Shown one piece after another: positions 1 through 64,000 of a stretch of 64,000 bases of DNA. The notes under the pieces were generated by a model. The model ran no database searches and was not told the DNA's origin. It was given only the letters and a program-made list of their open reading frames with translations. Within the stretch, counting starts at the first letter, position 1, and each line of letters opens with the position of its first letter. A program made the position numbers and the translations under genes. Origin of the DNA: a virus; the IMG/VR virus record IMGVR_UViG_3300030422_000020. One strand, given 5' to 3'.

Positions 1-723
1 AATTGCAAGCGTAGCCCATGTATGACGCATATTAGTCATAGATACATATGGCACACCCATCTTCTTGCACTGTGATTTGATGGCGCGAGCTGCCTTATCG
101 GGAGAGACATCGCCGATAAGAAGCCCATGTCCTTTAATCTGCTTTAGGCGCTGACGTGCAAACTTAGGTAGATAGCAAGACCTAGTAGACTTCTCTGTCT
201 TAGTTTTTACTGTGATGATTTGACCGTTCACATATTGACGCGACTTGCTGATACGCACCTCGCCAGTCTTAAGATTGATATCAGACCATTCGAGAGCACA
301 AGCTTCACCACGGCGCAAACCAAGAGTTACAGCACAGATAGTTACGGCTTCAGCCCAATGACCCCACATGCCGCGAAGCATATCTGATACCTCTTGTGCG
401 TCTAAAACATCTGGACGATAAGGTTTAGGATGGTTTACTTCTATGTATGCGGTTGGATCGATAATATGTAGGCGCTTCTTGCGAATCCACCAACGGATAA
501 TTTGGCGAATACATTTAAACGCCTTTTCTCCTGCACCAGCCCTTTCAAATGAGTCTACCCACTCCTGCAAATCATCAGGGCAGATATCTTCAATCTCACA
601 TTCGCCCCATCGCGGAAGTACATGAAGGCGCATTGATGAGTCGTATCCAGCTACAGTAGATGCCGCCCTCTTCTGTGTTTTCTCGGGTAGATAATGCTGT
701 TCATAGATGTCGATAAGTTTCAT
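1..723 (-). CDS. int: tyrosine recombinase/integrase, N-terminal 241 codons (gene continues beyond window start)
   Basis: I translated the minus strand from the ATG at 721-723 down to position 1 with no stop codon: MKLIDIYEQHYLPEK...GLRRGEACALEWSDINLKTGEVRISKS...MRHTWATLAI. GLRRGE..L.W.DI (box I Arg) and RHTWAT (H-x-x-R box) are tyrosine-recombinase catalytic-domain motifs. The ORF is absent from the track because it runs off the window edge. Confidence 0.75.
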   Translation of the reverse strand, partial: MKLIDIYEQHYLPEKTQKRAASTVAGYDSSMRLHVLPRWGECEIEDICPDDLQEWVDSFERAGAGEKAFKCIRQIIRWWIRKKRLHIIDPTAYIEVNHPKPYRPDVLDAQEVSDMLRGMWGHWAEAVTICAVTLGLRRGEACALEWSDINLKTGEVRISKSRQYVNGQIITVKTKTEKSTRSCYLPKFARQRLKQIKGHGLLIGDVSPDKAARAIKSQCKKMGVPYVSMTNMRHTWATLAI

Positions 724-741
724 TTTTTAAATCCTTTCATT

Positions 742-800
742 GAAAAAATCCCACGCAATTTAACTCGAAATGAGTATATAACTTGCGTGGGATTTTTTCA
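742..800. promoter_or_regulatory. perfect 16-bp inverted repeat (GAAAAAATCCCACGCAA / TTGCGTGGGATTTTTTC) with a 24-nt spacer, in the divergent region between int (723) and the tail-fibre operon
   Basis: Read directly from the sequence. It is flanked by A/T runs. The ACGCAA core recurs in 5 direct copies at 5081-5160. Confidence 0.5.
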
Positions 801-917
801 ATGGTGCATATAAATTTATTTATATATAAATTAAAAGTTCTACAATTTTGAATATTAGAAAACACATTTTATGTTACAATATTAACCATATTTATAAACT
901 CTAACGACCAAGGAGGT

Positions 918-1634
918 ATGTCTATGTACGAAGTGCCTTGTTTAGACCTTAACGGAGACACAGTTAATAAATTTTATCAATGGGACATAGACCAGAAGAT
1001 AGTCATTAATCTTGAAGGTTGTGATGAAAACTATCTCAAGAATGCACCAGAGGTACACTTTTGCAATACAAGTAGAACAGAAGCCTTAGTCGTTCGCTCT
1101 ACGGTGTCAAACAACGATACTATAACTGTTGATGTCCCAAATATTTTGTTACAAGAAGCATATCCTTTGCTTGTATATGTATATCTGACAGATGCCAACG
1201 ATTCGTCTTCGCAAAAGACAATTCTATATAGCGAGATTCCTGTTCGCAAACGTGCCATGCCAAGTGATTATCTATATGTCGAAAACATCACTCGCATTAC
1301 CGCCGAGATGATTAAGAAAGAAATTGAGCGAAGCACACAAGACGCCAGAACAAATGCTATCAACGCTATCACATCGACAAAAAATAATGACTGTAAAGCC
1401 GTTGATGATAAAAAGAATAGCTTTATTACAACTGGCGAAGGCCTTGTGCGTACTGCCACGGATATCAAAAACAATACTCAAACTACATATAATAACGCCG
1501 TCAGCGTTGCCAACAAAACACAGGCAACAATTGAAACCGATATGAATAACCTTATGTTAAAAAACGGCCTTAATTTAAAAACCGTAAACGATGGAAGCGG
1601 CAACGTCAATTTAGCTATTGTCATTAAGTCATAA
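918..1634 (+). CDS. hypothetical virion/tail-fibre-associated protein
   Basis: First ORF of the plus-strand operon. A strong RBS (AAGGAGG) lies 6 nt upstream. The C-terminus NDGSGNVNLAIVIKS is shared with the next ORF. Thr/Asn-rich composition is typical of fibre proteins. Confidence 0.35.
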   Translation: MSMYEVPCLDLNGDTVNKFYQWDIDQKIVINLEGCDENYLKNAPEVHFCNTSRTEALVVRSTVSNNDTITVDVPNILLQEAYPLLVYVYLTDANDSSSQKTILYSEIPVRKRAMPSDYLYVENITRITAEMIKKEIERSTQDARTNAINAITSTKNNDCKAVDDKKNSFITTGEGLVRTATDIKNNTQTTYNNAVSVANKTQATIETDMNNLMLKNGLNLKTVNDGSGNVNLAIVIKS

Positions 1635-1640
1635 TAGGAG

Positions 1641-2033
1641 GTGTGCTTATATATGTCAACTGCTTATCATGTTGAAACAATCGAGCGCATCACAGAACAA
1701 ATGTTGGTTGAAGAAGTTCTTGATGAAACAGAGAATATTAAAACAGATACTATAGAGCAAGTAGATAAAATAAAAGACGCTGCTATTGATTATATCACAA
1801 AACAACAGCGCGATCTAATTAATAAACTTGCTGAAACTGGCATAAGAAAAGAATTAAGACAAATAGATAGCGATACTACGGCAATCTATAATAATCTACA
1901 GAAAATTGTGCCGAACACTGATGCCAAGATAGAGAATACCATCAGAAATAAGATTGTAAGTAATGGATACTCTATTTCACTTAATAATGATGGTAGCGGA
2001 AATGTTACCGTTATCTTAGGGAGGATTGCTTAG
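1641..2033 (+). CDS. hypothetical protein sharing a C-terminal motif with the upstream ORF
   Basis: An RBS (TAGGAGG) lies upstream. The C-terminus NNDGSGNVTVILGRIA parallels the end of ORF 918-1634. Confidence 0.35.
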   Translation: MCLYMSTAYHVETIERITEQMLVEEVLDETENIKTDTIEQVDKIKDAAIDYITKQQRDLINKLAETGIRKELRQIDSDTTAIYNNLQKIVPNTDAKIENTIRNKIVSNGYSISLNNDGSGNVTVILGRIA

Positions 2034-2035
2034 AT

Positions 2036-2860
2036 ATGAATGGAAATAAAATAATGAAATCTCTTGGCGGTATGGAAGTATATGACGAAGCCGTCAGAAA
2101 ATATGTAAATGGAATTACTACTGCTGGGACTGGTGCTGCATATACCGCTACCGTGAAGGCGATTGATACTCTTGTCGTTGGCGCTAACTTTGTCATGGTG
2201 CCACATGTCACTAGTACTACTACCGCGCCAACTCTTAATGTGAACGGTCTTGGAGTTAAGAATATCAGGATGCGAATATCTACAGCTCCACAATCGACAA
2301 TTCAGCTTACTAATGCTGGTTTTCTTGTTGCAAATAAACCAGTAAGGCTCGTATATGACGGTCAATATTGGATTGTAGATGATATGGTTCAGCCTAATGC
2401 CAATGGCCTATATGGTACTGTTCCTGTGGCTTCTGGTGGCACTGGTGGCACAACTGTTGAAGAAGCCAGAAACAACTTGGGTCTTGGAAATACAAGCGGC
2501 GCTCTGCCTATTGCCAATGGCGGTACTGGTGCAACTAGCGCCACTGCCGCCAGAAAAGCTCTTGGTCTTGCAAGGGATGATACTGGCACTATTGATATTT
2601 CTGTCGGTGGCACTGGCGCTACCACTGCTGCTGATGCTAGAACGAAGCTTGGTATTACTCCTGCCAACATCGGAGCTGCTGCAAGTTCTCATAAGCATAG
2701 CGCTTCAGATATTACAAGTGGCGCTCTATCAATTGAGCATGGTGGTACTGGTGCAACAAATGCGAAAGCTGCCTTGAATAATCTCGGTATTAAATGGGGA
2801 AGTACGGCGGCTCCCGAGAAGGGTGACCCAAATACAATCTATATCCAGTTGCTTTCTTAG
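2036..2860 (+). CDS. tail fibre protein with tandem GGTGAT repeats
   Basis: Four copies of a ~22-aa repeat: PVASGGTGGTTVEEARNNLGLG, LPIANGGTGATSATAARKALGLA, IDISVGGTGATTAADARTKLGIT and SIEHGGTGATNAKAALNNLGIK. This is the phage tail-fibre repeat pattern. Confidence 0.7.
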   Translation: MNGNKIMKSLGGMEVYDEAVRKYVNGITTAGTGAAYTATVKAIDTLVVGANFVMVPHVTSTTTAPTLNVNGLGVKNIRMRISTAPQSTIQLTNAGFLVANKPVRLVYDGQYWIVDDMVQPNANGLYGTVPVASGGTGGTTVEEARNNLGLGNTSGALPIANGGTGATSATAARKALGLARDDTGTIDISVGGTGATTAADARTKLGITPANIGAAASSHKHSASDITSGALSIEHGGTGATNAKAALNNLGIKWGSTAAPEKGDPNTIYIQLLS

Positions 2861-2872
2861 GTGGTGATGTAG

Positions 2873-3718
2873 ATGGGTTTAACTAATCCTACTAAAAATG
2901 CTTACCCAAGTGCATATGACGTTGTTACTACAACATGTGGTGCTTCTGTAAAAAAAACTAGTGAAACAGTTGCAACTGTGACGATTAGTATTGATTGTCA
3001 TGGCACAGCTGGCTCAGGAGGTGGCCCTGCTCAATACGGCATAGTCGGACAGGTTGGCTATACATGTAATAATAAATCTAATTGGGCAGAGGTCGGCAGA
3101 GGTGTTGCGAATTATGGCGCAACAATTGTCAATGGCTCAAAATCATGGGATATCGAAAGAACAAATGTTGACCAATATTGTGAATGCTGGGCTAAAATTT
3201 GGGGTGAAACGGTTAACGGATATGGCGCGTGGGGTGCCAGCAACGGAGATGGCGCGAGAGTCGGTGTTACGATTCCAGCTCGCCCATATCATGCACATGG
3301 AAATCCAACTTTATCAACTATAAAAACAACTGCACACTACGGTGAAGTCTTAACGTTGTCTTTTGCCAAGAGTGGAACACAGGGCAATGCTAACTTTGAC
3401 CACTTTGAATTGTATCAGGGGGACACTCAGCTATATAAGGGTACTGATACAAGCTATGCAGTAACACCTTCTGATGTTACTGGTGCTAATGGCGGTACTG
3501 TAACATATACTCTTAAAGAAGTGCATGAATGGTATGGTGGATATAAAACAACCACTACTTCTATCTCTATTAAGGTACAGTCTGGTGTTGTCACTATATA
3601 CGATGAAAACAGGGTAAAGCACGTTGGTCTTGTCACAATGTATGATGAGCAGCGTGTCAAGCACTATGTATTGATTACCGCATATGACAAAGATAGTAAT
3701 GCTCATAATGTGGTATAA
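2873..3718 (+). CDS. putative tail fibre / receptor-binding protein
   Basis: In-operon ORF, Gly/Thr/Tyr-rich, sitting between two recognisable fibre proteins. Confidence 0.4.
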   Translation: MGLTNPTKNAYPSAYDVVTTTCGASVKKTSETVATVTISIDCHGTAGSGGGPAQYGIVGQVGYTCNNKSNWAEVGRGVANYGATIVNGSKSWDIERTNVDQYCECWAKIWGETVNGYGAWGASNGDGARVGVTIPARPYHAHGNPTLSTIKTTAHYGEVLTLSFAKSGTQGNANFDHFELYQGDTQLYKGTDTSYAVTPSDVTGANGGTVTYTLKEVHEWYGGYKTTTTSISIKVQSGVVTIYDENRVKHVGLVTMYDEQRVKHYVLITAYDKDSNAHNVV

Positions 3719-3787
3719 TATAGGCAACATAAGTTAGGCTGCGTTCTAAGGAGAACATTATGTCTGAAACATCAGAGCAATCTTTTA

Positions 3788-4573
3788 TTGGCACAATATC
3801 AACCAATGAGATTTGGAGGGGGTAATGATACAAGTCGGTGTCTAACTGACGATCTAAATGCTATGGACACAATTCATGAATCTTTGTCAAGCACTTATGC
3901 CGCGAAGAATCATACGCACTCTGGATATGCTGCTAAAAACCACACTCACAGTTATCTGCCTTTAAGCGGTGGCACACTCACAGGAAATGTCACAACAAGC
4001 AAAGACATTAATATGGGTGTAGAAGCTGCTATACAAGGCAAGACATCAGACGGAACTTTAAAGAATGTATTCGTCCCCGTGTCTGCTGCTGGCAATACGG
4101 CAATTGGATATGATAACTATCAAAAGTCTAACGGAACAACCAATCTATACGGTAACTCTGTTCGTATTTGGAGTAAGACTGGCGGTCTTACTGGTTCTAA
4201 TTATGGAGAAAATAAGGTGTTATGGAGCGGTGCTTTATACGTAAAAGAGGACGCTACTATTACCCTTTCTGGCAATGTGTCTGCACAACCTCATGGCATT
4301 TCTCTAATATTCAGTGCATATGACGTTGCCAATACATCTCCTGTTAATTCTAGCTGGAACTCTTTCTTTATTCCTAAATACGCCGTAGCAAATGATAACG
4401 GCGGTGGGTTCTCATTCATACTTGAGCGTGGTGGAAAGTTCTACAAGAAGTATCTTTATATTAATAATAATGAGATAAAGGGTAATGCTGTAAATAACAA
4501 CTCAGCCCTTTCTCTTCATGGTCAAACAGTTGACAACAGAAACATGGTTCTTCGTTACGTAATCGGTGTTTAA
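3788..4573 (+). CDS. tail fibre protein with tandem A-A-K-N-H-T-H-S motif (two consecutive copies)
   Basis: YAAKNHTHSGYAAKNHTHSYLPLSGGTLTGNV is the His-containing short repeat typical of phage long-tail-fibre shafts. It is the last ORF before a strong terminator. Confidence 0.6.
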   Translation: MAQYQPMRFGGGNDTSRCLTDDLNAMDTIHESLSSTYAAKNHTHSGYAAKNHTHSYLPLSGGTLTGNVTTSKDINMGVEAAIQGKTSDGTLKNVFVPVSAAGNTAIGYDNYQKSNGTTNLYGNSVRIWSKTGGLTGSNYGENKVLWSGALYVKEDATITLSGNVSAQPHGISLIFSAYDVANTSPVNSSWNSFFIPKYAVANDNGGGFSFILERGGKFYKKYLYINNNEIKGNAVNNNSALSLHGQTVDNRNMVLRYVIGV

Positions 4574-4581
4574 ATAATTCA

Positions 4582-4615
4582 GGGAAACAGATTAACTTCT
4601 GTTTCCCTTTTTTTT
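4582..4615 (+). terminator. rho-independent terminator of the tail-fibre operon
   Basis: GGGAAACAG-attaacttc-CTGTTTCCC followed by T8. Confidence 0.75.
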
Positions 4616-4739
4616 ACGATTTTTGATTATCTTCTTTTTCAATAATGTATTTTAAATCACTGCGAATAGATTGTATTTCCTTTTGAACACTTTCTAATCT
4701 AGCCAGAATCTTTATTATTGAATCTTGTTGTAATGCCAT
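4614..4739 (-). CDS. small ORF (41 aa), MALQQDSIIKILARLESVQKEIQSIRSDLKYIIEKEDNQKS
   Basis: Hand translation. It is below the track's 60-aa cut-off. Predicted helical, uncertain. Confidence 0.2.
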   Translation of the reverse strand: MALQQDSIIKILARLESVQKEIQSIRSDLKYIIEKEDNQKS

Positions 4740-5080
4740 TGTGAACAACTCCTTTTAGATATTAATTATAGTATATAAAAAAGAGGTTCAATTAAGAACC
4801 TCAGTGAGTGTAAGGTATTGTATGTTTGAGCCTAGTTGCGTAGACTTAGCTGAAGGAAATGGACGATAGTGTTTAAGCAAATCCATAAGCAAATATGACT
4901 CAAATACATACAACATTAATATAAGGTATTGCTTAATTTAAGCAAATATAGGAAATCTTCAAACCCTTATCTATCAAGGAGTTATAATTACTTACTCGTT
5001 GTTATCTCCTAGAACTCCAAATGCAAAGCCATTATATATATTACTTTATTTATATGGCGTTTGCAAGCCTGTTTAGAAAT

Positions 5081-5160
5081 TTTACGCAAACGATACGCAA
5101 CTGATTTAAAACGTAAAAAATAAATTTGCTTAAATTTCTACGCAAATTGAATCTCTACGC
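5081..5160. repeat. five direct copies of ACGCAA(A) within 80 bp, immediately downstream of int 5197-6393
   Basis: ttACGCAAAcgatACGCAActg...tctACGCAAAttgaatctctACGCAAAtACGCAAAtaatg. The position (3' of int) is like lambda attP arm-type sites. Confidence 0.45.
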
Positions 5161-5196
5161 AAATACGCAAATAATGAATAAAAAAAAAGACTCCCA

Positions 5197-6393
5197 TTAT
5201 AATAGGAAGTCTTCTGCTTTTGCTACCTCTTCATTCAGTTTTGTCTCTAACAAGTGGGTATATTTCAAAGTGGTAGCATAACTAGTATGCCCCATGATTC
5301 TTTGTATAAACACTGGATCTAATTTCTTTTCAAAACACCTAGTAGCAAACGTATGTCTAAACGCATGTGGATAAATGTGTTCCATTTTTTCTGGCGCTCT
5401 GCCTTCTATTGCCGCATTATATTCTTCTTTTTCGTTGATGTTCTTCAATACCTTTTCAATGTTATGGGATAATGCATATCTTGTTACTGGCGAGCCAAGT
5501 GTTGTCGTAAAAACTAAATCGCCTAACTCTGGTCGCAATCTCCACCTACTTCCAAGCTTTGCTTTGTATTGGTCTTGTTTTACCTTCCAATCTTTAAATA
5601 GTTCTCCTACATTCCCGAAGAATGGAATAGTTCTGTAGCTATTGCTCGTCTTTGGTGTTGTGAGGTATTCCATTTTCTTACCGTCAACATAACCAATGCT
5701 CAGGCTTCTTTGTATTCTGATTGTTTTGTTTTGCCAGTTTATATCTTGCCATTGAAGACCGCTGAATTCGCCTATTCTCATGCCAGTAAGTAATAAGATT
5801 TGGTAAGCTTCATTATAATACTCATGTTCTATTTCATCTAAAAACATCTTCATTTCACGAGAACTCAAAACCCTACGTTCTTGAACAGCTTCATTCTCGT
5901 CTTTTATTGCTATATTAATACACGGATTAGACTTAATGATTTGATTCATAACCGCTATATCCAAACACTCTCTGAGTACGCCAAGTGCTTCTCTCAGCGT
6001 TCTTGCCTTGAATTTACTAAGTAATTCGTTTGTTGTATCTTGCATATTCATATGAGATATATTCTCTATCTTTTTATCTCCTATTGCAGCAATGTATGTG
6101 TTGGATACTTTTCTATGATATGCCCTTTTGGACACTTCCGACTTCAATGCTGGCTTTTTGTATTTTTCAAACCACTCTTCAAACCATTCAGACAGTGTAA
6201 GGTTTGGTCTAATATTCTTTTCGTCTCTTAGAATCTTAATTTTTTCTTCTTCAAAACGTTTCTTTAATGTTGGTAGATGCATATCATAAAGACACAGCTT
6301 AACACCGTTAATCATACACCGCGCTTCAAAACGTTTATCTTTTCGTTGACTGTATCCGCGCCCCAAGTCTTTGCCTTTAAGGTCTTTTCCCAT
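5197..6393 (-). CDS. int: tyrosine integrase/recombinase (398 aa)
   Basis: C-terminal catalytic motifs: LTGMRIGEFSGLQWQDI (box I), HAFRHTFATRC (H-x-x-R) and GHTSYATTLKYTHL (the catalytic Tyr region). Confidence 0.85.
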   Translation of the reverse strand: MGKDLKGKDLGRGYSQRKDKRFEARCMINGVKLCLYDMHLPTLKKRFEEEKIKILRDEKNIRPNLTLSEWFEEWFEKYKKPALKSEVSKRAYHRKVSNTYIAAIGDKKIENISHMNMQDTTNELLSKFKARTLREALGVLRECLDIAVMNQIIKSNPCINIAIKDENEAVQERRVLSSREMKMFLDEIEHEYYNEAYQILLLTGMRIGEFSGLQWQDINWQNKTIRIQRSLSIGYVDGKKMEYLTTPKTSNSYRTIPFFGNVGELFKDWKVKQDQYKAKLGSRWRLRPELGDLVFTTTLGSPVTRYALSHNIEKVLKNINEKEEYNAAIEGRAPEKMEHIYPHAFRHTFATRCFEKKLDPVFIQRIMGHTSYATTLKYTHLLETKLNEEVAKAEDFLL

Positions 6394-6492
6394 GATGTTA
6401 ACACACCTTTATAATATATTTTTACAACAATATTGTATCTTTGTTTTACGTAAATTACAAAAGATAAGTTCTATAAAGAATATTTGCACAAA

Positions 6493-6520
6493 AATGGGGC
6501 TATAACAAGCCCCATAACAT
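6493..6520 (-). terminator. hairpin GGGGCT-ATAACAA-GCCCC downstream of ORF 6527-7066
   Basis: Stem-loop with a flanking A/T run on the minus-strand side. Confidence 0.4.
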
Positions 6521-6526
6521 ATATAT

Positions 6527-7066
6527 TTAGTTGTTATTTAGATTATACTTCTTGTAAATCTCTTCTTTTATCTCAACGTCTGATTTCGAATCAAGATAAG
6601 CATACTCTTTCATATACCAATCAGACTTATCCATATCTTCTTTGCCGCCCTTATCAAATGCGCGCTTGCGATATTTATGTGCATTTAACTTACAGAAGAA
6701 CATCGTCTCCACAACGCCGTATAGAAGAATCATTTCATCAATACATTCAATACCATGCTCGTAATGAGCAGGATGGTTCACAGCATCATGCTCTTCGTCA
6801 TTCTCTTCGTTCACAAACACCTTTTTAATTGCGTTATTGCTGTTCATGCTGTTTACAAACGTAATAACCTTTGTAAGCTCAACTGCGTCACCGCTAATAA
6901 GGAGACTGCCCATGTCATTCTTATCATAACGAACTGTTGCCATATTACTCATCCTCTCCTGTAATAAGCTCTGAATGCGGAAGTGACTTAATCCAGTCGC
7001 AGAACGTATGCCACTCATCAAGTTTATGATTCTTACGAGACTTATACATATTTGCAAGAACCTCAT
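6527..7066 (-). CDS. DUF3310-like protein
   Basis: The HPAHYEHGIECIDEMILLYG motif matches my recollection of the DUF3310 signature (N-H-P-x-H-Y...I-E-x-I-D). This family is frequent in phage nucleotide-metabolism clusters. Confidence 0.4.
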   Translation of the reverse strand: MRFLQICISLVRIINLMSGIRSATGLSHFRIQSLLQERMSNMATVRYDKNDMGSLLISGDAVELTKVITFVNSMNSNNAIKKVFVNEENDEEHDAVNHPAHYEHGIECIDEMILLYGVVETMFFCKLNAHKYRKRAFDKGGKEDMDKSDWYMKEYAYLDSKSDVEIKEEIYKKYNLNNN

Positions 7067-7634
7067 AGTTTAGCATGACGGTACGCTTCTGGTTATATGA
7101 ACTAGGTAGAAGCTGAATCATGTACCACCAATACTTCTTGTCCTTGGTTTCGTTGTATAGTTCACGATAGACATTTAGATGACATACGATGAAGTCTAAT
7201 AAGTTCTCTGAACTCCTAGTCGTGTCAACCCAGCCTTCTTCGTGGATTGGCTCGCCATAGATTTCATTTGATAGATGTTCATGGCTGAAGTCATCAACGG
7301 TAAACTCTTTAGCTTGAATTTTATGCATGGTGCTACACGAATTGGCTACAGTGCCTACCTTGTATGTGTCGTATTCTTTGTACCAGTATAGCGGAGCAGT
7401 GATATCACAATACACGACAATCATACGGAGATATTTACGATGATCTATGCCAGCGTTGCGAAGACGCTTCATAAGTCCTAGGTCGTTATCGCCAATTTCA
7501 AATACGCCCTTATATGAATCTCCGCCATAATACTTATATTCGCTATCGCTCTTAGCCCAAGAGTTCATGGGGTTACGCATACCACGGATAGCGGGTTCTA
7601 ATCCACATATTTCGGTGTTTTCAATTTTTAGCAT
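6945..7634 (-). CDS. ThyX-fold (FAD-dependent thymidylate synthase-like) protein, divergent
   Basis: Hand alignment to T. maritima ThyX. The conserved APIF/APLY core and the C-terminal block (LPxxxYxxxTxxxNxxxLxN(F/M)xxxRxxxHxxxExxxxxxxW) align. The RHR...SxxRY dUMP-binding signature is not recognisable, so activity is uncertain. Confidence 0.35.
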   Translation of the reverse strand: MLKIENTEICGLEPAIRGMRNPMNSWAKSDSEYKYYGGDSYKGVFEIGDNDLGLMKRLRNAGIDHRKYLRMIVVYCDITAPLYWYKEYDTYKVGTVANSCSTMHKIQAKEFTVDDFSHEHLSNEIYGEPIHEEGWVDTTRSSENLLDFIVCHLNVYRELYNETKDKKYWWYMIQLLPSSYNQKRTVMLNYEVLANMYKSRKNHKLDEWHTFCDWIKSLPHSELITGEDE

Positions 7635-7710
7635 ACATCCTCCTACTTATATAAAGTGCCAAAAGACTAATATCTTTATATGTCTTTTGGCACCATTATA
7701 GCATATATAT

Positions 7711-8376
7711 TTATTTGTTTAGGTAGGTATCAATGGCAATCTCTAAAAATTTTAGATAGTCTTCCCAAAGACCTTTAGCATATACGTAAGCTTTTGTATC
7801 TCTAGAAAGACACATGGCTTTAGCATCACTAACATAATCAAACGGCTTGCGCTTTCCCTTTGGACGAAGCTTCTTGGCTAAAACTTCATTTAGGAAATTT
7901 TTATTCGCAGTTCTGATTACACTCATACCACTAGAGCCAAGCTTTGAAACTAGACTTTTATAACGAGCAAGCTCATTTTCGGGTATATCTACCTGCGCTT
8001 TTGGTAGGTTCTTTGACGAGAATGGGCTAGTTTTCGCACCACTGGTCTTAGGCTTCATTAAAGAAGCAACTTGATCCATATCAGAAGCGTTGAACTTAAA
8101 TACTACCTCTTCATCTGATTCATCGCAGTCAAAAACATTTACACCATTCTTCTTTAGGGCTTTGACCACATTATGACCACGTTGAACAGATGGGATGTAA
8201 GCAATTAGTTTAGACCTGCCATAATGCCAGATTCTTGAATTATAATAACATGGAATATATACGTTATCCTCATCAATCTTACCATTGCAATCATGGCAGA
8301 AATCATTTGTGGCATTATTGATAACAGGTAGAATGCGATACACATGCTTATAATGATTAACTAAATAACTACTCAC
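7711..8376 (-). CDS. hypothetical protein (221 aa)
   Basis: ORF co-directional with the gene array. The N-terminal half is Cys/His-rich. No recognisable catalytic motif. Confidence 0.4.
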   Translation of the reverse strand: MSSYLVNHYKHVYRILPVINNATNDFCHDCNGKIDEDNVYIPCYYNSRIWHYGRSKLIAYIPSVQRGHNVVKALKKNGVNVFDCDESDEEVVFKFNASDMDQVASLMKPKTSGAKTSPFSSKNLPKAQVDIPENELARYKSLVSKLGSSGMSVIRTANKNFLNEVLAKKLRPKGKRKPFDYVSDAKAMCLSRDTKAYVYAKGLWEDYLKFLEIAIDTYLNK

Positions 8377-8389
8377 TGAACCACCTCCA

Positions 8390-8920
8390 CTATTTAAACT
8401 TCACTTCATATTCAATAATTGGCTCAGCGACATAGCATGACAGAGCGCATGATACCTCGACAGCTTTCTTAGGAGAATGATTTAAATATAATGCTGCGTT
8501 TGCAAAATCCATCCCAGCGCCAATGGCTTCATAATTCTTAATGCGATAAACAAGCAGTCCGCTTATGTAAAATGCTTTTTCATCAAACACAAGAATATAC
8601 GCATTCTCAATATCGCCGTCTGCACCAAATGTTTTCTTCCACTTTGAGAACTCTGCGACAAAACCGAGAACGTCTTTCTCTGTTGCGCTCAATGGCTTAT
8701 GCGTTTCTGCATAGAGCCACATTAGACTGCCTTCGTCAGCATTGCCAACTGTGCCGATAATCATATCGTTTACTTTACAAAGCTTTGTAAAATTGCCATC
8801 TGTCTTCTTGGAAGAGCCGTAGCAGACAATGGAGTCTGCTGCGACTTTAATTTTATCATCATATACTTTTACCGCGACTACGCTCATATAAACACCTACA
8901 GATAATCCCCGATAGACCAA
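8390..8920 (-). CDS. HslV / proteasome-beta-like Ntn-hydrolase peptidase
   Basis: An internal start MSVVAVKVYDDKIKVAADSIVCYG parallels the HslV [23 protein letters not shown] block. The C-terminal EAIGAGMDFANAALYLNHSP...VSCALSCYVAEP parallels HslV AIGSGGPYAQAAARALL...ALDIAGDI. This rests on my recollection of the HslV sequence. Confidence 0.45.
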   Translation of the reverse strand: MVYRGLSVGVYMSVVAVKVYDDKIKVAADSIVCYGSSKKTDGNFTKLCKVNDMIIGTVGNADEGSLMWLYAETHKPLSATEKDVLGFVAEFSKWKKTFGADGDIENAYILVFDEKAFYISGLLVYRIKNYEAIGAGMDFANAALYLNHSPKKAVEVSCALSCYVAEPIIEYEVKFK

Positions 8921-9429
8921 CCACTTAGTACACCGTTGCCAATAAGATACATCATAAACATATCCACAGATTCTTTTACCTCAAGAGCAGGTGCAAACTT
9001 TGGGTTATGTTCAAGTATGCTCTGATAATCATATGGCTGAAGAAATTCTTCATCCAATACGTCAATTCTTAAATCTTCTGGATTGTCTTTTGGAATTATG
9101 ACGCTGAATGTTATTGTCGGATATTTATGTACGTGCTTACATAGACACCACGACCCCGTACCTAAGTCTGTGAAGCCAAGTCTATGCATTTCATCATCGG
9201 AAAGAATATGCGCTTTTACATTTGCATTCAATCCATGTTTATTAACAGGTACTTTACGAAACATGCAACGCGCCTTTCCAATTGGGCGAAAGCATTCACA
9301 TGCGTTTAAGTCTTTATCAATATCATCATACTTGACCTCACAAGGGATCGCCCAGTCATTCCAGCCAAGGTAGTGTTTACATACATTACATGTATACTTA
9401 CCTTGCATCTGTTGACCCCAGACCACCAT
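8896..9429 (-). CDS. hypothetical Cys-rich protein (177 aa)
   Basis: ORF in the array. Has CNVCKHY...CECF cysteines. No confident family assignment. Confidence 0.4.
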   Translation of the reverse strand: MVVWGQQMQGKYTCNVCKHYLGWNDWAIPCEVKYDDIDKDLNACECFRPIGKARCMFRKVPVNKHGLNANVKAHILSDDEMHRLGFTDLGTGSWCLCKHVHKYPTITFSVIIPKDNPEDLRIDVLDEEFLQPYDYQSILEHNPKFAPALEVKESVDMFMMYLIGNGVLSGWSIGDYL

Positions 9430-9940
9430 TGCGCACGGCAGTAGTATTATCGTCTAGAGTAACACCGAATGGAACAAATACGCCTTGCACAAAGCCGTCT
9501 CCTTTATTAACCCTAACGCTTTTTGTGCCGTTATTTTGTAACTTTACCATGATATGACCTTCGTTGTCAGCATCAAAATAATCGCTATCAATTACAGAAA
9601 CACTTGTAGGCATAGACAGCCCGTGTTTAAAACCTAGGCTACTACGAATAAACAACAACATAGTCCAGCCGTCATACATCTCACAGCGAATACCAGTCGG
9701 AATCTTAATGGAGTCGTTAGGCTCAAGAACAAAGCTCATAGGAGAAAAGAAATCATAACCTGCGCTCTGAGCTGTGGCACGCTTAGGAAGCTTAATACCA
9801 TTGTAGATATTGCGAAGATGCTTCTCAAGCTTGTCGTTATCAGTCTCGTCCTTTAGAGCATCAAAAGTGTCAAGCCAATCATCATGAAATCTGTTGAAAG
9901 ACACCTTAGAAAAATTTGCCATGCGCTGCATATAAATCAC
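9398..9940 (-). CDS. dut: dUTP diphosphatase (dUTPase)
   Basis: All five dUTPase motifs are present in order: SAGYDF, IPTGIRC, IRSSLGFKHGL, VIDSDYF and a Gly-rich C-terminal motif. Confidence 0.85.
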   Translation of the reverse strand: MIYMQRMANFSKVSFNRFHDDWLDTFDALKDETDNDKLEKHLRNIYNGIKLPKRATAQSAGYDFFSPMSFVLEPNDSIKIPTGIRCEMYDGWTMLLFIRSSLGFKHGLSMPTSVSVIDSDYFDADNEGHIMVKLQNNGTKSVRVNKGDGFVQGVFVPFGVTLDDNTTAVRNGGLGSTDAR

Positions 9941-9964
9941 CTTTCTTTGTTATCGCATATAACG

Positions 9965-10534
9965 TTAATTATTATACAATACAATCTTATTTGTTGCTAT
10001 AGTTTTTTGAACATTTATTACACGCTGATTTGAACTTCCACACCACTTTAAAGATATGTCGTTAAGCTCGTCAACGTATCTGCCATCGACAACTACATCA
10101 CACATAGAGACAATATTCTTTCGAGCTGTTTTAATTTTGACAGTCTTAAAGAAGTCCAATGGGTTTAAATCATTTAACATGGTTGGTTTAAAGATTTGCT
10201 CCCACGTAAATCCAGTATACAACCAGATTTTCTTATCTGGAAACTTGGCTTTAATATCTTTAATGAGAGAAAGAACATCATATACATTCTCAGGCTCAAG
10301 TGGTTCTCCACCAAGGATGGTTACTCTGGCAACAAACGGCTGCGCAACAAGCTTAAGAAACTCTTCTTTAGTCTGCTTAGTCCATTCTTTGCCACCAGTA
10401 AATCCCCATGTTTCACTGTTAAAACAGTTCTTACAATGGGCGCGGCACCCTTGTACAAAAAGAGAAACGCCGATGCCGCTGCCATTCGAAATATCCATTT
10501 TACGAATTAAAGAGTATCTTATCTTAATCACCAT
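9965..10534 (-). CDS. nrdG: anaerobic ribonucleotide reductase activating protein (radical SAM)
   Basis: DISNGSGIGVSLFVQGCRAHCKNCFNSETW (CxxxCxxC) and VVDGRYVDELNDISLKWCGSSNQ closely parallel E. coli NrdG (VDGKFVQDLKDPSLIWRGSSNQ). Confidence 0.85.
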   Translation of the reverse strand: MVIKIRYSLIRKMDISNGSGIGVSLFVQGCRAHCKNCFNSETWGFTGGKEWTKQTKEEFLKLVAQPFVARVTILGGEPLEPENVYDVLSLIKDIKAKFPDKKIWLYTGFTWEQIFKPTMLNDLNPLDFFKTVKIKTARKNIVSMCDVVVDGRYVDELNDISLKWCGSSNQRVINVQKTIATNKIVLYNN

Positions 10535-10618
10535 CTTCCACTGGCATATCGTCTACATGAAGAACGCGCTCTTTAATTTCCTGAGTTCTGCCAGCGTTCC
10601 AAAAGTTACTTCCAATGT
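10524..10618 (-). CDS. nrdD: nrdD exon 2: last 31 codons plus stop, overlapping the nrdG start by 11 nt
   Basis: After the intron's terminal G, exon 2 begins AC|ATT GGA AGT AAC TTT TGG AAC GCT GGC... Joined to exon 1 (..TGT GGA T) this gives ..RRTCG-YIGSNFWNAGRTQEIKERVLHVDDMPVEDGD*. Compare E. coli NrdD RRVCG-YLGSPDARPFNAGKQEEVKRRVKH. Confidence 0.75.
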
Positions 10619-10883
10619 CCTTACTACCCTCGGTTTCCCGATATTTATTAGGGGAGTAGACTATACAATCTAATCGTTATAATGATTAGTCGGTATTATA
10701 GTCGTTGAAGGTTTCTCCTATTTAGGAGACTTCCCTGCGTTTGATTACCCAATTCTTAACGATGTTACCATACCAAGTCCGTTACTACTCGCCGCAATTA
10801 TATTACTATAATTGTTTGGTTGTTAAGACTCTAAGGGCTTCCCCGCAATTTAACCGATTTAACGTGGACTACATTTTACTTCA
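10619..10883 (-). ncRNA. group I self-splicing intron (265 nt, no ORF) interrupting nrdD
   Basis: P1: exon GUGGAU pairs with intron GUCCAC, with the U.G wobble at the 5' splice site. P10: intron AAUGU immediately 5' of the P1 guide pairs with the exon-2 start ACAUU. Core elements occur in canonical order: P (AAAUUGCGGGGAAGCCC), Q (AAUCAAACGCAGGGAAG), R (CUUCAACGACUAUAA) and S (AGAUUGUAUAGUCUAC). P7 is GACUA/UAGUC. The intron ends in G (..GUAGUAAGG). Confidence 0.8.
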
Positions 10884-13065
10884 ATCCACATGTTCTGCGT
10901 GCCACGCTCATTTTATCATGGTCACGGTTGCCGCAGTTGGGGCATTCCCAAACAAGCTCGCCAGTATCCTTATCCTCTACAATAAGGATCTCCTTGTCCC
11001 AACCGCATACCATGCAATAATCGCTCTTTGTATTCAGCTCAGCATACATAATATTGTCATAGATAAACTGAATAATCTGAATCACTGCATCGATATTGTT
11101 TGTTAGATTTGGCACCTCAACATAGCTAATGGCACCGCCCTGAGAAAGCTTCTGGAACTTAGACTCGATAGCAAGCTTGCTAAACGCATCAATGTGTTCG
11201 GTGACATTAACATGATAAGAGTTAGTAATATAATCCTTATCAGTAATGCCCTCGATTACACCAAAGCGCTTCTTCAAACACTTGGCAAACTTGTATGTGG
11301 TAGATTCAATTGGGCTACCATACGGACTGTAATCAATGTTTTCTGCTTCCTTCCATTGATTGCATTTGTCGGTAAGTGCCTGCATTACCTCAAGTCCAAA
11401 CTTCTCACCAATATCACCGTCTGTATGGCTATGACCAGTCATATATTTTACGCACTCATAAAGACCAGCATATCCAAGTGAAATTGTTGAGTATCCGTTG
11501 CAAAGAAGCTTATCAATCTTCTCACCCTTATCCAAGCGAGCGAAAGCGCCATGTTGCCAAAGGATAGGTGCTACATCAGATGGAGTACCCATGAGCCTAT
11601 TGTGACGCGCCTGTAGTGCCTTGTGGCAAAGTTCAGTGCGCTCATCAAAAAGCTTCCAGAAGTTATCAAAGTCGCCGCCAGACGATAGCGCAACATCAGG
11701 AAGGTTGATTGTCACAACACCTTGATTGAAGCGACCATAATACTTTGGTTTGCCGTCATAGTTCTTAGCCTTTGCAATGTTATCATATCCATTACCACTG
11801 CGGTCTGGGGTAAGGAAGCTTCGGCATCCCATGCAAGGATAGCAATCGCCATTGCCAACCTTTTCGCCTTTAGATAGCTTATATTCCTTCATCATCTTCT
11901 CAGAGATATAATCAGGAACCATACGCTTCGCAGTACACTTGGCGGCAAGCTTGGTGAGATAGAAATACTTATCGCCCTCATGTACGTTATCATCCTCAAG
12001 GACATAAAGCAGCTTCGGGAATGCAGGTGTTACCCATACACCCTTCTCATTCTTAACCCCCTGAATGCGCTGATTAAGAACCTCTTCGATGATTAGGGCA
12101 AGATCGTTCTTGGTCTGCTCATCTTTTGCTTCATTGAGATACATGTTCACGGAAAGGAACGGAGCCTGCCCATTGGTAGTCATAAGCGTTACGACCTGAT
12201 ACTGAATAGTCTGAACGCCACGCCTAATCTCGTCCTTTACCATAGACTCTACAATATCATTGTAATTGACAATCTCGTCATCTGTCTTAGGCTCATGTCC
12301 GACAAACTCGACATATGTATCCATTGCTTGCTTCTTAATCTTCTGTCGGCTCACGTCAACAAAAGGAGCAAGATGTGTAAGGCTAATAGTCTGACCACCA
12401 TACTGGCTTGATGCAACCTGAGCAATAATCTGGGTGGCGATATTGCAGGCGGTGGCAAAGCTATGTGGCTTCTCAATCATGACGTTAGAGATAACAGTGC
12501 CATTCTGAAGCATGTCCTCTAGGTTGATTAGACAGCAGTTATTAAGTGCATTCTGTCCAAAATAATCCATATCATGAAAATGAATGATGCCAGCTTCATG
12601 TGCTTCAACAACATCCTCTGGCAGCAAGAAGCGCTTGGAGATATCCTCACTTACAACGCCAGCCATATAATCACGTTGAGTTGTGACAAGACTTGCGTTC
12701 TTATTTGAATTCTCGTTATTCCAATAGTCGCTTTCTCCACTTAGCAGCTCCATAATTGTTTCATCTGTTGTATTGACCTCACGAATAATCTTGCGCTTAT
12801 AACGGTACTCAACGTAGTGAGAAGCCACATCCTTGCGAGAGGTTGCCATAAGCTTATTCACAACCATGTCTTGAATATCCTCAACGGACATTTTCTCTTT
12901 CTTGATATTTGCGATTTCATTTGAAATCTTACTTGCAATCTTATTTGCGTCTTCGGTAACATCGCCATCGACTTCAATAAATGCTTTCTTAATAGCGTTT
13001 GAAATCTTGTTCTTGTCAAAAGCGTCTTCTCGTCTATTTCGCTTAATAACAAACATCATACGCAT
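10884..13065 (-). CDS. nrdD: anaerobic ribonucleoside-triphosphate reductase, exon 1 (727 codons + 1 nt)
   Basis: N-terminal ATP cone (VIKRNRREDAFDKNKISNAIKKAF). Zn ribbon CMVC-x19-CPNC. Glycyl-radical motif RRTCG sits 16 residues after the last Cys, the same spacing I recall for T4 NrdD (C564 to G580). The track ORF reads on into the intron (..CG-LK*). Confidence 0.9.
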
Positions 13066-13150
13066 TACCTCCTAATTAAAGCATATAACTTTATTTGATA
13101 CAATTAAATATTATACAGCATTTAACCACTAATATACATAAGAATATAAA

Positions 13151-13855
13151 TTAATATTCAAAAATATTTCTGTTGTATACCTTGATAGTTTTAATTGGGC
13201 CATCCCAATCTTTTGAACAGTATGACATGTCACCGTGGAACTTAATATCCTCATTTAGAGCATCTGAATCAACGATAAATTCACTCATACATCCATTGTG
13301 TTTTGTGATAATATTGTCTGAATCAGTGTCTACATCAGCCTTTTGATCGCCCAAAATACACGGGATAACAGTACCATTTTCAAGTATGATATCAAAATAC
13401 TGACCAACATCAGATGTAAAATATGTACCGATAGCTACGATATATCTGCTATCAGCCATCCTAATACCGTATTCGCCAGTCTCGGCATAATGCTGTTGTA
13501 GCCTGTGCTGTTTAGAATCGGTATTAGTTATCGTCCTATAATCCATGAAAGATTTAAAGCCGCTGTTCTCAGGAGCATCATAAGTCTCATAGCTTACATA
13601 CTTTGCAGTTAGGTCAACATCCTCATCAACAGGCTCTTCTGTCTTCTCTTTGTCTTTAACAATGGCAACATCTATATCATCAACATCTTTGCCATCATTA
13701 TTACTATGAACTGGCTGAAACACGAAATACAAAATGCTAAACAAAAGAATTACAAATATACCCAACATACCAATAGACACTAGGATATCTTTATTCTTCA
13801 ATCCAATCACCTCTTTGCATATAACATTAGGAGTTTGCAGTATATATAATACCAC
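13151..13855 (-). CDS. membrane-anchored hypothetical protein (234 aa)
   Basis: N-terminal hydrophobic segment ILVSIGMLGIFVILLFSILYFVF followed by an acidic linker. Confidence 0.4.
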   Translation of the reverse strand: MVLYILQTPNVICKEVIGLKNKDILVSIGMLGIFVILLFSILYFVFQPVHSNNDGKDVDDIDVAIVKDKEKTEEPVDEDVDLTAKYVSYETYDAPENSGFKSFMDYRTITNTDSKQHRLQQHYAETGEYGIRMADSRYIVAIGTYFTSDVGQYFDIILENGTVIPCILGDQKADVDTDSDNIITKHNGCMSEFIVDSDALNEDIKFHGDMSYCSKDWDGPIKTIKVYNRNIFEY

Positions 13856-13891
13856 AAACTCCTATTAATATTATGCAGATTTTATGTCAAT

Positions 13892-16159
13892 CTATCCTTG
13901 CATATACTCCATTGACTTCATCAATTCCTGCATGAAAGTCTGCCTTGATAGATTTGCTTTCTTTTTAACCGCCATATTGACGGCATCAATAGAGCCTAGA
14001 TGATAACAGCGATTTTTTGTACGGCTTACACCAACATAGAGTAAGTTGCTATTGAGCATAAAGATATCACTCTTTGTCGTGCAAAGGATGACATTTTTGA
14101 TGCTACTGCCCTGTGACTTGTGAATTGTCATGGCATATGCAAGTCCCACCATAGTCATATCATACTTAGAATACTTAACAATGATACCATCAAAATCAAG
14201 CACAGCATATGTAGCGCATACGTATACAATACGCGCGGTTTCGCCATTTGCAACGAACGCCGTTCCCTCTTTTTCATTTATGGTTCCATGTTCATCACAT
14301 ATTAAGGCACTATAGTTGTTTTGCTTTTGGACAACTATGTCATCATCATAGTATTGTACATCTCCAACTTTCATATGCCTTTGAGCGCCATAATTTTTAT
14401 TAATGGCTCTTTGAATCCTGTTGTTAAGCTTTACCGTGCCGTACTCTCCTATATTCTTAGCAGTAAGAACCTGAATGTCCTCCATGTGTTCGCCATTTTT
14501 CAATAGCTTTTTGTATAGCGCAACTGCATTTTTAGGAACATCTTCTTTTGCAAGGTCGATGAACACATAGTCTTTCTTTGTCCCGAACCAAGTAGCCTTG
14601 TTTTTCATACTTGCATCAAGATATGTCTTGCAGAATCGCGTATCTGTCGCAACAGTGGATACGCCACCTTCGCCATAGCGAAATACTGTAGTCAATGTCG
14701 TTGTCGGGATAGCATCGCTCTGCATAAAATCATGAAATAAATTACCACATCCAACAGAGGGTAGCTGCGCATTATCTCCAATCAGCATCAGCTTTGTGCT
14801 ATTAAAGTCGACAGCGTCAACAAGATGCGCAAACAAACTAACATCAACCATCGAACATTCATCGACTATGACAACATCGCAACAAAGCTTGCAATCTTGA
14901 TTATAAGTCCAACCGACTCGTGGATTGTAGCCAAGACCCCTATGAATAGTAGAGGCTTTTCTTCCTGTGAATCCAGATAAGACCTTAGCTGCCTTACCAG
15001 TTGGTGAAAATAGCTCATACTTCTTTCCATTGTCTTCAAGCATCTTGATAACAGCTTGCGTTGAAAAGCTCTTACCAGTACCTCCTGCGCCATTGAGAAT
15101 ACTGATGTTGTATTTGCATAAGTATTCAACAGCCATCATCTGCTCATCAGATAGCTCGAACTCACCATCCTTGCTGTACTTCTCTACGTCAAAATCCCAA
15201 ACGTTATTTGGGTTAAATATATTGTTCATAATCATATATGCAATATGTTTTTCTTTCTTAAACGTACTTGAGAGAGCGATAGACATAGTGTACTTATCAT
15301 AGTAAATAGCATCATCCTGAATGGCGTTGACGAAATGGTCTGCACAAGATGGAACCATGTCATAGCATTGCTGGCGCAAGTCCGCAAGATTCATCTTCGT
15401 GTTGCCTTCATTCTCGTTCTCTTTAAGCAAATAGATAATGCAGGCAAGACACCTATCTTTACTAGTTTTTACATCATACCCAAAATCAATAACACCCTCT
15501 TTTTGCAGATTAAGGATGATGGAATCGGCAATCTTATAGCCCACACCGCTGACGCGAGTAAGCGTAGCATATGGCGCATCCTTAAGACGCTCCATTAATA
15601 CATCAACGTCATTGTATTTATCATAGATACGCTTAATCATACTAAGTGAAATAGCGCCTTTAAACTCAGACACAATGTCAACGAGCTTAAAGTTCTCGAT
15701 AATCTTTTCTTTGATTCTTTCAAATGTCTTTTCGCCAATGCCATAGAGCTTATCGACATCTACGATATCATCCTTACCCTCCATGACGATATCGATGATA
15801 TCAGGATAGTTCTCATAAAGAACTTCTGCCTGATTCATAGTAAGAATCTCTTGTAAAAATGCCTTAACATCTGACGTTTTTGTAGGCATATCCCTACGTA
15901 CATTTACACCACGATAGCTTATGCCATATTTTGTCTGCTCTTCTGTGGCGACAACATCATATTCAATACCGATAACAAGGTCTGACAAATCACCGATAAG
16001 AGAAACGTTGTCAAACTTATTGTGTTGGATATTAGGATATGAAACATCGTCTACATCAAGAGCATAAGTTTTGAAATTAGGAGAAGAGTAGACACATTTA
16101 ACAACAGTGCCTTTAAACTCTACCTGATTGCTATCCATTGTGTCTACCCTTTCATACAT
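13892..16159 (-). CDS. RecD/Dda-like SF1 DNA helicase
   Basis: Walker A LNGAGGTGKSFST, Walker B VIVDECSMVD and motif VI TIHKSQGSS (the RecD/TraA family T-x-H-K-S-Q-G signature). Confidence 0.8.
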   Translation of the reverse strand: MYERVDTMDSNQVEFKGTVVKCVYSSPNFKTYALDVDDVSYPNIQHNKFDNVSLIGDLSDLVIGIEYDVVATEEQTKYGISYRGVNVRRDMPTKTSDVKAFLQEILTMNQAEVLYENYPDIIDIVMEGKDDIVDVDKLYGIGEKTFERIKEKIIENFKLVDIVSEFKGAISLSMIKRIYDKYNDVDVLMERLKDAPYATLTRVSGVGYKIADSIILNLQKEGVIDFGYDVKTSKDRCLACIIYLLKENENEGNTKMNLADLRQQCYDMVPSCADHFVNAIQDDAIYYDKYTMSIALSSTFKKEKHIAYMIMNNIFNPNNVWDFDVEKYSKDGEFELSDEQMMAVEYLCKYNISILNGAGGTGKSFSTQAVIKMLEDNGKKYELFSPTGKAAKVLSGFTGRKASTIHRGLGYNPRVGWTYNQDCKLCCDVVIVDECSMVDVSLFAHLVDAVDFNSTKLMLIGDNAQLPSVGCGNLFHDFMQSDAIPTTTLTTVFRYGEGGVSTVATDTRFCKTYLDASMKNKATWFGTKKDYVFIDLAKEDVPKNAVALYKKLLKNGEHMEDIQVLTAKNIGEYGTVKLNNRIQRAINKNYGAQRHMKVGDVQYYDDDIVVQKQNNYSALICDEHGTINEKEGTAFVANGETARIVYVCATYAVLDFDGIIVKYSKYDMTMVGLAYAMTIHKSQGSSIKNVILCTTKSDIFMLNSNLLYVGVSRTKNRCYHLGSIDAVNMAVKKKANLSRQTFMQELMKSMEYMQG

Positions 16160-19100
16160 TCATAGCTTTCGAGTACAATCTCGCGCTCATCTGACTTTTG
16201 CCATTCGCCATTAATCTTCTTGCTCTTGAAGTCGTATGCAAATCCCTCAATCTTCAAGATAGAATACATGCCAAATGGACTTTCTTTGAACACCTTTGAC
16301 TGCTTAATTCTACACCCTAACTCTTCACCATCACAAATTCTACGCAAAACAAGATTAGGAGTACAGGGATTCTTGTATGTCACAAAGCCAGTAACAATAT
16401 AATAATCGTCTGCCATATTAGGATTAACATAATTCACATAGCCAAGATAATCCATCTCTGCCCTTACTTGTGAAACAATATCAAGAGATTTATCCTCAAG
16501 TCGATTGCAAAGTTCATTAATTAAGCCTTGGTTATCGAGCTGTCTCCACTGTGATTTCGTCTCCTTACCAGCATACTTCTGCATCAGATAATCAGATACA
16601 CCAAGCTCCTCCATCTTCTTTTTGGCAATAATTTTTGAGTTAGCAAACTTATCATAGATATCAACAACGTCTAACAGATACTTATTCTTACCAAAGTCCG
16701 AAAAGAAATTAAGACTGATAAGAATGGTTAGCTGCCTAGAGTTAATAGAGGTCTTATCTTTAATGTCCTTAAGCAGCTCAGTAAACGAATCATACTTGTT
16801 CTTAGATAGTTCAAGTAGTTCATCTGCAATTTGACGATTACAATGCTTCACACTGGCAATACCTTTGTATACACAGTTCTCCTTCTTATCCATTGTATAA
16901 TCAGCAGTTGACTTGCCAAACTTAATTGGCTTTAACTCAATGCCGTTTCTCTTTGCATATGCAATAATCTCCAAGCACTTGGCATCGTCTTCTGCATAAA
17001 TGTTTAAAGCTGTTGTAACTGTCTCAAGCTTGTAATAACAACGTAGATAACCAACAACATAGCCAAGGAAACTATATGGTACAGCGTGGTTATGTGAAAA
17101 CAGATATGAACTAGCATCAATAATTACCTTGATGAAGTTCTCAATAAGCTTATCTGCTTCCTCTTTTTCTACTCCATACTTTTCTTTCATTGTCTTGATA
17201 AATCCTTCCTTAATCTTAGGAATAAACTTATCAGTACCAGTCTTCTTAGCAAAGCCACGGCGAACAATGTCAGCTTCTCCCATTGTATAACCACAGAAAG
17301 AGTGCAAGAACTCGATAATCTGTTCCTGATATACCAAGTATCCTAGTGTTGGAGCCAAGAACTTATTCAGCGCTTCATGTCCATTATCACGATATTCGCC
17401 AACAGAAAGCTCCTCTCGATAACTTGCACCAGCGGGTCGAATTGCGCCGTTTGCCATTGACATCAGTTCGATATATGAAAAGTCTGGGTTCTTTTCTCTA
17501 ATCTTCGCAATCGTCTCATCGCTAAACAGCTGCTTGATATAGTCACCTGCATATGAAGATTCAAACTGAAAAATCATAGTGCAATCATCCCTAATCTCAT
17601 TCCATACTTTCACATCATCAAATGAGATATTATCAGGAGTAATTCTAGGAATGCCAGCTAAATCACAGGTTTCATTGATAAGACCAACGCAATCAAGACC
17701 AAGGACATCGAGTTTAACAAACTGTAAGCCATCAAGCTCTTTCATGTTGATTTGAGAAATCATATTGTCATTTGACTTAGTGCTACAAAGACCAAACCAC
17801 TCGTCAACAGGATAAGGAGAAACAACCAGACCAGATGGATGATTGCCAATTGATACGATTGTACCTTTTACAATATCAACATATTTAAATAGCTCTGGAT
17901 ATTTATCTGTATAGTAGGTATCAATGCAATCTTTCTTTTTATCATCTTGGTAAACAGCATCGCTAATAGTCTGAGTATCCTCAACGCTCATACCAAGCGC
18001 CCTGCCAACATCTTTAATAGCACCCTTCATGGCAATAGTGTTGAATGTAACAATATCGCAGCAATACAAACCATCCTTATTGAACATATAGTCTCTTACT
18101 TTATATCTGTCTTTCTTAGACCAGTCTGTATCAATATCAGCAAGTGACACACGCTCTTTATTCATAAAACGTTCAAAGTTAAGGTTGTATTTAATTGAAT
18201 CTACCTCTGTAATACCAAGAAGATACGCAATTACACTGCCACTTACCGACCCACGAGAATATCCATACGACACACCCTGTTTTTTAAGAGCAGCCTTATA
18301 GTCCTCGTCAAGTAGCAGAAAGTCAACAGCTCCATTATGCTTATATGTATCTAGCTCATATTGAATCTTCTTCTTGTACTCATCAAAGTTTGGATATTTA
18401 TTAACCCCCCTCTTCTTAATGCCATCAACAATCTTCTTTTTTAATGTGCCTTCAGAGTCAGCATACAGCTTGGGATACTTCTTTGAATAATCAAGCTCGA
18501 ACTCTTCAATAGAATCAGCCATAACATTTGTGTTATCAATTGCCTGCATATATACATTCTCTGGTAGCGAGTTCTGAGTCTTATATGCAGCAACAAGCTC
18601 GTCATAGGTCTTGAAAGTTAAATCCCAATCATCTTCATCAGAAAAGAACACGTTCTTGGCTTTTTGAAGAATCTTTCGCCCCTCAACATGCTCGTCATTA
18701 AGGCAGTGTGTATCTGTGCCAGCAATCAGAGGAATGCCAGTTTTCGTGCTAATAACATATAACATCTTATTATATGTAATTTGATCTACACAATTATGAT
18801 GTTGAATCTCAAGATAGCATCTATCCTTATTAGTAATAAGGAATTTCATAAATCTCTTCTTTGTATTATTGCCACCCTTGTTTAATACACCGCCAAGACA
18901 AGCAGTTGTAATAATGATATTGTCCGATGTTGCGAACAGCTCTTCAAAAGTAATGCGCGGCATATAGTAGAAGTGATAATCGTCTCGATGAAATGACTTA
19001 GACACCATCTTATTAAGCTCTTTAACGCCATCATAGTTTTTAGCAATCAAGACACAGTGATAGTTATCCCTATGCTTATCTTCTGTATCGCTGTCTTCTG

Positions 19101-19326
19101 TTAGGTATGCTTCTACAGCATGAATGTATTTCATACCAGCAGATTCAATCGCTTGCTTTTTATGAACCCATTCAAAGATGCAACCATGCTCACTAAACGC
19201 CATAGCCTTCATACCAAGAGAAGCTGCATAATCCACATACTCTGTATATTTTGTAACTGAATCCACATTAGTAACACCATTACTAAGATCACTATGTAAA
19301 TGATACACACAATAGTTACCCTGCAT
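16144..19326 (-). CDS. dnaE: DnaE-type DNA polymerase III alpha subunit (family C, PHP domain N-terminus)
   Basis: N-terminal YHLHSDLSNG..D is the PHP-domain signature of DnaE/PolC. Length is 1060 aa. The frame is continuous with no intein- or intron-like break. Confidence 0.8.
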   Translation of the reverse strand: MQGNYCVYHLHSDLSNGVTNVDSVTKYTEYVDYAASLGMKAMAFSEHGCIFEWVHKKQAIESAGMKYIHAVEAYLTEDSDTEDKHRDNYHCVLIAKNYDGVKELNKMVSKSFHRDDYHFYYMPRITFEELFATSDNIIITTACLGGVLNKGGNNTKKRFMKFLITNKDRCYLEIQHHNCVDQITYNKMLYVISTKTGIPLIAGTDTHCLNDEHVEGRKILQKAKNVFFSDEDDWDLTFKTYDELVAAYKTQNSLPENVYMQAIDNTNVMADSIEEFELDYSKKYPKLYADSEGTLKKKIVDGIKKRGVNKYPNFDEYKKKIQYELDTYKHNGAVDFLLLDEDYKAALKKQGVSYGYSRGSVSGSVIAYLLGITEVDSIKYNLNFERFMNKERVSLADIDTDWSKKDRYKVRDYMFNKDGLYCCDIVTFNTIAMKGAIKDVGRALGMSVEDTQTISDAVYQDDKKKDCIDTYYTDKYPELFKYVDIVKGTIVSIGNHPSGLVVSPYPVDEWFGLCSTKSNDNMISQINMKELDGLQFVKLDVLGLDCVGLINETCDLAGIPRITPDNISFDDVKVWNEIRDDCTMIFQFESSYAGDYIKQLFSDETIAKIREKNPDFSYIELMSMANGAIRPAGASYREELSVGEYRDNGHEALNKFLAPTLGYLVYQEQIIEFLHSFCGYTMGEADIVRRGFAKKTGTDKFIPKIKEGFIKTMKEKYGVEKEEADKLIENFIKVIIDASSYLFSHNHAVPYSFLGYVVGYLRCYYKLETVTTALNIYAEDDAKCLEIIAYAKRNGIELKPIKFGKSTADYTMDKKENCVYKGIASVKHCNRQIADELLELSKNKYDSFTELLKDIKDKTSINSRQLTILISLNFFSDFGKNKYLLDVVDIYDKFANSKIIAKKKMEELGVSDYLMQKYAGKETKSQWRQLDNQGLINELCNRLEDKSLDIVSQVRAEMDYLGYVNYVNPNMADDYYIVTGFVTYKNPCTPNLVLRRICDGEELGCRIKQSKVFKESPFGMYSILKIEGFAYDFKSKKINGEWQKSDEREIVLESYECMKG

Positions 19327-19413
19327 ATATGCACCCTCTCAATAAAAAAAATAGGGGAAACAAACGTCTCCCCTAAGTATAACATATATTCACTTTAATG
19401 CGCCTGTATTTTT

Positions 19414-19710
19414 TTATCGGTTTGAGATAAAAAATGCAATTGCAAACCCGATAAACATTATCAGTATGCCAGCAAAACCAGACAGCAAAATCTTAATAAT
19501 CGTTATGCCGACAATTGTTGCAGTCAAAGTGCCAGCATCAAAACACTGGCAGGCGTAAATAATAGGCTCAACTAGCATTACCCAAATGCTTACATAGAAG
19601 CCAATGATAATACTAATTGCATATACGATAGCGCCAAGCCAATCACGAATCTTATTAAACATATCCATACTATTACTCTTCATCATCATCAACAGTACGG
19701 CGCGGAACAA
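19414..19710 (-). CDS. small membrane protein (98 aa, 2-3 TM segments)
   Basis: Hydrophobic stretches AIVYAISIIIGFYVSIWVMLVEPII and ITIIKILLSGFAGILIMFIGFAIAFFI. Confidence 0.4.
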   Translation of the reverse strand: MFRAVLLMMMKSNSMDMFNKIRDWLGAIVYAISIIIGFYVSIWVMLVEPIIYACQCFDAGTLTATIVGITIIKILLSGFAGILIMFIGFAIAFFISNR

Positions 19711-19834
19711 AAACTATATCGTCCATTACGCCATTCTCATCATGTAGCACAACGCAATCAAGCTCATCGTTGATTGCAAGATACTCCATATCAACATCAA
19801 ACTCTACCATATCAACCACCTTAAAACAATAATT

Positions 19835-20146
19835 TTATATATCAGAACGCTTAAGCACGTATCGATTACCCTCTTCTACCACCCAATTAGTATCGAGAAT
19901 AGCCATATTATCACGATATTTAATCTTAACTTCTGACCCGTAACAAAGAACTGGGAAGTAGCTAAGCGGCGTGTTCAACAAAATGGCAAATGATTTATCC
20001 ATATTGTCATCTTGATATGCCCATACGTTTTCTGTTATACCATCTCTGCACTCGATTGAAACTCTAATTGTTCCACTATCAAACTCCTCTTTTTTAAGAG
20101 ACTTCAAGAACTCATATTTATTGCAAATCATCTTGTTGACCTTCAT
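19835..20146 (-). CDS. hypothetical protein (103 aa)
   Basis: ORF in a tightly packed co-directional array. Confidence 0.35.
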   Translation of the reverse strand: MKVNKMICNKYEFLKSLKKEEFDSGTIRVSIECRDGITENVWAYQDDNMDKSFAILLNTPLSYFPVLCYGSEVKIKYRDNMAILDTNWVVEEGNRYVLKRSDI

Positions 20147-20441
20147 ACTTTGCTTTTAGCCTAGCAAGCTCTGCAAGCTCCTTGTTTCTGAATTCTTCTT
20201 CCTCTTTTCTTTGCTTTGTCCTCTCAGCTTCATCAAGTTCTTTATTGAGCGCGTCATAATCAGTATTATCAAGCTCGTATTTTTCTAGGCTATACGCATC
20301 ACACATATACTCATAGTCGCTTGGCTGTGTTCTCATATGGTATTCCATACACTTCTCTGCGTCTTCTTCATTTGTAAAATAGCCAACGCTAAACTCACTA
20401 TCGTAATCACCAAAACGAACAATATAAATAGACATAATCAA
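20118..20441 (-). CDS. hypothetical protein with charged coiled-coil C-terminus (107 aa)
   Basis: ORF in the array; ..KQRKEEEEFRNKELAELARLKAKYEG. Confidence 0.35.
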   Translation of the reverse strand: MIMSIYIVRFGDYDSEFSVGYFTNEEDAEKCMEYHMRTQPSDYEYMCDAYSLEKYELDNTDYDALNKELDEAERTKQRKEEEEFRNKELAELARLKAKYEGQQDDLQ

Positions 20442-20447
20442 CCTTAT

Positions 20448-20687
20448 CTATTCAAGAAATATTACCACATTATTATCTTTAGTGCTAGTGCAGCCAATAT
20501 AATCTATGTATTGCATATCATATTCACCATATGGATGGTCGTATGTTGAAGCGGATATAGGCACACGCACAACAACATCGAGGTTTGGATATTTCAATAA
20601 CTCTTCTGCAAGCTCTTTCGACTTCATTATAACGCATTCTTTCTTTAAAACAGGTTGTAGAACAGGGCTGGTAGAGTTCTCTTCCAC
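20448..20687 (-). CDS. hypothetical protein (79 aa)
   Basis: ORF in the array. Confidence 0.3.
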   Translation of the reverse strand: MEENSTSPVLQPVLKKECVIMKSKELAEELLKYPNLDVVVRVPISASTYDHPYGEYDMQYIDYIGCTSTKDNNVVIFLE

Positions 20688-20853
20688 TTGCCGTTCTTAT
20701 ACTCATACCCATTCATATAAATCTTATCACCGATAATACTAACCGATGAACGCTTTGAGTTTGATGGGCATGTGGGAAGTTTTTTGCAATCGATGTATAC
20801 CTCGCCACCATCTTGAACGATACAATGCTCTGTGTTCATTAAACTAACACCAC

Positions 20854-21138
20854 CTATACTCTAAAGAAACCAAGCCAACAACGGCATCGTGTTCCCTCTT
20901 TAATAGTGCCACCATCAATCATCTCTTGGCTTACCATGTATCCCTCTTCGATACCGTCAATAGCCCAAGGATTAGTCTCATATACATAAACCACTTGACA
21001 ATAGAACCACTCAGAAGGATTCTTAGGCTTTCTAATCTTCTGTGTCTCTGTGTCTACGATGTAGATATCATTATTCTTAATGTCTTCACCAGCTATGTAA
21101 TCCTTTATGACTCCACCATGAGTAAGAATTGGCGGCAT
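20854..21138 (-). CDS. hypothetical protein (94 aa)
   Basis: ORF in the array. Confidence 0.35.
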   Translation of the reverse strand: MPPILTHGGVIKDYIAGEDIKNNDIYIVDTETQKIRKPKNPSEWFYCQVVYVYETNPWAIDGIEEGYMVSQEMIDGGTIKEGTRCRCWLGFFRV

Positions 21139-21153
21139 TTTATCTCCTTAAAA

Positions 21154-21351
21154 TCAAAAACGCTGTCGCAGATTTAATACAATTGTCTTTGTCTTATCGT
21201 CTGCATATCCATCTACAGGACAGAAGTGCAATGACTCTGGATGACCCAAATCATGACTACAATTGTCATAAAAATCATAATCCCAAATAAAGCTTGTGAT
21301 TTCGTAATCTGGGTATCCTATCATTAAGTTCATTAAATCTCTAGCAGTCAT
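21154..21351 (-). CDS. hypothetical protein (65 aa)
   Basis: ORF in the array, abutting the upstream gene. Confidence 0.3.
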   Translation of the reverse strand: MTARDLMNLMIGYPDYEITSFIWDYDFYDNCSHDLGHPESLHFCPVDGYADDKTKTIVLNLRQRF

Positions 21352-21959
21352 TACATTTTCTTTCTAAAGACTCTAAATTCAATTTCGTACTCTCGACCAG
21401 CTTTGCCCTTGTTAATAGCTTCGCCCTTAAACTTTAGCACGCCCTTGTCTTCACCAACATAAGTCACACGCTCTTGCATATCGGGATTTGGATATTGGTG
21501 CAGCACTTCTCCGTACTCGCTATTAAGGTCATGCCCCTTCTCATGGAACACAAAGTAAGAAGCGTCTTCGACACTCTTAAAATAAGACGTTTTCAGCTCA
21601 TCCTTTTTATATTCGCCGATAACATCAACGACATAGACATACTTCTCAAAGCTCTTGACAGTATCAACCATCTTGTTATCAATATAAAATGCAAGCTCTG
21701 TCTCTGGGTCTACGATACCGTTTTTCGTATCGTATTCAGGTGATGATAGCTCAACGTAGATGTTTGTGTTAGCTTGCGACAGCCACATTCTACCGCCATG
21801 ACACAAACACATCTCCCACGTAATAGACACTGGCAGACAACCAGCCTTGACTACGACCTTATAGGAGGATGCTTCCATAACAATAAATCCAGCTTCTTCT
21901 GCTTTCATTGCTATAGCCAACATGACTTTATCTTTTTTAACTAAATCAAGAGTAGTCAT
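21351..21959 (-). CDS. hypothetical protein (202 aa)
   Basis: ORF in the array. Confidence 0.4.
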   Translation of the reverse strand: MTTLDLVKKDKVMLAIAMKAEEAGFIVMEASSYKVVVKAGCLPVSITWEMCLCHGGRMWLSQANTNIYVELSSPEYDTKNGIVDPETELAFYIDNKMVDTVKSFEKYVYVVDVIGEYKKDELKTSYFKSVEDASYFVFHEKGHDLNSEYGEVLHQYPNPDMQERVTYVGEDKGVLKFKGEAINKGKAGREYEIEFRVFRKKM

Positions 21960-21968
21960 TATAATTCC

Positions 21969-22352
21969 TTAATCCTCGTCTGGAAGATACACGTCAATCG
22001 TATATCCAGTACCATAATAACCATTGCCATCCGTACCATATACATTAAGCAACTCTGTTGTCATGCCGTCTGCGATAACGAAAATCTTATAGTGTTCATA
22101 ATAACAATCATCCTCGAACTCTTCAACGAATTCAACGTTTGTAATTGCATTATTTACAGATGCAATATGCTCCAAATAATAATTACCAGACTCACAGCCG
22201 CCGCACCCGATGTTTGGATTAATCTGAAGCACTACGCCGTTATCGAGAACAAGATTGTCATAATCATCTACTGTAACTTTATGACCAAGCAGCAGCTCTT
22301 CAATTTCTTTCTCGTTGCATTCGCAAAGTGTTCTATCTTTATACATTGTCAC
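21969..22352 (-). CDS. small Cys-rich protein, paralog family member 1 (127 aa)
   Basis: N-terminus MTMYKDRTLCECNEKE is shared with ORF 22339-22578 (MDMSKDKTLCECNKKE). Confidence 0.4.
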   Translation of the reverse strand: MTMYKDRTLCECNEKEIEELLLGHKVTVDDYDNLVLDNGVVLQINPNIGCGGCESGNYYLEHIASVNNAITNVEFVEEFEDDCYYEHYKIFVIADGMTTELLNVYGTDGNGYYGTGYTIDVYLPDED

Positions 22353-22578
22353 TCCTTAAGGCGCTCAAATCCATGCCTAAAATCTTGCCAACCTCAAATG
22401 CCGCCATACAGGTTGCACATTTATACCCTTTACTAAAGCCGTCAATCGAGTTATCGCCTAGGCATCCACTACCGCATTCTTTTCCATAACGTCCTTTTAC
22501 CCAGTTTTCAAGATGTTTAATAACATCAGACTCTTTCTTATTGCATTCGCAAAGCGTTTTATCTTTAGACATATCCAT
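22339..22578 (-). CDS. small Cys-rich protein, paralog family member 2 (79 aa)
   Basis: Shares its N-terminus with 21969-22352 and its C-terminus (CATCMAAFEVGKILGMD) with 22984-23166 (CGTSLAAFEIGKILGMD). Confidence 0.4.
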   Translation of the reverse strand: MDMSKDKTLCECNKKESDVIKHLENWVKGRYGKECGSGCLGDNSIDGFSKGYKCATCMAAFEVGKILGMDLSALRSDNV

Positions 22579-22601
22579 TCCTTAAAACAGATTTTTATTA
22601 T

Positions 22602-22964
22602 CTAATCGCAGCTAATAGTTAAATTCCTTTTAGGCAAGGAATAATATGCTTCAATATCAACATATGGACTACAAGTACAAGCTACGACATTGCTATTAAA
22701 ATAATTATTTAGAGCCTTTTTAAGAATTCCATCAAGTGTAACCTCATCAACAAGAATATTGTCGTATTGTATTTTGCCAGTTACAATATCAGAAATTAAA
22801 ACTGGCTCTGGAATCTTGCATCCAAGTTTTGTAGCCGTACTTTTTATATTGTCAATCATTGTTTTATAAGCAACAACAATAGGATAACCAGTTGCTTCGC
22901 TAATATGAATTAATTGGGTTGTTTTACCCATGCCACGGTCTTTAATAATAAGTTTCATAATCAA
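22602..22964 (-). CDS. small P-loop NTPase (120 aa)
   Basis: Walker A DRGMGKTTQL near the N-terminus. Confidence 0.4.
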   Translation of the reverse strand: MIMKLIIKDRGMGKTTQLIHISEATGYPIVVAYKTMIDNIKSTATKLGCKIPEPVLISDIVTGKIQYDNILVDEVTLDGILKKALNNYFNSNVVACTCSPYVDIEAYYSLPKRNLTISCD

Positions 22965-22983
22965 TCCTTAAAATGTGTACTTA

Positions 22984-23166
22984 TTATTCGATGTCCATAC
23001 CTAGAATTTTACCAATCTCAAATGCTGCGAGACTTGTGCCACATTCGAACCCGTCTTCAAAACAATCATATGAGTTACCTTCTGAACGCTCATAAGTCCA
23101 CTCGCAGGCAGGTGCATTATAATTCTCTTTTACCCAGCTTTCAAGCTCCCAAATAACTTCTGGCAT
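22984..23166 (-). CDS. small Cys-rich protein, paralog family member 3 (60 aa)
   Basis: Shares ENWVK/ESWVK and AAFE(V/I)GKILGMD with 22339-22578. Confidence 0.35.
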   Translation of the reverse strand: MPEVIWELESWVKENYNAPACEWTYERSEGNSYDCFEDGFECGTSLAAFEIGKILGMDIE

Positions 23167-23199
23167 AATAGCTCCTTAGAATAAATATTTTAAAACTTA

Positions 23200-24288
23200 T
23201 TATTTATCAAAGTATAAAAACTTAGGACTGAATGGCGAACTTGTTCTGTCAAATCGTTTGTCGTAAAACTCTTGAACCGTAGTACATCCTTCTTGTCTAT
23301 TCGATGTGAATAGATTGTTACATTTGCAATCCGCACAGCCAGAACAGGCAAGAGCATTATCAAGTTGCTCTTTTGTATAATCAACGCCATAACGCATAAG
23401 CATCGTAGTATTGTTAAAGTCAGTATACTTCTTTACAAGCTTATCGCCACAGCAACACTCATTGGTTCCAAGATAATGCAAATCGTTGTCGGCAATACTA
23501 TATGGAATATTATTCTTCTCAAAGTATTCAATGAACGGTTTATACATTTCCAATCTAATCTCTGAACGAAGATTAAGTAGTCCCATCTGTTTGAATTCTG
23601 ACTTGTCTAGCCCAAGAGCATCAAGAAGAAATTCTTTATGCTCTTTATTTTGTGGAACAAGCTTCAATCCTTCGAGTGTAAATTGGTCTGCGTCCTTAAA
23701 CATTTCTACGACTTCTAATGTAGTAACATTCGGAACAAATGGCTGGATTCTAATACCAACCCTAAACCCATTATTCTTTAAGTCTCTATAGAATTTATAT
23801 CTCTTTTTAATATCAGGAACAGCAGGCTCAAGAAGTTTGTTCGAGTTCACATTCGTAACAGACAATTGAAACGTGTGCAAGTCTGGATTTAAATTTGCAC
23901 CATATGTTGTATCGCTTTTCGTGCTGAAAAGAATAGAAATGTTGTACTTATTACAAATATCAATCATCTGTTCTGTAATACGATACTTTTTTTCTACTGG
24001 TTGAAAAGGGTCTGACATGCCACCGCAATGCCATGTAGTACCATTTACGATAAGAGTCTCAAGAAAATTATTCTCCTTCACTTTATTCAAATCAAAGATT
24101 CTGTGTAACCTTTTTTCTAGAGAACTCAAATTAGCAACCTGTAAACTCTTTTCAAATTCACATATAACTCTGCTGTTTGAAAAACAATACTTACAACCAA
24201 AACTACAATTCTTATATGTATCAACTCGAATTGGCAAACCACAAATTGCAAACTTACTACTAACATTCAACGGGTTAAATGTTTTCAT
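23200..24288 (-). CDS. radical SAM protein, spore-photoproduct-lyase-like (COG1533-type N-terminal motif)
   Basis: NCSFGCKYCF (CxxxCxxC) at residue ~28, followed by further Cys clusters (CCCGDK, CSGCADCKC). Confidence 0.5.
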   Translation of the reverse strand: MKTFNPLNVSSKFAICGLPIRVDTYKNCSFGCKYCFSNSRVICEFEKSLQVANLSSLEKRLHRIFDLNKVKENNFLETLIVNGTTWHCGGMSDPFQPVEKKYRITEQMIDICNKYNISILFSTKSDTTYGANLNPDLHTFQLSVTNVNSNKLLEPAVPDIKKRYKFYRDLKNNGFRVGIRIQPFVPNVTTLEVVEMFKDADQFTLEGLKLVPQNKEHKEFLLDALGLDKSEFKQMGLLNLRSEIRLEMYKPFIEYFEKNNIPYSIADNDLHYLGTNECCCGDKLVKKYTDFNNTTMLMRYGVDYTKEQLDNALACSGCADCKCNNLFTSNRQEGCTTVQEFYDKRFDRTSSPFSPKFLYFDK

Positions 24289-24304
24289 TTGACTACAACC
24301 CCCA

Positions 24305-25510
24305 TTAGATATTATCTAGCCAAGACAAATCTACTTCATCAGTATTATTATTGCATATATCCTGACTAGTTACAACATCATTTTTAGAATCCCCGAGAAG
24401 ACCGCCGAACATATCTGCGCCATTCTTCTGTGCTTCTAGCTTATCTAGGTATTCCTTGTATGGCTTATGTAGGTTTGCAGAGTATCCCATTAATGTCGAG
24501 AAGTAATACGACTGCGCTTTAACATCTTCCTCAGAATCCCAAAACGCGGCATCGCTCTTAGTCTCTTCGTAGTCCTTCTCACGCATATTGATATCTTGAA
24601 TGGTAGATACAATCGTATCAGTCCACTTATCAATTAGCTCCTGTGTAAACGGAATGAATACATGGCAATCTGTAATCACATACTTATTGCGTACATCATC
24701 TGGTAACACGTCAAGACTATTGGTATCAATGAGGAGCTTCAGATAATCTTCAATCTCATCATCTGAATACCCGTCAGCTTTAAGCCACATCTTAACATTT
24801 GTCTTGAGACTATCGCCAAGCTTATAGCGCTCAACCTGTCGCTCTTTTACTGCGCCGTTCTTCTGATGATACTGTACGTTACAATACTTCAAGAAGTTAA
24901 AGCAAATCTTTACCTTATCAAGTGGAATACCAGCTTGCACTAAACCCAATCCGTATATGGTTAGCTGCCCTGAATGCTCTTCAAGCGTCTTACCCTTGTA
25001 CATAGAACTGGTCTTAAAGTCTATAATGTTATAACAACCATCATCGTCCTTGAACAATGCATCGATATAGCCGACAAATACATTATCGCCAACCTGTGCA
25101 ATTACAGGCTTCTCGATAAGCAGTTTATGCTCATACTTAATATGGTTTTTAAAGAAGATTTGCAGGTCTTCCTTATACTTAGCCTTGATACTGGCATCAT
25201 GCTCTTCATCATTACGGTCAAGCTTAAGGTCTGCAATATCAATAGCAGTAAGCCAACCGTCCTCGAACTGATTAATCATATCTTCATATGAAATCTGCCC
25301 CTCATAGAATGCGTCTAGAGTGTCGTGAGCGATGGAGCCAAGGGAAGTATAACCACAGTCTGTTCTGTCCTCTTTTACATGCTTAACATACTTAAGGTAA
25401 TACTCATAATGTGAAGTCATAAAAGTATTTACACGACTCCATGAAAAGATACGTGATACGCCGTACTTCTTTTTGATTTTATCAAGTTCTTCTTTTGATA
25501 AGCGTGCCAT
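24305..25510 (-). CDS. PD-(D/E)XK family nuclease (Cas4/RecB-like fold)
   Basis: GYIDALFKDDDGCYNIIDFKTS matches the motif II/III D...(D/E)xK arrangement. N-terminus SWSRVNTFMTSHYEYYLKY. Acidic C-terminus ..EVDLSWLDNI. Confidence 0.5.
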   Translation of the reverse strand: MARLSKEELDKIKKKYGVSRIFSWSRVNTFMTSHYEYYLKYVKHVKEDRTDCGYTSLGSIAHDTLDAFYEGQISYEDMINQFEDGWLTAIDIADLKLDRNDEEHDASIKAKYKEDLQIFFKNHIKYEHKLLIEKPVIAQVGDNVFVGYIDALFKDDDGCYNIIDFKTSSMYKGKTLEEHSGQLTIYGLGLVQAGIPLDKVKICFNFLKYCNVQYHQKNGAVKERQVERYKLGDSLKTNVKMWLKADGYSDDEIEDYLKLLIDTNSLDVLPDDVRNKYVITDCHVFIPFTQELIDKWTDTIVSTIQDINMREKDYEETKSDAAFWDSEEDVKAQSYYFSTLMGYSANLHKPYKEYLDKLEAQKNGADMFGGLLGDSKNDVVTSQDICNNNTDEVDLSWLDNI

Positions 25511-25731
25511 TAATACAACTCCTTTGTGATGTATTCAAACGGATAATTATTCTCTAGGCAAAACTTCTTAGCCTGTTTACGTTTGTTGAAATAATATTTC
25601 TTTTCTGGAACATAGGCTTGTGTTTCTTTTGGCTCAATGCCTAAGCACATGCCATACTTTTTTGTACTAAAAGAAATCTCTTTCTTTGTATGTTCTGGAA
25701 TCGTCACGACATAAAATGTATCTAGTTCCAT
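25510..25731 (-). CDS. hypothetical protein (73 aa)
   Basis: ORF in the array. Start codon overlaps the stop of the upstream gene. Confidence 0.35.
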   Translation of the reverse strand: MELDTFYVVTIPEHTKKEISFSTKKYGMCLGIEPKETQAYVPEKKYYFNKRKQAKKFCLENNYPFEYITKELY

Positions 25732-25925
25732 ACCGTCTCCCTATAAAGAAATAGCTGCTTAATACGCAGCTATTATTATATCACAATTATTCTTTTATAC
25801 TTCCAATATTTTTGTTACTTCCAATTGCTATTTGGAAGTAACATTTTTATTGGAATTGACCAAACTTTTAAAATCACGATTTTAAAGCTTTTTTCGTCAA
25901 CAAAACCGCAGGTCAGAGCGTTGTT

Positions 25926-26195
25926 TTATCGCACTTTCTTGTCAATTTCGTGCCATGCCGCAATATATCGGCCATCTGGCTCATTATACTGGATAGACTC
26001 GCTAAACTTATAAAGATATGCGTTAGTCGGGCTACCCATAGACACATATGCCGCTTCATTCCAGACTACACGGTCAACGAAATCAAGCGCATCCTCGGCA
26101 TGTGTGAAATAATATACTCGCTGCTCCTGCTCATACCAAGGAGTATCCTCGTCCTCGTCTGTCCACCAATCAAATACAACTTTATATATAGCCAT
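25926..26195 (-). CDS. hypothetical protein (89 aa)
   Basis: ORF in the array. Confidence 0.35.
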   Translation of the reverse strand: MAIYKVVFDWWTDEDEDTPWYEQEQRVYYFTHAEDALDFVDRVVWNEAAYVSMGSPTNAYLYKFSESIQYNEPDGRYIAAWHEIDKKVR

Positions 26196-26207
26196 ATCAA
26201 TTCCTTT

Positions 26208-26462
26208 CTATGAATCCTCTAACATCTTCAATGCGTTTGGCATCTCGGCAATGGTGTCTTCAATCACATTGCCAACCAAGCCTTCAAGCTTATTGTCAAC
26301 CATGTCCTTAAGCTTAAACTTAAACTTCTTCATCCAATAATTTTCAATTGCAGCTACGATTTGACTATACATAGTCCACTCTGGCTCATCGCAGCCTTCC
26401 ATGTGGTCAAGCGCCCAAGTGTAAATATCTTCAATGTCCTTTTCGCAACCAAGCTCCATCAT
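26208..26462 (-). CDS. hypothetical protein (84 aa)
   Basis: ORF in the array. Confidence 0.35.
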   Translation of the reverse strand: MMELGCEKDIEDIYTWALDHMEGCDEPEWTMYSQIVAAIENYWMKKFKFKLKDMVDNKLEGLVGNVIEDTIAEMPNALKMLEDS

Positions 26463-26465
26463 ATT

Positions 26466-26738
26466 CTACACCTCTTTCTTTAACCACTTACGGAACTCGC
26501 CTGAACAATCATCACATAAGTCAAGTCTATCTTCTATACTATCCCATAGGCAAAACCTATCAAACAATATACATGTATGATGATAAAACCTTTTACCTAC
26601 ATTGTATGGTACTTCCTTGCCACACCTATCGCAGATTATAGTGCTTTTCTTACTCATCATAACCATCTTCTTCATACCATTTATCCAAAACATCATTATG
26701 CTCTTCTGACATGAATGAATAAAAGGTACATGAATCAA
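26466..26738 (-). CDS. zinc-ribbon protein (probable start at the internal MMSKK, ~26660)
   Basis: CDRCGK...CDDCSGEF. Similar CxxCGK ribbon to the next ORF. Confidence 0.35.
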   Translation of the reverse strand: MIHVPFIHSCQKSIMMFWINGMKKMVMMSKKSTIICDRCGKEVPYNVGKRFYHHTCILFDRFCLWDSIEDRLDLCDDCSGEFRKWLKKEV

Positions 26739-26943
26739 GTCCGTCTAGGTCGTTATCAAAACCTATGCTCCACAGCTCATCGACATACGGTTTGCATCTA
26801 TCGCACTGATGAAACGTATACATCTCATTATAACAGACTAGATTCTGAGCTTCGTACTCTTCACCGATTTCAATCTTCTTGCCGCACATATCACACTTAT
26901 GCGGCTTGCGAGCCTTCACGCGGTCAATGCTTACAATTTCCAT
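26650..26943 (-). CDS. zinc-ribbon protein (97 aa)
   Basis: CDMCGKK...CDRCKPY. Confidence 0.35.
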   Translation of the reverse strand: MEIVSIDRVKARKPHKCDMCGKKIEIGEEYEAQNLVCYNEMYTFHQCDRCKPYVDELWSIGFDNDLDGLDSCTFYSFMSEEHNDVLDKWYEEDGYDE

Positions 26944-26959
26944 TATCGCACCGCTCTAT

Positions 26960-27169
26960 TTATTGCATATATTTCTTTCGGCACTCTATGATATCGTGCA
27001 TTTCTTTGTGCATTTTTCGAAACATACGCAGCTCATCGTCTCGAAACCCACCGTATGATGAAGCGTCTGAGATATCCATAAATTCATCTACAATGCCCAT
27101 CATATAATATGTCATTTCCATAAACTGCTGAATATCATCTTTAATATAACTACCAGTCATATACAACAT
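26960..27169 (-). CDS. hypothetical protein (69 aa)
   Basis: ORF in the array. Confidence 0.3.
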   Translation of the reverse strand: MLYMTGSYIKDDIQQFMEMTYYMMGIVDEFMDISDASSYGGFRDDELRMFRKMHKEMHDIIECRKKYMQ

Positions 27170-27171
27170 CC

Positions 27172-27477
27172 TTAATATAGTTCAAAAGAAGCACACGCAT
27201 CGTCTTCGCCACTAAAATAATCACAGCATTCAATGCAATATCCCATGTCGGTTGCACAGATATCATCTGGAATCTTTGCGAACATCGAACACTGCTTACA
27301 CTTCTTGTCGATGTAACCTTCATCGCTATTCCACGGTGCGTAGGGATCTTGTTCCCAAGTGTAGTCTGGATAGTTACTCATACTTATAATCCATTTCATT
27401 CCAATGATAGTAGTCAGCAAGGAAGTCATACAAATCATCAACGGTCTTGATGACATAGTGTTTAGCTTCATTACCAT
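27172..27477 (-). CDS. hypothetical Cys-rich protein (101 aa)
   Basis: ORF in the array. Confidence 0.3.
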   Translation of the reverse strand: MVMKLNTMSSRPLMICMTSLLTTIIGMKWIISMSNYPDYTWEQDPYAPWNSDEGYIDKKCKQCSMFAKIPDDICATDMGYCIECCDYFSGEDDACASFELY

Positions 27478-27685
27478 ACTCGCCGAAACTTACAGTGTTG
27501 TTCACTTCACCGTATCGAGTCGTATTGATATACCATGCAATCCACTCATATTTGTCGCCAACAGAATCAATAAGTGTTTGGATTAGCGAGTTCTTAACGT
27601 AGCACTTATGACCATACTGATGATAGAAGTTCTCAACTTCTTTAATTGAATTCACTGCGGAAACAAAATCTTTTTTCGTAATCAT
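27374..27685 (-). CDS. hypothetical protein (103 aa)
   Basis: ORF in the array. Confidence 0.35.
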   Translation of the reverse strand: MITKKDFVSAVNSIKEVENFYHQYGHKCYVKNSLIQTLIDSVGDKYEWIAWYINTTRYGEVNNTVSFGEYGNEAKHYVIKTVDDLYDFLADYYHWNEMDYKYE

Positions 27686-27903
27686 TTCTGCCCCTTATTA
27701 TCTGGATACAGCTTAAAGAATTCTACATGTGAGCCAACATCATATACCGTAGCACCATCATCGTCTTGCCAAACACGAGTATAATAAATGTGAAAGTCTC
27801 GTTCTCTACAGAATTTTTTAATTTCAGAATATGCATCGTCAGCCGTTGCAACATCTGCAATAGTTCGCTCATGCCCTCGGCTATTCTGAAATACGAGTTT
27901 CAT
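27682..27903 (-). CDS. hypothetical protein (73 aa)
   Basis: ORF in the array. Confidence 0.3.
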   Translation of the reverse strand: MKLVFQNSRGHERTIADVATADDAYSEIKKFCRERDFHIYYTRVWQDDDGATVYDVGSHVEFFKLYPDNKGQK

Positions 27904-27911
27904 TGTTTACC

Positions 27912-28988
27912 TCATTTCTTCTTAAGACCGTTTAAATACTTTTGATGTTCCGACTCATCATACTTAACTCGATGTTTAATAAGAAAATTATACACCTTAT
28001 TTTCCGCATCAGCGGGAGCATCTTTATCACCGAGTAAATTCCATCGATCCTTCACATATGATACATTTCTAATATGATAGAACTGCTCACATATGTGACG
28101 TACTTCTTCTATTGGAACATCATTATCAAGAGCAATAATAACTTCGTTTACATTCAGTCCAATGATAATACGTCTTTGCTCATCACTTAGCTTCTTACCT
28201 TGAAGTGCAACACAAGTACCATCATTACGCGAATATCTTTTAAGAACAGACTTTTCAGACTCGCAAATAACTACAGTTTTCTTATCCTCAATCTCTTCTC
28301 TGTTCTCCCAAAGGCCATAAAGATTAAGACTTTTTCTATATGAAGCAGTTAGAAAGTATTTACGAATTCCTAGTTCTTCATAATTCTCAACCGTAGTTCT
28401 TTGATTAAAGCCAACAAGCGTACCATCAAGCCAATATCTAATAGGAATAACTACGCGATGATATTTATATGAATAGGCTAGTCCAAACTTTTTAGCAGCC
28501 CAAGGCATGACACCTTCTCGCAACCAATCAATATAAAGCAAAGGAACATAATCGTTAATAGCTTCTTCTTTAATAGCCTGTATCTCCGCTACGTCTACTA
28601 TTGCCCTGTGTCTACTGATGACGTTCTTAAAGATAGCAAGAGGGTCTAACTTTTCTTTTTTTTCTTCTTTCTTATATGGCGTTAATTCAAGTCCGAGAAT
28701 ATTGTGAAGATATTTAACAGCGTCTACAAATGAACACTTCTTATTATATTGAACAAGAGAGATAATATCAGACACATCATTAAACTCACTCTCACGAGTC
28801 CAATTATGGATAAGAAGATACTTGGTATTATAGACATTAACAGCACCAGTATTATCGCCATTGTAATTAGTTGCTGAATAAAAATTTTTAGAGGAGTGAT
28901 ATTTAATTGACTTACAACCAATCTTATCTAGAACAAATTCAACTTTATTATTATTGAAGATATATTCTTTCAGAGAAGTTGTATCCAT
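27912..28988 (-). CDS. DNA primase (TOPRIM domain)
   Basis: VVICESEKSV (TOPRIM Glu) and IIALDNDVPIEE (DxD). It sits directly upstream of the DnaB-like helicase. Confidence 0.55.
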   Translation of the reverse strand: MDTTSLKEYIFNNNKVEFVLDKIGCKSIKYHSSKNFYSATNYNGDNTGAVNVYNTKYLLIHNWTRESEFNDVSDIISLVQYNKKCSFVDAVKYLHNILGLELTPYKKEEKKEKLDPLAIFKNVISRHRAIVDVAEIQAIKEEAINDYVPLLYIDWLREGVMPWAAKKFGLAYSYKYHRVVIPIRYWLDGTLVGFNQRTTVENYEELGIRKYFLTASYRKSLNLYGLWENREEIEDKKTVVICESEKSVLKRYSRNDGTCVALQGKKLSDEQRRIIIGLNVNEVIIALDNDVPIEEVRHICEQFYHIRNVSYVKDRWNLLGDKDAPADAENKVYNFLIKHRVKYDESEHQKYLNGLKKK

Positions 28989-29070
28989 CTAAATATCACT
29001 CCTTTCGCGCTTAGTCACTTATTAAAGTATAGCACAATCGCATATAACATTAATAGCAAAATTAAAAAAA

Positions 29071-29874
29071 CTAATCAGTAGTTTCTACATTATATTTCAT
29101 CATTGCTTCATAACATCCACTAGTGATATTACCATCATCAAATTCTTTTTGAGCAACTTGTTTGATGACGTTTTCTTTATACTCTTTATATGCTTCAAAT
29201 GCTTCATTTATAGTACTGAAATAACCACTAGGTCTACTAATATCTTCATGACCATTTCTATAATTTACAACATATTTATTTTTATTGGTTTTACTAACTC
29301 CTATTGGTAGTCCATTTCTAGACTTGTTGTTTTTAATAAATAAATTATTTACATGCATAGGGACAAGACAACATGTGTATGGACTATATATTTTATTACC
29401 TTTTTTAAGTATGTCTTTATCTAAGCACCATTTTTTATTATTCAACCATTTATCAAAATTATCTTGTTCATGTAACCACTCATAGAAATTTTCAAACAAC
29501 AACCACTCTTTACAACACGTAACATCCTTATATGTTGAAAAAATTTTTTTGTATTTTTTGTCAAAACATCTTCTTAGCATGTCATACCATGCTAAATATT
29601 CTTTCGTTGTTTCATTGCCGTACCTTGTTTTGTATTTACTTCCAGTTGCCGCAACGCCATAGATTTTTGGATGATATGGATTTCTAACGCTGCCATTTTT
29701 AAAACTTTTATAATCAGTATGTACTAAATAATGATATTCATCCTGAAATTCTACAATCAAATCATTATTACCGTTATACTCAATTATCTTCATAAGACAA
29801 CCACTTTTATTACAACGTTCTTCTCCAATTCTATCGTCATGTAAATTTACATTTTGAACGCTTTTTATTCCCAT
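29071..29874 (-). CDS. AP2-like DNA-binding domain protein, possible homing-endonuclease-like insertion
   Basis: C-terminal LPIGVSKTNKNKYVVNYRNGHEDISRPSGYFSTINEAFEAYKEYK resembles the AP2 domain of HNH-AP2 homing endonucleases. Located between primase and helicase. Confidence 0.35.
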   Translation of the reverse strand: MGIKSVQNVNLHDDRIGEERCNKSGCLMKIIEYNGNNDLIVEFQDEYHYLVHTDYKSFKNGSVRNPYHPKIYGVAATGSKYKTRYGNETTKEYLAWYDMLRRCFDKKYKKIFSTYKDVTCCKEWLLFENFYEWLHEQDNFDKWLNNKKWCLDKDILKKGNKIYSPYTCCLVPMHVNNLFIKNNKSRNGLPIGVSKTNKNKYVVNYRNGHEDISRPSGYFSTINEAFEAYKEYKENVIKQVAQKEFDDGNITSGCYEAMMKYNVETTD

Positions 29875-29886
29875 TATCTAATCCTA

Positions 29887-31374
29887 TTAGTAGTCTACTG
29901 CCACCGTTGCGTATCCAATATCCTCATATCTATTAATTGAAAAGTCTGCTTCGCTGACAATCTGAATATCACTTTGTCCAAAACGATTCTTGCTTAAGAA
30001 GGTAATCATATAATGTTCACCTTTCTCAAGTTTAAAAGGAATAGTTGTGGCCTTATTCTCAGTTGGTTTTTTCCAACAATATAGTTCTTCCTTTTCACCT
30101 TCAAACTCAGATGGTAGCGGTCTTCTAAAGAACATATTGACACTGAATACGTCAAGAATACCCTTTGACACACCAATGTCTGCATTGGTAAGGTATTTGC
30201 TTTTGTTTTTTACAAGCTGATATGTAATAATCATACATGTATCGGTGTGCTTAATACAATCATAAAAATCAACACAATCGGTCATTAACGATTTCCACGA
30301 TTCCTTATTGCGAGAATCGTAGCTCTCTTTCAATGTATCGAGAACTATAACATCAATGCCCATCCTTGTATATTTCTTAATAAGTTTGATTACTGTCCTT
30401 GCGGTATATTGCTCAAGAGGAACGATCGTAATGTTGTGGTTGTCTTTTTGACTTTCAAACCACTCAGACGCTTTATAAAGAGCTTCTTTTGTATCTTTAT
30501 CAAAACCGCCGTCACGAAGAACGCGCTTTTGTACTGGATGTTTTAATACATTTGTGCAGTACCATACAAGTGCTTCTTTCTTAAATTTATTTTGATCTTC
30601 CTCATTAATAATAAAAAGAGCTTTAAGGTTATGCTTTACCATAGACGGGAAAATATAATTAATACTTAAAGTACTCTTGCCAACGCCCGATGAAGCGCCC
30701 ATTCCAATAATGTTTCCACCAAGCATACCGCCAGTTTCATTGTTAAGAATTGAACAATTAGCAAATGGAATGCCAACGTTCATGCCTTCATCGAGTTCAT
30801 CAACAAGCTCTCGCATACCTTCAAAGCCATTATACGACTTAACATTATTATCAATATTAGCAAAGATATCATTGAGATATACAGTGTACTCGGCGTAAAT
30901 TTCATCGGCGGACATGTCGCATAGCTCACTAATACGTTTTTTATCACAAGGAAATCCACGCTTAATAAGTTTGATTACAACGTTCCATTTTCTGAGGTCA
31001 GTTACATAACCGTCAAAATTTTCAATATCAATGTACGCACCAGAATCTTCAATTGTCTGATAGCCACCATATTCATCATATTTTTTAGCAAGCTTAGGAT
31101 GCTTCTCAAGATAAAGACCAATTGTAACGTCTGTTAAAACAGTCTTTTTCTCATTGATAACCAAATCACGTGCAATCTCAAAATATACACGCGATGCATT
31201 ATTGTGAAATTCATTTAATTCTAGATTTGTTTGCGTTAGCAAATCTGGTTTCTTATAAAGCATCGACACAATAGATGCTTCTGCTCCAAGTTTATAATCT
31301 AGAACTTGCTCAGCCGCCTTCTTTTGCTGCTGCTCAAATGGAGTTAATTTAGTATTCTTTTCTGCCATACACAT
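29887..31374 (-). CDS. dnaB: replicative DNA helicase (DnaB-like)
   Basis: DnaB-type N-domain (AEQVLDYKLGAEASIVSMLY), Walker A GMGASSGVGKSTL, and an SF4 RecA-like C-domain. Confidence 0.8.
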   Translation of the reverse strand: MCMAEKNTKLTPFEQQQKKAAEQVLDYKLGAEASIVSMLYKKPDLLTQTNLELNEFHNNASRVYFEIARDLVINEKKTVLTDVTIGLYLEKHPKLAKKYDEYGGYQTIEDSGAYIDIENFDGYVTDLRKWNVVIKLIKRGFPCDKKRISELCDMSADEIYAEYTVYLNDIFANIDNNVKSYNGFEGMRELVDELDEGMNVGIPFANCSILNNETGGMLGGNIIGMGASSGVGKSTLSINYIFPSMVKHNLKALFIINEEDQNKFKKEALVWYCTNVLKHPVQKRVLRDGGFDKDTKEALYKASEWFESQKDNHNITIVPLEQYTARTVIKLIKKYTRMGIDVIVLDTLKESYDSRNKESWKSLMTDCVDFYDCIKHTDTCMIITYQLVKNKSKYLTNADIGVSKGILDVFSVNMFFRRPLPSEFEGEKEELYCWKKPTENKATTIPFKLEKGEHYMITFLSKNRFGQSDIQIVSEADFSINRYEDIGYATVAVDY

Positions 31375-31384
31375 ATCACCTTTA

Positions 31385-31855
31385 TTACCACAAATCAGAA
31401 AACTTATCTGCCTTTACAGTTTGTTTCTTAGGTTTATATTGTGCCTCTTTATATACTGATTCAACAGCAGAAGTTCTAATTGCTTCTTCTTTTGCTTTCT
31501 CTACATTTTTCATACGGATATATACCGTATTGATATTGTTCTCTACAATTCTCATAACATAGTTAAACTTTGCAGACTCATCTTTAAATGCAATGCGTTC
31601 AACTGCACGCCCAATATCAGGCATTGAATATTTAAATGTGTTTAAAATAACCTTGTAAGAATAGTGGGCTTTATCTTTAATCTTTTTATTTGCCACTGCT
31701 TTACCGTCAACAAGACCCTTTAAACGCAATACAATGTATGGTGTCAATGATTGGTTCTTATCGTAGCCCATTACTTTTGAACGCACATACTCATAAAGCT
31801 CGTCCCAATCTGCAAGCTCTTGCTCTGTCATTTTTTTCTTAGATGTCTTAGCCAC
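31385..31855 (-). CDS. hypothetical protein (156 aa)
   Basis: ORF between the helicase and downstream genes. Confidence 0.4.
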   Translation of the reverse strand: MAKTSKKKMTEQELADWDELYEYVRSKVMGYDKNQSLTPYIVLRLKGLVDGKAVANKKIKDKAHYSYKVILNTFKYSMPDIGRAVERIAFKDESAKFNYVMRIVENNINTVYIRMKNVEKAKEEAIRTSAVESVYKEAQYKPKKQTVKADKFSDLW

Positions 31856-31919
31856 GGCGGAACCTCCTTATACAAAACTGCCCACGACTGTTATGTCATG
31901 GGCAGAACATTCAAGTCAA

Positions 31920-32348
31920 TTAATTATCTAGCAAACTCAAGTCGATATACTTGTCTTTCCAATAAACAAAGTCTTTCCACTTTACATGCGGAATATTTTC
32001 GCCAGACCAGTTTGCAAAGCTCTGCCACTCTTTGTTGCTCTCATTATAAGTTAGGCCAATACAAAACCCAAATGTACCAACTCGAATATTTGGGAAAATC
32101 TTTGCAATCTCATCAGTTTCCTGAAAGCTGCTCAGCTTGCCACAAATAGGACAATAACTTACATAAGTATCACGCCATTTGCCAGCCACCTTATCATAAG
32201 ACTGAATAATTATATTCTTATATTCATGTTTATGATTAGACTTCTTAGGCTTCTGCTTCTTCGTTTTCTTTAGCGGCTCATTGGCAGCATCATCTGAAAT
32301 ATACTCATACTTGTTTTTCAGGAACTCTTGCTTAAAATCAGAAGACAT
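31920..32348 (-). CDS. zinc-finger protein (142 aa)
   Basis: CPICGK motif. Confidence 0.35.
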   Translation of the reverse strand: MSSDFKQEFLKNKYEYISDDAANEPLKKTKKQKPKKSNHKHEYKNIIIQSYDKVAGKWRDTYVSYCPICGKLSSFQETDEIAKIFPNIRVGTFGFCIGLTYNESNKEWQSFANWSGENIPHVKWKDFVYWKDKYIDLSLLDN

Positions 32349-32388
32349 ATAAACTCCTTTCGCTGAAGGAATATTCTATAAAGATATA

Positions 32389-32586
32389 CTAGGAAAGAAC
32401 AATGCCGTTCTTAGCCTTGTTAATCTTACGGCGTAGCTTGCGCATGATGCCGACATTCTCGGAGTTCTTGCCCTTACGGTTAAGTAGCATCTGATAGCGC
32501 TGCTCCATGACCTCAATAGACTGTGCCATAATCAAACCTTTCTTTAGTACGTACAACCATGCTGCATTTTTTATATCATGTAGCAT
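32389..32586 (-). CDS. small basic protein (65 aa)
   Basis: Lys/Arg-rich. Confidence 0.3.
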   Translation of the reverse strand: MLHDIKNAAWLYVLKKGLIMAQSIEVMEQRYQMLLNRKGKNSENVGIMRKLRRKINKAKNGIVLS

Positions 32587-32606
32587 GGTTGTACATTATA
32601 TCAGAA

Positions 32607-33764
32607 TTACTCAGAGATTAGAGCGAGAATCTTGTTTGCGTCCTCGACATTATCAATAGACTTGGGGTTATCATATCCAAGATTCTTGACAGCTGTAAGG
32701 ACTGGCTTAATCTTTGCAATGTCAGACTTGTTCTCGGTAAAGAAATCAACAATCTGAAAGACTACATCATCCACAGCAGCCTGAGACTTAGCCTGCTCTT
32801 CCTGCTCGGCAACGCGCTTCTCAAGCTCCTTCTCCTGCTTAGCCTGCTTCTTCTTGGCTGTATCAAATGACACGCCAGACTTAGATTGTTCAGACTTAAT
32901 TGCGTCTGTAAGAGCCTGAATAAATGCGTCTGCATTCATATCAATCTCTGGAATGATATTGGCGAAACGAGAACCAGAATCGACAGCGTAGTTATCGTCA
33001 CGGAACTTAATCTTGCGAGACTCCGATGCGACCTTGTTGACAACCTCGTCCTTCTTAGTCACAGCATTCTTACGACCAGTCTTCTCCTTGATAACATCAC
33101 GGTCAATATATGCTAGACCAAGGAAGTGCAGGTTCTTCTTGAGCGCGTTAAAATAATTCTGCTGCTGATCTGAAGTAAGAATCTGATAAGACTCACCAGA
33201 GACTACATCAGAAATCTCTTTCGTCTTAACATGCCCGATGATAATAGAAGCAACTCCAACATTACGAAGTCGAGCCATCATATCAAACATAATCTCAATG
33301 GCCTTTTTCTCACCGCGACCATAGCCAGACCACGCCTGATTAATGCTCTTTACACACTTCTCGGCATGTCCGCTATTGCGGCACTCCTTGTTCCACATAT
33401 CGATTGACTTCTGTTCCGCAATGTCAATCAGGTGGTCATATGTATCGAAAATTACCGCCTTAAGATTGGGATACTCGCTAGTCTTATTCTCGATAATATC
33501 CTCACAAACATCAGCTAGACCAGCGCTGTTTGTAAGCTCATCATAATCCATATCCCACTCAGGACAGTTAATATAGTTAATTCCCTGAATGGCATCGGCT
33601 CCTCGCTCAGTGCCACACTCTAGGAACAGATAGCCGTCATCGCCTGCAAGCTTCTCACAAACCTCTTTCATAAGGGTAGTCTTACCAACTTTAGACTCGC
33701 CAAGAAGACAAATGTTATATGCAAGAGGATCTAAACGCACATTATTTTTCTTACCAAATGCCAT
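32607..33764 (-). CDS. AAA_24/Sak4-like recombination-replication ATPase with coiled-coil C-terminal extension
   Basis: Walker A LLGESKVGKTTL, Walker B AVIFDTYDHL. The C-terminal region is KKQAKQEKELEKRVAEQEEQAK. Confidence 0.5.
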   Translation of the reverse strand: MAFGKKNNVRLDPLAYNICLLGESKVGKTTLMKEVCEKLAGDDGYLFLECGTERGADAIQGINYINCPEWDMDYDELTNSAGLADVCEDIIENKTSEYPNLKAVIFDTYDHLIDIAEQKSIDMWNKECRNSGHAEKCVKSINQAWSGYGRGEKKAIEIMFDMMARLRNVGVASIIIGHVKTKEISDVVSGESYQILTSDQQQNYFNALKKNLHFLGLAYIDRDVIKEKTGRKNAVTKKDEVVNKVASESRKIKFRDDNYAVDSGSRFANIIPEIDMNADAFIQALTDAIKSEQSKSGVSFDTAKKKQAKQEKELEKRVAEQEEQAKSQAAVDDVVFQIVDFFTENKSDIAKIKPVLTAVKNLGYDNPKSIDNVEDANKILALISE

Positions 33765-33850
33765 ATGTATTCACCTTTCTAAGATGTTAATTGAGAATGA
33801 GCGGGAGAGTTCAAACTTATCTCTCCCGCATATAACATTAATAATATGTA

Positions 33851-35002
33851 TTACTCAAGAGCGTCAAGCCAAGACATATCCGAGTCATCCGAAGACTTCT
33901 CATCGGTATCAAATGGTGCATCCTCGTCATCACCAACGTTGACTACAAGCTCATCCTCTTCATACTTATCATCGAAGATTTGGACAACGGGAGTCTTCTC
34001 ATCGCCAACAAGCTTAATCACTGGCTTCTGAAGAATCATACGGCGCTCACGAGAACCGCTTGCACTGCACTTGGCAAGTGCTTCCTCCTCAGAATAAAGA
34101 CCCATATCAATCAGTTCCTTGACATCATCGGGAACATCATCCATCGTTGCGGTAACGGTAGCGCCACCCTCAACGAAGATACCGTCAAACGTCACCTGAC
34201 GGACATTCTTCTTAACTTTGAAGAGCTTGTCATAAACCTTCTTGCAAAGCTCTGGCTTAGTGAAATCCATTGGGAACTCGAACTGCTCTGTGAACGGATA
34301 CTGACCATTAATCTCAGTACCGTTAAGCTCACTCACATAATCAAGAACACGAGCGTTCACATACATAACGCCCTTGTCCTTGTCAACATCCTTAAGGCTT
34401 GCAGAATCCCTATCAAGAAGAACGGACTGGGTGAATCGAGCATAATACTTAGAAGGCTCATCAGCGCTGCTTAGGACAATGCTCTGGATAGTCTTACGAA
34501 CCTGAACGGTATCGTTGTATGCGCTATACTGCAAACGACCCTTGACATTTACAACCATGCCGTCCTCAAGATGCTCCTGAGCATAGGCAATGGCATCATA
34601 CTCACTAAGGAAGTTCTTATAATAAGTCTTTCCATTCGTGGTCTTCTCAAGACCGACAACGATGAATGAAAGGTCGCCGACCTCATCTAGAATCGTATCG
34701 TCAAAGCGGTCTTCCCAAGCAACGGTCATCTGCTTAGAGAAATCATCATTACCGTTATCGTCCTTGCCGTGGGCATAGATAATGTTCTCGCGGTCTGGGG
34801 AATATCCGCCAAACATCTCAGCGCGTACAGTACCATACTTCTCACCGCAGTCAATGTTAAGGCTCATAGAATTATAAACCCAAGAACTACGCTCACTCTG
34901 CTTGTCGATAGTAAAGGTATAATCATTTACCTTTACAGCGCCAACTAGAACAAAGTTTGACTTCCAGTCAGTCTTCTTAATGCCACTCTTCTCATTTGCC
35001 AT
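33851..35002 (-). CDS. single-stranded DNA-binding protein-like (OB fold with acidic C-terminal tail)
   Basis: N-terminus WKSNFVLVGAVKVND. The C-terminal tail DDEDAPFDTDEKSSDDSDMSWLDALE is SSB-like and acidic. Confidence 0.45.
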   Translation of the reverse strand: MANEKSGIKKTDWKSNFVLVGAVKVNDYTFTIDKQSERSSWVYNSMSLNIDCGEKYGTVRAEMFGGYSPDRENIIYAHGKDDNGNDDFSKQMTVAWEDRFDDTILDEVGDLSFIVVGLEKTTNGKTYYKNFLSEYDAIAYAQEHLEDGMVVNVKGRLQYSAYNDTVQVRKTIQSIVLSSADEPSKYYARFTQSVLLDRDSASLKDVDKDKGVMYVNARVLDYVSELNGTEINGQYPFTEQFEFPMDFTKPELCKKVYDKLFKVKKNVRQVTFDGIFVEGGATVTATMDDVPDDVKELIDMGLYSEEEALAKCSASGSRERRMILQKPVIKLVGDEKTPVVQIFDDKYEEDELVVNVGDDEDAPFDTDEKSSDDSDMSWLDALE

Positions 35003-35126
35003 CTAAGATACCTCCGTATATTTATTAAGGCATATAACATTAGTTATTATATCATAAGTACAAACTAATCTAGCAGATAATCTAAAAAATTTTTACATTA
35101 GTCTACATTAGTTTTACATTAGTTTA

Positions 35127-35606
35127 TTACGCCATCAAATGCTGACATGCAACATAATCGATAAGCTCGTCAAATGTATCGCACATGCGCGTTGTACATT
35201 CAACCAGCCAAGGATGCAACTCAACGTTATCCTCGTTCAATCCAGCAACGGGAATACGATTCTCCTTGGCGATAGCGAGTTCCATAGCTGTGCCGATTGA
35301 CTCAGGCGCGTTAAAGTTCACAATAACCAAGTCAGACTTGCGAACATTATAAGTCTCAAGCTCAAATACCTCGCGCTCACTCTTATGAATTTCATCATCT
35401 ACAGTGTAGTGCATCAGTGGATTGAAGAACATAGGCATATAATCATACCCATAAAAATTAATGCTCTCAAGAATCTTATTGCGCACATCCTTGCGCCACT
35501 GCCACTGCTCATCGCGGCTTAAATTACTTATGCCACCTGCAAGATAAAGCAACTTACTTTCCATTGACACCATCCTTAATAACCTTAAACATATCGGCGA
35601 TATCAT
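35127..35606 (-). CDS. nucleoside 2-deoxyribosyltransferase-like / LOG-like Rossmann protein
   Basis: KLLYLAGGI and ESIGTAMELAIAKENRIPV match the N-deoxyribosyltransferase family pattern. Confidence 0.4.
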   Translation of the reverse strand: MISPICLRLLRMVSMESKLLYLAGGISNLSRDEQWQWRKDVRNKILESINFYGYDYMPMFFNPLMHYTVDDEIHKSEREVFELETYNVRKSDLVIVNFNAPESIGTAMELAIAKENRIPVAGLNEDNVELHPWLVECTTRMCDTFDELIDYVACQHLMA

Positions 35607-36459
35607 TCATCAAATCATAGCGCTCGGTAGAAACAGAACTCTTGGCAAACTGTCGATTGACTGCATCTACATACATAGTAAATGACCCATCGTCTCCCAT
35701 ATAAAAACTGGCGTAGTCTTTCTCGCTCATAAGACGCTTAGGCTCAAGCTGCTTAATTGCAAGGTTGTCAAAGCTAATGCACTTGAACCAACCATCGTTC
35801 ACAATCTTGGGTAGCATATCATAGAACTGGTATTTTAGAGAATCAATTTCTCTACCGCACTCATCATACAGAGCCTTGCCACGTCTAAACTCCTTGTATC
35901 CAAGGACGAGAATCTTCAAATCGTTATGGGCAAGCGCTTCTAGACTGTCCATATGTACGATGCCATTGATAACATGGACAACGGCATTGGGGAACTGCTT
36001 GATTGCGTCAATGCAATTCTTATGGCGACCACCGATATATGAAATACCAAGACCATAGATTAGCTTCTTGTCCGTAAGCTCTTTCAGTAGGTCGATATTA
36101 TGCATAAAGTGTACTTGATTTACAGTCATGCTTGCGATAATCTTGCGCTCTTTAAGACCCTCAAGGAACTCAATCAAGTCTGGGTGTGTCAGAGGATTGC
36201 CGCCACCGATTGCAATTTCACTATATGGAAACATGGTTTCGATAAACGGAAGGTTGAGAATGTCGCCATGCTTCCCATCAGGCGTTGAATTCTCGTGGCA
36301 CATACCACATTCCATATTGCACATGTTAGTAATCTTAAGGTCGATTGACTCAGGCTTGATTGGGTTAAATGAGTCCTTGTCATTCCACCTTATTTTAGTT
36401 CCGTCTGAGAACATAGTACAGGTATAATCATTGTTCTTATAACTGCCAAGAATCTTCAT
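35554..36459 (-). CDS. radical SAM enzyme
   Basis: ITNMCNMECGMCHEN (CxxxCxxC) and IAIGGGNPLTHPD (GGE/NPL SAM-binding-type motif). Confidence 0.55.
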   Translation of the reverse strand: MKILGSYKNNDYTCTMFSDGTKIRWNDKDSFNPIKPESIDLKITNMCNMECGMCHENSTPDGKHGDILNLPFIETMFPYSEIAIGGGNPLTHPDLIEFLEGLKERKIIASMTVNQVHFMHNIDLLKELTDKKLIYGLGISYIGGRHKNCIDAIKQFPNAVVHVINGIVHMDSLEALAHNDLKILVLGYKEFRRGKALYDECGREIDSLKYQFYDMLPKIVNDGWFKCISFDNLAIKQLEPKRLMSEKDYASFYMGDDGSFTMYVDAVNRQFAKSSVSTERYDLMNDIADMFKVIKDGVNGK

Positions 36460-36467
36460 TACTTCTC

Positions 36468-37061
36468 CTAGCGATAGCCATATGCTCCGAATACAATCAT
36501 ATCATCACCAGACGGAGTTGTAAATGGTGTCTCATACTGCTCTAGTTCATCATTATATCTACACCAATCATCATATGTATAGATACCCAAGTCCCACAGT
36601 CTTGAATCTTCGCGCCTAGACTCAACCTCGTCATCATCGCTATGCTCTAGCATATCAACATCAACAGGAGTATACCACTGCTCATCTTTGTATTTCTCTT
36701 CATACTCCTGTGCGTACTTTTCGATAGCCTGCTTTACTGTTTCTTTATCATAGATTCCGCTTCCAACACCATCAGCAAAACAATGATTGAAAGAATAGCC
36801 ATATCCATCACCATCAACAAAATAATATTCGCCATTATGACTAGAAACCCATTTATTAAAATCGTCTTGTGTCATAATACATAGCGAATGTGTTGAGCTT
36901 GAATTAGTTTCGAACACACCAGCACGAATCTGAATCATTGTACAGCACCTAGTTTCCCTTATAGAAGTATTCGTACTTCTCTTCATCGTGATTTGGGTTT
37001 GGCTCTTCCCAGCTATTGTGCCAATCAGAATCCCACTTCCAGATAGTAGGCTCTGCGGCAT
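36468..37061 (-). CDS. hypothetical protein, tandem paralog A (true start probably the internal MIQIRAGVFETNSSSTHS, ~36938)
   Basis: N-terminal motif IQIR(A/N)GVFETNSSSTHS(L/I)CI is shared with 36949-37530. Confidence 0.4.
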   Translation of the reverse strand: MPQSLLSGSGILIGTIAGKSQTQITMKRSTNTSIRETRCCTMIQIRAGVFETNSSSTHSLCIMTQDDFNKWVSSHNGEYYFVDGDGYGYSFNHCFADGVGSGIYDKETVKQAIEKYAQEYEEKYKDEQWYTPVDVDMLEHSDDDEVESRREDSRLWDLGIYTYDDWCRYNDELEQYETPFTTPSGDDMIVFGAYGYR

Positions 37062-37530
37062 TGCACATCATGCCACCCTCGTCATTGTCATTGCCAGTAT
37101 ACACATGACTATCGCTAAAGAGATAGCGAATCAGCATATCGTCATTGTCAAGCACTGCATGTACGAACTCATATGTATCATATCCGTGGTCGATATAGCC
37201 AACATCAAGCTCGTCCCATTCATTTCCATCACCATAATCATAGTGAACTGTCTTGGGCTTTTCAAACGTATAGGTGATACCATGAGCATCGAGAATATCC
37301 TTTAGCTTATCGAGAAGCCCGTCTTTGCCACTACGGTCAAGCTCATAGATTGCCGTGTATAGATAATCCGCTACATCGGCATCTCCATTCTCCCAGCCAA
37401 ACTCTCCAAAATGAAAGTCAACATGGCAACCATCTGCATCAACAGGTTTCTTGGAGATACAAATGCTGTGCGTACTTGAGCTATTAGTCTCAAATACTCC
37501 ATTGCGAATCTGAATCATATCAATCACCAC
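36949..37530 (-). CDS. hypothetical protein, tandem paralog B
   Basis: N-terminus MVIDMIQIRNGVFETNSSSTHSICI. Acidic, Asp/Tyr/Trp-rich body. Confidence 0.4.
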   Translation of the reverse strand: MVIDMIQIRNGVFETNSSSTHSICISKKPVDADGCHVDFHFGEFGWENGDADVADYLYTAIYELDRSGKDGLLDKLKDILDAHGITYTFEKPKTVHYDYGDGNEWDELDVGYIDHGYDTYEFVHAVLDNDDMLIRYLFSDSHVYTGNDNDEGGMMCNAAEPTIWKWDSDWHNSWEEPNPNHDEEKYEYFYKGN

Positions 37531-37648
37531 TCATCCCAAATACCATAGTCTTCATTCCCATACCTACGAAGTTCATCTTCCTTGTGGGAAATCTTACAGC
37601 ACGTATATGATACCACAATTACCGCCACCATAACGATTGCAATTACTA

Positions 37649-38065
37649 TCATGCTGCACCCACCTCATTTTTCCAATCAAAATCATCAAATACATTGCCA
37701 ATGACCTCAATGATTAGATTAATGTCTTCGCCAAAGCTATAATACTTAGAATGCTCCCAGTCAAACATGAAATAAGAAGCACGCTCTTCGACATATGCAA
37801 TTTCGACAGTAATCGTATTGCCATCCTCATGTCCTTCTTCCATGTCAACTGTACAGATATCGCCTTCATATAGCTCGACACCATGTTTATCCACAATTCC
37901 TAGGCTTTTGTGGAATAAGTACCTATCTTCAGGCAATTCCTTCAATTTTTGCCATCCGAACACAGCGTTTCCGCAGGTCAGAAGCTTGTTTTCTCCGCAT
38001 GAAATTAGAATTTTATCGGGATCTGCCCATTCACGATTTTTTAGATCGAAAACCCTATATGACAT
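37649..38065 (-). CDS. YopX-like phage protein
   Basis: GIVDKHGVELYEGDIC matches the YopX family core (TGLKDKNGKEIYEGDIV). Confidence 0.45.
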   Translation of the reverse strand: MSYRVFDLKNREWADPDKILISCGENKLLTCGNAVFGWQKLKELPEDRYLFHKSLGIVDKHGVELYEGDICTVDMEEGHEDGNTITVEIAYVEERASYFMFDWEHSKYYSFGEDINLIIEVIGNVFDDFDWKNEVGAA

Positions 38066-38077
38066 ATAAAAACTCCT

Positions 38078-39520
38078 TTAGTGTGCGGCCTTATCTGCTT
38101 CATGTAGAATCATAACACATTGCATGAAATAATCGCCCCACAATTTTAGATATTTATTATACATTTTTTCGTTGTTGTCTCTCTCCCATACGTATGGCTT
38201 CATATGATTTGAGATAAGGGCTGAAACAAATAATGCGTTAATACCAACAGGATAATCAAAGAATAAACTGTCATACGCTCCAACATGTTCGTGCGAATAA
38301 TATCTACAACGATCAATTGGTAATATTGGCGATATTTTTTTCTTAAAAACTTTATTCTCTGTAATATACGCCTTATTGTTTATTATTCTTGATACCGTTG
38401 CCGCATCTACACCAAACATATCTCCAATCTTTTTATTGGTATAACATGCATGTTCTTTAACAAATTTAATTGACTCAACTTCACCAAATGAAAGTTTACT
38501 TTGCCATTTATCAAAACCAGAAACGTTTCTATTTGGATTTGTTTGAAATGCATGATTTTGATTTTGGCTTCTTGTACACCACTCTAAGTTTTTATAAAAA
38601 TTATTTGATTTATTTGAATCAATATGATTAACATCAAGTTTCTTATATTTTTTTAAACACTCTGGTATGTCCAAAAAATGTTCTGCTACAAGTCTGTGTA
38701 TATAACAGCGCTTCTTTCTTGTTTCGCTCCCCAATGTAACGCTTAGATACCCATGTCCATTATCTCTGCCCTTTAATACCTTATTTGTTTTAATATTTTT
38801 TACATTGCCATAATTTGATATAGCATATAAATCCTCAAAATCATGTATTGGAACATAAATCTCTACGTCTTTTTCCATCCTTGTATATGGCTTTCCAACA
38901 TCGTGCAATAGTCCAGCATAATAAAGGGTATCGTTATCTTTAAGTTTGTTAGCAACAGAAACACAATGCTCACCAAGAGTTAATGTATGATGTGGATTAT
39001 CTTGGTCGTAATCCATATAACTATTAATCCACTCGTCAATATCTTTTCTTTTATCGTTCCAGTGATGAATCTCAATGTCATCCCAACCTTCAAACCAATA
39101 AGGAGTTTCCCATTGTTTATACATGCGCTCAATGACATAATCTGGTACGTACCTGTCTCTATTCGCATTATTCCTTAGACATTGCTCATATGGAGTAGCG
39201 GCAATGATACATTCTTTACGACAAGGGATGCGGTTTAGCTCTTGTAGGAAAGCAACGCGCCTTTTAGAGCTTAAATTGCAAGCATCATAGATAACATTAT
39301 TACCTTCTTTTAATGCCGTCTTGATACGCTTATGCAATTCCACAAACAGCTCATGGTTATGAGTTTGGTCGTTGATATCTAGATAAAGTTCTTCTCTTAA
39401 TGCATCTGAGCTGAATACAATATAATTATTTTCCATTGCTAGATTATAAGCAATGGTGGATTTACCACTTGCGGGTAAACCCACCATACACACTAGCACT
39501 GGCTTTGTGCTAGTGTCCAT
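38078..39520 (-). CDS. polynucleotide kinase (P-loop) + HD phosphohydrolase with an in-frame HNH endonuclease and HTH module
   Basis: Walker A GLPASGKSTIA. HD motifs NPHHTLTLGEH and LLHDVGKP, with later YSHEHVGAY and ILHEADK. Between them sit a NUMOD4-like block (ISNYGNVKNIKTNKVL), an HNH block (IHRLVAEHF...VNHIDSNKSNNFYKNLEWCTRSQNQNHA) and an HTH (KKIGDMFGVDAATVSRIINNKAY). Confidence 0.65.
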   Translation of the reverse strand: MDTSTKPVLVCMVGLPASGKSTIAYNLAMENNYIVFSSDALREELYLDINDQTHNHELFVELHKRIKTALKEGNNVIYDACNLSSKRRVAFLQELNRIPCRKECIIAATPYEQCLRNNANRDRYVPDYVIERMYKQWETPYWFEGWDDIEIHHWNDKRKDIDEWINSYMDYDQDNPHHTLTLGEHCVSVANKLKDNDTLYYAGLLHDVGKPYTRMEKDVEIYVPIHDFEDLYAISNYGNVKNIKTNKVLKGRDNGHGYLSVTLGSETRKKRCYIHRLVAEHFLDIPECLKKYKKLDVNHIDSNKSNNFYKNLEWCTRSQNQNHAFQTNPNRNVSGFDKWQSKLSFGEVESIKFVKEHACYTNKKIGDMFGVDAATVSRIINNKAYITENKVFKKKISPILPIDRCRYYSHEHVGAYDSLFFDYPVGINALFVSALISNHMKPYVWERDNNEKMYNKYLKLWGDYFMQCVMILHEADKAAH

Positions 39521-40729
39521 TTATTCACCAGCTTTAAGCAAGAATTTGCGGGAAACGTTCTTGAAACTGCGCTGTCCATCCTGACTACGATACACAAAGC
39601 CCTCGCGTAGACACTTCTTATTGATTACACTCTTGCCATCAGCAGACTGCTTGAACTCCTCAAAGTCATCAGCATCGGGCAAGATATAGTTATCATCAAT
39701 AATAGGCACGAATGGAATATCGTACTCGGCTAGAATCTTCTTTGCTTCGACAGAACCAAGGCGCTCTCCGTCAAAGATTAAATTGAAGGCGGCAAATCGG
39801 CGCTCATCAAGCTTGTACTTGTTGCCCTGTACGGACTCACCATACGTCTCACCCTGTAGTACAACATGCTTATGGTTGCGCTTCTTTGCAATGTCCTTAA
39901 GAGCATCCTCGACATTGTATTTGAATGCCATTTCCCAGTAAACGTTTCCGATGCCAGACATATCAGAAACAAAGTTCTTCTGATCTGCATCCATCTGGCG
40001 AACATTACGTGAACACACACCGAAATCAGGCTTACGACCAGTCAAATCAAGGAAGAATGTAGTCGAAGTGCCATCAATCTTCTCGGTCACGACATAAGGA
40101 TTCTTATCCTCAAGCATGAACATGACATTCTCAATGCGGTCTTCATCCGTCTTCTTAATCCACACAGGCCAGTTCTTAGGATTATCCTTCTTGCGACCAA
40201 AGAAAACGAACAGCAACTTGCGACCCCATGCACGCTTCATCAGCCACTTCCACCACTTCTTCTTTGCGAGCTTGGTATTACGTGCGCACATATTATTGTA
40301 CTTGGCATTGGGATTAGAATTAGCCTTACGAGCATTATCCTCGGCTACATAATACTTAATACCAAGCAGATTTGTCACGTCCTCGTGGATAGCATACTCC
40401 TTATTATCTGGAAGAATGCTCATCGGAAGAAGCAAACCCTGCGAAACTACATTAAACTTTCCGAGCTTATAGGTCTTTACCTTAAACTTCTTTGGGCGCA
40501 AAAACTCAGACCACTCTGTCTCTGGTAGCAAAGAATCAATCTCAAAGAAGACAGCCATGTCGCCAGCATTAAACTCATGCTTGCGAATAATTACGTTCCA
40601 ACCTCCAACATGAGCAAGCTCAATGTTATCAGCCTTTTCAATTGGCGTGATACTATCAACTGTTACAGTATATGCAAGCATACGCTCGCCGTTTTTGTCT
40701 AGCATATCGAACCTTTCTACTATGCTCAA
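39521..40729 (-). CDS. putative ATP-dependent RNA ligase
   Basis: Nucleotidyltransferase motif I VVTEKIDGTSTTFF (KxDG), a later VVLQGETYGESVQG block, and adjacency to the Pnk/HD gene. Confidence 0.5.
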   Translation of the reverse strand: MSIVERFDMLDKNGERMLAYTVTVDSITPIEKADNIELAHVGGWNVIIRKHEFNAGDMAVFFEIDSLLPETEWSEFLRPKKFKVKTYKLGKFNVVSQGLLLPMSILPDNKEYAIHEDVTNLLGIKYYVAEDNARKANSNPNAKYNNMCARNTKLAKKKWWKWLMKRAWGRKLLFVFFGRKKDNPKNWPVWIKKTDEDRIENVMFMLEDKNPYVVTEKIDGTSTTFFLDLTGRKPDFGVCSRNVRQMDADQKNFVSDMSGIGNVYWEMAFKYNVEDALKDIAKKRNHKHVVLQGETYGESVQGNKYKLDERRFAAFNLIFDGERLGSVEAKKILAEYDIPFVPIIDDNYILPDADDFEEFKQSADGKSVINKKCLREGFVYRSQDGQRSFKNVSRKFLLKAGE

Positions 40730-40787
40730 CCTGTTACCGTTATATTATAGCAACTGTTTTAGTTTCAAACACGTCAAAGCAACGGAT

Positions 40788-41963
40788 TTAGTTGCTATTC
40801 CTTATAATCTTCATAATCTTTACTACTTTTTCAACAACATAATCAATGGCTTCATATGTAATATCAGAAGAAATCGTAAATCGAACAGACATTGCCGCTT
40901 CTTCATCCGTCAATCCAAGAGCCTTGAGTACATATGATGGCTTCTTAGAATGACTATTGCAGGCAGAACCAGCACTGCACTGAATATCATCTAGGTCAAG
41001 CATATATAGAAGTTCTTCCGAGCCAATACCTTCAGGCAACATTACATTAATGTTATTTGGCAGTCTATGAACAGAAGCGCCATTTAGCTTGCAGCCATTT
41101 CTCGTAAGCTCGTTAATAAAATAATCACGCTTTACAGATAACGCCAGCTTGTCTTCCATTTCCTCAGATGCGAGTTCAACGGCTTTCGCAAAGCCGACAA
41201 TACCAGCAACATTTTCAGTGCCGCCGCGTAATCCAGCGTTCTGGCTACCGTAGATAATGGGCTGAATCTCAATGTCTTTTTTCTTGTATAATAACCCAAC
41301 TCCTTTAAACCCTCCTTCCAATTTATGCGCCGATGCACTTAACATATCAATTCCCATAGCCTTAACATCAATGGGAATCTGTCCAAAGGCTTGCGTTGCA
41401 TCCACATGAAGCACGCCACCATACTTATGGATAACATCCGAGATAGCTTTAATGTTTTGAATAGTGCCAACCTCATTATTTGCCAACTGAATTGACACAA
41501 AGATATCATAATAATCAGGCTCTTCGCGGTCTTTAAATACAGACTCAAGCTGCTCCATATTAACAAAGCCATCTTTGTCAACATCAAGATATGTTACGTC
41601 ACAATAATAAGTTGCATTACCAAAACGTTCCATAGCATCAACACATTCCATGATTGACTTATGTTCAATCTTGGTCGTGACAATTGAAGTAGTAGAAATA
41701 TCCATAACGCCAGCAAGCAAATAGCCCTGAATAGCCCAGCAATTTGATTCACTTGACCCTGATGTAAAGAAGATTTCATCTGTATCAGCGTTGATAAAAC
41801 CAGCAATAGACTCACGAGCATTATCAATTGCACGTCTAACTTTAACGCCATTGCTATAGATTGAAGACGGATTATAGAAGTTGTCAGTTAAATACGGCAT
41901 GACAGCTTCAAGAACTTCCTTATTCGGCTTAGCTGTTGCTGCTGAATCAAGATATAATTGCAT
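40788..41963 (-). CDS. cysteine desulfurase (IscS/NifS family, PLP-dependent)
   Basis: Hand alignment to E. coli IscS. Blocks IFFTSGSSESNCWAIQGY (FTSGATESDNLAIKG), SAHKLEGGFKGVGLLY (SGHKIYGPKGIGALY) and CSAGSACNSHSKKPSYVLKALGL ([22 protein letters not shown]) carry the PLP-Lys and catalytic Cys. Confidence 0.85.
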   Translation of the reverse strand: MQLYLDSAATAKPNKEVLEAVMPYLTDNFYNPSSIYSNGVKVRRAIDNARESIAGFINADTDEIFFTSGSSESNCWAIQGYLLAGVMDISTTSIVTTKIEHKSIMECVDAMERFGNATYYCDVTYLDVDKDGFVNMEQLESVFKDREEPDYYDIFVSIQLANNEVGTIQNIKAISDVIHKYGGVLHVDATQAFGQIPIDVKAMGIDMLSASAHKLEGGFKGVGLLYKKKDIEIQPIIYGSQNAGLRGGTENVAGIVGFAKAVELASEEMEDKLALSVKRDYFINELTRNGCKLNGASVHRLPNNINVMLPEGIGSEELLYMLDLDDIQCSAGSACNSHSKKPSYVLKALGLTDEEAAMSVRFTISSDITYEAIDYVVEKVVKIMKIIRNSN

Positions 41964-42065
41964 ACATTAACTCCTTAGCAATATGGAGAATAGCTCCGAC
42001 TAGTATTCTATCAGAATACATATTATCAAAGCCATTCTCCATATAATCTATATGTATTCTATTGT

Positions 42066-42629
42066 TTAGCACCAAACATTATTGAGATAGTCATTGCGAT
42101 AAGGGCTGTGACCACGATGATGGCGCTTGTAGTGTGCCAAGTCATCGAGATAATCATCAATATAATCTAGATAATCATTGTAAGTCTGAATGAGCTTATC
42201 CCAATACTCGTCATCCTCATACTTCTTATCCGTGTGCTTTGGCTTATCGCCCTTCTCTTCCTCAGCGTCATCATCATCGCCGTCAAACAGGTCGCAATTC
42301 TCGCAATCGCCATCACACTCTAGGTCATCTGTGTTATCAGCCTTATCATCATCAAATGAAACACCATCATGATACAGCTTATTCTGTAGCAGATAACCCT
42401 CAAGCTCCCAAAGCTTCTTCTCGATATTCTTCATACAAATATCGACACCCATATCCTCGTCATAGTTGGCAGGGTCAACACAAGAAGAAGACTCAACAAT
42501 TACAAATCCATTGGGCAGCTTACATGCTACAATAGTACACTTGTCAAATGCGGTAGTGACAGCGATATCACAACTCTCCATAAGTTCATCTACAACGGCC
42601 TGAGTTACAGTATTCTTTGTACGTGCCAT
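42066..42629 (-). CDS. highly acidic hypothetical protein (187 aa)
   Basis: Poly-D/E stretches (DGDDDDAEEEKGDK). Confidence 0.4.
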   Translation of the reverse strand: MARTKNTVTQAVVDELMESCDIAVTTAFDKCTIVACKLPNGFVIVESSSCVDPANYDEDMGVDICMKNIEKKLWELEGYLLQNKLYHDGVSFDDDKADNTDDLECDGDCENCDLFDGDDDDAEEEKGDKPKHTDKKYEDDEYWDKLIQTYNDYLDYIDDYLDDLAHYKRHHRGHSPYRNDYLNNVWC

Positions 42630-42659
42630 AATAAATCACCTTTCTATTGGCATATAACC

Positions 42660-43034
42660 TTAATTATAAGACAGAAAATCAATAGCTTTCGTGCCGAGTC
42701 TTTCCACAGTCCTAGTGACATTCTGTCTTGTACAATCCATTGTATCACTAATCTCTTGATGTGTCATCCCATTTAATAGACATGATAGGATATATTTTTC
42801 ATTGTCGCTTAAACTTCTGACAAACTTACTCACCATCATGTTACCGAGAACTCGTTCATCAAAATCATAATCAATTAAAGCGTCTGGCAAATTGTCATCG
42901 AAATCTTCCAACGAACAATCACCAACATGATCGCACTCATAATCCGCATCTGATATCTCAATATCAAGACAACCATAAAAACCATAGTAGCGATCATCGC
43001 TCTCTACTGTCTGTTCCTTAAATGGCATTTCCAT
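42660..43034 (-). CDS. small HTH protein resembling sigma-70 region 4 / LuxR-type
   Basis: C-terminal LSDNEKYILSCLLNGMTHQEISDTMDCTRQNVTRTVERLGTKAIDFL. Confidence 0.45.
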   Translation of the reverse strand: MEMPFKEQTVESDDRYYGFYGCLDIEISDADYECDHVGDCSLEDFDDNLPDALIDYDFDERVLGNMMVSKFVRSLSDNEKYILSCLLNGMTHQEISDTMDCTRQNVTRTVERLGTKAIDFLSYN

Positions 43035-43160
43035 ATATCATATTCCAACTTTCTTTTAATCTATTTACATCACAAAGAATCTTCCATCAGAAAATTCTGT
43101 TTTATTCTTATGATATTATATCAGAAAAGTAACACAAATGGAACTCTCTTCACAAAATAA

Positions 43161-43601
43161 TTACACATCAAGTTGGAGATAGGCATAACCATTACTATCA
43201 GTATAATATATATGCCTAATACCAAGGCTTTTTATCGCGTTCATACAAGCAGGACATGGCTTTGCACACGCCATTTTAGTGTCGTTCATCGGTCTATAGA
43301 TATAGATACTAGCCTTATCCCATCTCACATTTATTCCGACAGTATACGAGATTGAACATATTGCAGAAATCTCCGCGTGTAATTTATCTGGGGAATATAC
43401 ATCTGCATTGTTGTAATCCCTATATCTGTTGAACTCCTTTTGCAAAGGATGGGTTTTATTACTGTTACATCCTCTACCTATGATATGCCCCTTATATGTT
43501 ATGACTGCACCGACATGTTGCGAGCGTCTTTTATACGTGCTTTTCATTGCTTCTTTATGCGCTTCATTGAACATTCGCATATCGAACTTCGAGAACTTCA
43601 C
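43161..43601 (-). CDS. dCMP/cytidine deaminase-like zinc enzyme
   Basis: HAEISAI plus PCPACMNAI (the H-A-E ... P-C-x-x-C zinc-binding signature). Confidence 0.75.
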   Translation of the reverse strand: MKFSKFDMRMFNEAHKEAMKSTYKRRSQHVGAVITYKGHIIGRGCNSNKTHPLQKEFNRYRDYNNADVYSPDKLHAEISAICSISYTVGINVRWDKASIYIYRPMNDTKMACAKPCPACMNAIKSLGIRHIYYTDSNGYAYLQLDV

Positions 43602-43609
43602 TTTAACCC

Positions 43610-44002
43610 TTAATCATATAGCCTATGTTCATTTCTTGCTTTTGCATATTCATCCTGCGGATTATATCCGTCAGAATAATTGTGTGTTAAATGCCATCGC
43701 TTACATATCTTACACTTATATGGCATCAATATGTTTCCAGAACTATTAAATATCTTCCTTGCTGCACACAAAGCATCGTATCTACACGAGTATACCTTCT
43801 TTGATTTACAGGTGTTGATATTCTTTCCGCGCACATGTATAAAGTTTGGACAAAGAAATGACTTATCATACAATTTAGTTGTGTCCTCAATCATATCATG
43901 AGACGTGTTATCATAGCCACAAAGAACAGAACTTCCGTGTTCTTTAATTCTGTTTTGACATACCGTGCATATGAACGTAGGCATATATATTCTCCAATAC
44001 AT
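43610..44002 (-). CDS. Cys-rich hypothetical protein (130 aa)
   Basis: Multiple CxxC pairs (CTVCQ, CKICKRWH). Confidence 0.35.
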   Translation of the reverse strand: MYWRIYMPTFICTVCQNRIKEHGSSVLCGYDNTSHDMIEDTTKLYDKSFLCPNFIHVRGKNINTCKSKKVYSCRYDALCAARKIFNSSGNILMPYKCKICKRWHLTHNYSDGYNPQDEYAKARNEHRLYD

Positions 44003-44190
44003 TTGCTTTACGTATATATTATATCATCTCGACATAAAAAAAGAGGGTGTATCCAAAAGGACACACCCTCTCTACATATATTAAACACAATTGCTTTCGC
44101 GTTAAGATTTCAACGACATGTCGTTTACTCTCACATAGCCGAAACTATCCGTCTTTCATGGTCAACCCTAAAGTTTCCAAGGCATGTACA

Positions 44191-45213
44191 TTACTTGCCA
44201 GTGTTAATCATTGGAGTTGAGCCATTGGGAACCACGACAAGATTGCCTTCCTTGCCAATATCCTTTAGCGCTTCGATATAATGCTGCTGCAACACCTGCT
44301 CATTAAGGCTCTGTGCAAGAACGGCGTTTGCATCTGCTTCACCCTGAGCTTCAATCTTCTTAGTCTCAGCCTGAACCTTGGCAGTCTCCTGCTCATTCTG
44401 CGCCTTCTGCTTTGCCACCTCAGCTGCCTGAGCCTGTGAATAGCTATCGGTAATAGACTCAGGATAGCGTACATCCTGTACGCTTACCTGCTCAACAGTA
44501 AGGCCAATCTTATTCCACTTCTTAGTCAGCGCATCCTGAACAGCCTTGGTAAACTGCGAGCGATCAGTCAGCATGGTAACAGTATCAAACTTACCAGAAA
44601 CCTCACGGGTAACAGCGCGAACATCATTGGAAATATACTTCTCAACAAAGCTTTCCTGCGTGCCATACTCAGAATAAAGGCTAAGCGCTGAATCTGGATT
44701 CAAGCTATAGTTGACCTGAATATCCACGTTGGCACTGGCACCAGACTTATCATTGATTGATACCTGCTTACCCTCATATGAGCCACCATCAACCTTGTAA
44801 TCGGTATCGCCATAGAAATTGATAAGATTGTTGCGTACATCATACGTAATAACATCTTGCCAAGGCATCTTGATATGGAAACCAGCTTCAGAAGTTGAAT
44901 CGGCAAGAGAACCACCGAGATTACGAATTACGCAAACCTCACCAGTGTCCTGTGTATAGATGCAAGAACCACCGATAAATGCAAAGGCAAAGACAATACA
45001 TACTACTGCAACGCCACGAGCGCAAGTGTGCGCAAATTTTACAGTCTTAATATCCGTCTCGTTTTTAATATATGACTTCCCAAGAATATTGGTGTCCTCG
45101 ACAGGTTCGGGAATCTTTGTGCGAATATCAAAGACAATGAATGGAATTGCAATAAGCAATGCAATAATTCCGACAACAAACGTTATCATACCAACCCTTT
45201 CTACGTACAACAT
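44191..45213 (-). CDS. SPFH/band-7 (HflK/C-stomatin-like) membrane protein
   Basis: N-terminal TM (FVVGIIALLIAIPFIVF). The SPFH core is followed by a coiled-coil (AQAAEVAKQKAQNEQETAKVQAETKKIEAQGEADANAVLAQ). Confidence 0.7.
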   Translation of the reverse strand: MLYVERVGMITFVVGIIALLIAIPFIVFDIRTKIPEPVEDTNILGKSYIKNETDIKTVKFAHTCARGVAVVCIVFAFAFIGGSCIYTQDTGEVCVIRNLGGSLADSTSEAGFHIKMPWQDVITYDVRNNLINFYGDTDYKVDGGSYEGKQVSINDKSGASANVDIQVNYSLNPDSALSLYSEYGTQESFVEKYISNDVRAVTREVSGKFDTVTMLTDRSQFTKAVQDALTKKWNKIGLTVEQVSVQDVRYPESITDSYSQAQAAEVAKQKAQNEQETAKVQAETKKIEAQGEADANAVLAQSLNEQVLQQHYIEALKDIGKEGNLVVVPNGSTPMINTGK

Positions 45214-45360
45214 TCAAACAAAAAACAGGATGCGTATTCACGGCACATCCAGAGGATCTGTTTTTACGGTGTTTCAGCTCACCAATTACTCCGTGAAAGC
45301 ACTTGCTTATCTCCTAGCAAGAAGGCTTGCTATCCTCTCGAATAGCGTGCGGCGTTGCCT

Positions 45361-45395
45361 ATTCTACCGCAAAAGATTTTTTTCGGGAAAATCTT
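45361..45395 (-). terminator. hairpin AAGATTTT-tttcggg-AAAATCTT distal to the tRNA array
   Basis: Palindrome downstream (on the minus strand) of the last tRNA. Confidence 0.3.
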
Positions 45396-45427
45396 AAAAA
45401 CCACTGCCAATAGGGGCAGGTATTATA

Positions 45428-45519
45428 TGGCGGGGCAACTGGCATTCGAAGCCAATACTTGATGAACAAGTACGTTCTGATTAGCAGTCAGACCTAACTC
45501 CCCGTTAGTTGTCTGCCCC
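45428..45519 (-). tRNA. tRNA-Ser(GCU), type II with long variable arm
   Basis: Acceptor GGGGCAG/TTGCCCC with an encoded CCA. Anticodon arm TCTGA-CTGCTAA-TCAGA. Variable hairpin ACTTG-TTCAT-CAAGT. T arm TTGGC-TTCGAAT-GCCAG. Confidence 0.6.
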
Positions 45520-45731
45520 GAAGGTGGGGTGCGTTACCAACTACACCACATGTCTTTTGTAAAATAACATAATCATAAGTACATGGCTACTTATTTTCCG
45601 TCTATACTGAGACACGTCTGGATTCGAACCAGAGACAGTTTCGCCATTATCATCCATGAGAATCTGGCTTTATCGTGATTATATCCACGCCCCCATTGTT
45701 ATATAATGTCAACTATGACAAGAAAAAATCA

Positions 45732-45807
45732 TGGAGCCGATGACAGGACTTGAACCTGCAACAGACTGATTACAAATCAGTTACTCTTCCAATTGAGTCA
45801 CATCGGC
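45732..45807 (-). tRNA. tRNA-Thr(UGU)
   Basis: GCCGATG tg ACTC aattggaa GAGT a ACTGA-TTTGTAA-TCAGT ctgtt GCAGG-TTCAAGT-CCTGT CATCGGC t CCA. Confidence 0.8.
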
Positions 45808-45826
45808 AATTGTACAATTGATTGTG

Positions 45827-45900
45827 TGCGCCATGTAGGATTCGAACCTACGGCCTACAGATTAGAAGTCTGTTACTCTATCCAGCTGAGTTAATGGCGC
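45827..45900 (-). tRNA. tRNA-Arg(UCU)
   Basis: GCGCCAT / ATGGCGC acceptor. Anticodon arm ACAGA-CTTCTAA-TCTGT. T arm GTAGG-TTCGAAT-CCTAC. Confidence 0.8.
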
Positions 45901-45951
45901 ACACAATCAATTGTTATATATAAAAGATATTATACCATATCTTGATATATC

Positions 45952-46036
45952 TGGTAGGGAAGAAGGGATTCGAACCCTCACGCTCTATGAGCAAGAGATT
46001 TTAAGTCTCCGATGTCTGCCATTCCATCACTTCCCC
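45952..46036 (-). tRNA. tRNA-Leu(UAA), type II
   Basis: Acceptor GGGGAAG/CTTCCCT + A + CCA. Anticodon arm GGAGA-CTTAAAA-TCTCT. Long variable arm. T arm GAGGG-TTCGAAT-CCCTT. Confidence 0.7.
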
Positions 46037-46042
46037 GAGTTT

Positions 46043-46117
46043 TGGTATCGGCTACGGGAATCGAACCCGTGTTTCCACCTTGAAAGGGTGATGTCCTAAC
46101 CGTTAGACGAAGCCGAC
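46043..46117 (-). tRNA. tRNA-Glu(UUC)
   Basis: Acceptor GTCGGCT/AGCCGAT + A + CCA. Anticodon arm TCACC-CTTTCAA-GGTGG. T arm ACGGG-TTCGATT-CCCGT. Confidence 0.75.
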
Positions 46118-46208
46118 ATTTGGTGCCGCATCTAGGTAACGCTCCTAGCCAGTCATAGACATTGGATTTACAGTCCAACCCTCGTCTTTAAAGGATTACT
46201 GCGGCAAT

Positions 46209-46285
46209 TGGTGGACACAGTAGGATTTGAACCTACGACCTTATGCGTGTAAAGCATCTGCGCTAACCAGCTGCGCCATGCGTCC
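46209..46285 (-). tRNA. tRNA-Val(UAC)
   Basis: Acceptor GGACGCA/TGTGTCC + A + CCA. D arm GCGC-agctggtta-GCGC. Anticodon loop TTTACAC. T arm GTAGG-TTCAAAT-CCTAC. Confidence 0.75.
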
Positions 46286-46286
46286 G

Positions 46287-46362
46287 TGGTGGAGTCGGTG
46301 AGAATCGAACCCACGACCTTGGGATTAAAAGTCCCCTGCTCTTCCGACTGAGCTACGACTCC
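46287..46362 (-). tRNA. tRNA-Lys(UUU)
   Basis: Acceptor GGAGTCG/CGACTCC + A + CCA. D arm GCTC-agtcggaa-GAGC. Anticodon loop CTTTTAA. T arm GTGGG-TTCGATT-CTCAC. Confidence 0.8.
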
Positions 46363-46366
46363 ATTA

Positions 46367-46441
46367 TGGTGGGGGATGAGTGAGTTGAACACTCTTCTAG
46401 AGCTTATAAGGCCCTTGCCCTAACCGTTGTGCGAATCCCCC
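46367..46441 (-). tRNA. tRNA-Ile(UAU) (AUA reader)
   Basis: Acceptor GGGGGAT/ATCCCCC + A + CCA. Anticodon arm AGGGC-CTTATAA-GCTCT. T arm GAGTG-TTCAACT-CACTC. One D-stem mismatch. Confidence 0.6.
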
Positions 46442-46472
46442 ATAGCCATTATAATAGACGGTAACGTTCCAT

Positions 46473-46553
46473 TGGCAGTGGCAAGATTTGAACTTGCATA
46501 CAGGAGCTACCTGTTTTGCCCATTAAAGCATAGCGTATACCGATTTCGCCACA
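46473..46553 (-). pseudogene. tRNA-like element (type II architecture) with a disrupted anticodon arm
   Basis: Good acceptor (GGCGGTG/CACTGCC), T arm GCAAG-TTCAAAT-CTTGC and variable-arm hairpin CAGG-TAGCT-CCTG. No 5-bp anticodon stem can be drawn in ATGCTTTAATGGGCAAAA. Confidence 0.3.
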
Positions 46554-46559
46554 CCGCCA

Positions 46560-47950
46560 AGTCACATTACCGTCTATGGAATATATACTTTTCAAGCATG
46601 GTCTATATGCTCTTATCGAGTACGATGACATCTCAAAAGAAGAGCAAATTGAACGACTACTCGACTCTGGCCTGCCCATTCTGTCGATGACAGATTCTGG
46701 AAATAAATCTGTTCATACCATACAACAACACGCAATGATAATATATACTCCATAGACGGTGGTAGCTTACTAAAGTCCTCACCAGCTACCAGAGGGGTCA
46801 CTTATTTTAAATACCGTCCGCGCTGGCAGACCTTCCAACGCTACCGATTTTACGCAACGGTGTACGCTTAACAGTCCGCTTCCTCCGTTAAGACAAGGGG
46901 TAACATTACGCCGTTACCATGCGCCCAAGACTTGTCAGGTAGCTATCTCCATCGTAAACCTTGGGACTGAGCGTTGACGGAAAATGAAAACGTAAGTCAA
47001 ATAACTCACACGCAAGGAACAACCGTTAAACCAAAACAGAAAGGAGTCAAAACATTTTCCGTCTACGGAATCGTACCGTACCATCTGCGTTAGTGAAATC
47101 AACCAAAAGACTAACACAGAATCGAACCTCGCTTTGTCGGTCAAGCAAACCAACGCGAAAGATTGTCTCAGGCCTTCGCCTTACCTTCATAAAACGTAGT
47201 GGTAATTCGGTAACATAGGAAATGGAGCTGAGACACAGGGAGCGACCCCATATCTTTCCATCCCGACTTTACGTCAATCTATGGCTGGATTGGCTACCAA
47301 CAACTTTCACCCACCATTCAGCATATTAATCTTCTAATACAATCCAACTTTGGGCTACTCGTACTCGCGTCTGGTCTTATAGCTGATTACCAGCATCAAT
47401 TGGACAACTATCTTATGGCACTCCAAGCGATTGGCATAGCTGCCACACTACCCTCTACTTGGTTCAATGGAATATATTCCATATCTATTGCGATAGCAAC
47501 CAGTTAGCGATACCATTTTCTTGCGTTTCATCACAGCGCCGTGTCTGCTCGGTTGAGATTTTCCACCTCTTCTACCAGAAGCCAGTTACCTACATCTGGC
47601 AAAGCCTACCTATGGGGTATCCTCCATAGTGGGACTCCTCGAACACGCCCATGACCACGTGGAGTCGTGAATACACATGGTTGAAACAATCCTTCGCGTT
47701 GATTTCTCAACGCTGATACTCTATGTAAATATCAAGGTGCAACTGGAAACTTCCGTTTCTCTGTGTCAGATATTATAGCATCTAACTTTATCAGTTGCAA
47801 GAACTTTTTTGAACTTTTTCCATCTTCTTTTCTCAAGGTGCTCATCAGATTGATCTGCGATTTGTCCGCGTCTCTTTCTGACATCAACTATATTACATGG
47901 TGCCTATATCTATGTCAACAACTTTTTAGAAAATTTTGAAAACTTTTTTC
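46560..47950. ncRNA. candidate large structured non-coding RNA region (~1.4 kb, ORF-free, GC-elevated) adjacent to the tRNA array
   Basis: No ORF over 72 aa on either strand. Composition is visibly more G+C-rich than the flanks. Long-range complementary segments are present (ACCGTCTATGGA 46569-46580 pairs with TCCATAGACGGT 46749-46760), along with tRNA-T-arm-like GAATCGAACC at 47120. Confidence 0.3.
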
Positions 47951-47987
47951 GTAGCAGTCCGCATTGCATCAGCGGACTAAATATGTA

Positions 47988-48329
47988 TCAACAAACATAA
48001 GCAATGATATTATAGCAGATATTTGCAATGGTAAAAAATATAGAACACCTAAAATCTTCCGTCAATTTAAACTGCACATCACAAACGCTGTCAAAAGAGA
48101 AATTTGAAATAGTAGTTTTAAAGCGATCATTCCGTCTGATTATCACTCTATCGTCCTCTAGAGAAGCTGTGACATTTTTTTCAGAAGACCTTAAAATAAA
48201 TGTATATGGTCTTGCTATATATGTATCTATACTTACCGATTCAAACTCTATCTTGTCTTCGAGAACACGTTTAAGCTCGGTCTTATCGCCATTGGAAAAT
48301 CCGTATTTACTATAGTCGAACATATGCAA
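47988..48329 (-). CDS. hypothetical protein (113 aa)
   Basis: ORF followed by the hairpin CAGTCCGC..GCGGACT at 47940-47975. Confidence 0.4.
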   Translation of the reverse strand: MHMFDYSKYGFSNGDKTELKRVLEDKIEFESVSIDTYIARPYTFILRSSEKNVTASLEDDRVIIRRNDRFKTTISNFSFDSVCDVQFKLTEDFRCSIFFTIANICYNIIAYVC

Positions 48330-48438
48330 ATGCTCCTCTCAAGAAGTGTGTTGTGAAATATTTAGAATATAGCAATACTTCACAACACTAAGATATTAGC
48401 ACCAAACCATATCATTTGCATCATATAAAATATTCCAT

Positions 48439-49380
48439 CTAAGAAGAGAAAATATCTATATGCCCTTTGACCATTTCCCTAAAGTTCCGCACTGGCGTAT
48501 CGCACATGCTGCGCTTCAATTCATCTGAAATTATTCCATTCACTTTTCTATCCTTGTTATTGTCCGCAAAGGCATCTTTGATATTTATTCCACACTTGTC
48601 TAATTCCAATGTTATCCTATGCATTATTCCACTCACATATATCTGTAGCGGCAACAGATTATATCCAACATAGTTCTTAGATATATTCCGCAACAGCCTG
48701 TAGTAGCTGAACCTATAAGAATATTCCGAACTGCCTTTGCGATTCTCCACCTTGAAACAGCTGTCTTCATGCAATCCGACTATTGGTATCTTGCATGTCC
48801 CATACCTGTTCCGTCTTTCCCATATATCAATTTCGCTCAGCTTAATCAAATCATCGGCTAATTTTTCCGATATAGATATATCATACGGCTCACCATTATC
48901 GGGCTTTAACGTTGCTCCATCCCACCATATATTTTCCGCTCTAAGGTTCTTCACAACGCTCATATCATCGTTATAGATACCTTCATATAGGCTTCTAAAT
49001 AGTGTCTGTATATAGAATCCGTTATAGTCCTCATACATTCCTATATCATGGTATATCTTTTCAAACTGCGCATTGGAAATAAATTTCTTAGAAGCATTTG
49101 GTTTGGCTAATGACCAAAGAATATTCCGATCCAAGTCATTCAACATATATTCCATATCTTTATTGTCAAGATATTTGGCATACAAACCAAGGATATATAT
49201 AATAGTCGTTATAGCCTTTGGGCTATTAGGATTCATTCCTAATATAATATTTTGCAAATCAACAGGTGTGCAATTTGAATAATCATATTCGCCTATAACA
49301 CATAATGATTTAGCCACCTTTGCCGTGTTATCGGAATCAAATGTCTGTATAAAGTCATCAAAATTTTTCCGCAAAGACAA
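48439..49380 (-). CDS. hypothetical protein (313 aa)
   Basis: Long ORF. No recognisable motif. Confidence 0.45.
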   Translation of the reverse strand: MSLRKNFDDFIQTFDSDNTAKVAKSLCVIGEYDYSNCTPVDLQNIILGMNPNSPKAITTIIYILGLYAKYLDNKDMEYMLNDLDRNILWSLAKPNASKKFISNAQFEKIYHDIGMYEDYNGFYIQTLFRSLYEGIYNDDMSVVKNLRAENIWWDGATLKPDNGEPYDISISEKLADDLIKLSEIDIWERRNRYGTCKIPIVGLHEDSCFKVENRKGSSEYSYRFSYYRLLRNISKNYVGYNLLPLQIYVSGIMHRITLELDKCGINIKDAFADNNKDRKVNGIISDELKRSMCDTPVRNFREMVKGHIDIFSS

Positions 49381-49482
49381 GCGCTCCCTTCTCTTAGTTT
49401 TGTTTTACCACTCCAACACTCTTCAATATCTAAGATTATAATAAACAAAGGCGACTGTCAAAAAACAACCGCCTTATATCAA

Positions 49483-49677
49483 TTACTTTGCGTATGCCGC
49501 TACTGAAATTTTTCCGTATAACTGTTCAGCCTTGCTCACATAGTAATCAAGATTTTCCATCTTCTTGACTATAGTTTTATTATCAACGCCACTCTCAATA
49601 TCTTTCCAGTACAAATCCCAGTCAAATACCATGTTGGTAATGTCTTTTTTCCGACCAAACAGACCCATGATACTCAC
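49483..49677 (-). CDS. hypothetical protein (64 aa)
   Basis: Small ORF directly downstream of the recombinase gene. Confidence 0.3.
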   Translation of the reverse strand: MSIMGLFGRKKDITNMVFDWDLYWKDIESGVDNKTIVKKMENLDYYVSKAEQLYGKISVAAYAK

Positions 49678-49683
49678 CTTTCA

Positions 49684-50493
49684 TTAAATAAAATCATAAC
49701 CAAGCTCAAGACTGTCGAACACGTCTTTGATTTCATCATCCATAATGCCGATGTATTTTCGTGTAGTAGCTACGCTGCTATGATTGAACACATAGCTTAG
49801 AATGACAAGCGCCTTATCCTTATCTTCCGCATCGTGCCATGCCCTAAAGCCGAATGATTTCCTCAAGGAATGGCTACCGATATTCTGGTTAATCCCAGCT
49901 TCCTTAGCTGCGTTCTTGATAATACGCCAAAGAGTAGTAGCTGCAATAGCGCCGTCACCCTCACGGGATTTAAACATATACTCGTTTAAATTATCCGCAG
50001 GGAACTCATTAAGGTGCTCTACAATAACTTTCTTCACGGTGTTATTAAAGAACAACTTGACAAACTTCTTCTGCTTACGTGTTTTTTTAGGTTGCAAAGT
50101 ATAGAAGTCCTTAAACTTATACTCCCCGTCCTCAACACCGTCCAAGAAGAAACTCCATTTAAGCGTAATCAAATCGCTTGCACGCAGACCGACATTGATA
50201 CCAATAACGAACAGCAGCTTGTTCCGACTGGCAAGCTGACGATGGTGTTCATCGGTAGCTTCATTGATATGCTTGTCAAACACATCAATCATAGACTTAA
50301 TCTCTTCATCGGTACGGAAAGCATACACCTCAGAAGATACACCAGCAGGCTTTAATCCACCGCTATTATCACGAGCCTTCGGACTTTTAGGCTTAACATC
50401 TTTAGTGCCAATGATAACACTAAACGGAATGATATTGTTCTGCTGCTTTTCTTCCACAACAACTGGCGCAAATGCTGGACTAGCCATTATCAA
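49684..50493 (-). CDS. small tyrosine recombinase (catalytic domain only, 269 aa)
   Basis: GINVGLRASDLITLKW (box I Arg), GSHSLRKSFGF (H-x-x-R) and HSSVATTRKYIG (the catalytic Tyr region). Confidence 0.7.
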   Translation of the reverse strand: MIMASPAFAPVVVEEKQQNNIIPFSVIIGTKDVKPKSPKARDNSGGLKPAGVSSEVYAFRTDEEIKSMIDVFDKHINEATDEHHRQLASRNKLLFVIGINVGLRASDLITLKWSFFLDGVEDGEYKFKDFYTLQPKKTRKQKKFVKLFFNNTVKKVIVEHLNEFPADNLNEYMFKSREGDGAIAATTLWRIIKNAAKEAGINQNIGSHSLRKSFGFRAWHDAEDKDKALVILSYVFNHSSVATTRKYIGIMDDEIKDVFDSLELGYDFI

Positions 50494-50585
50494 TCCCTTC
50501 CTCTCGTCTTTCTTTACTATATTCTACCTTATATCAATGTAGTTATCAAGTAGTTAGCTCATATTTTTGCAGTCAATTTTGAAAA

Positions 50586-50616
50586 TAAAAAAGGGTGGAA
50601 CTATAAATGTTCCACC
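50586..50616 (-). terminator. rho-independent terminator
   Basis: GGGTGGAAC-tataaat-GTTCCACCC with a flanking A-run (a T-run on the minus strand). Confidence 0.6.
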
Positions 50617-50643
50617 CGTCTATTATAACCTATATACAAGGTA

Positions 50644-50862
50644 TTATTCTTCTAAATCAAGATCCAACTTATTCTTTTCAAACTTAATACGAAACTCACC
50701 ATTCGCAAATTGTCGCATAAGAATCTCTAGCACCGTATTCATAGAGAAACCAACCTGTTTGCAATAGGCACTGAAAGCGTCTTTAACATCCTTGTCGATG
50801 GTTGTATTGAGTACAACCTTATTGTTTTCCACCATGCTAATCCCAGTCCTCGTCACGTACAC
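50644..50862 (-). CDS. ribbon-helix-helix (CopG/Arc-like) DNA-binding protein
   Basis: VVLNTTIDKDVKDAFSAYCKQVGFSMNTVLEILMRQF shows the beta-alpha-alpha pattern. It is a paralog of 51592-51801. Confidence 0.5.
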   Translation of the reverse strand: MYVTRTGISMVENNKVVLNTTIDKDVKDAFSAYCKQVGFSMNTVLEILMRQFANGEFRIKFEKNKLDLDLEE

Positions 50863-51049
50863 GGGTCGATTTCACAGCTACAAAATCATCGCACCACGAA
50901 TCATCATCCAAGTATACAATCTCCCACTCATGCGCCTTGCAATAGCCTGCTTCATCGTCCTGCACCTCAAAGCCATTATCAAACGGCTCGCAATTACGAC
51001 AGTTAGCGCAGCAGCGTGGATGAATCTTAGACATTTTTTCTCCTAACAA
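50837..51049 (-). CDS. hypothetical Cys-rich protein (70 aa)
   Basis: CCANCRNC...CKAHEW. Confidence 0.3.
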   Translation of the reverse strand: MLGEKMSKIHPRCCANCRNCEPFDNGFEVQDDEAGYCKAHEWEIVYLDDDSWCDDFVAVKSTRVRDEDWD

Positions 51050-51391
51050 TTAGTACAAATCAAACTCACGAATGAAATAACATGAATTATTATATGGATA
51101 TTCCTCGTCATATGGCACATGCCACTCTATATATTCTCCACCATATCCGTTCTCGACCTGCTTTATATAGCCGCAATCATCAAGATATTTAGCGGCATCA
51201 TCATAGCTGGAAAAGATTCTATCTATGTCTTGATAGTTATCATCATACTCTTCTCCATTATCATACCATACAACATATACCTTGTCTTTAACTGTTTGCG
51301 CCATCTTGGCAAACACATCGTCAACCTTTTCCGTTACCTCTTGTGGAATAGCAGTCGGCTCTTCCATGGTAACAAACCCAACGTTACTCAT
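51050..51391 (-). CDS. acidic hypothetical protein (113 aa)
   Basis: ORF in the array. Confidence 0.35.
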   Translation of the reverse strand: MSNVGFVTMEEPTAIPQEVTEKVDDVFAKMAQTVKDKVYVVWYDNGEEYDDNYQDIDRIFSSYDDAAKYLDDCGYIKQVENGYGGEYIEWHVPYDEEYPYNNSCYFIREFDLY

Positions 51392-51591
51392 AATTTTCCA
51401 ACCTAACTATATATATGGATAAACTCTAAAACAAGCAATGTCGTACAAAAAATAAAACAAAAGATTATAATTTTCCAGTCATCGCTATTCATACCCACGG
51501 TCTATCCTTTCTTCCGACTATCAACATACATGATACTACTTATCATATAGTTGTCAAGTAGATATTTCAAACAAAAAAGACTAGCTAAATG

Positions 51592-51801
51592 CTAGTCTTT
51601 AATATCAATCTTATTGCTCTTGCCTATCTTTAACACAAACTCGCCTGATACAAACTGTACCATGAACGTCTCCAATACCGTGTTCATAGGCATCCCAGCG
51701 CTTTTACAATGGGCTTTAAAGCTATCTAAAACGTCTTTGTTTATTGTCGTATTAAGCATGGCGCGTTCATTTTTCTGGACATTTACTTTCATACTTGACA
51801 T
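51592..51801 (-). CDS. ribbon-helix-helix DNA-binding protein (paralog of 50644-50862)
   Basis: AMLNTTINKDVLDSFKAHCKSAGMPMNTVLETFMVQF. Confidence 0.5.
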   Translation of the reverse strand: MSSMKVNVQKNERAMLNTTINKDVLDSFKAHCKSAGMPMNTVLETFMVQFVSGEFVLKIGKSNKIDIKD

Positions 51802-51941
51802 ACATAAGCACTCCTTTATATGTTACATTAGTCTAACTATATTGTATTGCATATAAAAGTAGTTATCAAGTAGATAAGAAAGCAGGGCTTAAACAGCCCT
51901 GCTAAAACGTTTTACTTTTCCGTATAAGACACGATTAAAAA

Positions 51942-52355
51942 CTAATCGTCATACTCACCATACTTGCCATTAAGCCAGTCATTAGTGGTCTTTAGCATCT
52001 GTCCAAACGTCCAATAATAAGCGCCCTCGACATATTTATTCGTGAGAACGTTGTTAATAATATCGTTCTTAGTGATAGCAAAATCGACCAGCTCGTCAAA
52101 TGAACCGTTACCATCATAGACATAGTAAGTAACCACAAACAATTCATCATCAGACAACATCATTTCATTTGTCTGTAAAGAATCAGTATACCAATCATTA
52201 CCCTTTGGATCAAGGGCAGAAGCCACGCACTCATGCTCGCCAGCACAATGCTCACTGTCAGCTACATAGACAATATCCTCAAGAACATCCTCAATCGTAT
52301 CGTCATAAGCCCAATAATCAGCATCTTCCATACTCTTGCAAATCGCAGTCAGCAT
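51942..52355 (-). CDS. acidic hypothetical protein (137 aa)
   Basis: ORF in the array. Confidence 0.35.
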   Translation of the reverse strand: MLTAICKSMEDADYWAYDDTIEDVLEDIVYVADSEHCAGEHECVASALDPKGNDWYTDSLQTNEMMLSDDELFVVTYYVYDGNGSFDELVDFAITKNDIINNVLTNKYVEGAYYWTFGQMLKTTNDWLNGKYGEYDD

Positions 52356-52527
52356 ATTATACTCCTTTTATGCGGACACTAATAAACCTGCGATAGATTA
52401 TTGCACATATTGAGCAGCGCGTCAAGGTGCCTTTGTATATCTTCTTTGAGCTTTTCTAAATCGGACTCATTCTTAATAACAAAGGCACCTTGTTTATTAT
52501 TCCAAGTGCAATACGCCGTATCACCCA

Positions 52528-53478
52528 TTAGCACTCATGCTCGGGAATATCGGGAGTAATACAAGGCTCACTGTGCATATGGTAAAGCATTGTATCATCA
52601 TCCAACACACGCTCAACATCACCATACTGAAATGCTGCAAACGCACTACGGTTGAACTCATTGTATTCGTCTGAAATCTGCTCATGCTTAATCACATTAC
52701 CGTCAGCATCAAGCAGATAGCAATTGAAAAGCTCGCCGTCCTCGTCATAGTCACTGAATACAGCGACAACCATTCCATTCTCATACTTCACAGCATAGTC
52801 ATAAGGCGTGAAATCTTCTGAAATAGTCTGTACACAATTATCAATAAAGCCATACTGATAACTGTTGTCGCCTACAAAATTGTAGTTATCATCAATATTA
52901 ACGCAAGAAAGCATGATAAGCATGAAATAAATCAGCGCGGATACGCAACGAAAATCATCTTTGATATATCCATCATACCAATCGTCCCAGTTGTTAGGCG
53001 TGAACGACACATAACCATCGTGAGAAGTATACTTCTTCTCAAGAAACTCCTCAAAGTTATCACGGTTCATGGCGGCATAGCCAAGCATATACTCACACAA
53101 TTTATCCGTATATGCAAAATCAAACAGGGTCGAATCAGTCTCAAAATTATACCACTTCGGATGATACGTACCAGTATACGTCACTTCAAAATCATCATCA
53201 TAATCAGACGGGAAAACATCCGTCCAAAGGGCATCGTTGATATAATCCACAGCGCACTTACCGATTTCATCATCAGCCTTGTCGCGCATGTCATACGGGA
53301 TACCTCCCCAAAGCTCTCCAAGATAAGTCTCGTAAAGCCCAGTGCAGATAAAGTTTCCAATGCAAGTAGTGGAAGTATGAATCGTATGGGTCATAGTCTC
53401 TTTCATCGTAGTACCTTTCTCTAAGGTTCTTTCTCTTTCATTGACTAATAGTATATATAGTTGGTAACTACATGTCAA
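52528..53478 (-). CDS. ArdA-like antirestriction (DNA-mimic) protein with C-terminal extension
   Basis: GNFICTGLYETYLGELWGGIPYD parallels Tn916 ArdA ANLGKYNEGELVGAWFTFP. YMLGYAAMNRD..GYVSFTPNN parallels YIDYQAYGRDL..GTFISTNHG. Very acidic, Asp/Tyr-rich. This rests on my recollection of the ArdA sequence. Confidence 0.4.
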   Translation of the reverse strand: MTCSYQLYILLVNERERTLEKGTTMKETMTHTIHTSTTCIGNFICTGLYETYLGELWGGIPYDMRDKADDEIGKCAVDYINDALWTDVFPSDYDDDFEVTYTGTYHPKWYNFETDSTLFDFAYTDKLCEYMLGYAAMNRDNFEEFLEKKYTSHDGYVSFTPNNWDDWYDGYIKDDFRCVSALIYFMLIMLSCVNIDDNYNFVGDNSYQYGFIDNCVQTISEDFTPYDYAVKYENGMVVAVFSDYDEDGELFNCYLLDADGNVIKHEQISDEYNEFNRSAFAAFQYGDVERVLDDDTMLYHMHSEPCITPDIPEHEC

Positions 53479-53621
53479 CTATATTTCAAGTTCATATTTC
53501 CTCCACAAAAAATATCACGCCTTATAGACGGCAACACAATGAAAGGAAAGAAAGTGAGAAAAGGCGTGGGATAGTGTTGCCGCCTATGAGACGTGATATT
53601 ATATATTCCAACATGGCAAGG

Positions 53622-53849
53622 CTATAGGTTGCACCAAAAGTCATCTTCGGTAAACTCTGTACCTTGGTAAAGATTATACATCAGCCAATCTGGAATATCC
53701 GTAGGGTATGTCGCGCTTGCCAAAACATTACGTTCAGTAGCAATCATCGGCGGCAATGCGTCTTGATTGTAATAAAAATCAGTATATAGCTTGTCTTTAA
53801 GCTCATACATTTCATCATCACTAAGCTGCTCAATCTTCATGGCAACCAC
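53622..53849 (-). CDS. hypothetical protein (75 aa)
   Basis: ORF in the array. Confidence 0.3.
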   Translation of the reverse strand: MVAMKIEQLSDDEMYELKDKLYTDFYYNQDALPPMIATERNVLASATYPTDIPDWLMYNLYQGTEFTEDDFWCNL

Positions 53850-53883
53850 CTTTCTAAGCTATTGTAATACGATTTAAGACACG

Positions 53884-54246
53884 CTAATCCCAAGCGCGTG
53901 TACCGAACTCAACCTTATCCCAGCCACCCATTAAAAAGGCGTACATCCATCCATCAACGATAAAACACGCCTTCATCGGGTTGCTCTTATGGTCTTTCGC
54001 TTCATCCTCGTAATAAACATTTACGATATTCACGATACCCATACTTTGCAAATGCAACAGTGCCTTGCGTACATTGCTGCATAGCTTTTCATCGCCAATA
54101 GCTTTTGCAAGCTCGCTATACGTACCCTCGAAAACATCCATCTTCATAAGGTAATCCATGATACGTACTTCTTGTTTGGTCAACTCACGAAACTTACGCA
54201 TAAGGGTATAAGTCTCGTCATAGTTAAAGCCCATAGTATCAGCCAA
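53884..54246 (-). CDS. putative winged-helix DNA-binding protein (120 aa)
   Basis: TYSELAKAIGDEKLCSNVRKALLHLQSMGIV is HTH-like. Confidence 0.35.
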   Translation of the reverse strand: MADTMGFNYDETYTLMRKFRELTKQEVRIMDYLMKMDVFEGTYSELAKAIGDEKLCSNVRKALLHLQSMGIVNIVNVYYEDEAKDHKSNPMKACFIVDGWMYAFLMGGWDKVEFGTRAWD

Positions 54247-54271
54247 TGTTATATTCTTTCAATTAGAGTTA

Positions 54272-54688
54272 CTAGAACTCACGGTTGCGTTTGCCTTTAA
54301 GAAAATCAATCTGCTTATTATTCAAGCCATCAAACTTAGATTCATCCAAATGATAATTTGGATGCTGATAAACGACAACCTTGTCAATGGTAATCTTCAC
54401 AATATTTCCATCAAGAATACTAGGGCCGCCAATGGAGCGACTGTTATTAATCAACAAAGGAATCTTAAAGTTGCCACAACTGCGGCTAACGTAACCAATA
54501 GTATCAAAGAACTCGCACCAGTCGCGTCCAGTTTCAGTATCTCCATAGAAAACACGAATACGCTCATGGTTCTTCATTGCGCCATCAAGAATCTGAATGA
54601 CCCTATCGGGCGTATCAAACCAATACCAAGTATCATTGTAGACCTTGTAACGCTTACCATCACATTCTTTAACCTGAATGTCCATCAC
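54272..54688 (-). CDS. hypothetical protein (138 aa)
   Basis: ORF in the array. Confidence 0.35.
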   Translation of the reverse strand: MMDIQVKECDGKRYKVYNDTWYWFDTPDRVIQILDGAMKNHERIRVFYGDTETGRDWCEFFDTIGYVSRSCGNFKIPLLINNSRSIGGPSILDGNIVKITIDKVVVYQHPNYHLDESKFDGLNNKQIDFLKGKRNREF

Positions 54689-54828
54689 AGTTCCTTTCTC
54701 GTCTGCTCTTTCCTTGTCTATATAATATCAAAGATTTATTCCATATAGACGAGAACCTTTACCTTCACAACATCAACACAATTAACTACGTGTTTCAATT
54801 GTCTGATTTTTTCCGACAACCGAAACAA

Positions 54829-54856
54829 AAAAGCGCCCCATAACAGGGGCGCTTAG
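54829..54856 (-). terminator. rho-independent terminator
   Basis: GCGCCCC-ataaca-GGGGCGC with a flanking A-run. Confidence 0.6.
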
Positions 54857-54862
54857 ATTGAG

Positions 54863-55606
54863 CTATCGTCTAACTGGCATAACCATTCCGAAACAGCTAC
54901 GCTCATTCTTATAATCGCTTGTCATAAACTCCATAGCGCGTCCCTCAAGACCCATCATAATCTGAATAGGCGTGCTTTTTCCGTATGCAAGTTTCACAGC
55001 AGCGCAAATATCAGCCATATAATCAGCGTTTACCCATGCGCTATATCCTTGATGAACGGTTCCGTCATTATCGCGTTGCGATTCAATGATGCGTTTATAG
55101 TCGATATACTCCCATCCAAACTTAGATAGATTATCAAACCCGACAACATCACGCAACCAATTATCAGACTTTTTCTGTTGATAGATATGCGCTGTTAAAT
55201 TATCTGCATCACCATCATAGTCAATAGTCACGCAACTATCAGTTGACTTTACATACTTCTTTACATCTTCAACATAGAGAAGGAAATCGGCGTTATGCTT
55301 TTCTGAAACATCGGCGGCATCGTAATTAACCTTATGCTCAAACTCGATCAGCTTATACCCATCACTGCCGACAATCGTATATTTGTCGTAGCGAACTTTG
55401 ATAAGCAGACACTTGCACCAGCTACGAATCTGGTCTTTATCATAGGCAAGACGAGCAGCTGCCAAAAGTTCTTTTGCATCCAAAGTAACGAGCATTGCAA
55501 TTCCTTCCGTCTGGTTTGCTCCATGGTTTAATAGTATCACGATTATGGCTACAACATATTTTCTCCATATAGTTTTCCACAAAAGAAAAGGGGAGCACAT
55601 ATGCAC
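54863..55606 (-). CDS. hypothetical protein (likely start at MLVTLDAKE ~55498)
   Basis: The ORF's first 36 codons look non-genuine. AGACGGAAGGAATTGCA precedes the internal ATG. Confidence 0.4.
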   Translation of the reverse strand: MHMCSPFLLWKTIWRKYVVAIIVILLNHGANQTEGIAMLVTLDAKELLAAARLAYDKDQIRSWCKCLLIKVRYDKYTIVGSDGYKLIEFEHKVNYDAADVSEKHNADFLLYVEDVKKYVKSTDSCVTIDYDGDADNLTAHIYQQKKSDNWLRDVVGFDNLSKFGWEYIDYKRIIESQRDNDGTVHQGYSAWVNADYMADICAAVKLAYGKSTPIQIMMGLEGRAMEFMTSDYKNERSCFGMVMPVRR

Positions 55607-55783
55607 TCCCCTAATCCGCCTGAAAGAACCACCAATCAGACACCAACCACATTCATACCAACACCAAACAAAAGGCGGTATGCAACATAAAAGCTAGTTC
55701 GTTTTTGTTCCGTATCATTTATGTTGTACCAACATTGTAATAAGCTGATGCGTAGCTGTCAAGTAGTTTTCAAAACTTTTCCG

Positions 55784-56284
55784 CTAATTTTTAGCGCCGA
55801 TATACCCAAGGTTGACAAGCGTATTGTGCATACTACGGTAGCGATGCACATTTACGTAGCTCGACACAGCACCATAAGGACTAAGCCCCTTGTATTGATT
55901 TTTTTGAGGGAAATATTCCACCACGGTATCACGCTTGTACACGATAGTCTTTTTACGATTGATTGTCATACCATAGGGATGGAACACAAACGTGTTATTA
56001 TCTTCCGTGTGAACAATCACGTTAGTTCTCAACAAATCAAACACATCTTTAATACGATGCTCCGTAATATAGAGATACCCAGCGATACTATCATCCGTTG
56101 ACTTAAAGCGATACCACGTCTTTTGATTCTTCACAATAGGTACGTCGTACTCAACATCACCGATGAACCTGTATCCCTGCTTGCACTTTTTCCGAATCTC
56201 GTCAACATCAGAATAGTCAGCGACCCAAATGTTACCATCGACAAACATATGAAACCTTTCCGTCTCGTGGTTTTCTTTATCCAA
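55784..56284 (-). CDS. hypothetical protein (166 aa)
   Basis: ORF downstream of the triple operator. Confidence 0.4.
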   Translation of the reverse strand: MDKENHETERFHMFVDGNIWVADYSDVDEIRKKCKQGYRFIGDVEYDVPIVKNQKTWYRFKSTDDSIAGYLYITEHRIKDVFDLLRTNVIVHTEDNNTFVFHPYGMTINRKKTIVYKRDTVVEYFPQKNQYKGLSPYGAVSSYVNVHRYRSMHNTLVNLGYIGAKN

Positions 56285-56416
56285 AGTATATCACATGCGT
56301 TTAAAGGCATCGAAATCGACCCCTTTAAATCTAGCAATCCACTTTATCTCCATAATTATATATTCCATCTTGCTAGATATTCCACAAATGATAACAAAGT
56401 GTGTAGTATCTTTAGG

Positions 56417-56523
56417 TTGTCCACATTTTCCGTGGACAAGTTGCAAAACTCTCCTACTTGTCCACACTTTTCGTGGACAAGTATCATAAATAGGGTATAG
56501 TTGTCCACGTTTTTTGTGGAAAA
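56417..56523. promoter_or_regulatory. three tandem palindromic operators TTGTCCAC-N7-GTGGACAA (56417-56439, 56458-56480, 56501-56523)
   Basis: Sites 1 and 2 are perfect 8-bp inverted repeats with a 7-nt spacer. Site 3 has one degenerate half-site (GTGGAAAA). Centre-to-centre spacing is 41 and 43 bp. They lie upstream of gene 55784-56284. Confidence 0.55.
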
Positions 56524-56643
56524 ATGAACATTCCTAACAAAAGAGATATATACAAAATAGATAAAGATGCTTCGCAAGATTTTTTCCATATGATACAGAC
56601 AAGAAAATAAAAGGGCGAATAGATTATCCGCCCAGTCTTATTC

Positions 56644-56802
56644 CTAATCTTCCGTATCTTCAATCTTTACGATTCTAAAGCTATCACCAATCTCAAAGGG
56701 ATAATCCGTATCGTATGAATCGGGAAACCTCCAATAGCTTCCATCGTAAACAAGCTCACAGCAAATCTCACCGTGCTTATTTTCCATTACGACCTTACCC
56801 AT
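56644..56802 (-). CDS. small ORF (53 aa), MGKVVMENKHGEICCELVYDGSYWRFPDSYDTDYPFEIGDSFRIVKIEDTED
   Basis: Hand translation. It is preceded by the recurring upstream motif (ggttatatagtaccaaag) and followed by the hairpin GGGCG..GCCC. Confidence 0.3.
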   Translation of the reverse strand: MGKVVMENKHGEICCELVYDGSYWRFPDSYDTDYPFEIGDSFRIVKIEDTED

Positions 56803-57179
56803 GTTCTCACCTTTCGTCTGGTGCTTTACCTTGGTTATATAGTACCAAAGATTTTCCGTGTGTAATTGAGAATATCCGTCTCCACAGTTTCTCCATACAA
56901 TGATAGTCGGTCTGTATGGTGTAATTTTCCGCGTTGTCTTTGGTCGTGTATTTTGACGTTGTGTACCCCATTCTCAAAAGGGTCGTTTTATAGGCTTAGA
57001 GCGTCTTATTTGACCCTATTTGCCCCGATAAGCACTCGACCCTAGCAAGTACCCATAGAGAAAATATCGGGGGTAAATAGGCGCTATATCGCGTATAAAA
57101 TGCAATGCCATATATTCCAAAGACTAGACAAAAAAATAGGGACTAGATACCCAGTCCCTATAATGTTTACGTTGATTAA

Positions 57180-57761
57180 CTATCCCCTAAAGTAGTTGCC
57201 CCACTCATACACATTGTAACTATTCAAATCATATCGACTGTAAATGCTAGATGGAATCTTAGAACCAATCTCTTTAAGCGTCTCTACCGCCTTATTATAT
57301 TCCGCTTTCAATGCGTCAAAATTATTGAGCGCTTCAATAGTCTCATTATAATTATCGATTGCCTGATTCTTTGCGTTGGTTATCTGATTGATAAGATTGT
57401 TGGCATCAAGGCAATAAACATCATCGACAAACGCCATGATAATATGATACTTGTTGCTATCGGTGCGTAGGTAAGCCCATTCATCGTTGCTATCGTTGCG
57501 CCAGATGCGACCATCAAAGTCATACCATCCAATATAGATATAACCCCTATCGCCATTGCCTTTTTTCACGTCAAAGCTAATGTTGTTGTTGACCTTCTTG
57601 AGCGCCGTTGCGATACGCTTAGTAGCCTGCTTGCCGTCATACCTTGCAATGACCTCGCAAATCTCGTCAAAGTATTTCGTCCATGCAAAGTCATACTCTG
57701 CCTGCGCACGCAAATACTTAATCTGCGATTCTTTATTGCTGCCAATTCCCGCCGTTGCCAT
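57180..57761 (-). CDS. hypothetical protein (193 aa)
   Basis: ORF with its own upstream motif. Confidence 0.4.
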   Translation of the reverse strand: MATAGIGSNKESQIKYLRAQAEYDFAWTKYFDEICEVIARYDGKQATKRIATALKKVNNNISFDVKKGNGDRGYIYIGWYDFDGRIWRNDSNDEWAYLRTDSNKYHIIMAFVDDVYCLDANNLINQITNAKNQAIDNYNETIEALNNFDALKAEYNKAVETLKEIGSKIPSSIYSRYDLNSYNVYEWGNYFRG

Positions 57762-57886
57762 TAGACTATCCCTTCTGTTGGCGTTCTCTTTCCTTGTCTA
57801 TAGAATACCATAATATGTTGTCGTTCACATTATCTTCACATATTATATTGAATCAATAAAGACGGTATTGCTATAGCATTGATTGT

Positions 57887-58105
57887 TTACAAGTCAACAA
57901 TCAAATTGTGTTCTTTGATAAGCCGCCTTGCAATGCAAGGGTTAATATGCTTCTTTTTCGCCAGCACGATAGTACCGCTGCCGTCCTCGCGCTTATAGAT
58001 ACAGTGGTCGCCAGTACACCGCACATAGGCATACCCATTGCGCTTGACAATCTTAGTCATCTCTAGGTAGGTGTACTGCCGCATTTTCGCCATTGCTTTT
58101 CCCAA
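57887..58105 (-). CDS. HicA-family toxin-like protein (72 aa)
   Basis: YTYLEMTKIVKRNGYAYVRCTGDHCIYKREDGSGTIVLAKKKHINPCIARRLIKEHNL matches the HicA pattern (..GfelvrqkGSHhvy.hpdg...tvP.H...dl..g.lrkIlkq). Confidence 0.55.
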   Translation of the reverse strand: MGKAMAKMRQYTYLEMTKIVKRNGYAYVRCTGDHCIYKREDGSGTIVLAKKKHINPCIARRLIKEHNLIVDL

Positions 58106-58195
58106 TCTCTAGTGGTCTTTGACTTGATATAAATATATCATATACTGTTGTATATAGTGGTAATTCATATAATCTACACATATATATTGACAAAG

Positions 58196-58218
58196 AAAAA
58201 GGCGGTATCACTACCGCC
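58196..58218 (-). terminator. rho-independent terminator
   Basis: GGCGGTA-tcac-TACCGCC with an A-run. Confidence 0.55.
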
Positions 58219-58510
58219 TTAATCTCTGCTAGGCTACCATGATAATATCGAATTGCTCAATACCATCAAGAAGATACCAATCACATGCGTCATATAAAGC
58301 CTTCACGTCCTCGGGTGCATCGCCCCAAGTGCCACTATAGACCTCCTTGCCGCTCACGTAGGCAATAACCTTCTGCTCGTCTTGAATATCCATCTTCTTA
58401 CCTTTCTGCTGTTATCAACCCATCGGGCTTATCCCCTTTGGTTGATATTATTATTGCACTGATAGAGTCTATGAGTATCGAGAATCTTTAACTTCACAAA
58501 GTCTACACAT

Positions 58511-58540
58511 ATCAATGGTCAAAAAAAAGACCGCCTAAAT
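58511..58540 (-). terminator. rho-independent terminator
   Basis: A8 followed by GACCGCC-taaatata-GGCGGTC. Confidence 0.65.
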
Positions 58541-58555
58541 ATAGGCGGTCTAGTC

Positions 58556-58798
58556 TTAGCAAAAGTCATATAGGGTAAACATAAACGCCGCTGCTTCTCT
58601 GTCGCTAGAGATAACATCGCCACGATACTTCACGAACTCGCACACAAAATCTCTATGCTCCTTCAAAAAATCATCAAATGCGTCTGTAGCTTCTCGCTGT
58701 CCCGCCACTTCGCTACCGTTCCTGCTTGCATCATAGAGAAAATCGTAGTTATCATCAAACCTCTTGAGAAAATCGTCAATGTTAAAATTGAAAACCAT
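58556..58798 (-). CDS. hypothetical protein (80 aa)
   Basis: Bounded by a promoter motif and a terminator. Confidence 0.4.
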   Translation of the reverse strand: MVFNFNIDDFLKRFDDNYDFLYDASRNGSEVAGQREATDAFDDFLKEHRDFVCEFVKYRGDVISSDREAAAFMFTLYDFC

Positions 58799-58873
58799 TG
58801 TTCAGCCTTTCTTCTGGTTTCCTTTGTTGATTAAAGGATACCATAGTTTTGCCGTGTTCACGTTATCTTCACA

Positions 58874-58904
58874 TATATACACGCAAAAATAAAGCCCACC
58901 TTTT
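58874..58904 (-). terminator. rho-independent terminator
   Basis: AGCCCACC-ttttgc-GGTGGGCT with an A-run. Confidence 0.6.
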
Positions 58905-58919
58905 GCGGTGGGCTTGTCG

Positions 58920-59168
58920 CTATCCCCTATAGTCTAACTTGACAACGCAACTTGAGTGACCATCACGTTGCACATATGCGTCAGGCTCAATAGCGCGTAC
59001 CTCACAATTGTCAAGCCACGGGCGCTTTTGCACCATATCAAACGGGTAGTCCTCAATCGTGAGCGGCGCTTTATCTATGGCATAGACAATTACGTTGACC
59101 ATGCCGCCCCAAACACTCCGCAAATCTTTGAATAACATTTGTACCACCTTTCGTTTGGTTTCTTTCAT
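58920..59168 (-). CDS. hypothetical protein (82 aa)
   Basis: Bounded by a promoter motif and a terminator. Copy 1 of the 110-bp element lies upstream. Confidence 0.4.
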   Translation of the reverse strand: MKETKRKVVQMLFKDLRSVWGGMVNVIVYAIDKAPLTIEDYPFDMVQKRPWLDNCEVRAIEPDAYVQRDGHSSCVVKLDYRG

Positions 59169-59228
59169 TGATTAAATAGTACCACGGTTTACTCGTCTCC
59201 ATAGTATCTTCACATAACTATATCTAGA

Positions 59229-59340
59229 CAAAAGTTTCTAGTAGCTAACTTTAAAATAGGCATAACTGTAGCTCAATAAATAAGTCATTATGAGTGGCGT
59301 ATGTTGGTCGCTTTGTCCTCCCGACTAGTTATATAATACC
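59229..59340. repeat. 110-bp conserved intergenic element, copy 1
   Basis: About 75% identical to 61057-61170 (aaaagtt..tagctaactttaaaa..aactgtag..taagtcat.at..gtgg..tatgtt.g...ctttgtcc.cccgact..tta.at). Confidence 0.5.
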
Positions 59341-59439
59341 ATAGTTTTAGGTTGTGAGATTGTGATTCCCAGATTCATAAGTTCTTCACAAATGAATACA
59401 CAAAAGAAAAGCGCCCACCTTTTCAGTGAGCGCCAGAAT

Positions 59440-59700
59440 CTAAAAGCCGAAACTCTTTTTCGTGCGCGTTTCCATAATAGGACGCTTCTCCTTGTAACTA
59501 TAGGGCATAAAGTCGTAGCCGAAAATATAGGCGCGTTGAATAGCCATACGCGCGTCCCAACCGTACACCTCGACCAAGTGCCGTGCATAACGCTTACGCG
59601 CCTTAGAACAAAGCTCCCACGTCTTCACAAGCTCCGTGCCGTCCTTCCTTCCTTCTGCTACCGCGTGTAAATACTTGCCAGTTCGCGTGATGGTTTTCAT
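59440..59700 (-). CDS. hypothetical basic protein (86 aa)
   Basis: Preferred over the overlapping W-rich ORF 59325-59588. Confidence 0.4.
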   Translation of the reverse strand: MKTITRTGKYLHAVAEGRKDGTELVKTWELCSKARKRYARHLVEVYGWDARMAIQRAYIFGYDFMPYSYKEKRPIMETRTKKSFGF

Positions 59701-60045
59701 TTTGTGCCGCCCTTCTCGCGTGCTTTTCTTGTTGGTTAGATAGTACCACGATTCAAGCGCCTACATACTTTCTTCATATATTGTTTTTTATGCTGTCCAG
59801 CTTTTGTTGCTTAGGTTGTCCGTTAAATGCGCTAGGGTAGTCCAGCCGCATTTGCCGCTACAAGCCCGCCAGATTCGATTTAAGGGCTGTTAAATGATTG
59901 TCGGGTATAAGTTATCCAGCCAGAAAATATAAGGGCTTAAAACGGCTTACAGTGCTTTATATTCTGTTGTCGATATTGATACTGAATTAGTAGCATTTAA
60001 AGACAAGAAAATAGGGGAACGTTACCGCTCCCCTTTGGTAGTCGC

Positions 60046-60561
60046 TTAATTAAAAAGCGCTTGAATAATCTTCAAATCGTCCTCGGGAATATCCCAGTAA
60101 AGCCAACCGCTACCATAGGTGTAAGGCTTGCCGTTATGTTCAACCTCATAAAGTCCAACGCTTTTAAGGTACTCGCAAGCGCTAGTATAATCGTAGCGAT
60201 TCCCCTTCGACTCCCAGTCCTTAATCGCTTCTTCCTGCTCGATAGTGCCAGCGTGCATATCGTTTAGGTGGTACAGTTTCCACAGACGGCAAATCTCCAT
60301 GAACTGTTTGTTCTTAGTGCGCTTTGCGATTGAATCTAGGCATTGACCGCCAGCAACGGTATCGGTTTTTGACTGATTGTAAACCATGCCCATAGCAGAA
60401 AAGCAGGGCTTGCCGTCCTTTACCGTCAACTCAACCTCGACGGTGACGGGGTTAATCTTACGACCACGACCATAGTAGTCAATCTTGCCAAAATCAAAAG
60501 TCTTAGTAGCCAACGTTCTTTCCTTTCCTTGTGGTTGGTTTCTGTACTTATAATTTATCAC
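60046..60561 (-). CDS. hypothetical protein (171 aa)
   Basis: ORF with an upstream motif. Confidence 0.4.
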   Translation of the reverse strand: MINYKYRNQPQGKERTLATKTFDFGKIDYYGRGRKINPVTVEVELTVKDGKPCFSAMGMVYNQSKTDTVAGGQCLDSIAKRTKNKQFMEICRLWKLYHLNDMHAGTIEQEEAIKDWESKGNRYDYTSACEYLKSVGLYEVEHNGKPYTYGSGWLYWDIPEDDLKIIQALFN

Positions 60562-60615
60562 TTATTGAATCGAGATTGTCGAGAATCTTTTCCATCACAG
60601 TATCAACACAATTAA

Positions 60616-60645
60616 ACATAGATAAAAAAAGAGCGGCTAAAAGCC
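60616..60645 (-). terminator. rho-independent terminator
   Basis: A7 followed by GAGCGGC-taaa-AGCCGCTC. Confidence 0.5.
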
Positions 60646-61011
60646 GCTCGGGGTGTCAAAGATTTTGCCGTTCTCATCACTAGGATAGTTGTCCTGCATT
60701 AGTTCCGTCCAGCTCGGTTCGCCCTCGTCACTGTAAGTATAATCTTCTTCCTCGTCCTCGTAATTGCTCACATGGACAAGTCCAGTGTTATCCTCGGTAA
60801 ACTCCATGTTCCAGTTATCGGCGATGGTGTTGAGCGTATCTCCAAGCTCCTTATCGTTGAGTTCATAGGCAAACTCGATAGCCAAGAGCTTGTATCCCAG
60901 CTCATTCACAAGTGCCGAAAACTTCCGCGTGTTCGTCTCGTTCATGGCTCGTCCTTTCGATTGGTGCCTTTCGTTAGTTATATATTGCCATAGTTCCACG
61001 CCAGATAGCAC
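60637..61011 (-). CDS. acidic hypothetical protein (124 aa)
   Basis: ORF. Copy 2 of the 110-bp element lies upstream. Confidence 0.4.
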   Translation of the reverse strand: MLSGVELWQYITNERHQSKGRAMNETNTRKFSALVNELGYKLLAIEFAYELNDKELGDTLNTIADNWNMEFTEDNTGLVHVSNYEDEEEDYTYSDEGEPSWTELMQDNYPSDENGKIFDTPSGF

Positions 61012-61056
61012 GACAATACATACCTACATATTTTCTCCATACAATCATACACAACT

Positions 61057-61170
61057 AAAAGTTCCACCTAGCTAACTTTAAAAAGTACAGAACTGTAGAG
61101 AACGTGTAAGTCATAATAGGTGGGCTATGTTCGGTGCCTTTGTCCCTCCGACTGATTACATATTATCATT
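61057..61170. repeat. 110-bp conserved intergenic element, copy 2
   Basis: Aligned by hand to 59229-59340. Confidence 0.5.
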
Positions 61171-61199
61171 TATCCGTGGCGTGTGCGATTCTATCCAGC

Positions 61200-61740
61200 A
61201 AAGCGCTATCTTTTCCGTAGCATTTTCCGCAAAAAAAAGAGCAGATATTTAATCCGCTCCATTTTTCCTAACCGAAAATGTTCCAAATATCCGCAGGGTA
61301 TCCAGTCGCCAAGCACACCAAAAAGCAGAAGAGTCTTACCGCAAAGATTCCAACAGCTCCACAAATAATTCCAGTTAGAACCTCCCTACCGTCTTTGGTA
61401 TTCGCCCAGTCTACGATTTTCCGAAACATTTTTCCGCCCTTCCAGTTGGTTTCGCGTACTACTCCATTTTAGCGCGTTTCGGTATTTTCCAGTCTGTAAT
61501 TTTCCAGTGTGTTAGTTTTCCACAGTTTCTCCATATCCCAGTCTAGTATTTATCCATGAAACTTCCATCAAATCTCCATAGCTTTTCCATCAGATGCACA
61601 TAAAATCTCCATCAAAGCTCCACATACTCTCCACATTTTCTCCATAACTATGGATCGCACACAAAATCTCCACATTTTCTCCACGAAAAAATTATAGAAT
61701 CTCCATAACTTTTTCCATAAAAAAAGGGGAACTCGGGATA
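61200..61740. repeat. dense array of more than 20 short TTTTCC(A/G) and (A/C)TCTCCA(T/C)A repeats
   Basis: Examples: cttttccgtag, cattttccgc, gattttccgaaac, tttttccgccc, tattttccagtc, aattttccagtg, gttttccacag, then aatctccatagcttttccatcag..aatctccatcaaagctccacatactctccacattttctccataac..aatctccacattttctccacg..aatctccataactttttccat. Confidence 0.6.
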
Positions 61741-61750
61741 GAGTTCCCCT
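61721..61750 (-). terminator. rho-independent terminator
   Basis: A6 followed by GGGGAACTC-gggata-GAGTTCCCC. Confidence 0.6.
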
Positions 61751-61758
61751 AATTCTAG

Positions 61759-62253
61759 TTAGTATTCGGGACTTTCCCAATACCAGTAGTGTATGGTCGC
61801 TTCGTTCATAATAGCACATGCAACATCGGTTGCCGAAAAATCGCTATTGTCGTCAATGTCGGTGTGCTCGTATATGTCTTTTGCGATATGCTCCACAACG
61901 TCAAGATATTTGCCGCTATCGTCCTCGATAGTTTCGTTATCGCGGACAAAATCGAGCATATGCCCATATGCAACGCCACTACCAGCGTTATACCAGTCGC
62001 GTTTAATGCACATGTTCATGATGCTTTTTGGTGACGTATTCCAGCAGTAGTGGCGCAGCGCGTTACGTGTATCGTTCATGATTGTACCCTTCTTTTTGGT
62101 TGGTTGGTTGGTTGGTGTGAGCGTGCATAGTTTCGCACGCTCACACCTTGCCGCTATCTGATATAGCGGTATCCCAGTTCGGGCGCGTGTACGGCAGGCG
62201 AAAAATCGCTCATACCGTTTGCGTACAGTGCGCATTGTATGGCAGTGTAGCAC
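61759..62253 (-). CDS. hypothetical protein (probable start at the internal MNDTRNALRH, ~62082)
   Basis: The N-terminal 57 codons of the track ORF are low-complexity and overlap the next gene. Confidence 0.4.
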   Translation of the reverse strand: MLHCHTMRTVRKRYERFFACRTRARTGIPLYQIAARCERAKLCTLTPTNQPTKKKGTIMNDTRNALRHYCWNTSPKSIMNMCIKRDWYNAGSGVAYGHMLDFVRDNETIEDDSGKYLDVVEHIAKDIYEHTDIDDNSDFSATDVACAIMNEATIHYWYWESPEY

Positions 62254-62417
62254 ATCTCACCGTACCCGTCCAAAACCGCCTTCCGCTCACGCACGAACTG
62301 ATAGCGGGTCTGGTTGGGCATATCGTTGCGCCAACGGGCTAGAATGCGCCCGTTGCGGCGATTAAGGCGGATGCAAACGCGCCCTTCACTGTCCAGTGTC
62401 TCATAGAACTTTACCAT
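62154..62417 (-). CDS. hypothetical protein (87 aa)
   Basis: ORF in the array. Confidence 0.35.
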   Translation of the reverse strand: MVKFYETLDSEGRVCIRLNRRNGRILARWRNDMPNQTRYQFVRERKAVLDGYGEMCYTAIQCALYANGMSDFSPAVHAPELGYRYIR

Positions 62418-62488
62418 AATCTTTCCCCTCCTGGCTGATTGCTATCTGATAGGTTTCAATTGTAGGCTATCCCCATAGCTGATAGTAG

Positions 62489-62869
62489 TTATGCAATAGG
62501 CGAGCAATAGTTATAGGTAGGCGTGATATATGCAAACGTGAGTTCATCGGTTGCGGGGTCGCGGAACATGAAACCACACGTAAACATAAATGTGTTGTAG
62601 CTGATGATACGGAAATCGTAGCCGTCATACTTTAGCATGAGGTTGCGGCAATACGCATATGCGCGCGCTTTCTTGTCGCTATAGCGTCCATACACGTCTA
62701 TGAGTTGCGTATCATCGCTACGAGTGTACCGCTGATACATATCATCGAGCTTGTGGGCGCGGACGCAGGTGAAATCTTGCACGAAATCGATAGTTAGGTT
62801 AGGCATGGTATCCCCTTTCGTTTTGGGGATAGCCCACGATTGAAACCTATCGGGCAGGACGCAACACAT
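62489..62869 (-). CDS. hypothetical protein (126 aa)
   Basis: ORF in the array. Confidence 0.4.
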   Translation of the reverse strand: MCCVLPDRFQSWAIPKTKGDTMPNLTIDFVQDFTCVRAHKLDDMYQRYTRSDDTQLIDVYGRYSDKKARAYAYCRNLMLKYDGYDFRIISYNTFMFTCGFMFRDPATDELTFAYITPTYNYCSPIA

Positions 62870-62895
62870 GCGGCGCTCACGCCTACGGATGGATA

Positions 62896-63396
62896 TTATA
62901 GGTTGGCGAGTTTGTCGAGGTCGAGCTTTACGTATTCGGTGAACCTATACGTATCGCCCTCCTTTACGACAACGTAGCGAATAATCGGCGTGGTGAACAT
63001 ATCGGGCTGATGGGTGGCATATGCCATGATAGGCATAAACCACGTGCCAGTGGCGCGGATAGACCACATATAGCCGCCTTTATCGTTCATGTGGTGCAAC
63101 ATGCTCTTATAGTCGAGTAGGACATCGCTCTGATAGTGGATACCGCCACACCGCTTAATGGTATCTGCAATGAAAATGTGAAGTTCATCGGCGGTAACGG
63201 TATAGTTCGTCATAGTGGTATCGGCAACGGTAACGGTGTGCTTAACGTACATAGTAAACTCCTTAAATAGTGGTTTTAGGTGGTTGACGTGTAGGCATAA
63301 GCGCCGTTTGTGTTGCGTCCTATATTTTAATATGCGGTTCTCAAGGTTCGAGATAGCTTCCCTATAGTCTTGCAATGGCTTATCAGTTTGACCCAC
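62896..63396 (-). CDS. hypothetical protein (166 aa)
   Basis: ORF in the array. Confidence 0.4.
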   Translation of the reverse strand: MGQTDKPLQDYREAISNLENRILKYRTQHKRRLCLHVNHLKPLFKEFTMYVKHTVTVADTTMTNYTVTADELHIFIADTIKRCGGIHYQSDVLLDYKSMLHHMNDKGGYMWSIRATGTWFMPIMAYATHQPDMFTTPIIRYVVVKEGDTYRFTEYVKLDLDKLANL

Positions 63397-63649
63397 ATCA
63401 CCACGCGCAATAGGTACACTACGCCGCCTATAGACGGCACACCCATATAGATAACAGGTGCCTATATGTGTTTGGGTTGCTAGCCCGCTGTTTGCTTTCG
63501 TCCTTTCGTTTGGGTTCCTGTTTGACGGCTCAAACTATACAGTGCATAAAGTGGCTTGTGCGGTAATACACATTCTCAACACATTTACAATAAAACAGCA
63601 GATAAACAGCTATGCCATAACGATGAAAACTACAATATGCTACTAGCGC

Positions 63650-64000
63650 ATAGCTATATTAAATGCATAAAACAGGTCGATATATACAAAAACGCGCATA
63701 CTTAAGGTTCAAGTTTAGGTTTAAGGTTTTGGGGTCGATATGCAAAAAAACGCATAAAACAGGGCTGTTTTAACGAAAATTTGCATAAATTGCAGTTTGT
63801 TTCTAGTATTAGGTTTGTTGAAAACTTTGTTGTACAACTTTTTTTGTTGAAAACTCTGTTGAAAAGTCATGGATCTGTTGAAAAGTTGTTGAAAACTCTG
63901 TTGAAAACTATTTAATGGTATTAGATATGTTGAAAACCTGTTGAAAACTCTGTTGAAAACTATTTAATGGTATTAGATATGTTGAAAACCTGTTGAAAAC
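63650..64000. repeat. repeat-rich non-coding region: GCATAAAACAGG and TCGATAT direct repeats, then tandem 52-bp units built from GTTGAAAAC 9-mers, running off the window edge
   Basis: ctgttgaaaac-tctgttgaaaac-tatttaatggtattagatat-gttgaaaac occurs twice consecutively (63889-64000). At least 10 GTTGAAAA(C/G) copies lie in 63820-64000. Confidence 0.6.

Follow-up and report, generated by a model that had tools for sequence, protein, structure and literature searches.

A phased palindromic array in a YonO-encoding, SPbeta-like phage is probably the distal copy of an inverted operator pair with a Rep-fold candidate binder

Three phased palindromes in the genome of a large phage are probably operators within a duplicated regulatory cassette. 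We propose that the array they form (array A) is the distal of two inverted copies and that its sites bind dimers of a lineage-specific phage protein, most probably the product of R, a gene that adjoins the other copy (copy B) in related phages; we place the probability of this reading, which draws on sequence comparison, at roughly 55%. The stretch analyzed here (the window; 64,000 nucleotides, numbered from its first base) is phage DNA throughout and, by its gene content and that of its relatives, is part of a large temperate SPbeta-like phage of ~130 kb encoding a YonO-type RNA polymerase, of an uncultured group that is probably gut-associated. A minus-strand arm is followed by many small orphan early genes, up to ~63.4 kb (Table 1).

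The pattern TTGTCCAC-N7-GTGGACAA starts at three positions of the window, 56417, 56458, and 56501, and is absent from the rest of it, with start-to-start spacings of 41 and 43 bp; the full sites within 56417-56523 read TTGTCCACATTTTCCGTGGACAA, TTGTCCACACTTTTCGTGGACAA, and TTGTCCACGTTTTTTGTGGAAAA. In a control of 100 shuffled sequences the mean number of pattern matches was 0.13 and three sites were found in 0 of 100, and each of the five TTGTCCAC 8-mers in the window lies inside array A. The pattern search and the shuffles thus confirm what the sequence-only reading of this DNA had described, namely, three sites, two of them perfect 8-bp inverted repeats, at 41- and 43-bp distances. The defect of the weak site 3 is kept in nearly all relatives. 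Within the 20-bp spacer that joins sites 3 and 2 there are -10-like hexamers in both directions, for which TGGACA of the flanking half-sites supplies the -35 (plus strand, TGGACA-16-TATAGT, 56474-56501; minus strand, TGGACA-16-GATACT, 56507-56480); these promoter-like matches within array A are weak, and the better-scoring direction varies among relatives. A nucleotide search of GenBank phages with the array region returned no match.

Table 1. Features of the window discussed in the text, in order of position where coordinates are given
Feature	Coordinates	Strand	Description
Tail-fibre genes	918-4573	+	
Tyrosine integrase	5197-6393		Tn1549/Tn916-type; matches Tn1549/Tn916-type Int and Xer catalytic regions
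Arm of ~58 kb		-	NrdD, helicase, DNA polymerase, DnaB, Sak4, RNA ligase, PNK-like gene, tRNAs, ROOL RNA
Eight tRNA genes	45732-46559	-	tRNA 46472-46559 has an anticodon unassignable by ARAGORN
ROOL RNA	47151-47704	-	Full-length (RF03087, 293 bits); adjoins the tRNA array
Sliding-clamp-like gene	54863-55606		Comes after gene X
Gene X	55784-56248	-	154-aa orphan; first gene downstream of array A
Predicted early-class promoter of gene X	56285-56353	-	ATGGAGATAAAGTGGA motif, 56353-56338; extended -10 TGATATACT, 56293-56285
Spurious ORF	56356-56589	-	Created by the repeats
Site 1, closest to gene X	56417-56439	none	TTGTCCAC-ATTTTCC-GTGGACAA; perfect palindrome, 8-bp arms, 7-nt spacer
Site 2	56458-56480	none	TTGTCCAC-ACTTTTC-GTGGACAA; perfect palindrome, 8-bp arms, 7-nt spacer
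20-bp spacer, site 3 to site 2	56481-56500	none	Remaining spacers are 18 bp
Site 3, weak and distal	56501-56523	none	TTGTCCAC-GTTTTTT-GTGGAAAA; one mismatch
Module	56527-56569	-	Direct repeats ATCTATTTTGT / ATCTCTTTTGT (11-12 bp; 56537-56548 and 56552-56563) plus TTAGGAATG; adjoins the weak site
Intrinsic terminator	56603-56633	-	GGGCGGATAATCTATTCGCCC plus T run; closes the upstream early genes just ahead of the cassette
HicA-toxin-like gene	57887-58105	-	PF07927, E 3e-7; no recognisable HicB antitoxin adjoining

Column identity was computed on an alignment of ten array A copies. Four of the six arms stood at 1.0: in site 1 the gene-proximal arm was invariant in the ten relatives and the other arm reached 0.81, and in site 2 both arms were at 1.0 around an internal spacer of 0.69. 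The internal spacers of sites 1 and 2 ranged from 0.59 to 0.69, the spacers between sites from 0.73 to 0.79, and the module stood at 0.96; as judged from this alignment, the arms are under purifying selection and the spacers drift. The CCAC and GTGG cores were invariant over 52 distinct sites, and the 7-nt internal spacer was an A-tract or a T-tract whose strand flips among genomes (AAAAAAC versus GTTTTTT), which argues that the constraint acts on the DNA duplex and not on one strand. Across 26 arrays, all 63 intervals between sites fell within 41-43 bp, which is four helical turns (41 bp, n = 37; 42 bp, n = 2; 43 bp, n = 24), and the 43-bp interval was always found at the weak-to-strong (site 3/2) position. 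The pattern of cores and spacers fits recognition of the duplex by a symmetric dimer, not coding sequence or an RNA hairpin, and it is almost certain that a sequence-specific protein binds the sites as a dimer. We regard it as exceedingly improbable that they are instead hairpins of a transcript or host DnaA boxes. The palindromes are able to fold as 8-bp stems, as the hairpin reading would have it, but the flips between A-tract and T-tract, the degenerate arms that break pairing without G-U wobble, and the retention of helical phase all count against an RNA element.

Gene X, downstream of the array, has no match in Pfam or PHROG; 15 homologues were found, each at least 81% identical. Its start is most likely the ATG at 56248 behind the RBS GGAAAGG and not the TTG at 56284, so that the intergenic region would extend from 56249 to 56643 (~395 bp); the array had been placed correctly upstream of gene 55784-56284, but in a region given as 350 bp. 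An ORF overlapping the array had been dismissed as spurious, and we agree: no family matches it, and each of the nine relatives examined has TAC in place of its ATG, along with stops or indels that interrupt the reading frame. A 20-aa mini-ORF within the gene X promoter is likewise only apparent and corresponds to the promoter motif. The promoter is of a class defined by an ATGGAG..GTGGA motif and the extended -10 TGATATACT, and its two-part element also occurs 5' of at least eight early genes at 56.8-61.1 kb. The extended -10 of gene X was kept in 12 of 12 relatives, including L049 and L052, in which the upstream sequence has been replaced, and the terminator on the far side of the array is also kept in relatives. 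The centers of the three sites lie ~150, 191, and 234 bp upstream of the best predicted gene X promoter, a distance at which simple occlusion is inapplicable.

Two repeat families were seen among the early genes. An intergenic element of ~80 nt recurs 5' of many of them (56808-56905, 57787-57843, 58793-58892, 59134-59233, 59326-59409, 59709-59786, and 60951-61060). It combines a pair of ATGGAG/ATGTGAAG-type motifs, set 11 bp from each other, with an extended -10 (TGGTAYTAT) and a conserved RBS-bearing leader, and looks like a phage-specific early promoter class. At 61490-61710 (minus strand), ~14 copies of (A/G)TGGAG, the same motif as in the early-promoter element, are arranged with an 11-bp period upstream of a small membrane-protein gene (61268-61429) and may serve to bind or titrate another factor.

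A search of IMG/VR, both for the palindrome and for homologues of gene X, supplied the relatives. At least 12 of these contigs, 70-131 kb long and drawn mostly from a single metagenome, carry the cassette twice and only twice, with the copies inverted relative to each other and separated by 7-11 kb. Array A precedes the gene X homologues (84-93% amino-acid identity), and a second array of 3-7 sites (array B) lies 7-11 kb further upstream. The perfect palindrome was confined to at most two cassette loci in every genome scanned; a palindrome found in many copies with no positional bias, which the sequence-only reading had named as grounds for giving up its proposal, was therefore not what the search returned, and in the window array A is the only occurrence. 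Compared in one orientation, arrays A and B are one ~200-bp cassette, which comprises in order the module (ATCTATTTTGT-ATAT-ATCTATTTTGT, then TAGGAATG), the weak site (TTTTCCAC..GTGGACAA), the 20-bp spacer and a strong site, an 18-bp spacer and another strong site, in some genomes extra 41-bp units, and last the downstream gene, which is gene X at copy A and gene R at copy B. Arrays range from three to seven sites because the 41-bp unit (a site plus an 18-bp spacer) has been duplicated exactly and in tandem. Duplicated units are found at L039 5224-5494 and L049 5759-5906; one genome has an array B of seven sites, and another an array A of four.

By synteny, copy B of the window's own phage would lie ~1.2 kb past base 64000. 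In the relative L057, which is 95% identical to the window over 61168-63903, copy B is visible directly, and R and array B are known here from relatives with 85-95% nucleotide identity to the window over their aligning parts. The 20-bp spacer of array B in these relatives is GGGTATAATGGTATAG, which yields TGGACA-16-TGnTATAGT in the direction of R (also read as TGGACA-16-TGGTATAGT). A degenerate fourth site, TTGTCCACGGAAAGTGTGGTATAAT, holds a perfect extended -10, TGGTATAAT, and this in turn precedes the RBS GGAGGTG and the TTG start of R.

Outside this phage group, a scan of 185,579 species genomes for the two-site pattern gave four unrelated matches, in DUF1016-like genes of high-GC MAGs, and no prophage relatives. 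The ATTGTCCAC-N7-GTGGACAAT pairs of unrelated MAGs (L053 5781-5842, L055 890-951, and L056 4564-4625; Bacteroidetes, Azoarcus, and Rhodocyclaceae) lie inside apparent DUF1016/YhcG-like coding sequences and have no relation to the phage arrays. A scan of IMG/VR for the palindrome of the L061 type, described below, gave single chance-like matches only. In the early region of one related phage (L014 8061-8159 and 9859-9931) there are also tandem 22-23-nt units, each with a hairpin, CAACACGCAGTGTTG.

R encodes 279 aa and lies immediately downstream of copy B. Next come a 966-aa YonO-type polymerase (PF05183; phrog_8308, E 1e-238), an HU-like protein, and YonJ_N, and, in further lineages, YonG and terminase, an order matching the yonO side of SPbeta. 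The late operon of SPbeta is transcribed by YonO from a start site upstream of yonK (PMC5467207). The module of the cassette was considered as a YonO promoter and ruled out, the motif being missing from the yonN-yonJ gap, which is the counterpart of the mapped SPbeta late promoter position (PMC5467207). In most lineages a small acidic protein with the conserved motif DFYPP..D.R...G.....GD is encoded 3' of R (L078 10881-11075, L080 10820-11026, and L062 1088-1291); the window family is without it and has a 200-nt ORF-free gap at that place. This ORF was rejected as a candidate binder, as it is not DNA-binding-like and is missing in the window family.

No match above threshold was found for R in Pfam, with Rep_3 not matched by sequence, and neither homologues among 50,697 GenBank phage records nor sequence relatives in the PDB were found. 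A profile search yielded an R family of 164 proteins, many on contigs of 100-150 kb, and 52 of 78 family members match winged-HTH families weakly. A 7-sequence alignment yielded a low-quality structural model (pLDDT 63), from which a fold search gave nothing useful; the AlphaFold model from a 78-sequence alignment reached a pLDDT of 92 and a pTM of 0.90, and its 14 best Foldseek matches in the PDB were RepE54 or Rep entries (E 3e-4 to 2e-3, probability 0.99-1.0). On this model, R is a tandem winged-helix (WH1-WH2) protein whose closest structures are the iteron-plasmid initiators pi and RepE.

Approximately ten further R lineages (35-53% identity) were examined, in which the synteny (divergent early genes, a 1.3-2.4-kb ORF-less region, the cassette, R, and the YonO gene) and the cassette are kept and the half-sites differ. 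The module, the weak site, the 20-bp spacer, and the strong site were kept in all lineages examined; the module, which is unique in the window (expected 0), was also found in L077-L080, L061, and L094-L099 and is thus retained across R lineages with differing palindromes. The half-sites read GCTTCCAC-N7 in L077, TTCCAC in L099, CCACCCAC-N7 in L094 and L095, CATGTAC, CATGCAC, or CATATAC-N7 (CATGYAC/CATATAC) in L063, L079, L078, and L062, GCWGGTAC-N7 in L096 and L098, and TGTCACG or TGTCAGG-N6 in L080 and L061, with an inner AC-N7-GT constant in the N7 classes. Lineages of one half-site class have recognition-helix residues in common (e.g., RxVSK with CATGYAC and (K/R)RVxQ with TGTCASG), a correlation that is confounded by phylogeny. 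L077 has another cassette, inverted and at a distance of 9.8 kb, and there too the half-site is the lineage's own; the two-cassette design and the specificity thus evolve together.

Co-variation of the half-sites at both loci points to a lineage-specific binder, not to host DnaA. TTGTCCACA, a half-site with its flanking base, does match the DnaA-box consensus TTATCCACA at 8 of 9 positions, but the ninth base is A in some sites and G in others, and the DnaA reading is refuted by the unrelated half-sites that related phages carry at the same position, since a conserved host DnaA would not allow half-sites to differ between lineages. In the lineages examined, R is the sole DNA-binding gene that is always at the cassette, and we infer that it is the most probable binder; any other lineage-specific phage protein would, however, co-vary with the sites equally. 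Two other genes of the window had been put forward as sources of the binder, and no link to the sites was found for either. The product of 53884-54246 has no family, no PDB relative, and no similarity to R. That of 42660-43034 (minus strand, 124 aa) has a sigma-70 region 4 / LuxR-type HTH (GerE, E 9e-6; PHROG sigma-factor family matches) and may be a phage sigma-like or anti-sigma-like regulator; R is the better candidate.

Under our preferred reading, one dimer of a lineage-specific phage protein, most probably R, would occupy each 23-bp palindrome, and the four-turn spacing would align all the dimers along the same side of the helix. With A-tracts in phase, the DNA would be curved, the dimers could bind cooperatively as a single nucleoprotein array, and the conserved weak outer site would grade its occupancy. 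In the window's own phage family, the sites of copy B overlap predicted core promoter elements of R, an arrangement that would mirror the auto-repression of repE by RepE. RepE autoregulates repE by binding, as a dimer, to inverted repeats at its promoter, and it loops oriS to incC (PMC13028717); by analogy, the Rep paradigm fits copy B well. Copy A, behind its terminator, would put the gene X-clamp operon under the same protein, and the two inverted arrays could pair by looping.

The direction of such control may be either positive or negative. The proximal strong site stands at approximately -61 of the predicted R promoter in four lineages and at -37 to -80 elsewhere, which rules out a fixed distance as a clue to sign, and this placement would suit activation as well as repression. 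Of the earlier comparison with cooperative repressor sites of the OR1-OR3 type, the dimer-binding sites are upheld by the conserved arms and the 41-43-bp phasing (63/63), whereas repression is one of two options, as a proximal site near -61 would serve activation equally in several lineages. R also seems to share a transcript with the late-gene polymerase, an arrangement not expected of a repressor that maintains lysogeny.

In a rather unlikely alternative, the sites are operators of a separate lysogeny master repressor, other than R, that silences the R-YonO and gene X operons in the prophage. The YonO operon has to stay silent in a lysogen, homologues of the YonO-type RdRP, HU, YonJ_N, and YonG stand in SPbeta gene order, the phage has an integrase, and a separate repressor would likewise co-vary with phage lineage. 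In SPbeta, MrpR binds an element in 10 promoter regions, including that of yonP upstream of yonO (PMC10516654). That element (SPBRE), however, is one 15-bp motif per promoter and not a phased palindrome array; no MrpR-like protein was found in the available part of the genome (about half), the window's recombinase matching the catalytic Tn1549/Tn916-type Int; and R alone among DNA-binding genes consistently adjoins the cassette. A more ambitious extension of our preferred reading, which we consider doubtful, would make R a Rep-fold master switch that bridges both arrays and couples replication initiation to expression of the YonO-type polymerase; the bridging loop of 7-11 kb would enclose the first early genes and a putative origin. 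To our knowledge, a developmental switch of bridged inverted arrays has been described for no phage.

A replication role is a live alternative or additional function, unlikely as it seems to us that the arrays are mainly replication elements, serving one or two origins as initiator sites or acting in handcuffing or as enhancers, with R as the initiator. Lambda O with its palindromic iterons, SPP1 with oriL/oriR, and R6K with its pi-mediated loops among alpha, beta, and gamma offer precedents. The predicted fold of R is Rep-initiator-like, site number ranges between 3 and 7 through 41-bp duplication, as in iteron arrays, and in every lineage array B borders the ORF-less region, which is AT-rich and repeat-laden. 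In the window family this region, ~2 kb from array B to the first early genes, holds at least 12 copies of the 11-mer GTTTTCAACAG (variants CTTTTCAACAG and GTTGTCAACAA, the latter one base off the extended half-site GTTGTCCACAA), with an 11-12-bp period at 63816-64000 of the window, where they run off the end, and again at L057 6900-7060; these repeats are candidate iterons or a candidate origin. Against a mainly replicative role, the ORF-less regions of five other lineages are without direct repeats resembling their own half-sites, R heads the RNA polymerase/structural arm and DnaB, DNA polymerase, and helicase lie 25-45 kb away, and array A has no adjoining AT-rich ORF-less region, being flanked by a terminator on one side and a promoter on the other.

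The 41-43-bp period with an internal inverted repeat, in arrays of up to seven units, also resembles F sopC and could be read as the partition centromere of a plasmid prophage, bound by a ParB-type protein. This reading is very unlikely, as no ParA/ParB Pfam match was present among the called genes of eight annotated loci around the arrays or R, the phage has a bona fide integrase, and the arrays are always located at specific operon promoters beside a winged-helix gene.

For the single-chain RNA polymerases of the SPbeta YonO type, control of expression is understood only through MrpR. For control of the polymerase operon, the cassette provides a cis element that can be tested and R a candidate trans factor, and the more than ten natural lineages are a ready set of protein/half-site specificity swaps. 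Should R prove to be the binder, a plasmid-initiator fold would be placed at a phage control region. Overall, the element is real and conserved and consists of phased palindromes, probably operators, with a Rep-fold candidate binder and an inverted-pair arrangement in YonO-encoding phages.

Parallels are found in several known systems. Like the OR and OL operators of lambda, bound by CI, the arrays have three dyad-symmetric sites of graded quality in fixed helical phasing, occur as two clusters per genome that could in principle loop, and overlap predicted promoter elements in the case of array B. They differ in the distance between site centers, which is 41-43 bp here and ~24 bp in lambda, in the 7-11 kb separation and inversion of the clusters, in a site number of 3-7, in a candidate binder that is winged-helix and Rep-like and is not divergently transcribed from the sites, and in the position of the array A sites, far upstream of the promoter mapped by homology. 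SPBRE, a single 15-bp motif at 10 promoters, is bound by SPbeta MrpR (YopR), which has a tyrosine-recombinase fold (PMC10516654). Both systems belong to large YonO-encoding temperate phages and use a phage-specific repeated promoter element, including upstream of the yonO operon; the present sites, unlike SPBRE, are 23-bp palindromes in phased arrays at only two loci, with no MrpR-like protein found. F sopC, bound by SopB, consists of tandem units of ~43 bp with an internal inverted repeat, as do these arrays, which differ in their promoter-proximal setting in an integrative phage with no partition genes seen nearby. In iteron plasmids (F RepE, pPS10 RepA, and R6K pi), the rep promoter has inverted-repeat operators to which the initiator binds as a dimer, and looping or handcuffing by the initiator connects clusters of repeats. 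R differs from the initiators of those plasmids in having no sequence-level Rep_3 match and in heading an RNA polymerase/structural operon in a ~130-kb phage, and the arrays differ in having 3-7 full palindromes at four-turn spacing versus one inverted repeat and direct iterons of 19-22 bp. The likenesses are that the candidate binder has a predicted tandem winged-helix fold with pi and RepE as its best matches, that inverted repeats lie directly upstream of its gene and overlap the predicted -10, and that repeat-rich, AT-rich DNA adjoins R, with a second cluster of sites kilobases away.

Follow-up and report, generated by a model that had tools for sequence, protein, structure and literature searches.

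The repeat array between 61433 and 61719 of this viral DNA (IMG/VR virus record IMGVR_UViG_3300030422_000020; the 64,000 nucleotides analysed are referred to here as the window) is best explained, tentatively and with somewhat less than an even chance, as a tandemly amplified operator cluster on which a regulator of the MrpR/SroF type would land, form a roadblock or be kept in reserve. Its 11-bp unit is shared with the promoters of at least nine early genes, and the window encodes a protein with the predicted MrpR/SroF fold; from these we infer both the binding of the units by this repressor, or by any protein, and the role of the array. An earlier note had offered three options for the repeats, namely an origin of replication, a packaging (pac) site, or a landing pad for a regulatory protein, and the last of them is the only one to have gained support.

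The array is made of head-to-tail copies of an 11-bp unit whose consensus on the minus strand is T(A/G)TGGA(G/A)A(A/T)(A/T)T, or TRTGGA(G/A)AWWT. Its TGGA cores run from 61717 down to 61441, and a few of the units are decayed (TATAATTTTTT, TGTGTGCGATC and TATGTGCATCT). The earlier note described the region as holding more than 20 copies of two related 7-9-mers with irregular spacing at 61200-61740. The repeats are there and exceed chance, with TCTCCAY occurring 30 times in the 64-kb window against 15.4 expected (8 of the 30 within 61528-61706) and TTTTCCR 45 times against 20.5 (9 of the 45 within 61211-61717). The count of more than 20 holds when degenerate copies are admitted, as there are 25 copies of the shared TCCA core between 61197 and 61717, but not for exact matches to the two motifs, which number 17 in the region (8 TCTCCAY and 9 TTTTCCR). 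Both motifs are variants of the single 11-bp unit, and the spacing proved to be regular for the most part. Eight of the 17 core spacings in 61441-61717 are 11 bp and three are 22 bp, the rest being 12, 15, 16, 23, 25 or 28 bp; the Fourier power of TCCA at 10-11.5 bp reaches 0.31 in the array, which is the maximum of the 64-kb window, where the 99th percentile is 0.05. The extent was also too generous: the array itself is confined to 61433-61719, and 61200-61430 consists of a gene, a terminator and scattered copies of the motifs. The open reading frame at 61568-61819 is spurious, as had been suspected, with an EKMWR repetition that derives from the array.

Two parts of the array can be told apart. 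The dense tandem block (61556-61719) is the promoter-distal part, while the promoter-proximal part (61433-61545) has spacings of 15-25 bp and a unit order that is kept in related phages. The pairwise distances between cores fall into two registers about half a helical turn apart. One irregular step of 28 nt, which comprises a unit, a decayed unit, 6 further nt and TATGG..., mirrors the layout of the promoter cassettes described below. The units are nearly devoid of C on the minus strand, 55% of them reading AUGGA in the RNA, and the GC content of the array and its flanks (0.41-0.42) is near the window average. A TATAAT within the array, at 61693-61698, was considered as a promoter and rejected, since the relatives have not conserved it.

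The immediate neighbours of the array are constant. The terminator that had been noted next to it is a hairpin with a T-run on the minus strand only; it closes the upstream operon (61759-63396), the array begins 0-2 nt past its T-run, and the same hairpin directly precedes the array in all relatives. The constant partner on the downstream side is a small membrane-protein gene that the earlier note had missed; the last unit of the array runs right up to the ribosome-binding site of this gene. All relatives have conserved the gene, and with variable sites distributed 23/16/43 over the three codon positions it is, on this comparative evidence, a real one. No Pfam family was found for the 53-aa protein, and a profile of the small open reading frame had no match in 185,579 species genomes. 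A second terminator, also conserved, ends the module. Beyond it lies the remnant of a 0.8-1.8-kb region, poor in open reading frames and rich in ACGGAAAA, which is present in most relatives and absent here. The upstream operon has a GC content of 0.47-0.51 with no negative skew, and unrelated genes take its place in one relative (L001); because of this odd composition and replacement it looks like an accessory module.

Table 1. Coordinates of the array, its flanking elements, the paired units at early promoters and the candidate repressor gene in the 64,000-nucleotide window.
Feature	Position	Strand	Remarks
Repeat array proper	61433-61719	minus	18 TGGA-core units, mostly in 11-bp register
Intrinsic terminator hairpin AGGGGAACTCTATCCCGAGTTCCCCT	61725-61750	minus	from terminator scan; T-run reaches about 61720
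Gene for 53-aa single-pass membrane protein (MFRKIVDW...)	61268-61429	minus	conserved in all relatives
Intrinsic terminator	61238-61260	minus	ends the array/small-gene module; conserved in relatives
Remnant: two CGGAAAA copies and TGGATAG	61197-61232	minus	
Pair TATGGAGAAAA TATGTAGGTAT	61020-61041	minus	51 nt upstream of TGGCAATAT (extended -10), gene 60637-60945; PWM 15.0
Pair TATGAAGAAAG TATGTAGGCGC	59757-59778	minus	exactly 30 nt upstream of TGGTACTAT
Pair TGTGAAGAACT TATGAATCTGG	59369-59390	minus	49 nt upstream of TGGTATTAT
Pair TGTGAAGATAC TATGGAGACGA	59193-59214	minus	exactly 30 nt upstream of TGGTACTAT
Pair TGTGAAGATAA CGTGAACACGG	58852-58873	minus	30 nt upstream of TGGTATCCT
Pair TGTGTAGACTT TGTGAAGTTAA	58488-58509	minus	directly past a terminator, upstream of gene 58229-58393
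Pair TGTGTAGATTA TATGAATTACC	58159-58180	minus	upstream of HicA-like gene 57887-58105
Pair TGTGAAGATAA TGTGAACGACA	57819-57840	minus	30 nt upstream of TGGTATTCT
Pair TATGGAGAAAC TGTGGAGACGG	56876-56897	minus	50 nt upstream of TGGTACTAT; PWM 17.0
Candidate repressor of MrpR/YopR/SroF type (tyrosine-recombinase fold), 313 aa	48439-49380	minus	AF2 and Foldseek

The observation that carries the operator reading is the occurrence of the 11-bp unit outside the array, in tandem pairs and sometimes triplets, upstream of at least nine other early genes. All of these pairs are on the sense strand, and an extended -10 element follows them at a distance of 30 or about 50 nt. A two-unit pattern, BRTGDARNNNNBRTGDA, is found 23 times in the window against 2.4 expected, every time on the minus strand; 15 of the 23 fall beyond the limits of the array, nine of them in successive gaps upstream of early genes in the region 56.9-61.0 kb. 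When a PWM was built solely from the relatives' arrays, it picked up six pairs outside the array against 0.8 expected, with none on the other strand; the highest-scoring of the six were the pairs at 56897 and 61041, both at promoters. The former pair shares its opening 17 bases (TATGGAGAAACTGTGGA) with positions 61535-61519 of the array, without a mismatch. The same array-trained PWM finds just three of the nine promoter pairs. The promoter units mostly read TGTGAAGA or TGTGTAGA where the array has a fixed G (TGGA), and the two sets of units are related and not identical.

The geometry of these cassettes is fixed. Measured from its first base to TGG(T/C)A-TAT, in the window and in 12 loci of the family, a pair tends to stand at one of two distances, exactly 30 nt (14 cases) or 50-51 nt (14 cases). 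The two classes are two helical turns apart, and the spacing is kept though the cassette spacers differ. The promoters have no -35 hexamer (no TTGACA), and in their TRTGG-TAYTAT we see the form of an extended -10 promoter, of the “-16 TRTG” type of Gram-positive bacteria. The paired units would therefore cover about -45 to -24, or lie on the same face of the helix two turns further upstream, and the factor that occupies them may be either an activator or a repressor. It should be kept in mind that the cassettes probably arose by duplication; since they look paralogous, a part of the fixed geometry may be inherited and not selected.

The module of terminator, array, small open reading frame and terminator recurs in about 22 distinct related contigs of human-gut phages, which come from human-gut metagenomes and measure up to 126-133 kb. 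With blastn, nothing among 50,697 phage records matched the array region, and a wide scan for TGGAR at 11-bp spacing was set aside, as it returned mostly unrelated short arrays in other phages. The number of units in the relatives is typically 18-26, with 2 in L131, 12 in L001 and up to 33 in L136. Single units can be matched as orthologues from one genome to the next, and indels are 11, 22 or 33 bp long. In the orthologous columns, the TGGA core is off consensus in 4.3% of cells compared with 11.6% for the non-core positions (Fisher p = 8e-13), 25% of the core columns are variable compared with 42% of the others (p = 0.0017), and the core has evolved about 2.7 times more slowly than the remaining unit positions; as the aligner may favour matching cores, these figures are an indication of purifying selection on the core rather than a proof of it. 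The most telling relative is L131, in which the hairpin is followed by only two units (28 nt) and then the start codon, the last unit overlapping the Shine-Dalgarno sequence. This genome retains the promoter pairs despite the missing array, so the array, as far as can be read from L131, is dispensable.

Such variability raises the question of whether the array does anything at all. It could be a functionless minisatellite, in which the 11-bp repeat of the promoter element was expanded by slippage or unequal recombination and has merely been tolerated. The range of 2-33 copies with indels in multiples of the unit, the near absence of the array from L131, the survival of decayed units and a 34-nt hairpin insertion carried by the array of L135 are all consistent with this explanation. 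We nevertheless find it improbable, considering that the units have diverged strongly from one another outside the core and have kept the TGGA itself. Moreover, orthologous units can be recognised across many relatives from independent metagenomes, which argues for an array that is old and maintained.

The array might also act at the level of the RNA. The mRNA of the small protein would have a long, C-poor, unstructured 5' leader whose (A/G)UGGA motifs bind a GGA-recognising protein like CsrA, as a sponge or for repression, or bind 30S subunits, as a standby site or an mRNA stabiliser. All units are on the sense strand and directly upstream of a ribosome-binding site, which the last unit of L131 even overlaps; they are almost without C, and the 55% that read AUGGA fit the ANGGA motif. 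The downstream region of the relatives is, in addition, full of CACGGAAAA motifs behind consensus promoters. An RNA fold z-score of -3.0 was obtained as well; we do not take it as a sign of RNA structure, since it is attributable to complementarity of A-runs and U-runs and is incompatible with the 11-nt indels among the relatives, which exclude a conserved fold. Against the RNA-level explanation, a strong terminator precedes the array, and there is no conserved sigma-A promoter in or before it. The positioning of the units relative to the -10 element elsewhere is a property of the DNA. No Rfam family was matched by this region of the window or by the longer locus of L002, with nothing near the threshold. 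A sponge of the CsrB/Rsm type would call for such a match, for a promoter and a terminator of its own and for many ANGGA motifs, whereas only 55% of the units read ANGGA. The phage yielded no CsrA homologue, and in the array a T always stands before GGA, a feature that CsrA does not need. The CsrA sponge was set aside on these grounds and kept as a minor rival, and action at the RNA level as a whole has, in our estimate, a small probability.

The amplified-operator reading, which places the action on the DNA, calls for a protein that reads the units, and the genome offers a candidate. The window is the early/replication half of a large phage genome, with nearly all genes between 63396 and 5197 on the minus strand. 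They encode a DnaE-type polymerase, a DnaB-like helicase, a primase, NrdD, an RNA ligase and several tyrosine recombinases, along with a YopX homologue, a HicA-like toxin and 8 tRNAs. Among them is the 313-aa protein listed in Table 1. Its AlphaFold model (pLDDT 90, pTM 0.80) was compared with the PDB by Foldseek, and the seven best matches are YopR, MrpR and SroF structures with E of about 1e-8, including a TM of 0.66 to DNA-bound SroF; these outrank Cre, the Tn1549 integrase and XerH. The protein has 469 homologues (E <= 1e-5), many of which match PF22823 (MrpR_C_cat), if weakly, and its PHROG match, also weak, is integrase-like. No Tyr is present in its last 65 or so residues, and no invariant Tyr past position 237 was seen in 31 homologues. 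The identity to YopR, MrpR and SroF is just 11-14%, and sequence searches of the PDB, with the single sequence and with a profile, gave no match, so the relationship was found by the fold search alone. On the strength of its predicted fold, the 313-aa protein is the leading candidate for the reader of the units. What speaks against the link between repressor and unit is that phages with a 51-65% identical repressor homologue are without the promoter cassettes. When two distant phages (L149 and L150) were examined for co-variation of operator and repressor, both turned out to be without cassettes and to carry other repeats.

The known repressors of this fold give an idea of how such a protein could work. 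The repeated element that MrpR binds in SPbeta lies in about 10 early promoters, among them that of the small toxin gene spbT (PMC10516654). SroF, monomeric when bound, recognises an asymmetric box of 24-26 bp at many genomic sites, placing two helices in successive major grooves (bioRxiv 10.1101/2025.11.27.690993). Shared with the SPBRE/Phi3TRE systems of SPbeta and phi3T are a large temperate phage of Firmicute type, a predicted repressor of the tyrosine-recombinase fold, and an asymmetric element found as 22-bp pairs at no fewer than nine early genes, including one before a small membrane/toxin gene. By analogy, a unit pair, being 22 bp long and asymmetric with two TRTG one turn apart, is what an SroF-like protein would be expected to target, and the monomer footprint of about 24 bp would match one such pair. 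There are differences as well. In sequence, the phi3T box (CAGTAATTTTATTTTTATTCTTAATG) and the 11-bp unit show no similarity, the proteins are as distant as stated above, and the element here is built of 11-bp sub-repeats. At one locus it is also amplified to 18-33 tandem copies, such as neither PMC10516654 nor bioRxiv 10.1101/2025.11.27.690993 describes. The operator sets of SPbeta-type and stoperator-type repressors are already known, and it is the tandem amplification that would set the array apart from them.

The closest functional analogues of the array are the stoperators of cluster A mycobacteriophages, which are asymmetric monomer sites with an orientation locked to transcription; they are found in promoters and in short intergenic gaps, and were proposed to block elongation (PMC9283540). 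The repressor of the stoperators (L5 gp71-type) also has many asymmetric, orientation-locked sites to bind, as we propose here. Unlike the array, however, stoperators are dispersed single 13-mers and not tandem, and they belong to another repressor fold and another host phylum. There are also activator sites to compare. Direct repeats spaced by 10-11 bp replace the -35 element in the Pho boxes of E. coli, read by PhoB, and in the TTGC-N6-TTGC sites of lambda CII, and the ToxR heptads at ctxAB are tandem promoter repeats of variable number, which can differ between strains. The cassettes resemble PhoB and CII sites in having 10-11-bp direct repeats over the -35 region and no -35 hexamer. The sites of PhoB, CII and ToxR, in contrast, number 2-8 where the array has 18-33, and their readers are activators of the winged-helix or CII fold.

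Put together, the amplified-operator reading suggests the following. An ordinary early cassette would present 2-3 head-to-tail units (22-33 bp) over the region from about -45 to -24, and at the array this promoter unit would have been multiplied to 18 copies, or 2-33 in the relatives, creating a multi-site landing pad on the DNA for the protein that reads the promoter units. If this protein is the 313-aa repressor, full occupancy of the 287-bp array would take roughly a dozen monomers. The loaded array could block read-through from the apparently accessory operon upstream into the lytic early genes, could silence the small membrane protein in the lysogen, and could store repressor that has to be stripped off before induction. 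A more specific version of this, which we consider doubtful, is that the array is a decoy or reservoir for the master repressor of lysogeny, holding 10-15 monomers per genome copy and acting as a roadblock behind an operon expressed in the lysogen, with the unit number (2-33) tuning both the silencing and the threshold of induction; the array would then be a fast-evolving titration device built into the lysis-lysogeny switch.

To our knowledge, repressors of the MrpR/SroF type have been characterised in 2023-2025 only, and only in SPbeta-like phages of Bacillus. The present results suggest that a family of human-gut phages of about 130 kb uses a repressor of this fold with a candidate operator composed of 11-bp sub-repeats. 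Should that be true, an operator of 18-33 copies would be a natural case of regulation by the number of sites, through roadblock or titration. And because the copy number differs between close relatives, it would be an evolvable dial on the silencing and the induction of the prophage.

Repeats of this kind bring replication and partition to mind, and the strongest rival to the amplified operator is indeed an auxiliary iteron array of the incA type, to be read by a Rep-like protein. We regard it as rather unlikely, together with its variants, a centromere of the ParR type or the origin itself. The control iterons at P1 incA set the copy number by titration or handcuffing, and parC of R1 has 11-bp repeats that are bound by an adaptor of the ParR type. 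In both, tandem repeats with a spacing close to the helical period form a dispensable or tunable array on which one protein is loaded many times over, and the array described here shares the clustered direct repeats of about 10-11 bp as well as the dispensability and the variable copy number of a control locus. By the DnaE polymerase, the closest annotated relatives of the phage are Clostridioides phage pCD1602_4 (51% identity), which carries the name of a plasmid, and 160-kb Bacillus siphophages. Large phages of C. difficile of such a kind have been reported to be plasmid-like and extrachromosomal and to have parM-like genes (PMC5786514). Unit-like repeats cluster in origin-like control regions elsewhere: TGTTGAAAAC has at least 9 copies in an AT-rich region of this type at 63790-64000, and TGTGGAAAACT has 7 copies beside a repressor homologue in the distant phage L149. 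Because of these repeats a Rep-like reader is possible, and because of them and of the GC skew the incA-like array stays the strongest of the rivals. Unlike incA and parC, the array has no rep or par gene beside it, its unit is common to promoters, and it is flanked by terminators within a transcription unit. None of the genes around it (60046-63396) matches a replication or partition family, the window ORFs scanned include no rep or par partner and no parM, parA or tubZ with an adaptor gene, and the only constant neighbours are the two terminators and the small membrane-protein gene. The fixed distance of the unit from the -10 element at nine or more promoters would also stay unexplained by an origin or a partition site.

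As for the origin proper, the cumulative GC-skew curve, which had been suggested as a check, does have its minimum close by, at about 61750-62000, but this minimum coincides with the gene block of odd composition that is swapped in the relatives. The helicase, primase and polymerase genes are 30-45 kb away, and there is no AT-rich unwinding element or block at the array, where the GC content is 0.41. Since L131 lacks it and the number of units varies between 2 and 33, the array is not an essential origin, and the suggestion of an origin of replication is poorly supported. A better candidate for the origin is found where the window ends on the right and in the DNA that follows: besides the TGTTGAAAAC repeats there are an AT-rich stretch of 1 kb that has more repeats in it, palindromes, and a wHTH gene in divergent orientation. 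The pac site has fared no better: the larger window ORFs scanned include no terminase, so nothing places pac at the array, and the contig ends of the relatives scatter 1-11 kb from the array with none at it. The lesson may be a general one, that a repeat array in a phage is not automatically an origin or a pac site.

A cluster of host DnaA boxes, either a datA-like sink or a DnaA-dependent origin, deserves a separate comment, since reverse-complementing units such as TGTGGAAAA yields TTTTCCACA, and a 9-mer with 2 bp added gives the 11-bp spacing of low-affinity DnaA arrays. The consensus TRTGGARAA also resembles TGTGNAWAA, and there is one perfect relaxed box at 61516-61524. The resemblance does not survive counting. 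TTWTNCACA is found 6 times in the window against 9.9 expected, once in the array; the position of the critical C8 pairs correctly in 31% of the units and has the wrong base in 55%; and the T position of the strict box is a T in only 2%. A DnaA function of the array is therefore very improbable, and we have rejected it on the relaxed-box counts and the PWM of the units.

Several other possible DNA-binding proteins, which are further candidates for the reader of the units, are encoded by the phage. In the window there are a 124-aa protein with a GerE/sigma-region-4 domain (42660-43034) and two paralogues that are weakly RelB-like (ribbon-helix-helix). Outside the window there is the divergent gene of 312 aa with a weak wHTH signal. 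Homology between the divergent wHTH-like genes of L125 and L149 was considered and was not demonstrable (E = 0.008). Upstream of the 312-aa gene are palindromes, TTGTCCACGTTTTTTGTGGACAA, with a half-site, GTGGACAA, that comes close to the 11-bp unit.

At the right end of the window lies a second repeat array, in which at least nine copies of its unit follow one another at a spacing of 11-12 bp. Its continuation was read in positions 1-2900 of L125, a relative that is 99% identical. Beyond the array, L125 carries four copies of ACTAACCCCC, followed by about 1 kb of AT-rich DNA in which CTGTATCAGAGATATAAAA is repeated. Three palindromes of the form TTGTCCACGTTTTTTGTGGACAA and a divergent gene for 312 aa, whose wHTH signal is weak (MarR_2, E = 0.024), also belong to this region. 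Together with this continuation, the second array looks more like an origin or a master control region than does the main array, the candidate operator cluster of TGGA-core 11-bp units.

It should be pointed out that the local cumulative GC-skew minimum arises from a mosaic accessory block, the four-gene operon upstream of the main array. The operon is atypical in composition, with a GC content of 0.47-0.51 and a GC skew that is zero or positive, and its place is occupied by unrelated genes in the relative L001. A (CCAA)n tract of four to six copies was seen in the window and in two relatives; it is located in the leader and abuts the ribosome-binding site on the 5' side, while the genes downstream of it otherwise differ.

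Downstream of the terminator of the small membrane-protein gene, most relatives have 0.8-1.8 kb of DNA with few ORFs. This region contains more than 40 (A/T/G)CGGAAAA(A/T) motifs, all on one strand, along with blocks of AT-rich DNA and consensus promoters that read CGGAAAAtctaTTGACA, and it had no match in Rfam. Nearly all of it is missing from the window and from L127, which equals a deletion of about 2 kb. On the other side of the small gene, positions 1-1300 of contig L140 show a junction with unrelated DNA, located some 60 nt ahead of the gene's start codon; either the assembly is chimeric or a rearrangement took place here. A small hairpin element, made of a stem and a GCAA loop, is dispersed across the loci of three relatives; it occurs in three tandem copies in L131 and interrupts the array of L135 as an insertion.

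Features of the window and of the compared viral contigs
Feature	Location	Strand	Motif or content
Second repeat array	window 63790-64000, continuing past the window end	+	TGTTGAAAAC(T/C)
Four-gene operon	window 61759-63396
(CCAA)n tract	window 62085-62105; L001 1425-1445; L002 585-612
ORF-poor, motif-rich region	L002 1560-3400; also L001, L003, L004, L129-L133
Remnant of this region	window 61197-61232
Hairpin element	L131 ~3500-3570 and 5290-5350; L135 within array; L003		TCAAC(A/G)CGCAAG(C/T)GTTG
Second promoter class	window 48400-55800	-	-35 region CTACTTGA(C/T)AACTAC; -10 TA..AT
TGGAGT-type array	L028 4511-4590		TGGAGT(T/A)(T/A)(T/A)(C/T)T
L149 repeats	L149 9490-9640		TGTGGAAAACT
Tyrosine-recombinase genes, apparently catalytic	window 1-725, 5197-6393, 49684-50493	-
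tRNA cluster	window 45732-46559	-	eight genes

Within the window itself, the minus strand has 41 copies of YGGAAAA and the plus strand 4, with a roughly tenfold enrichment on the minus strand between 45 and 57 kb, and the motif is frequently found right behind terminator T-runs or right ahead of TTGACA. A second class of promoters, with a conserved -35 region, was also noted (for example upstream of 51391, 51801, 50493 and 55606); it is distinct from the class that bears the pairs of 11-bp units.

Short, unrelated arrays of six to eight units at a spacing of 11 bp are present in L028 and in some 30 further viral contigs, 30-35 kb in length (L009, L017, L043, L060 and others). The genomic setting was examined in one locus, that of L028, where an ORF encoding 141 aa has its stop codon immediately before the array and a TATATAAT follows shortly after it. 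Judged by eye, the product of this ORF resembles an ArpU-type late regulator, and the arrays of this type may serve late promoters as activator sites. In the distant phage L149, whose repressor homologue is 51% identical, a unit identical to window 61524-61514 occurs seven times, partly in tandem pairs, inside an AT-rich gap of 1.1 kb; the copies lie some 400 nt upstream of that phage's own MrpR/SroF-like gene.

The plus-strand genes at 918-4573 gave no family matches. The three apparently catalytic tyrosine-recombinase genes are additional to the MrpR-like gene of the window, and one gene of the tRNA cluster was reported by ARAGORN as 'tRNA-???', with an abnormal two-base anticodon.
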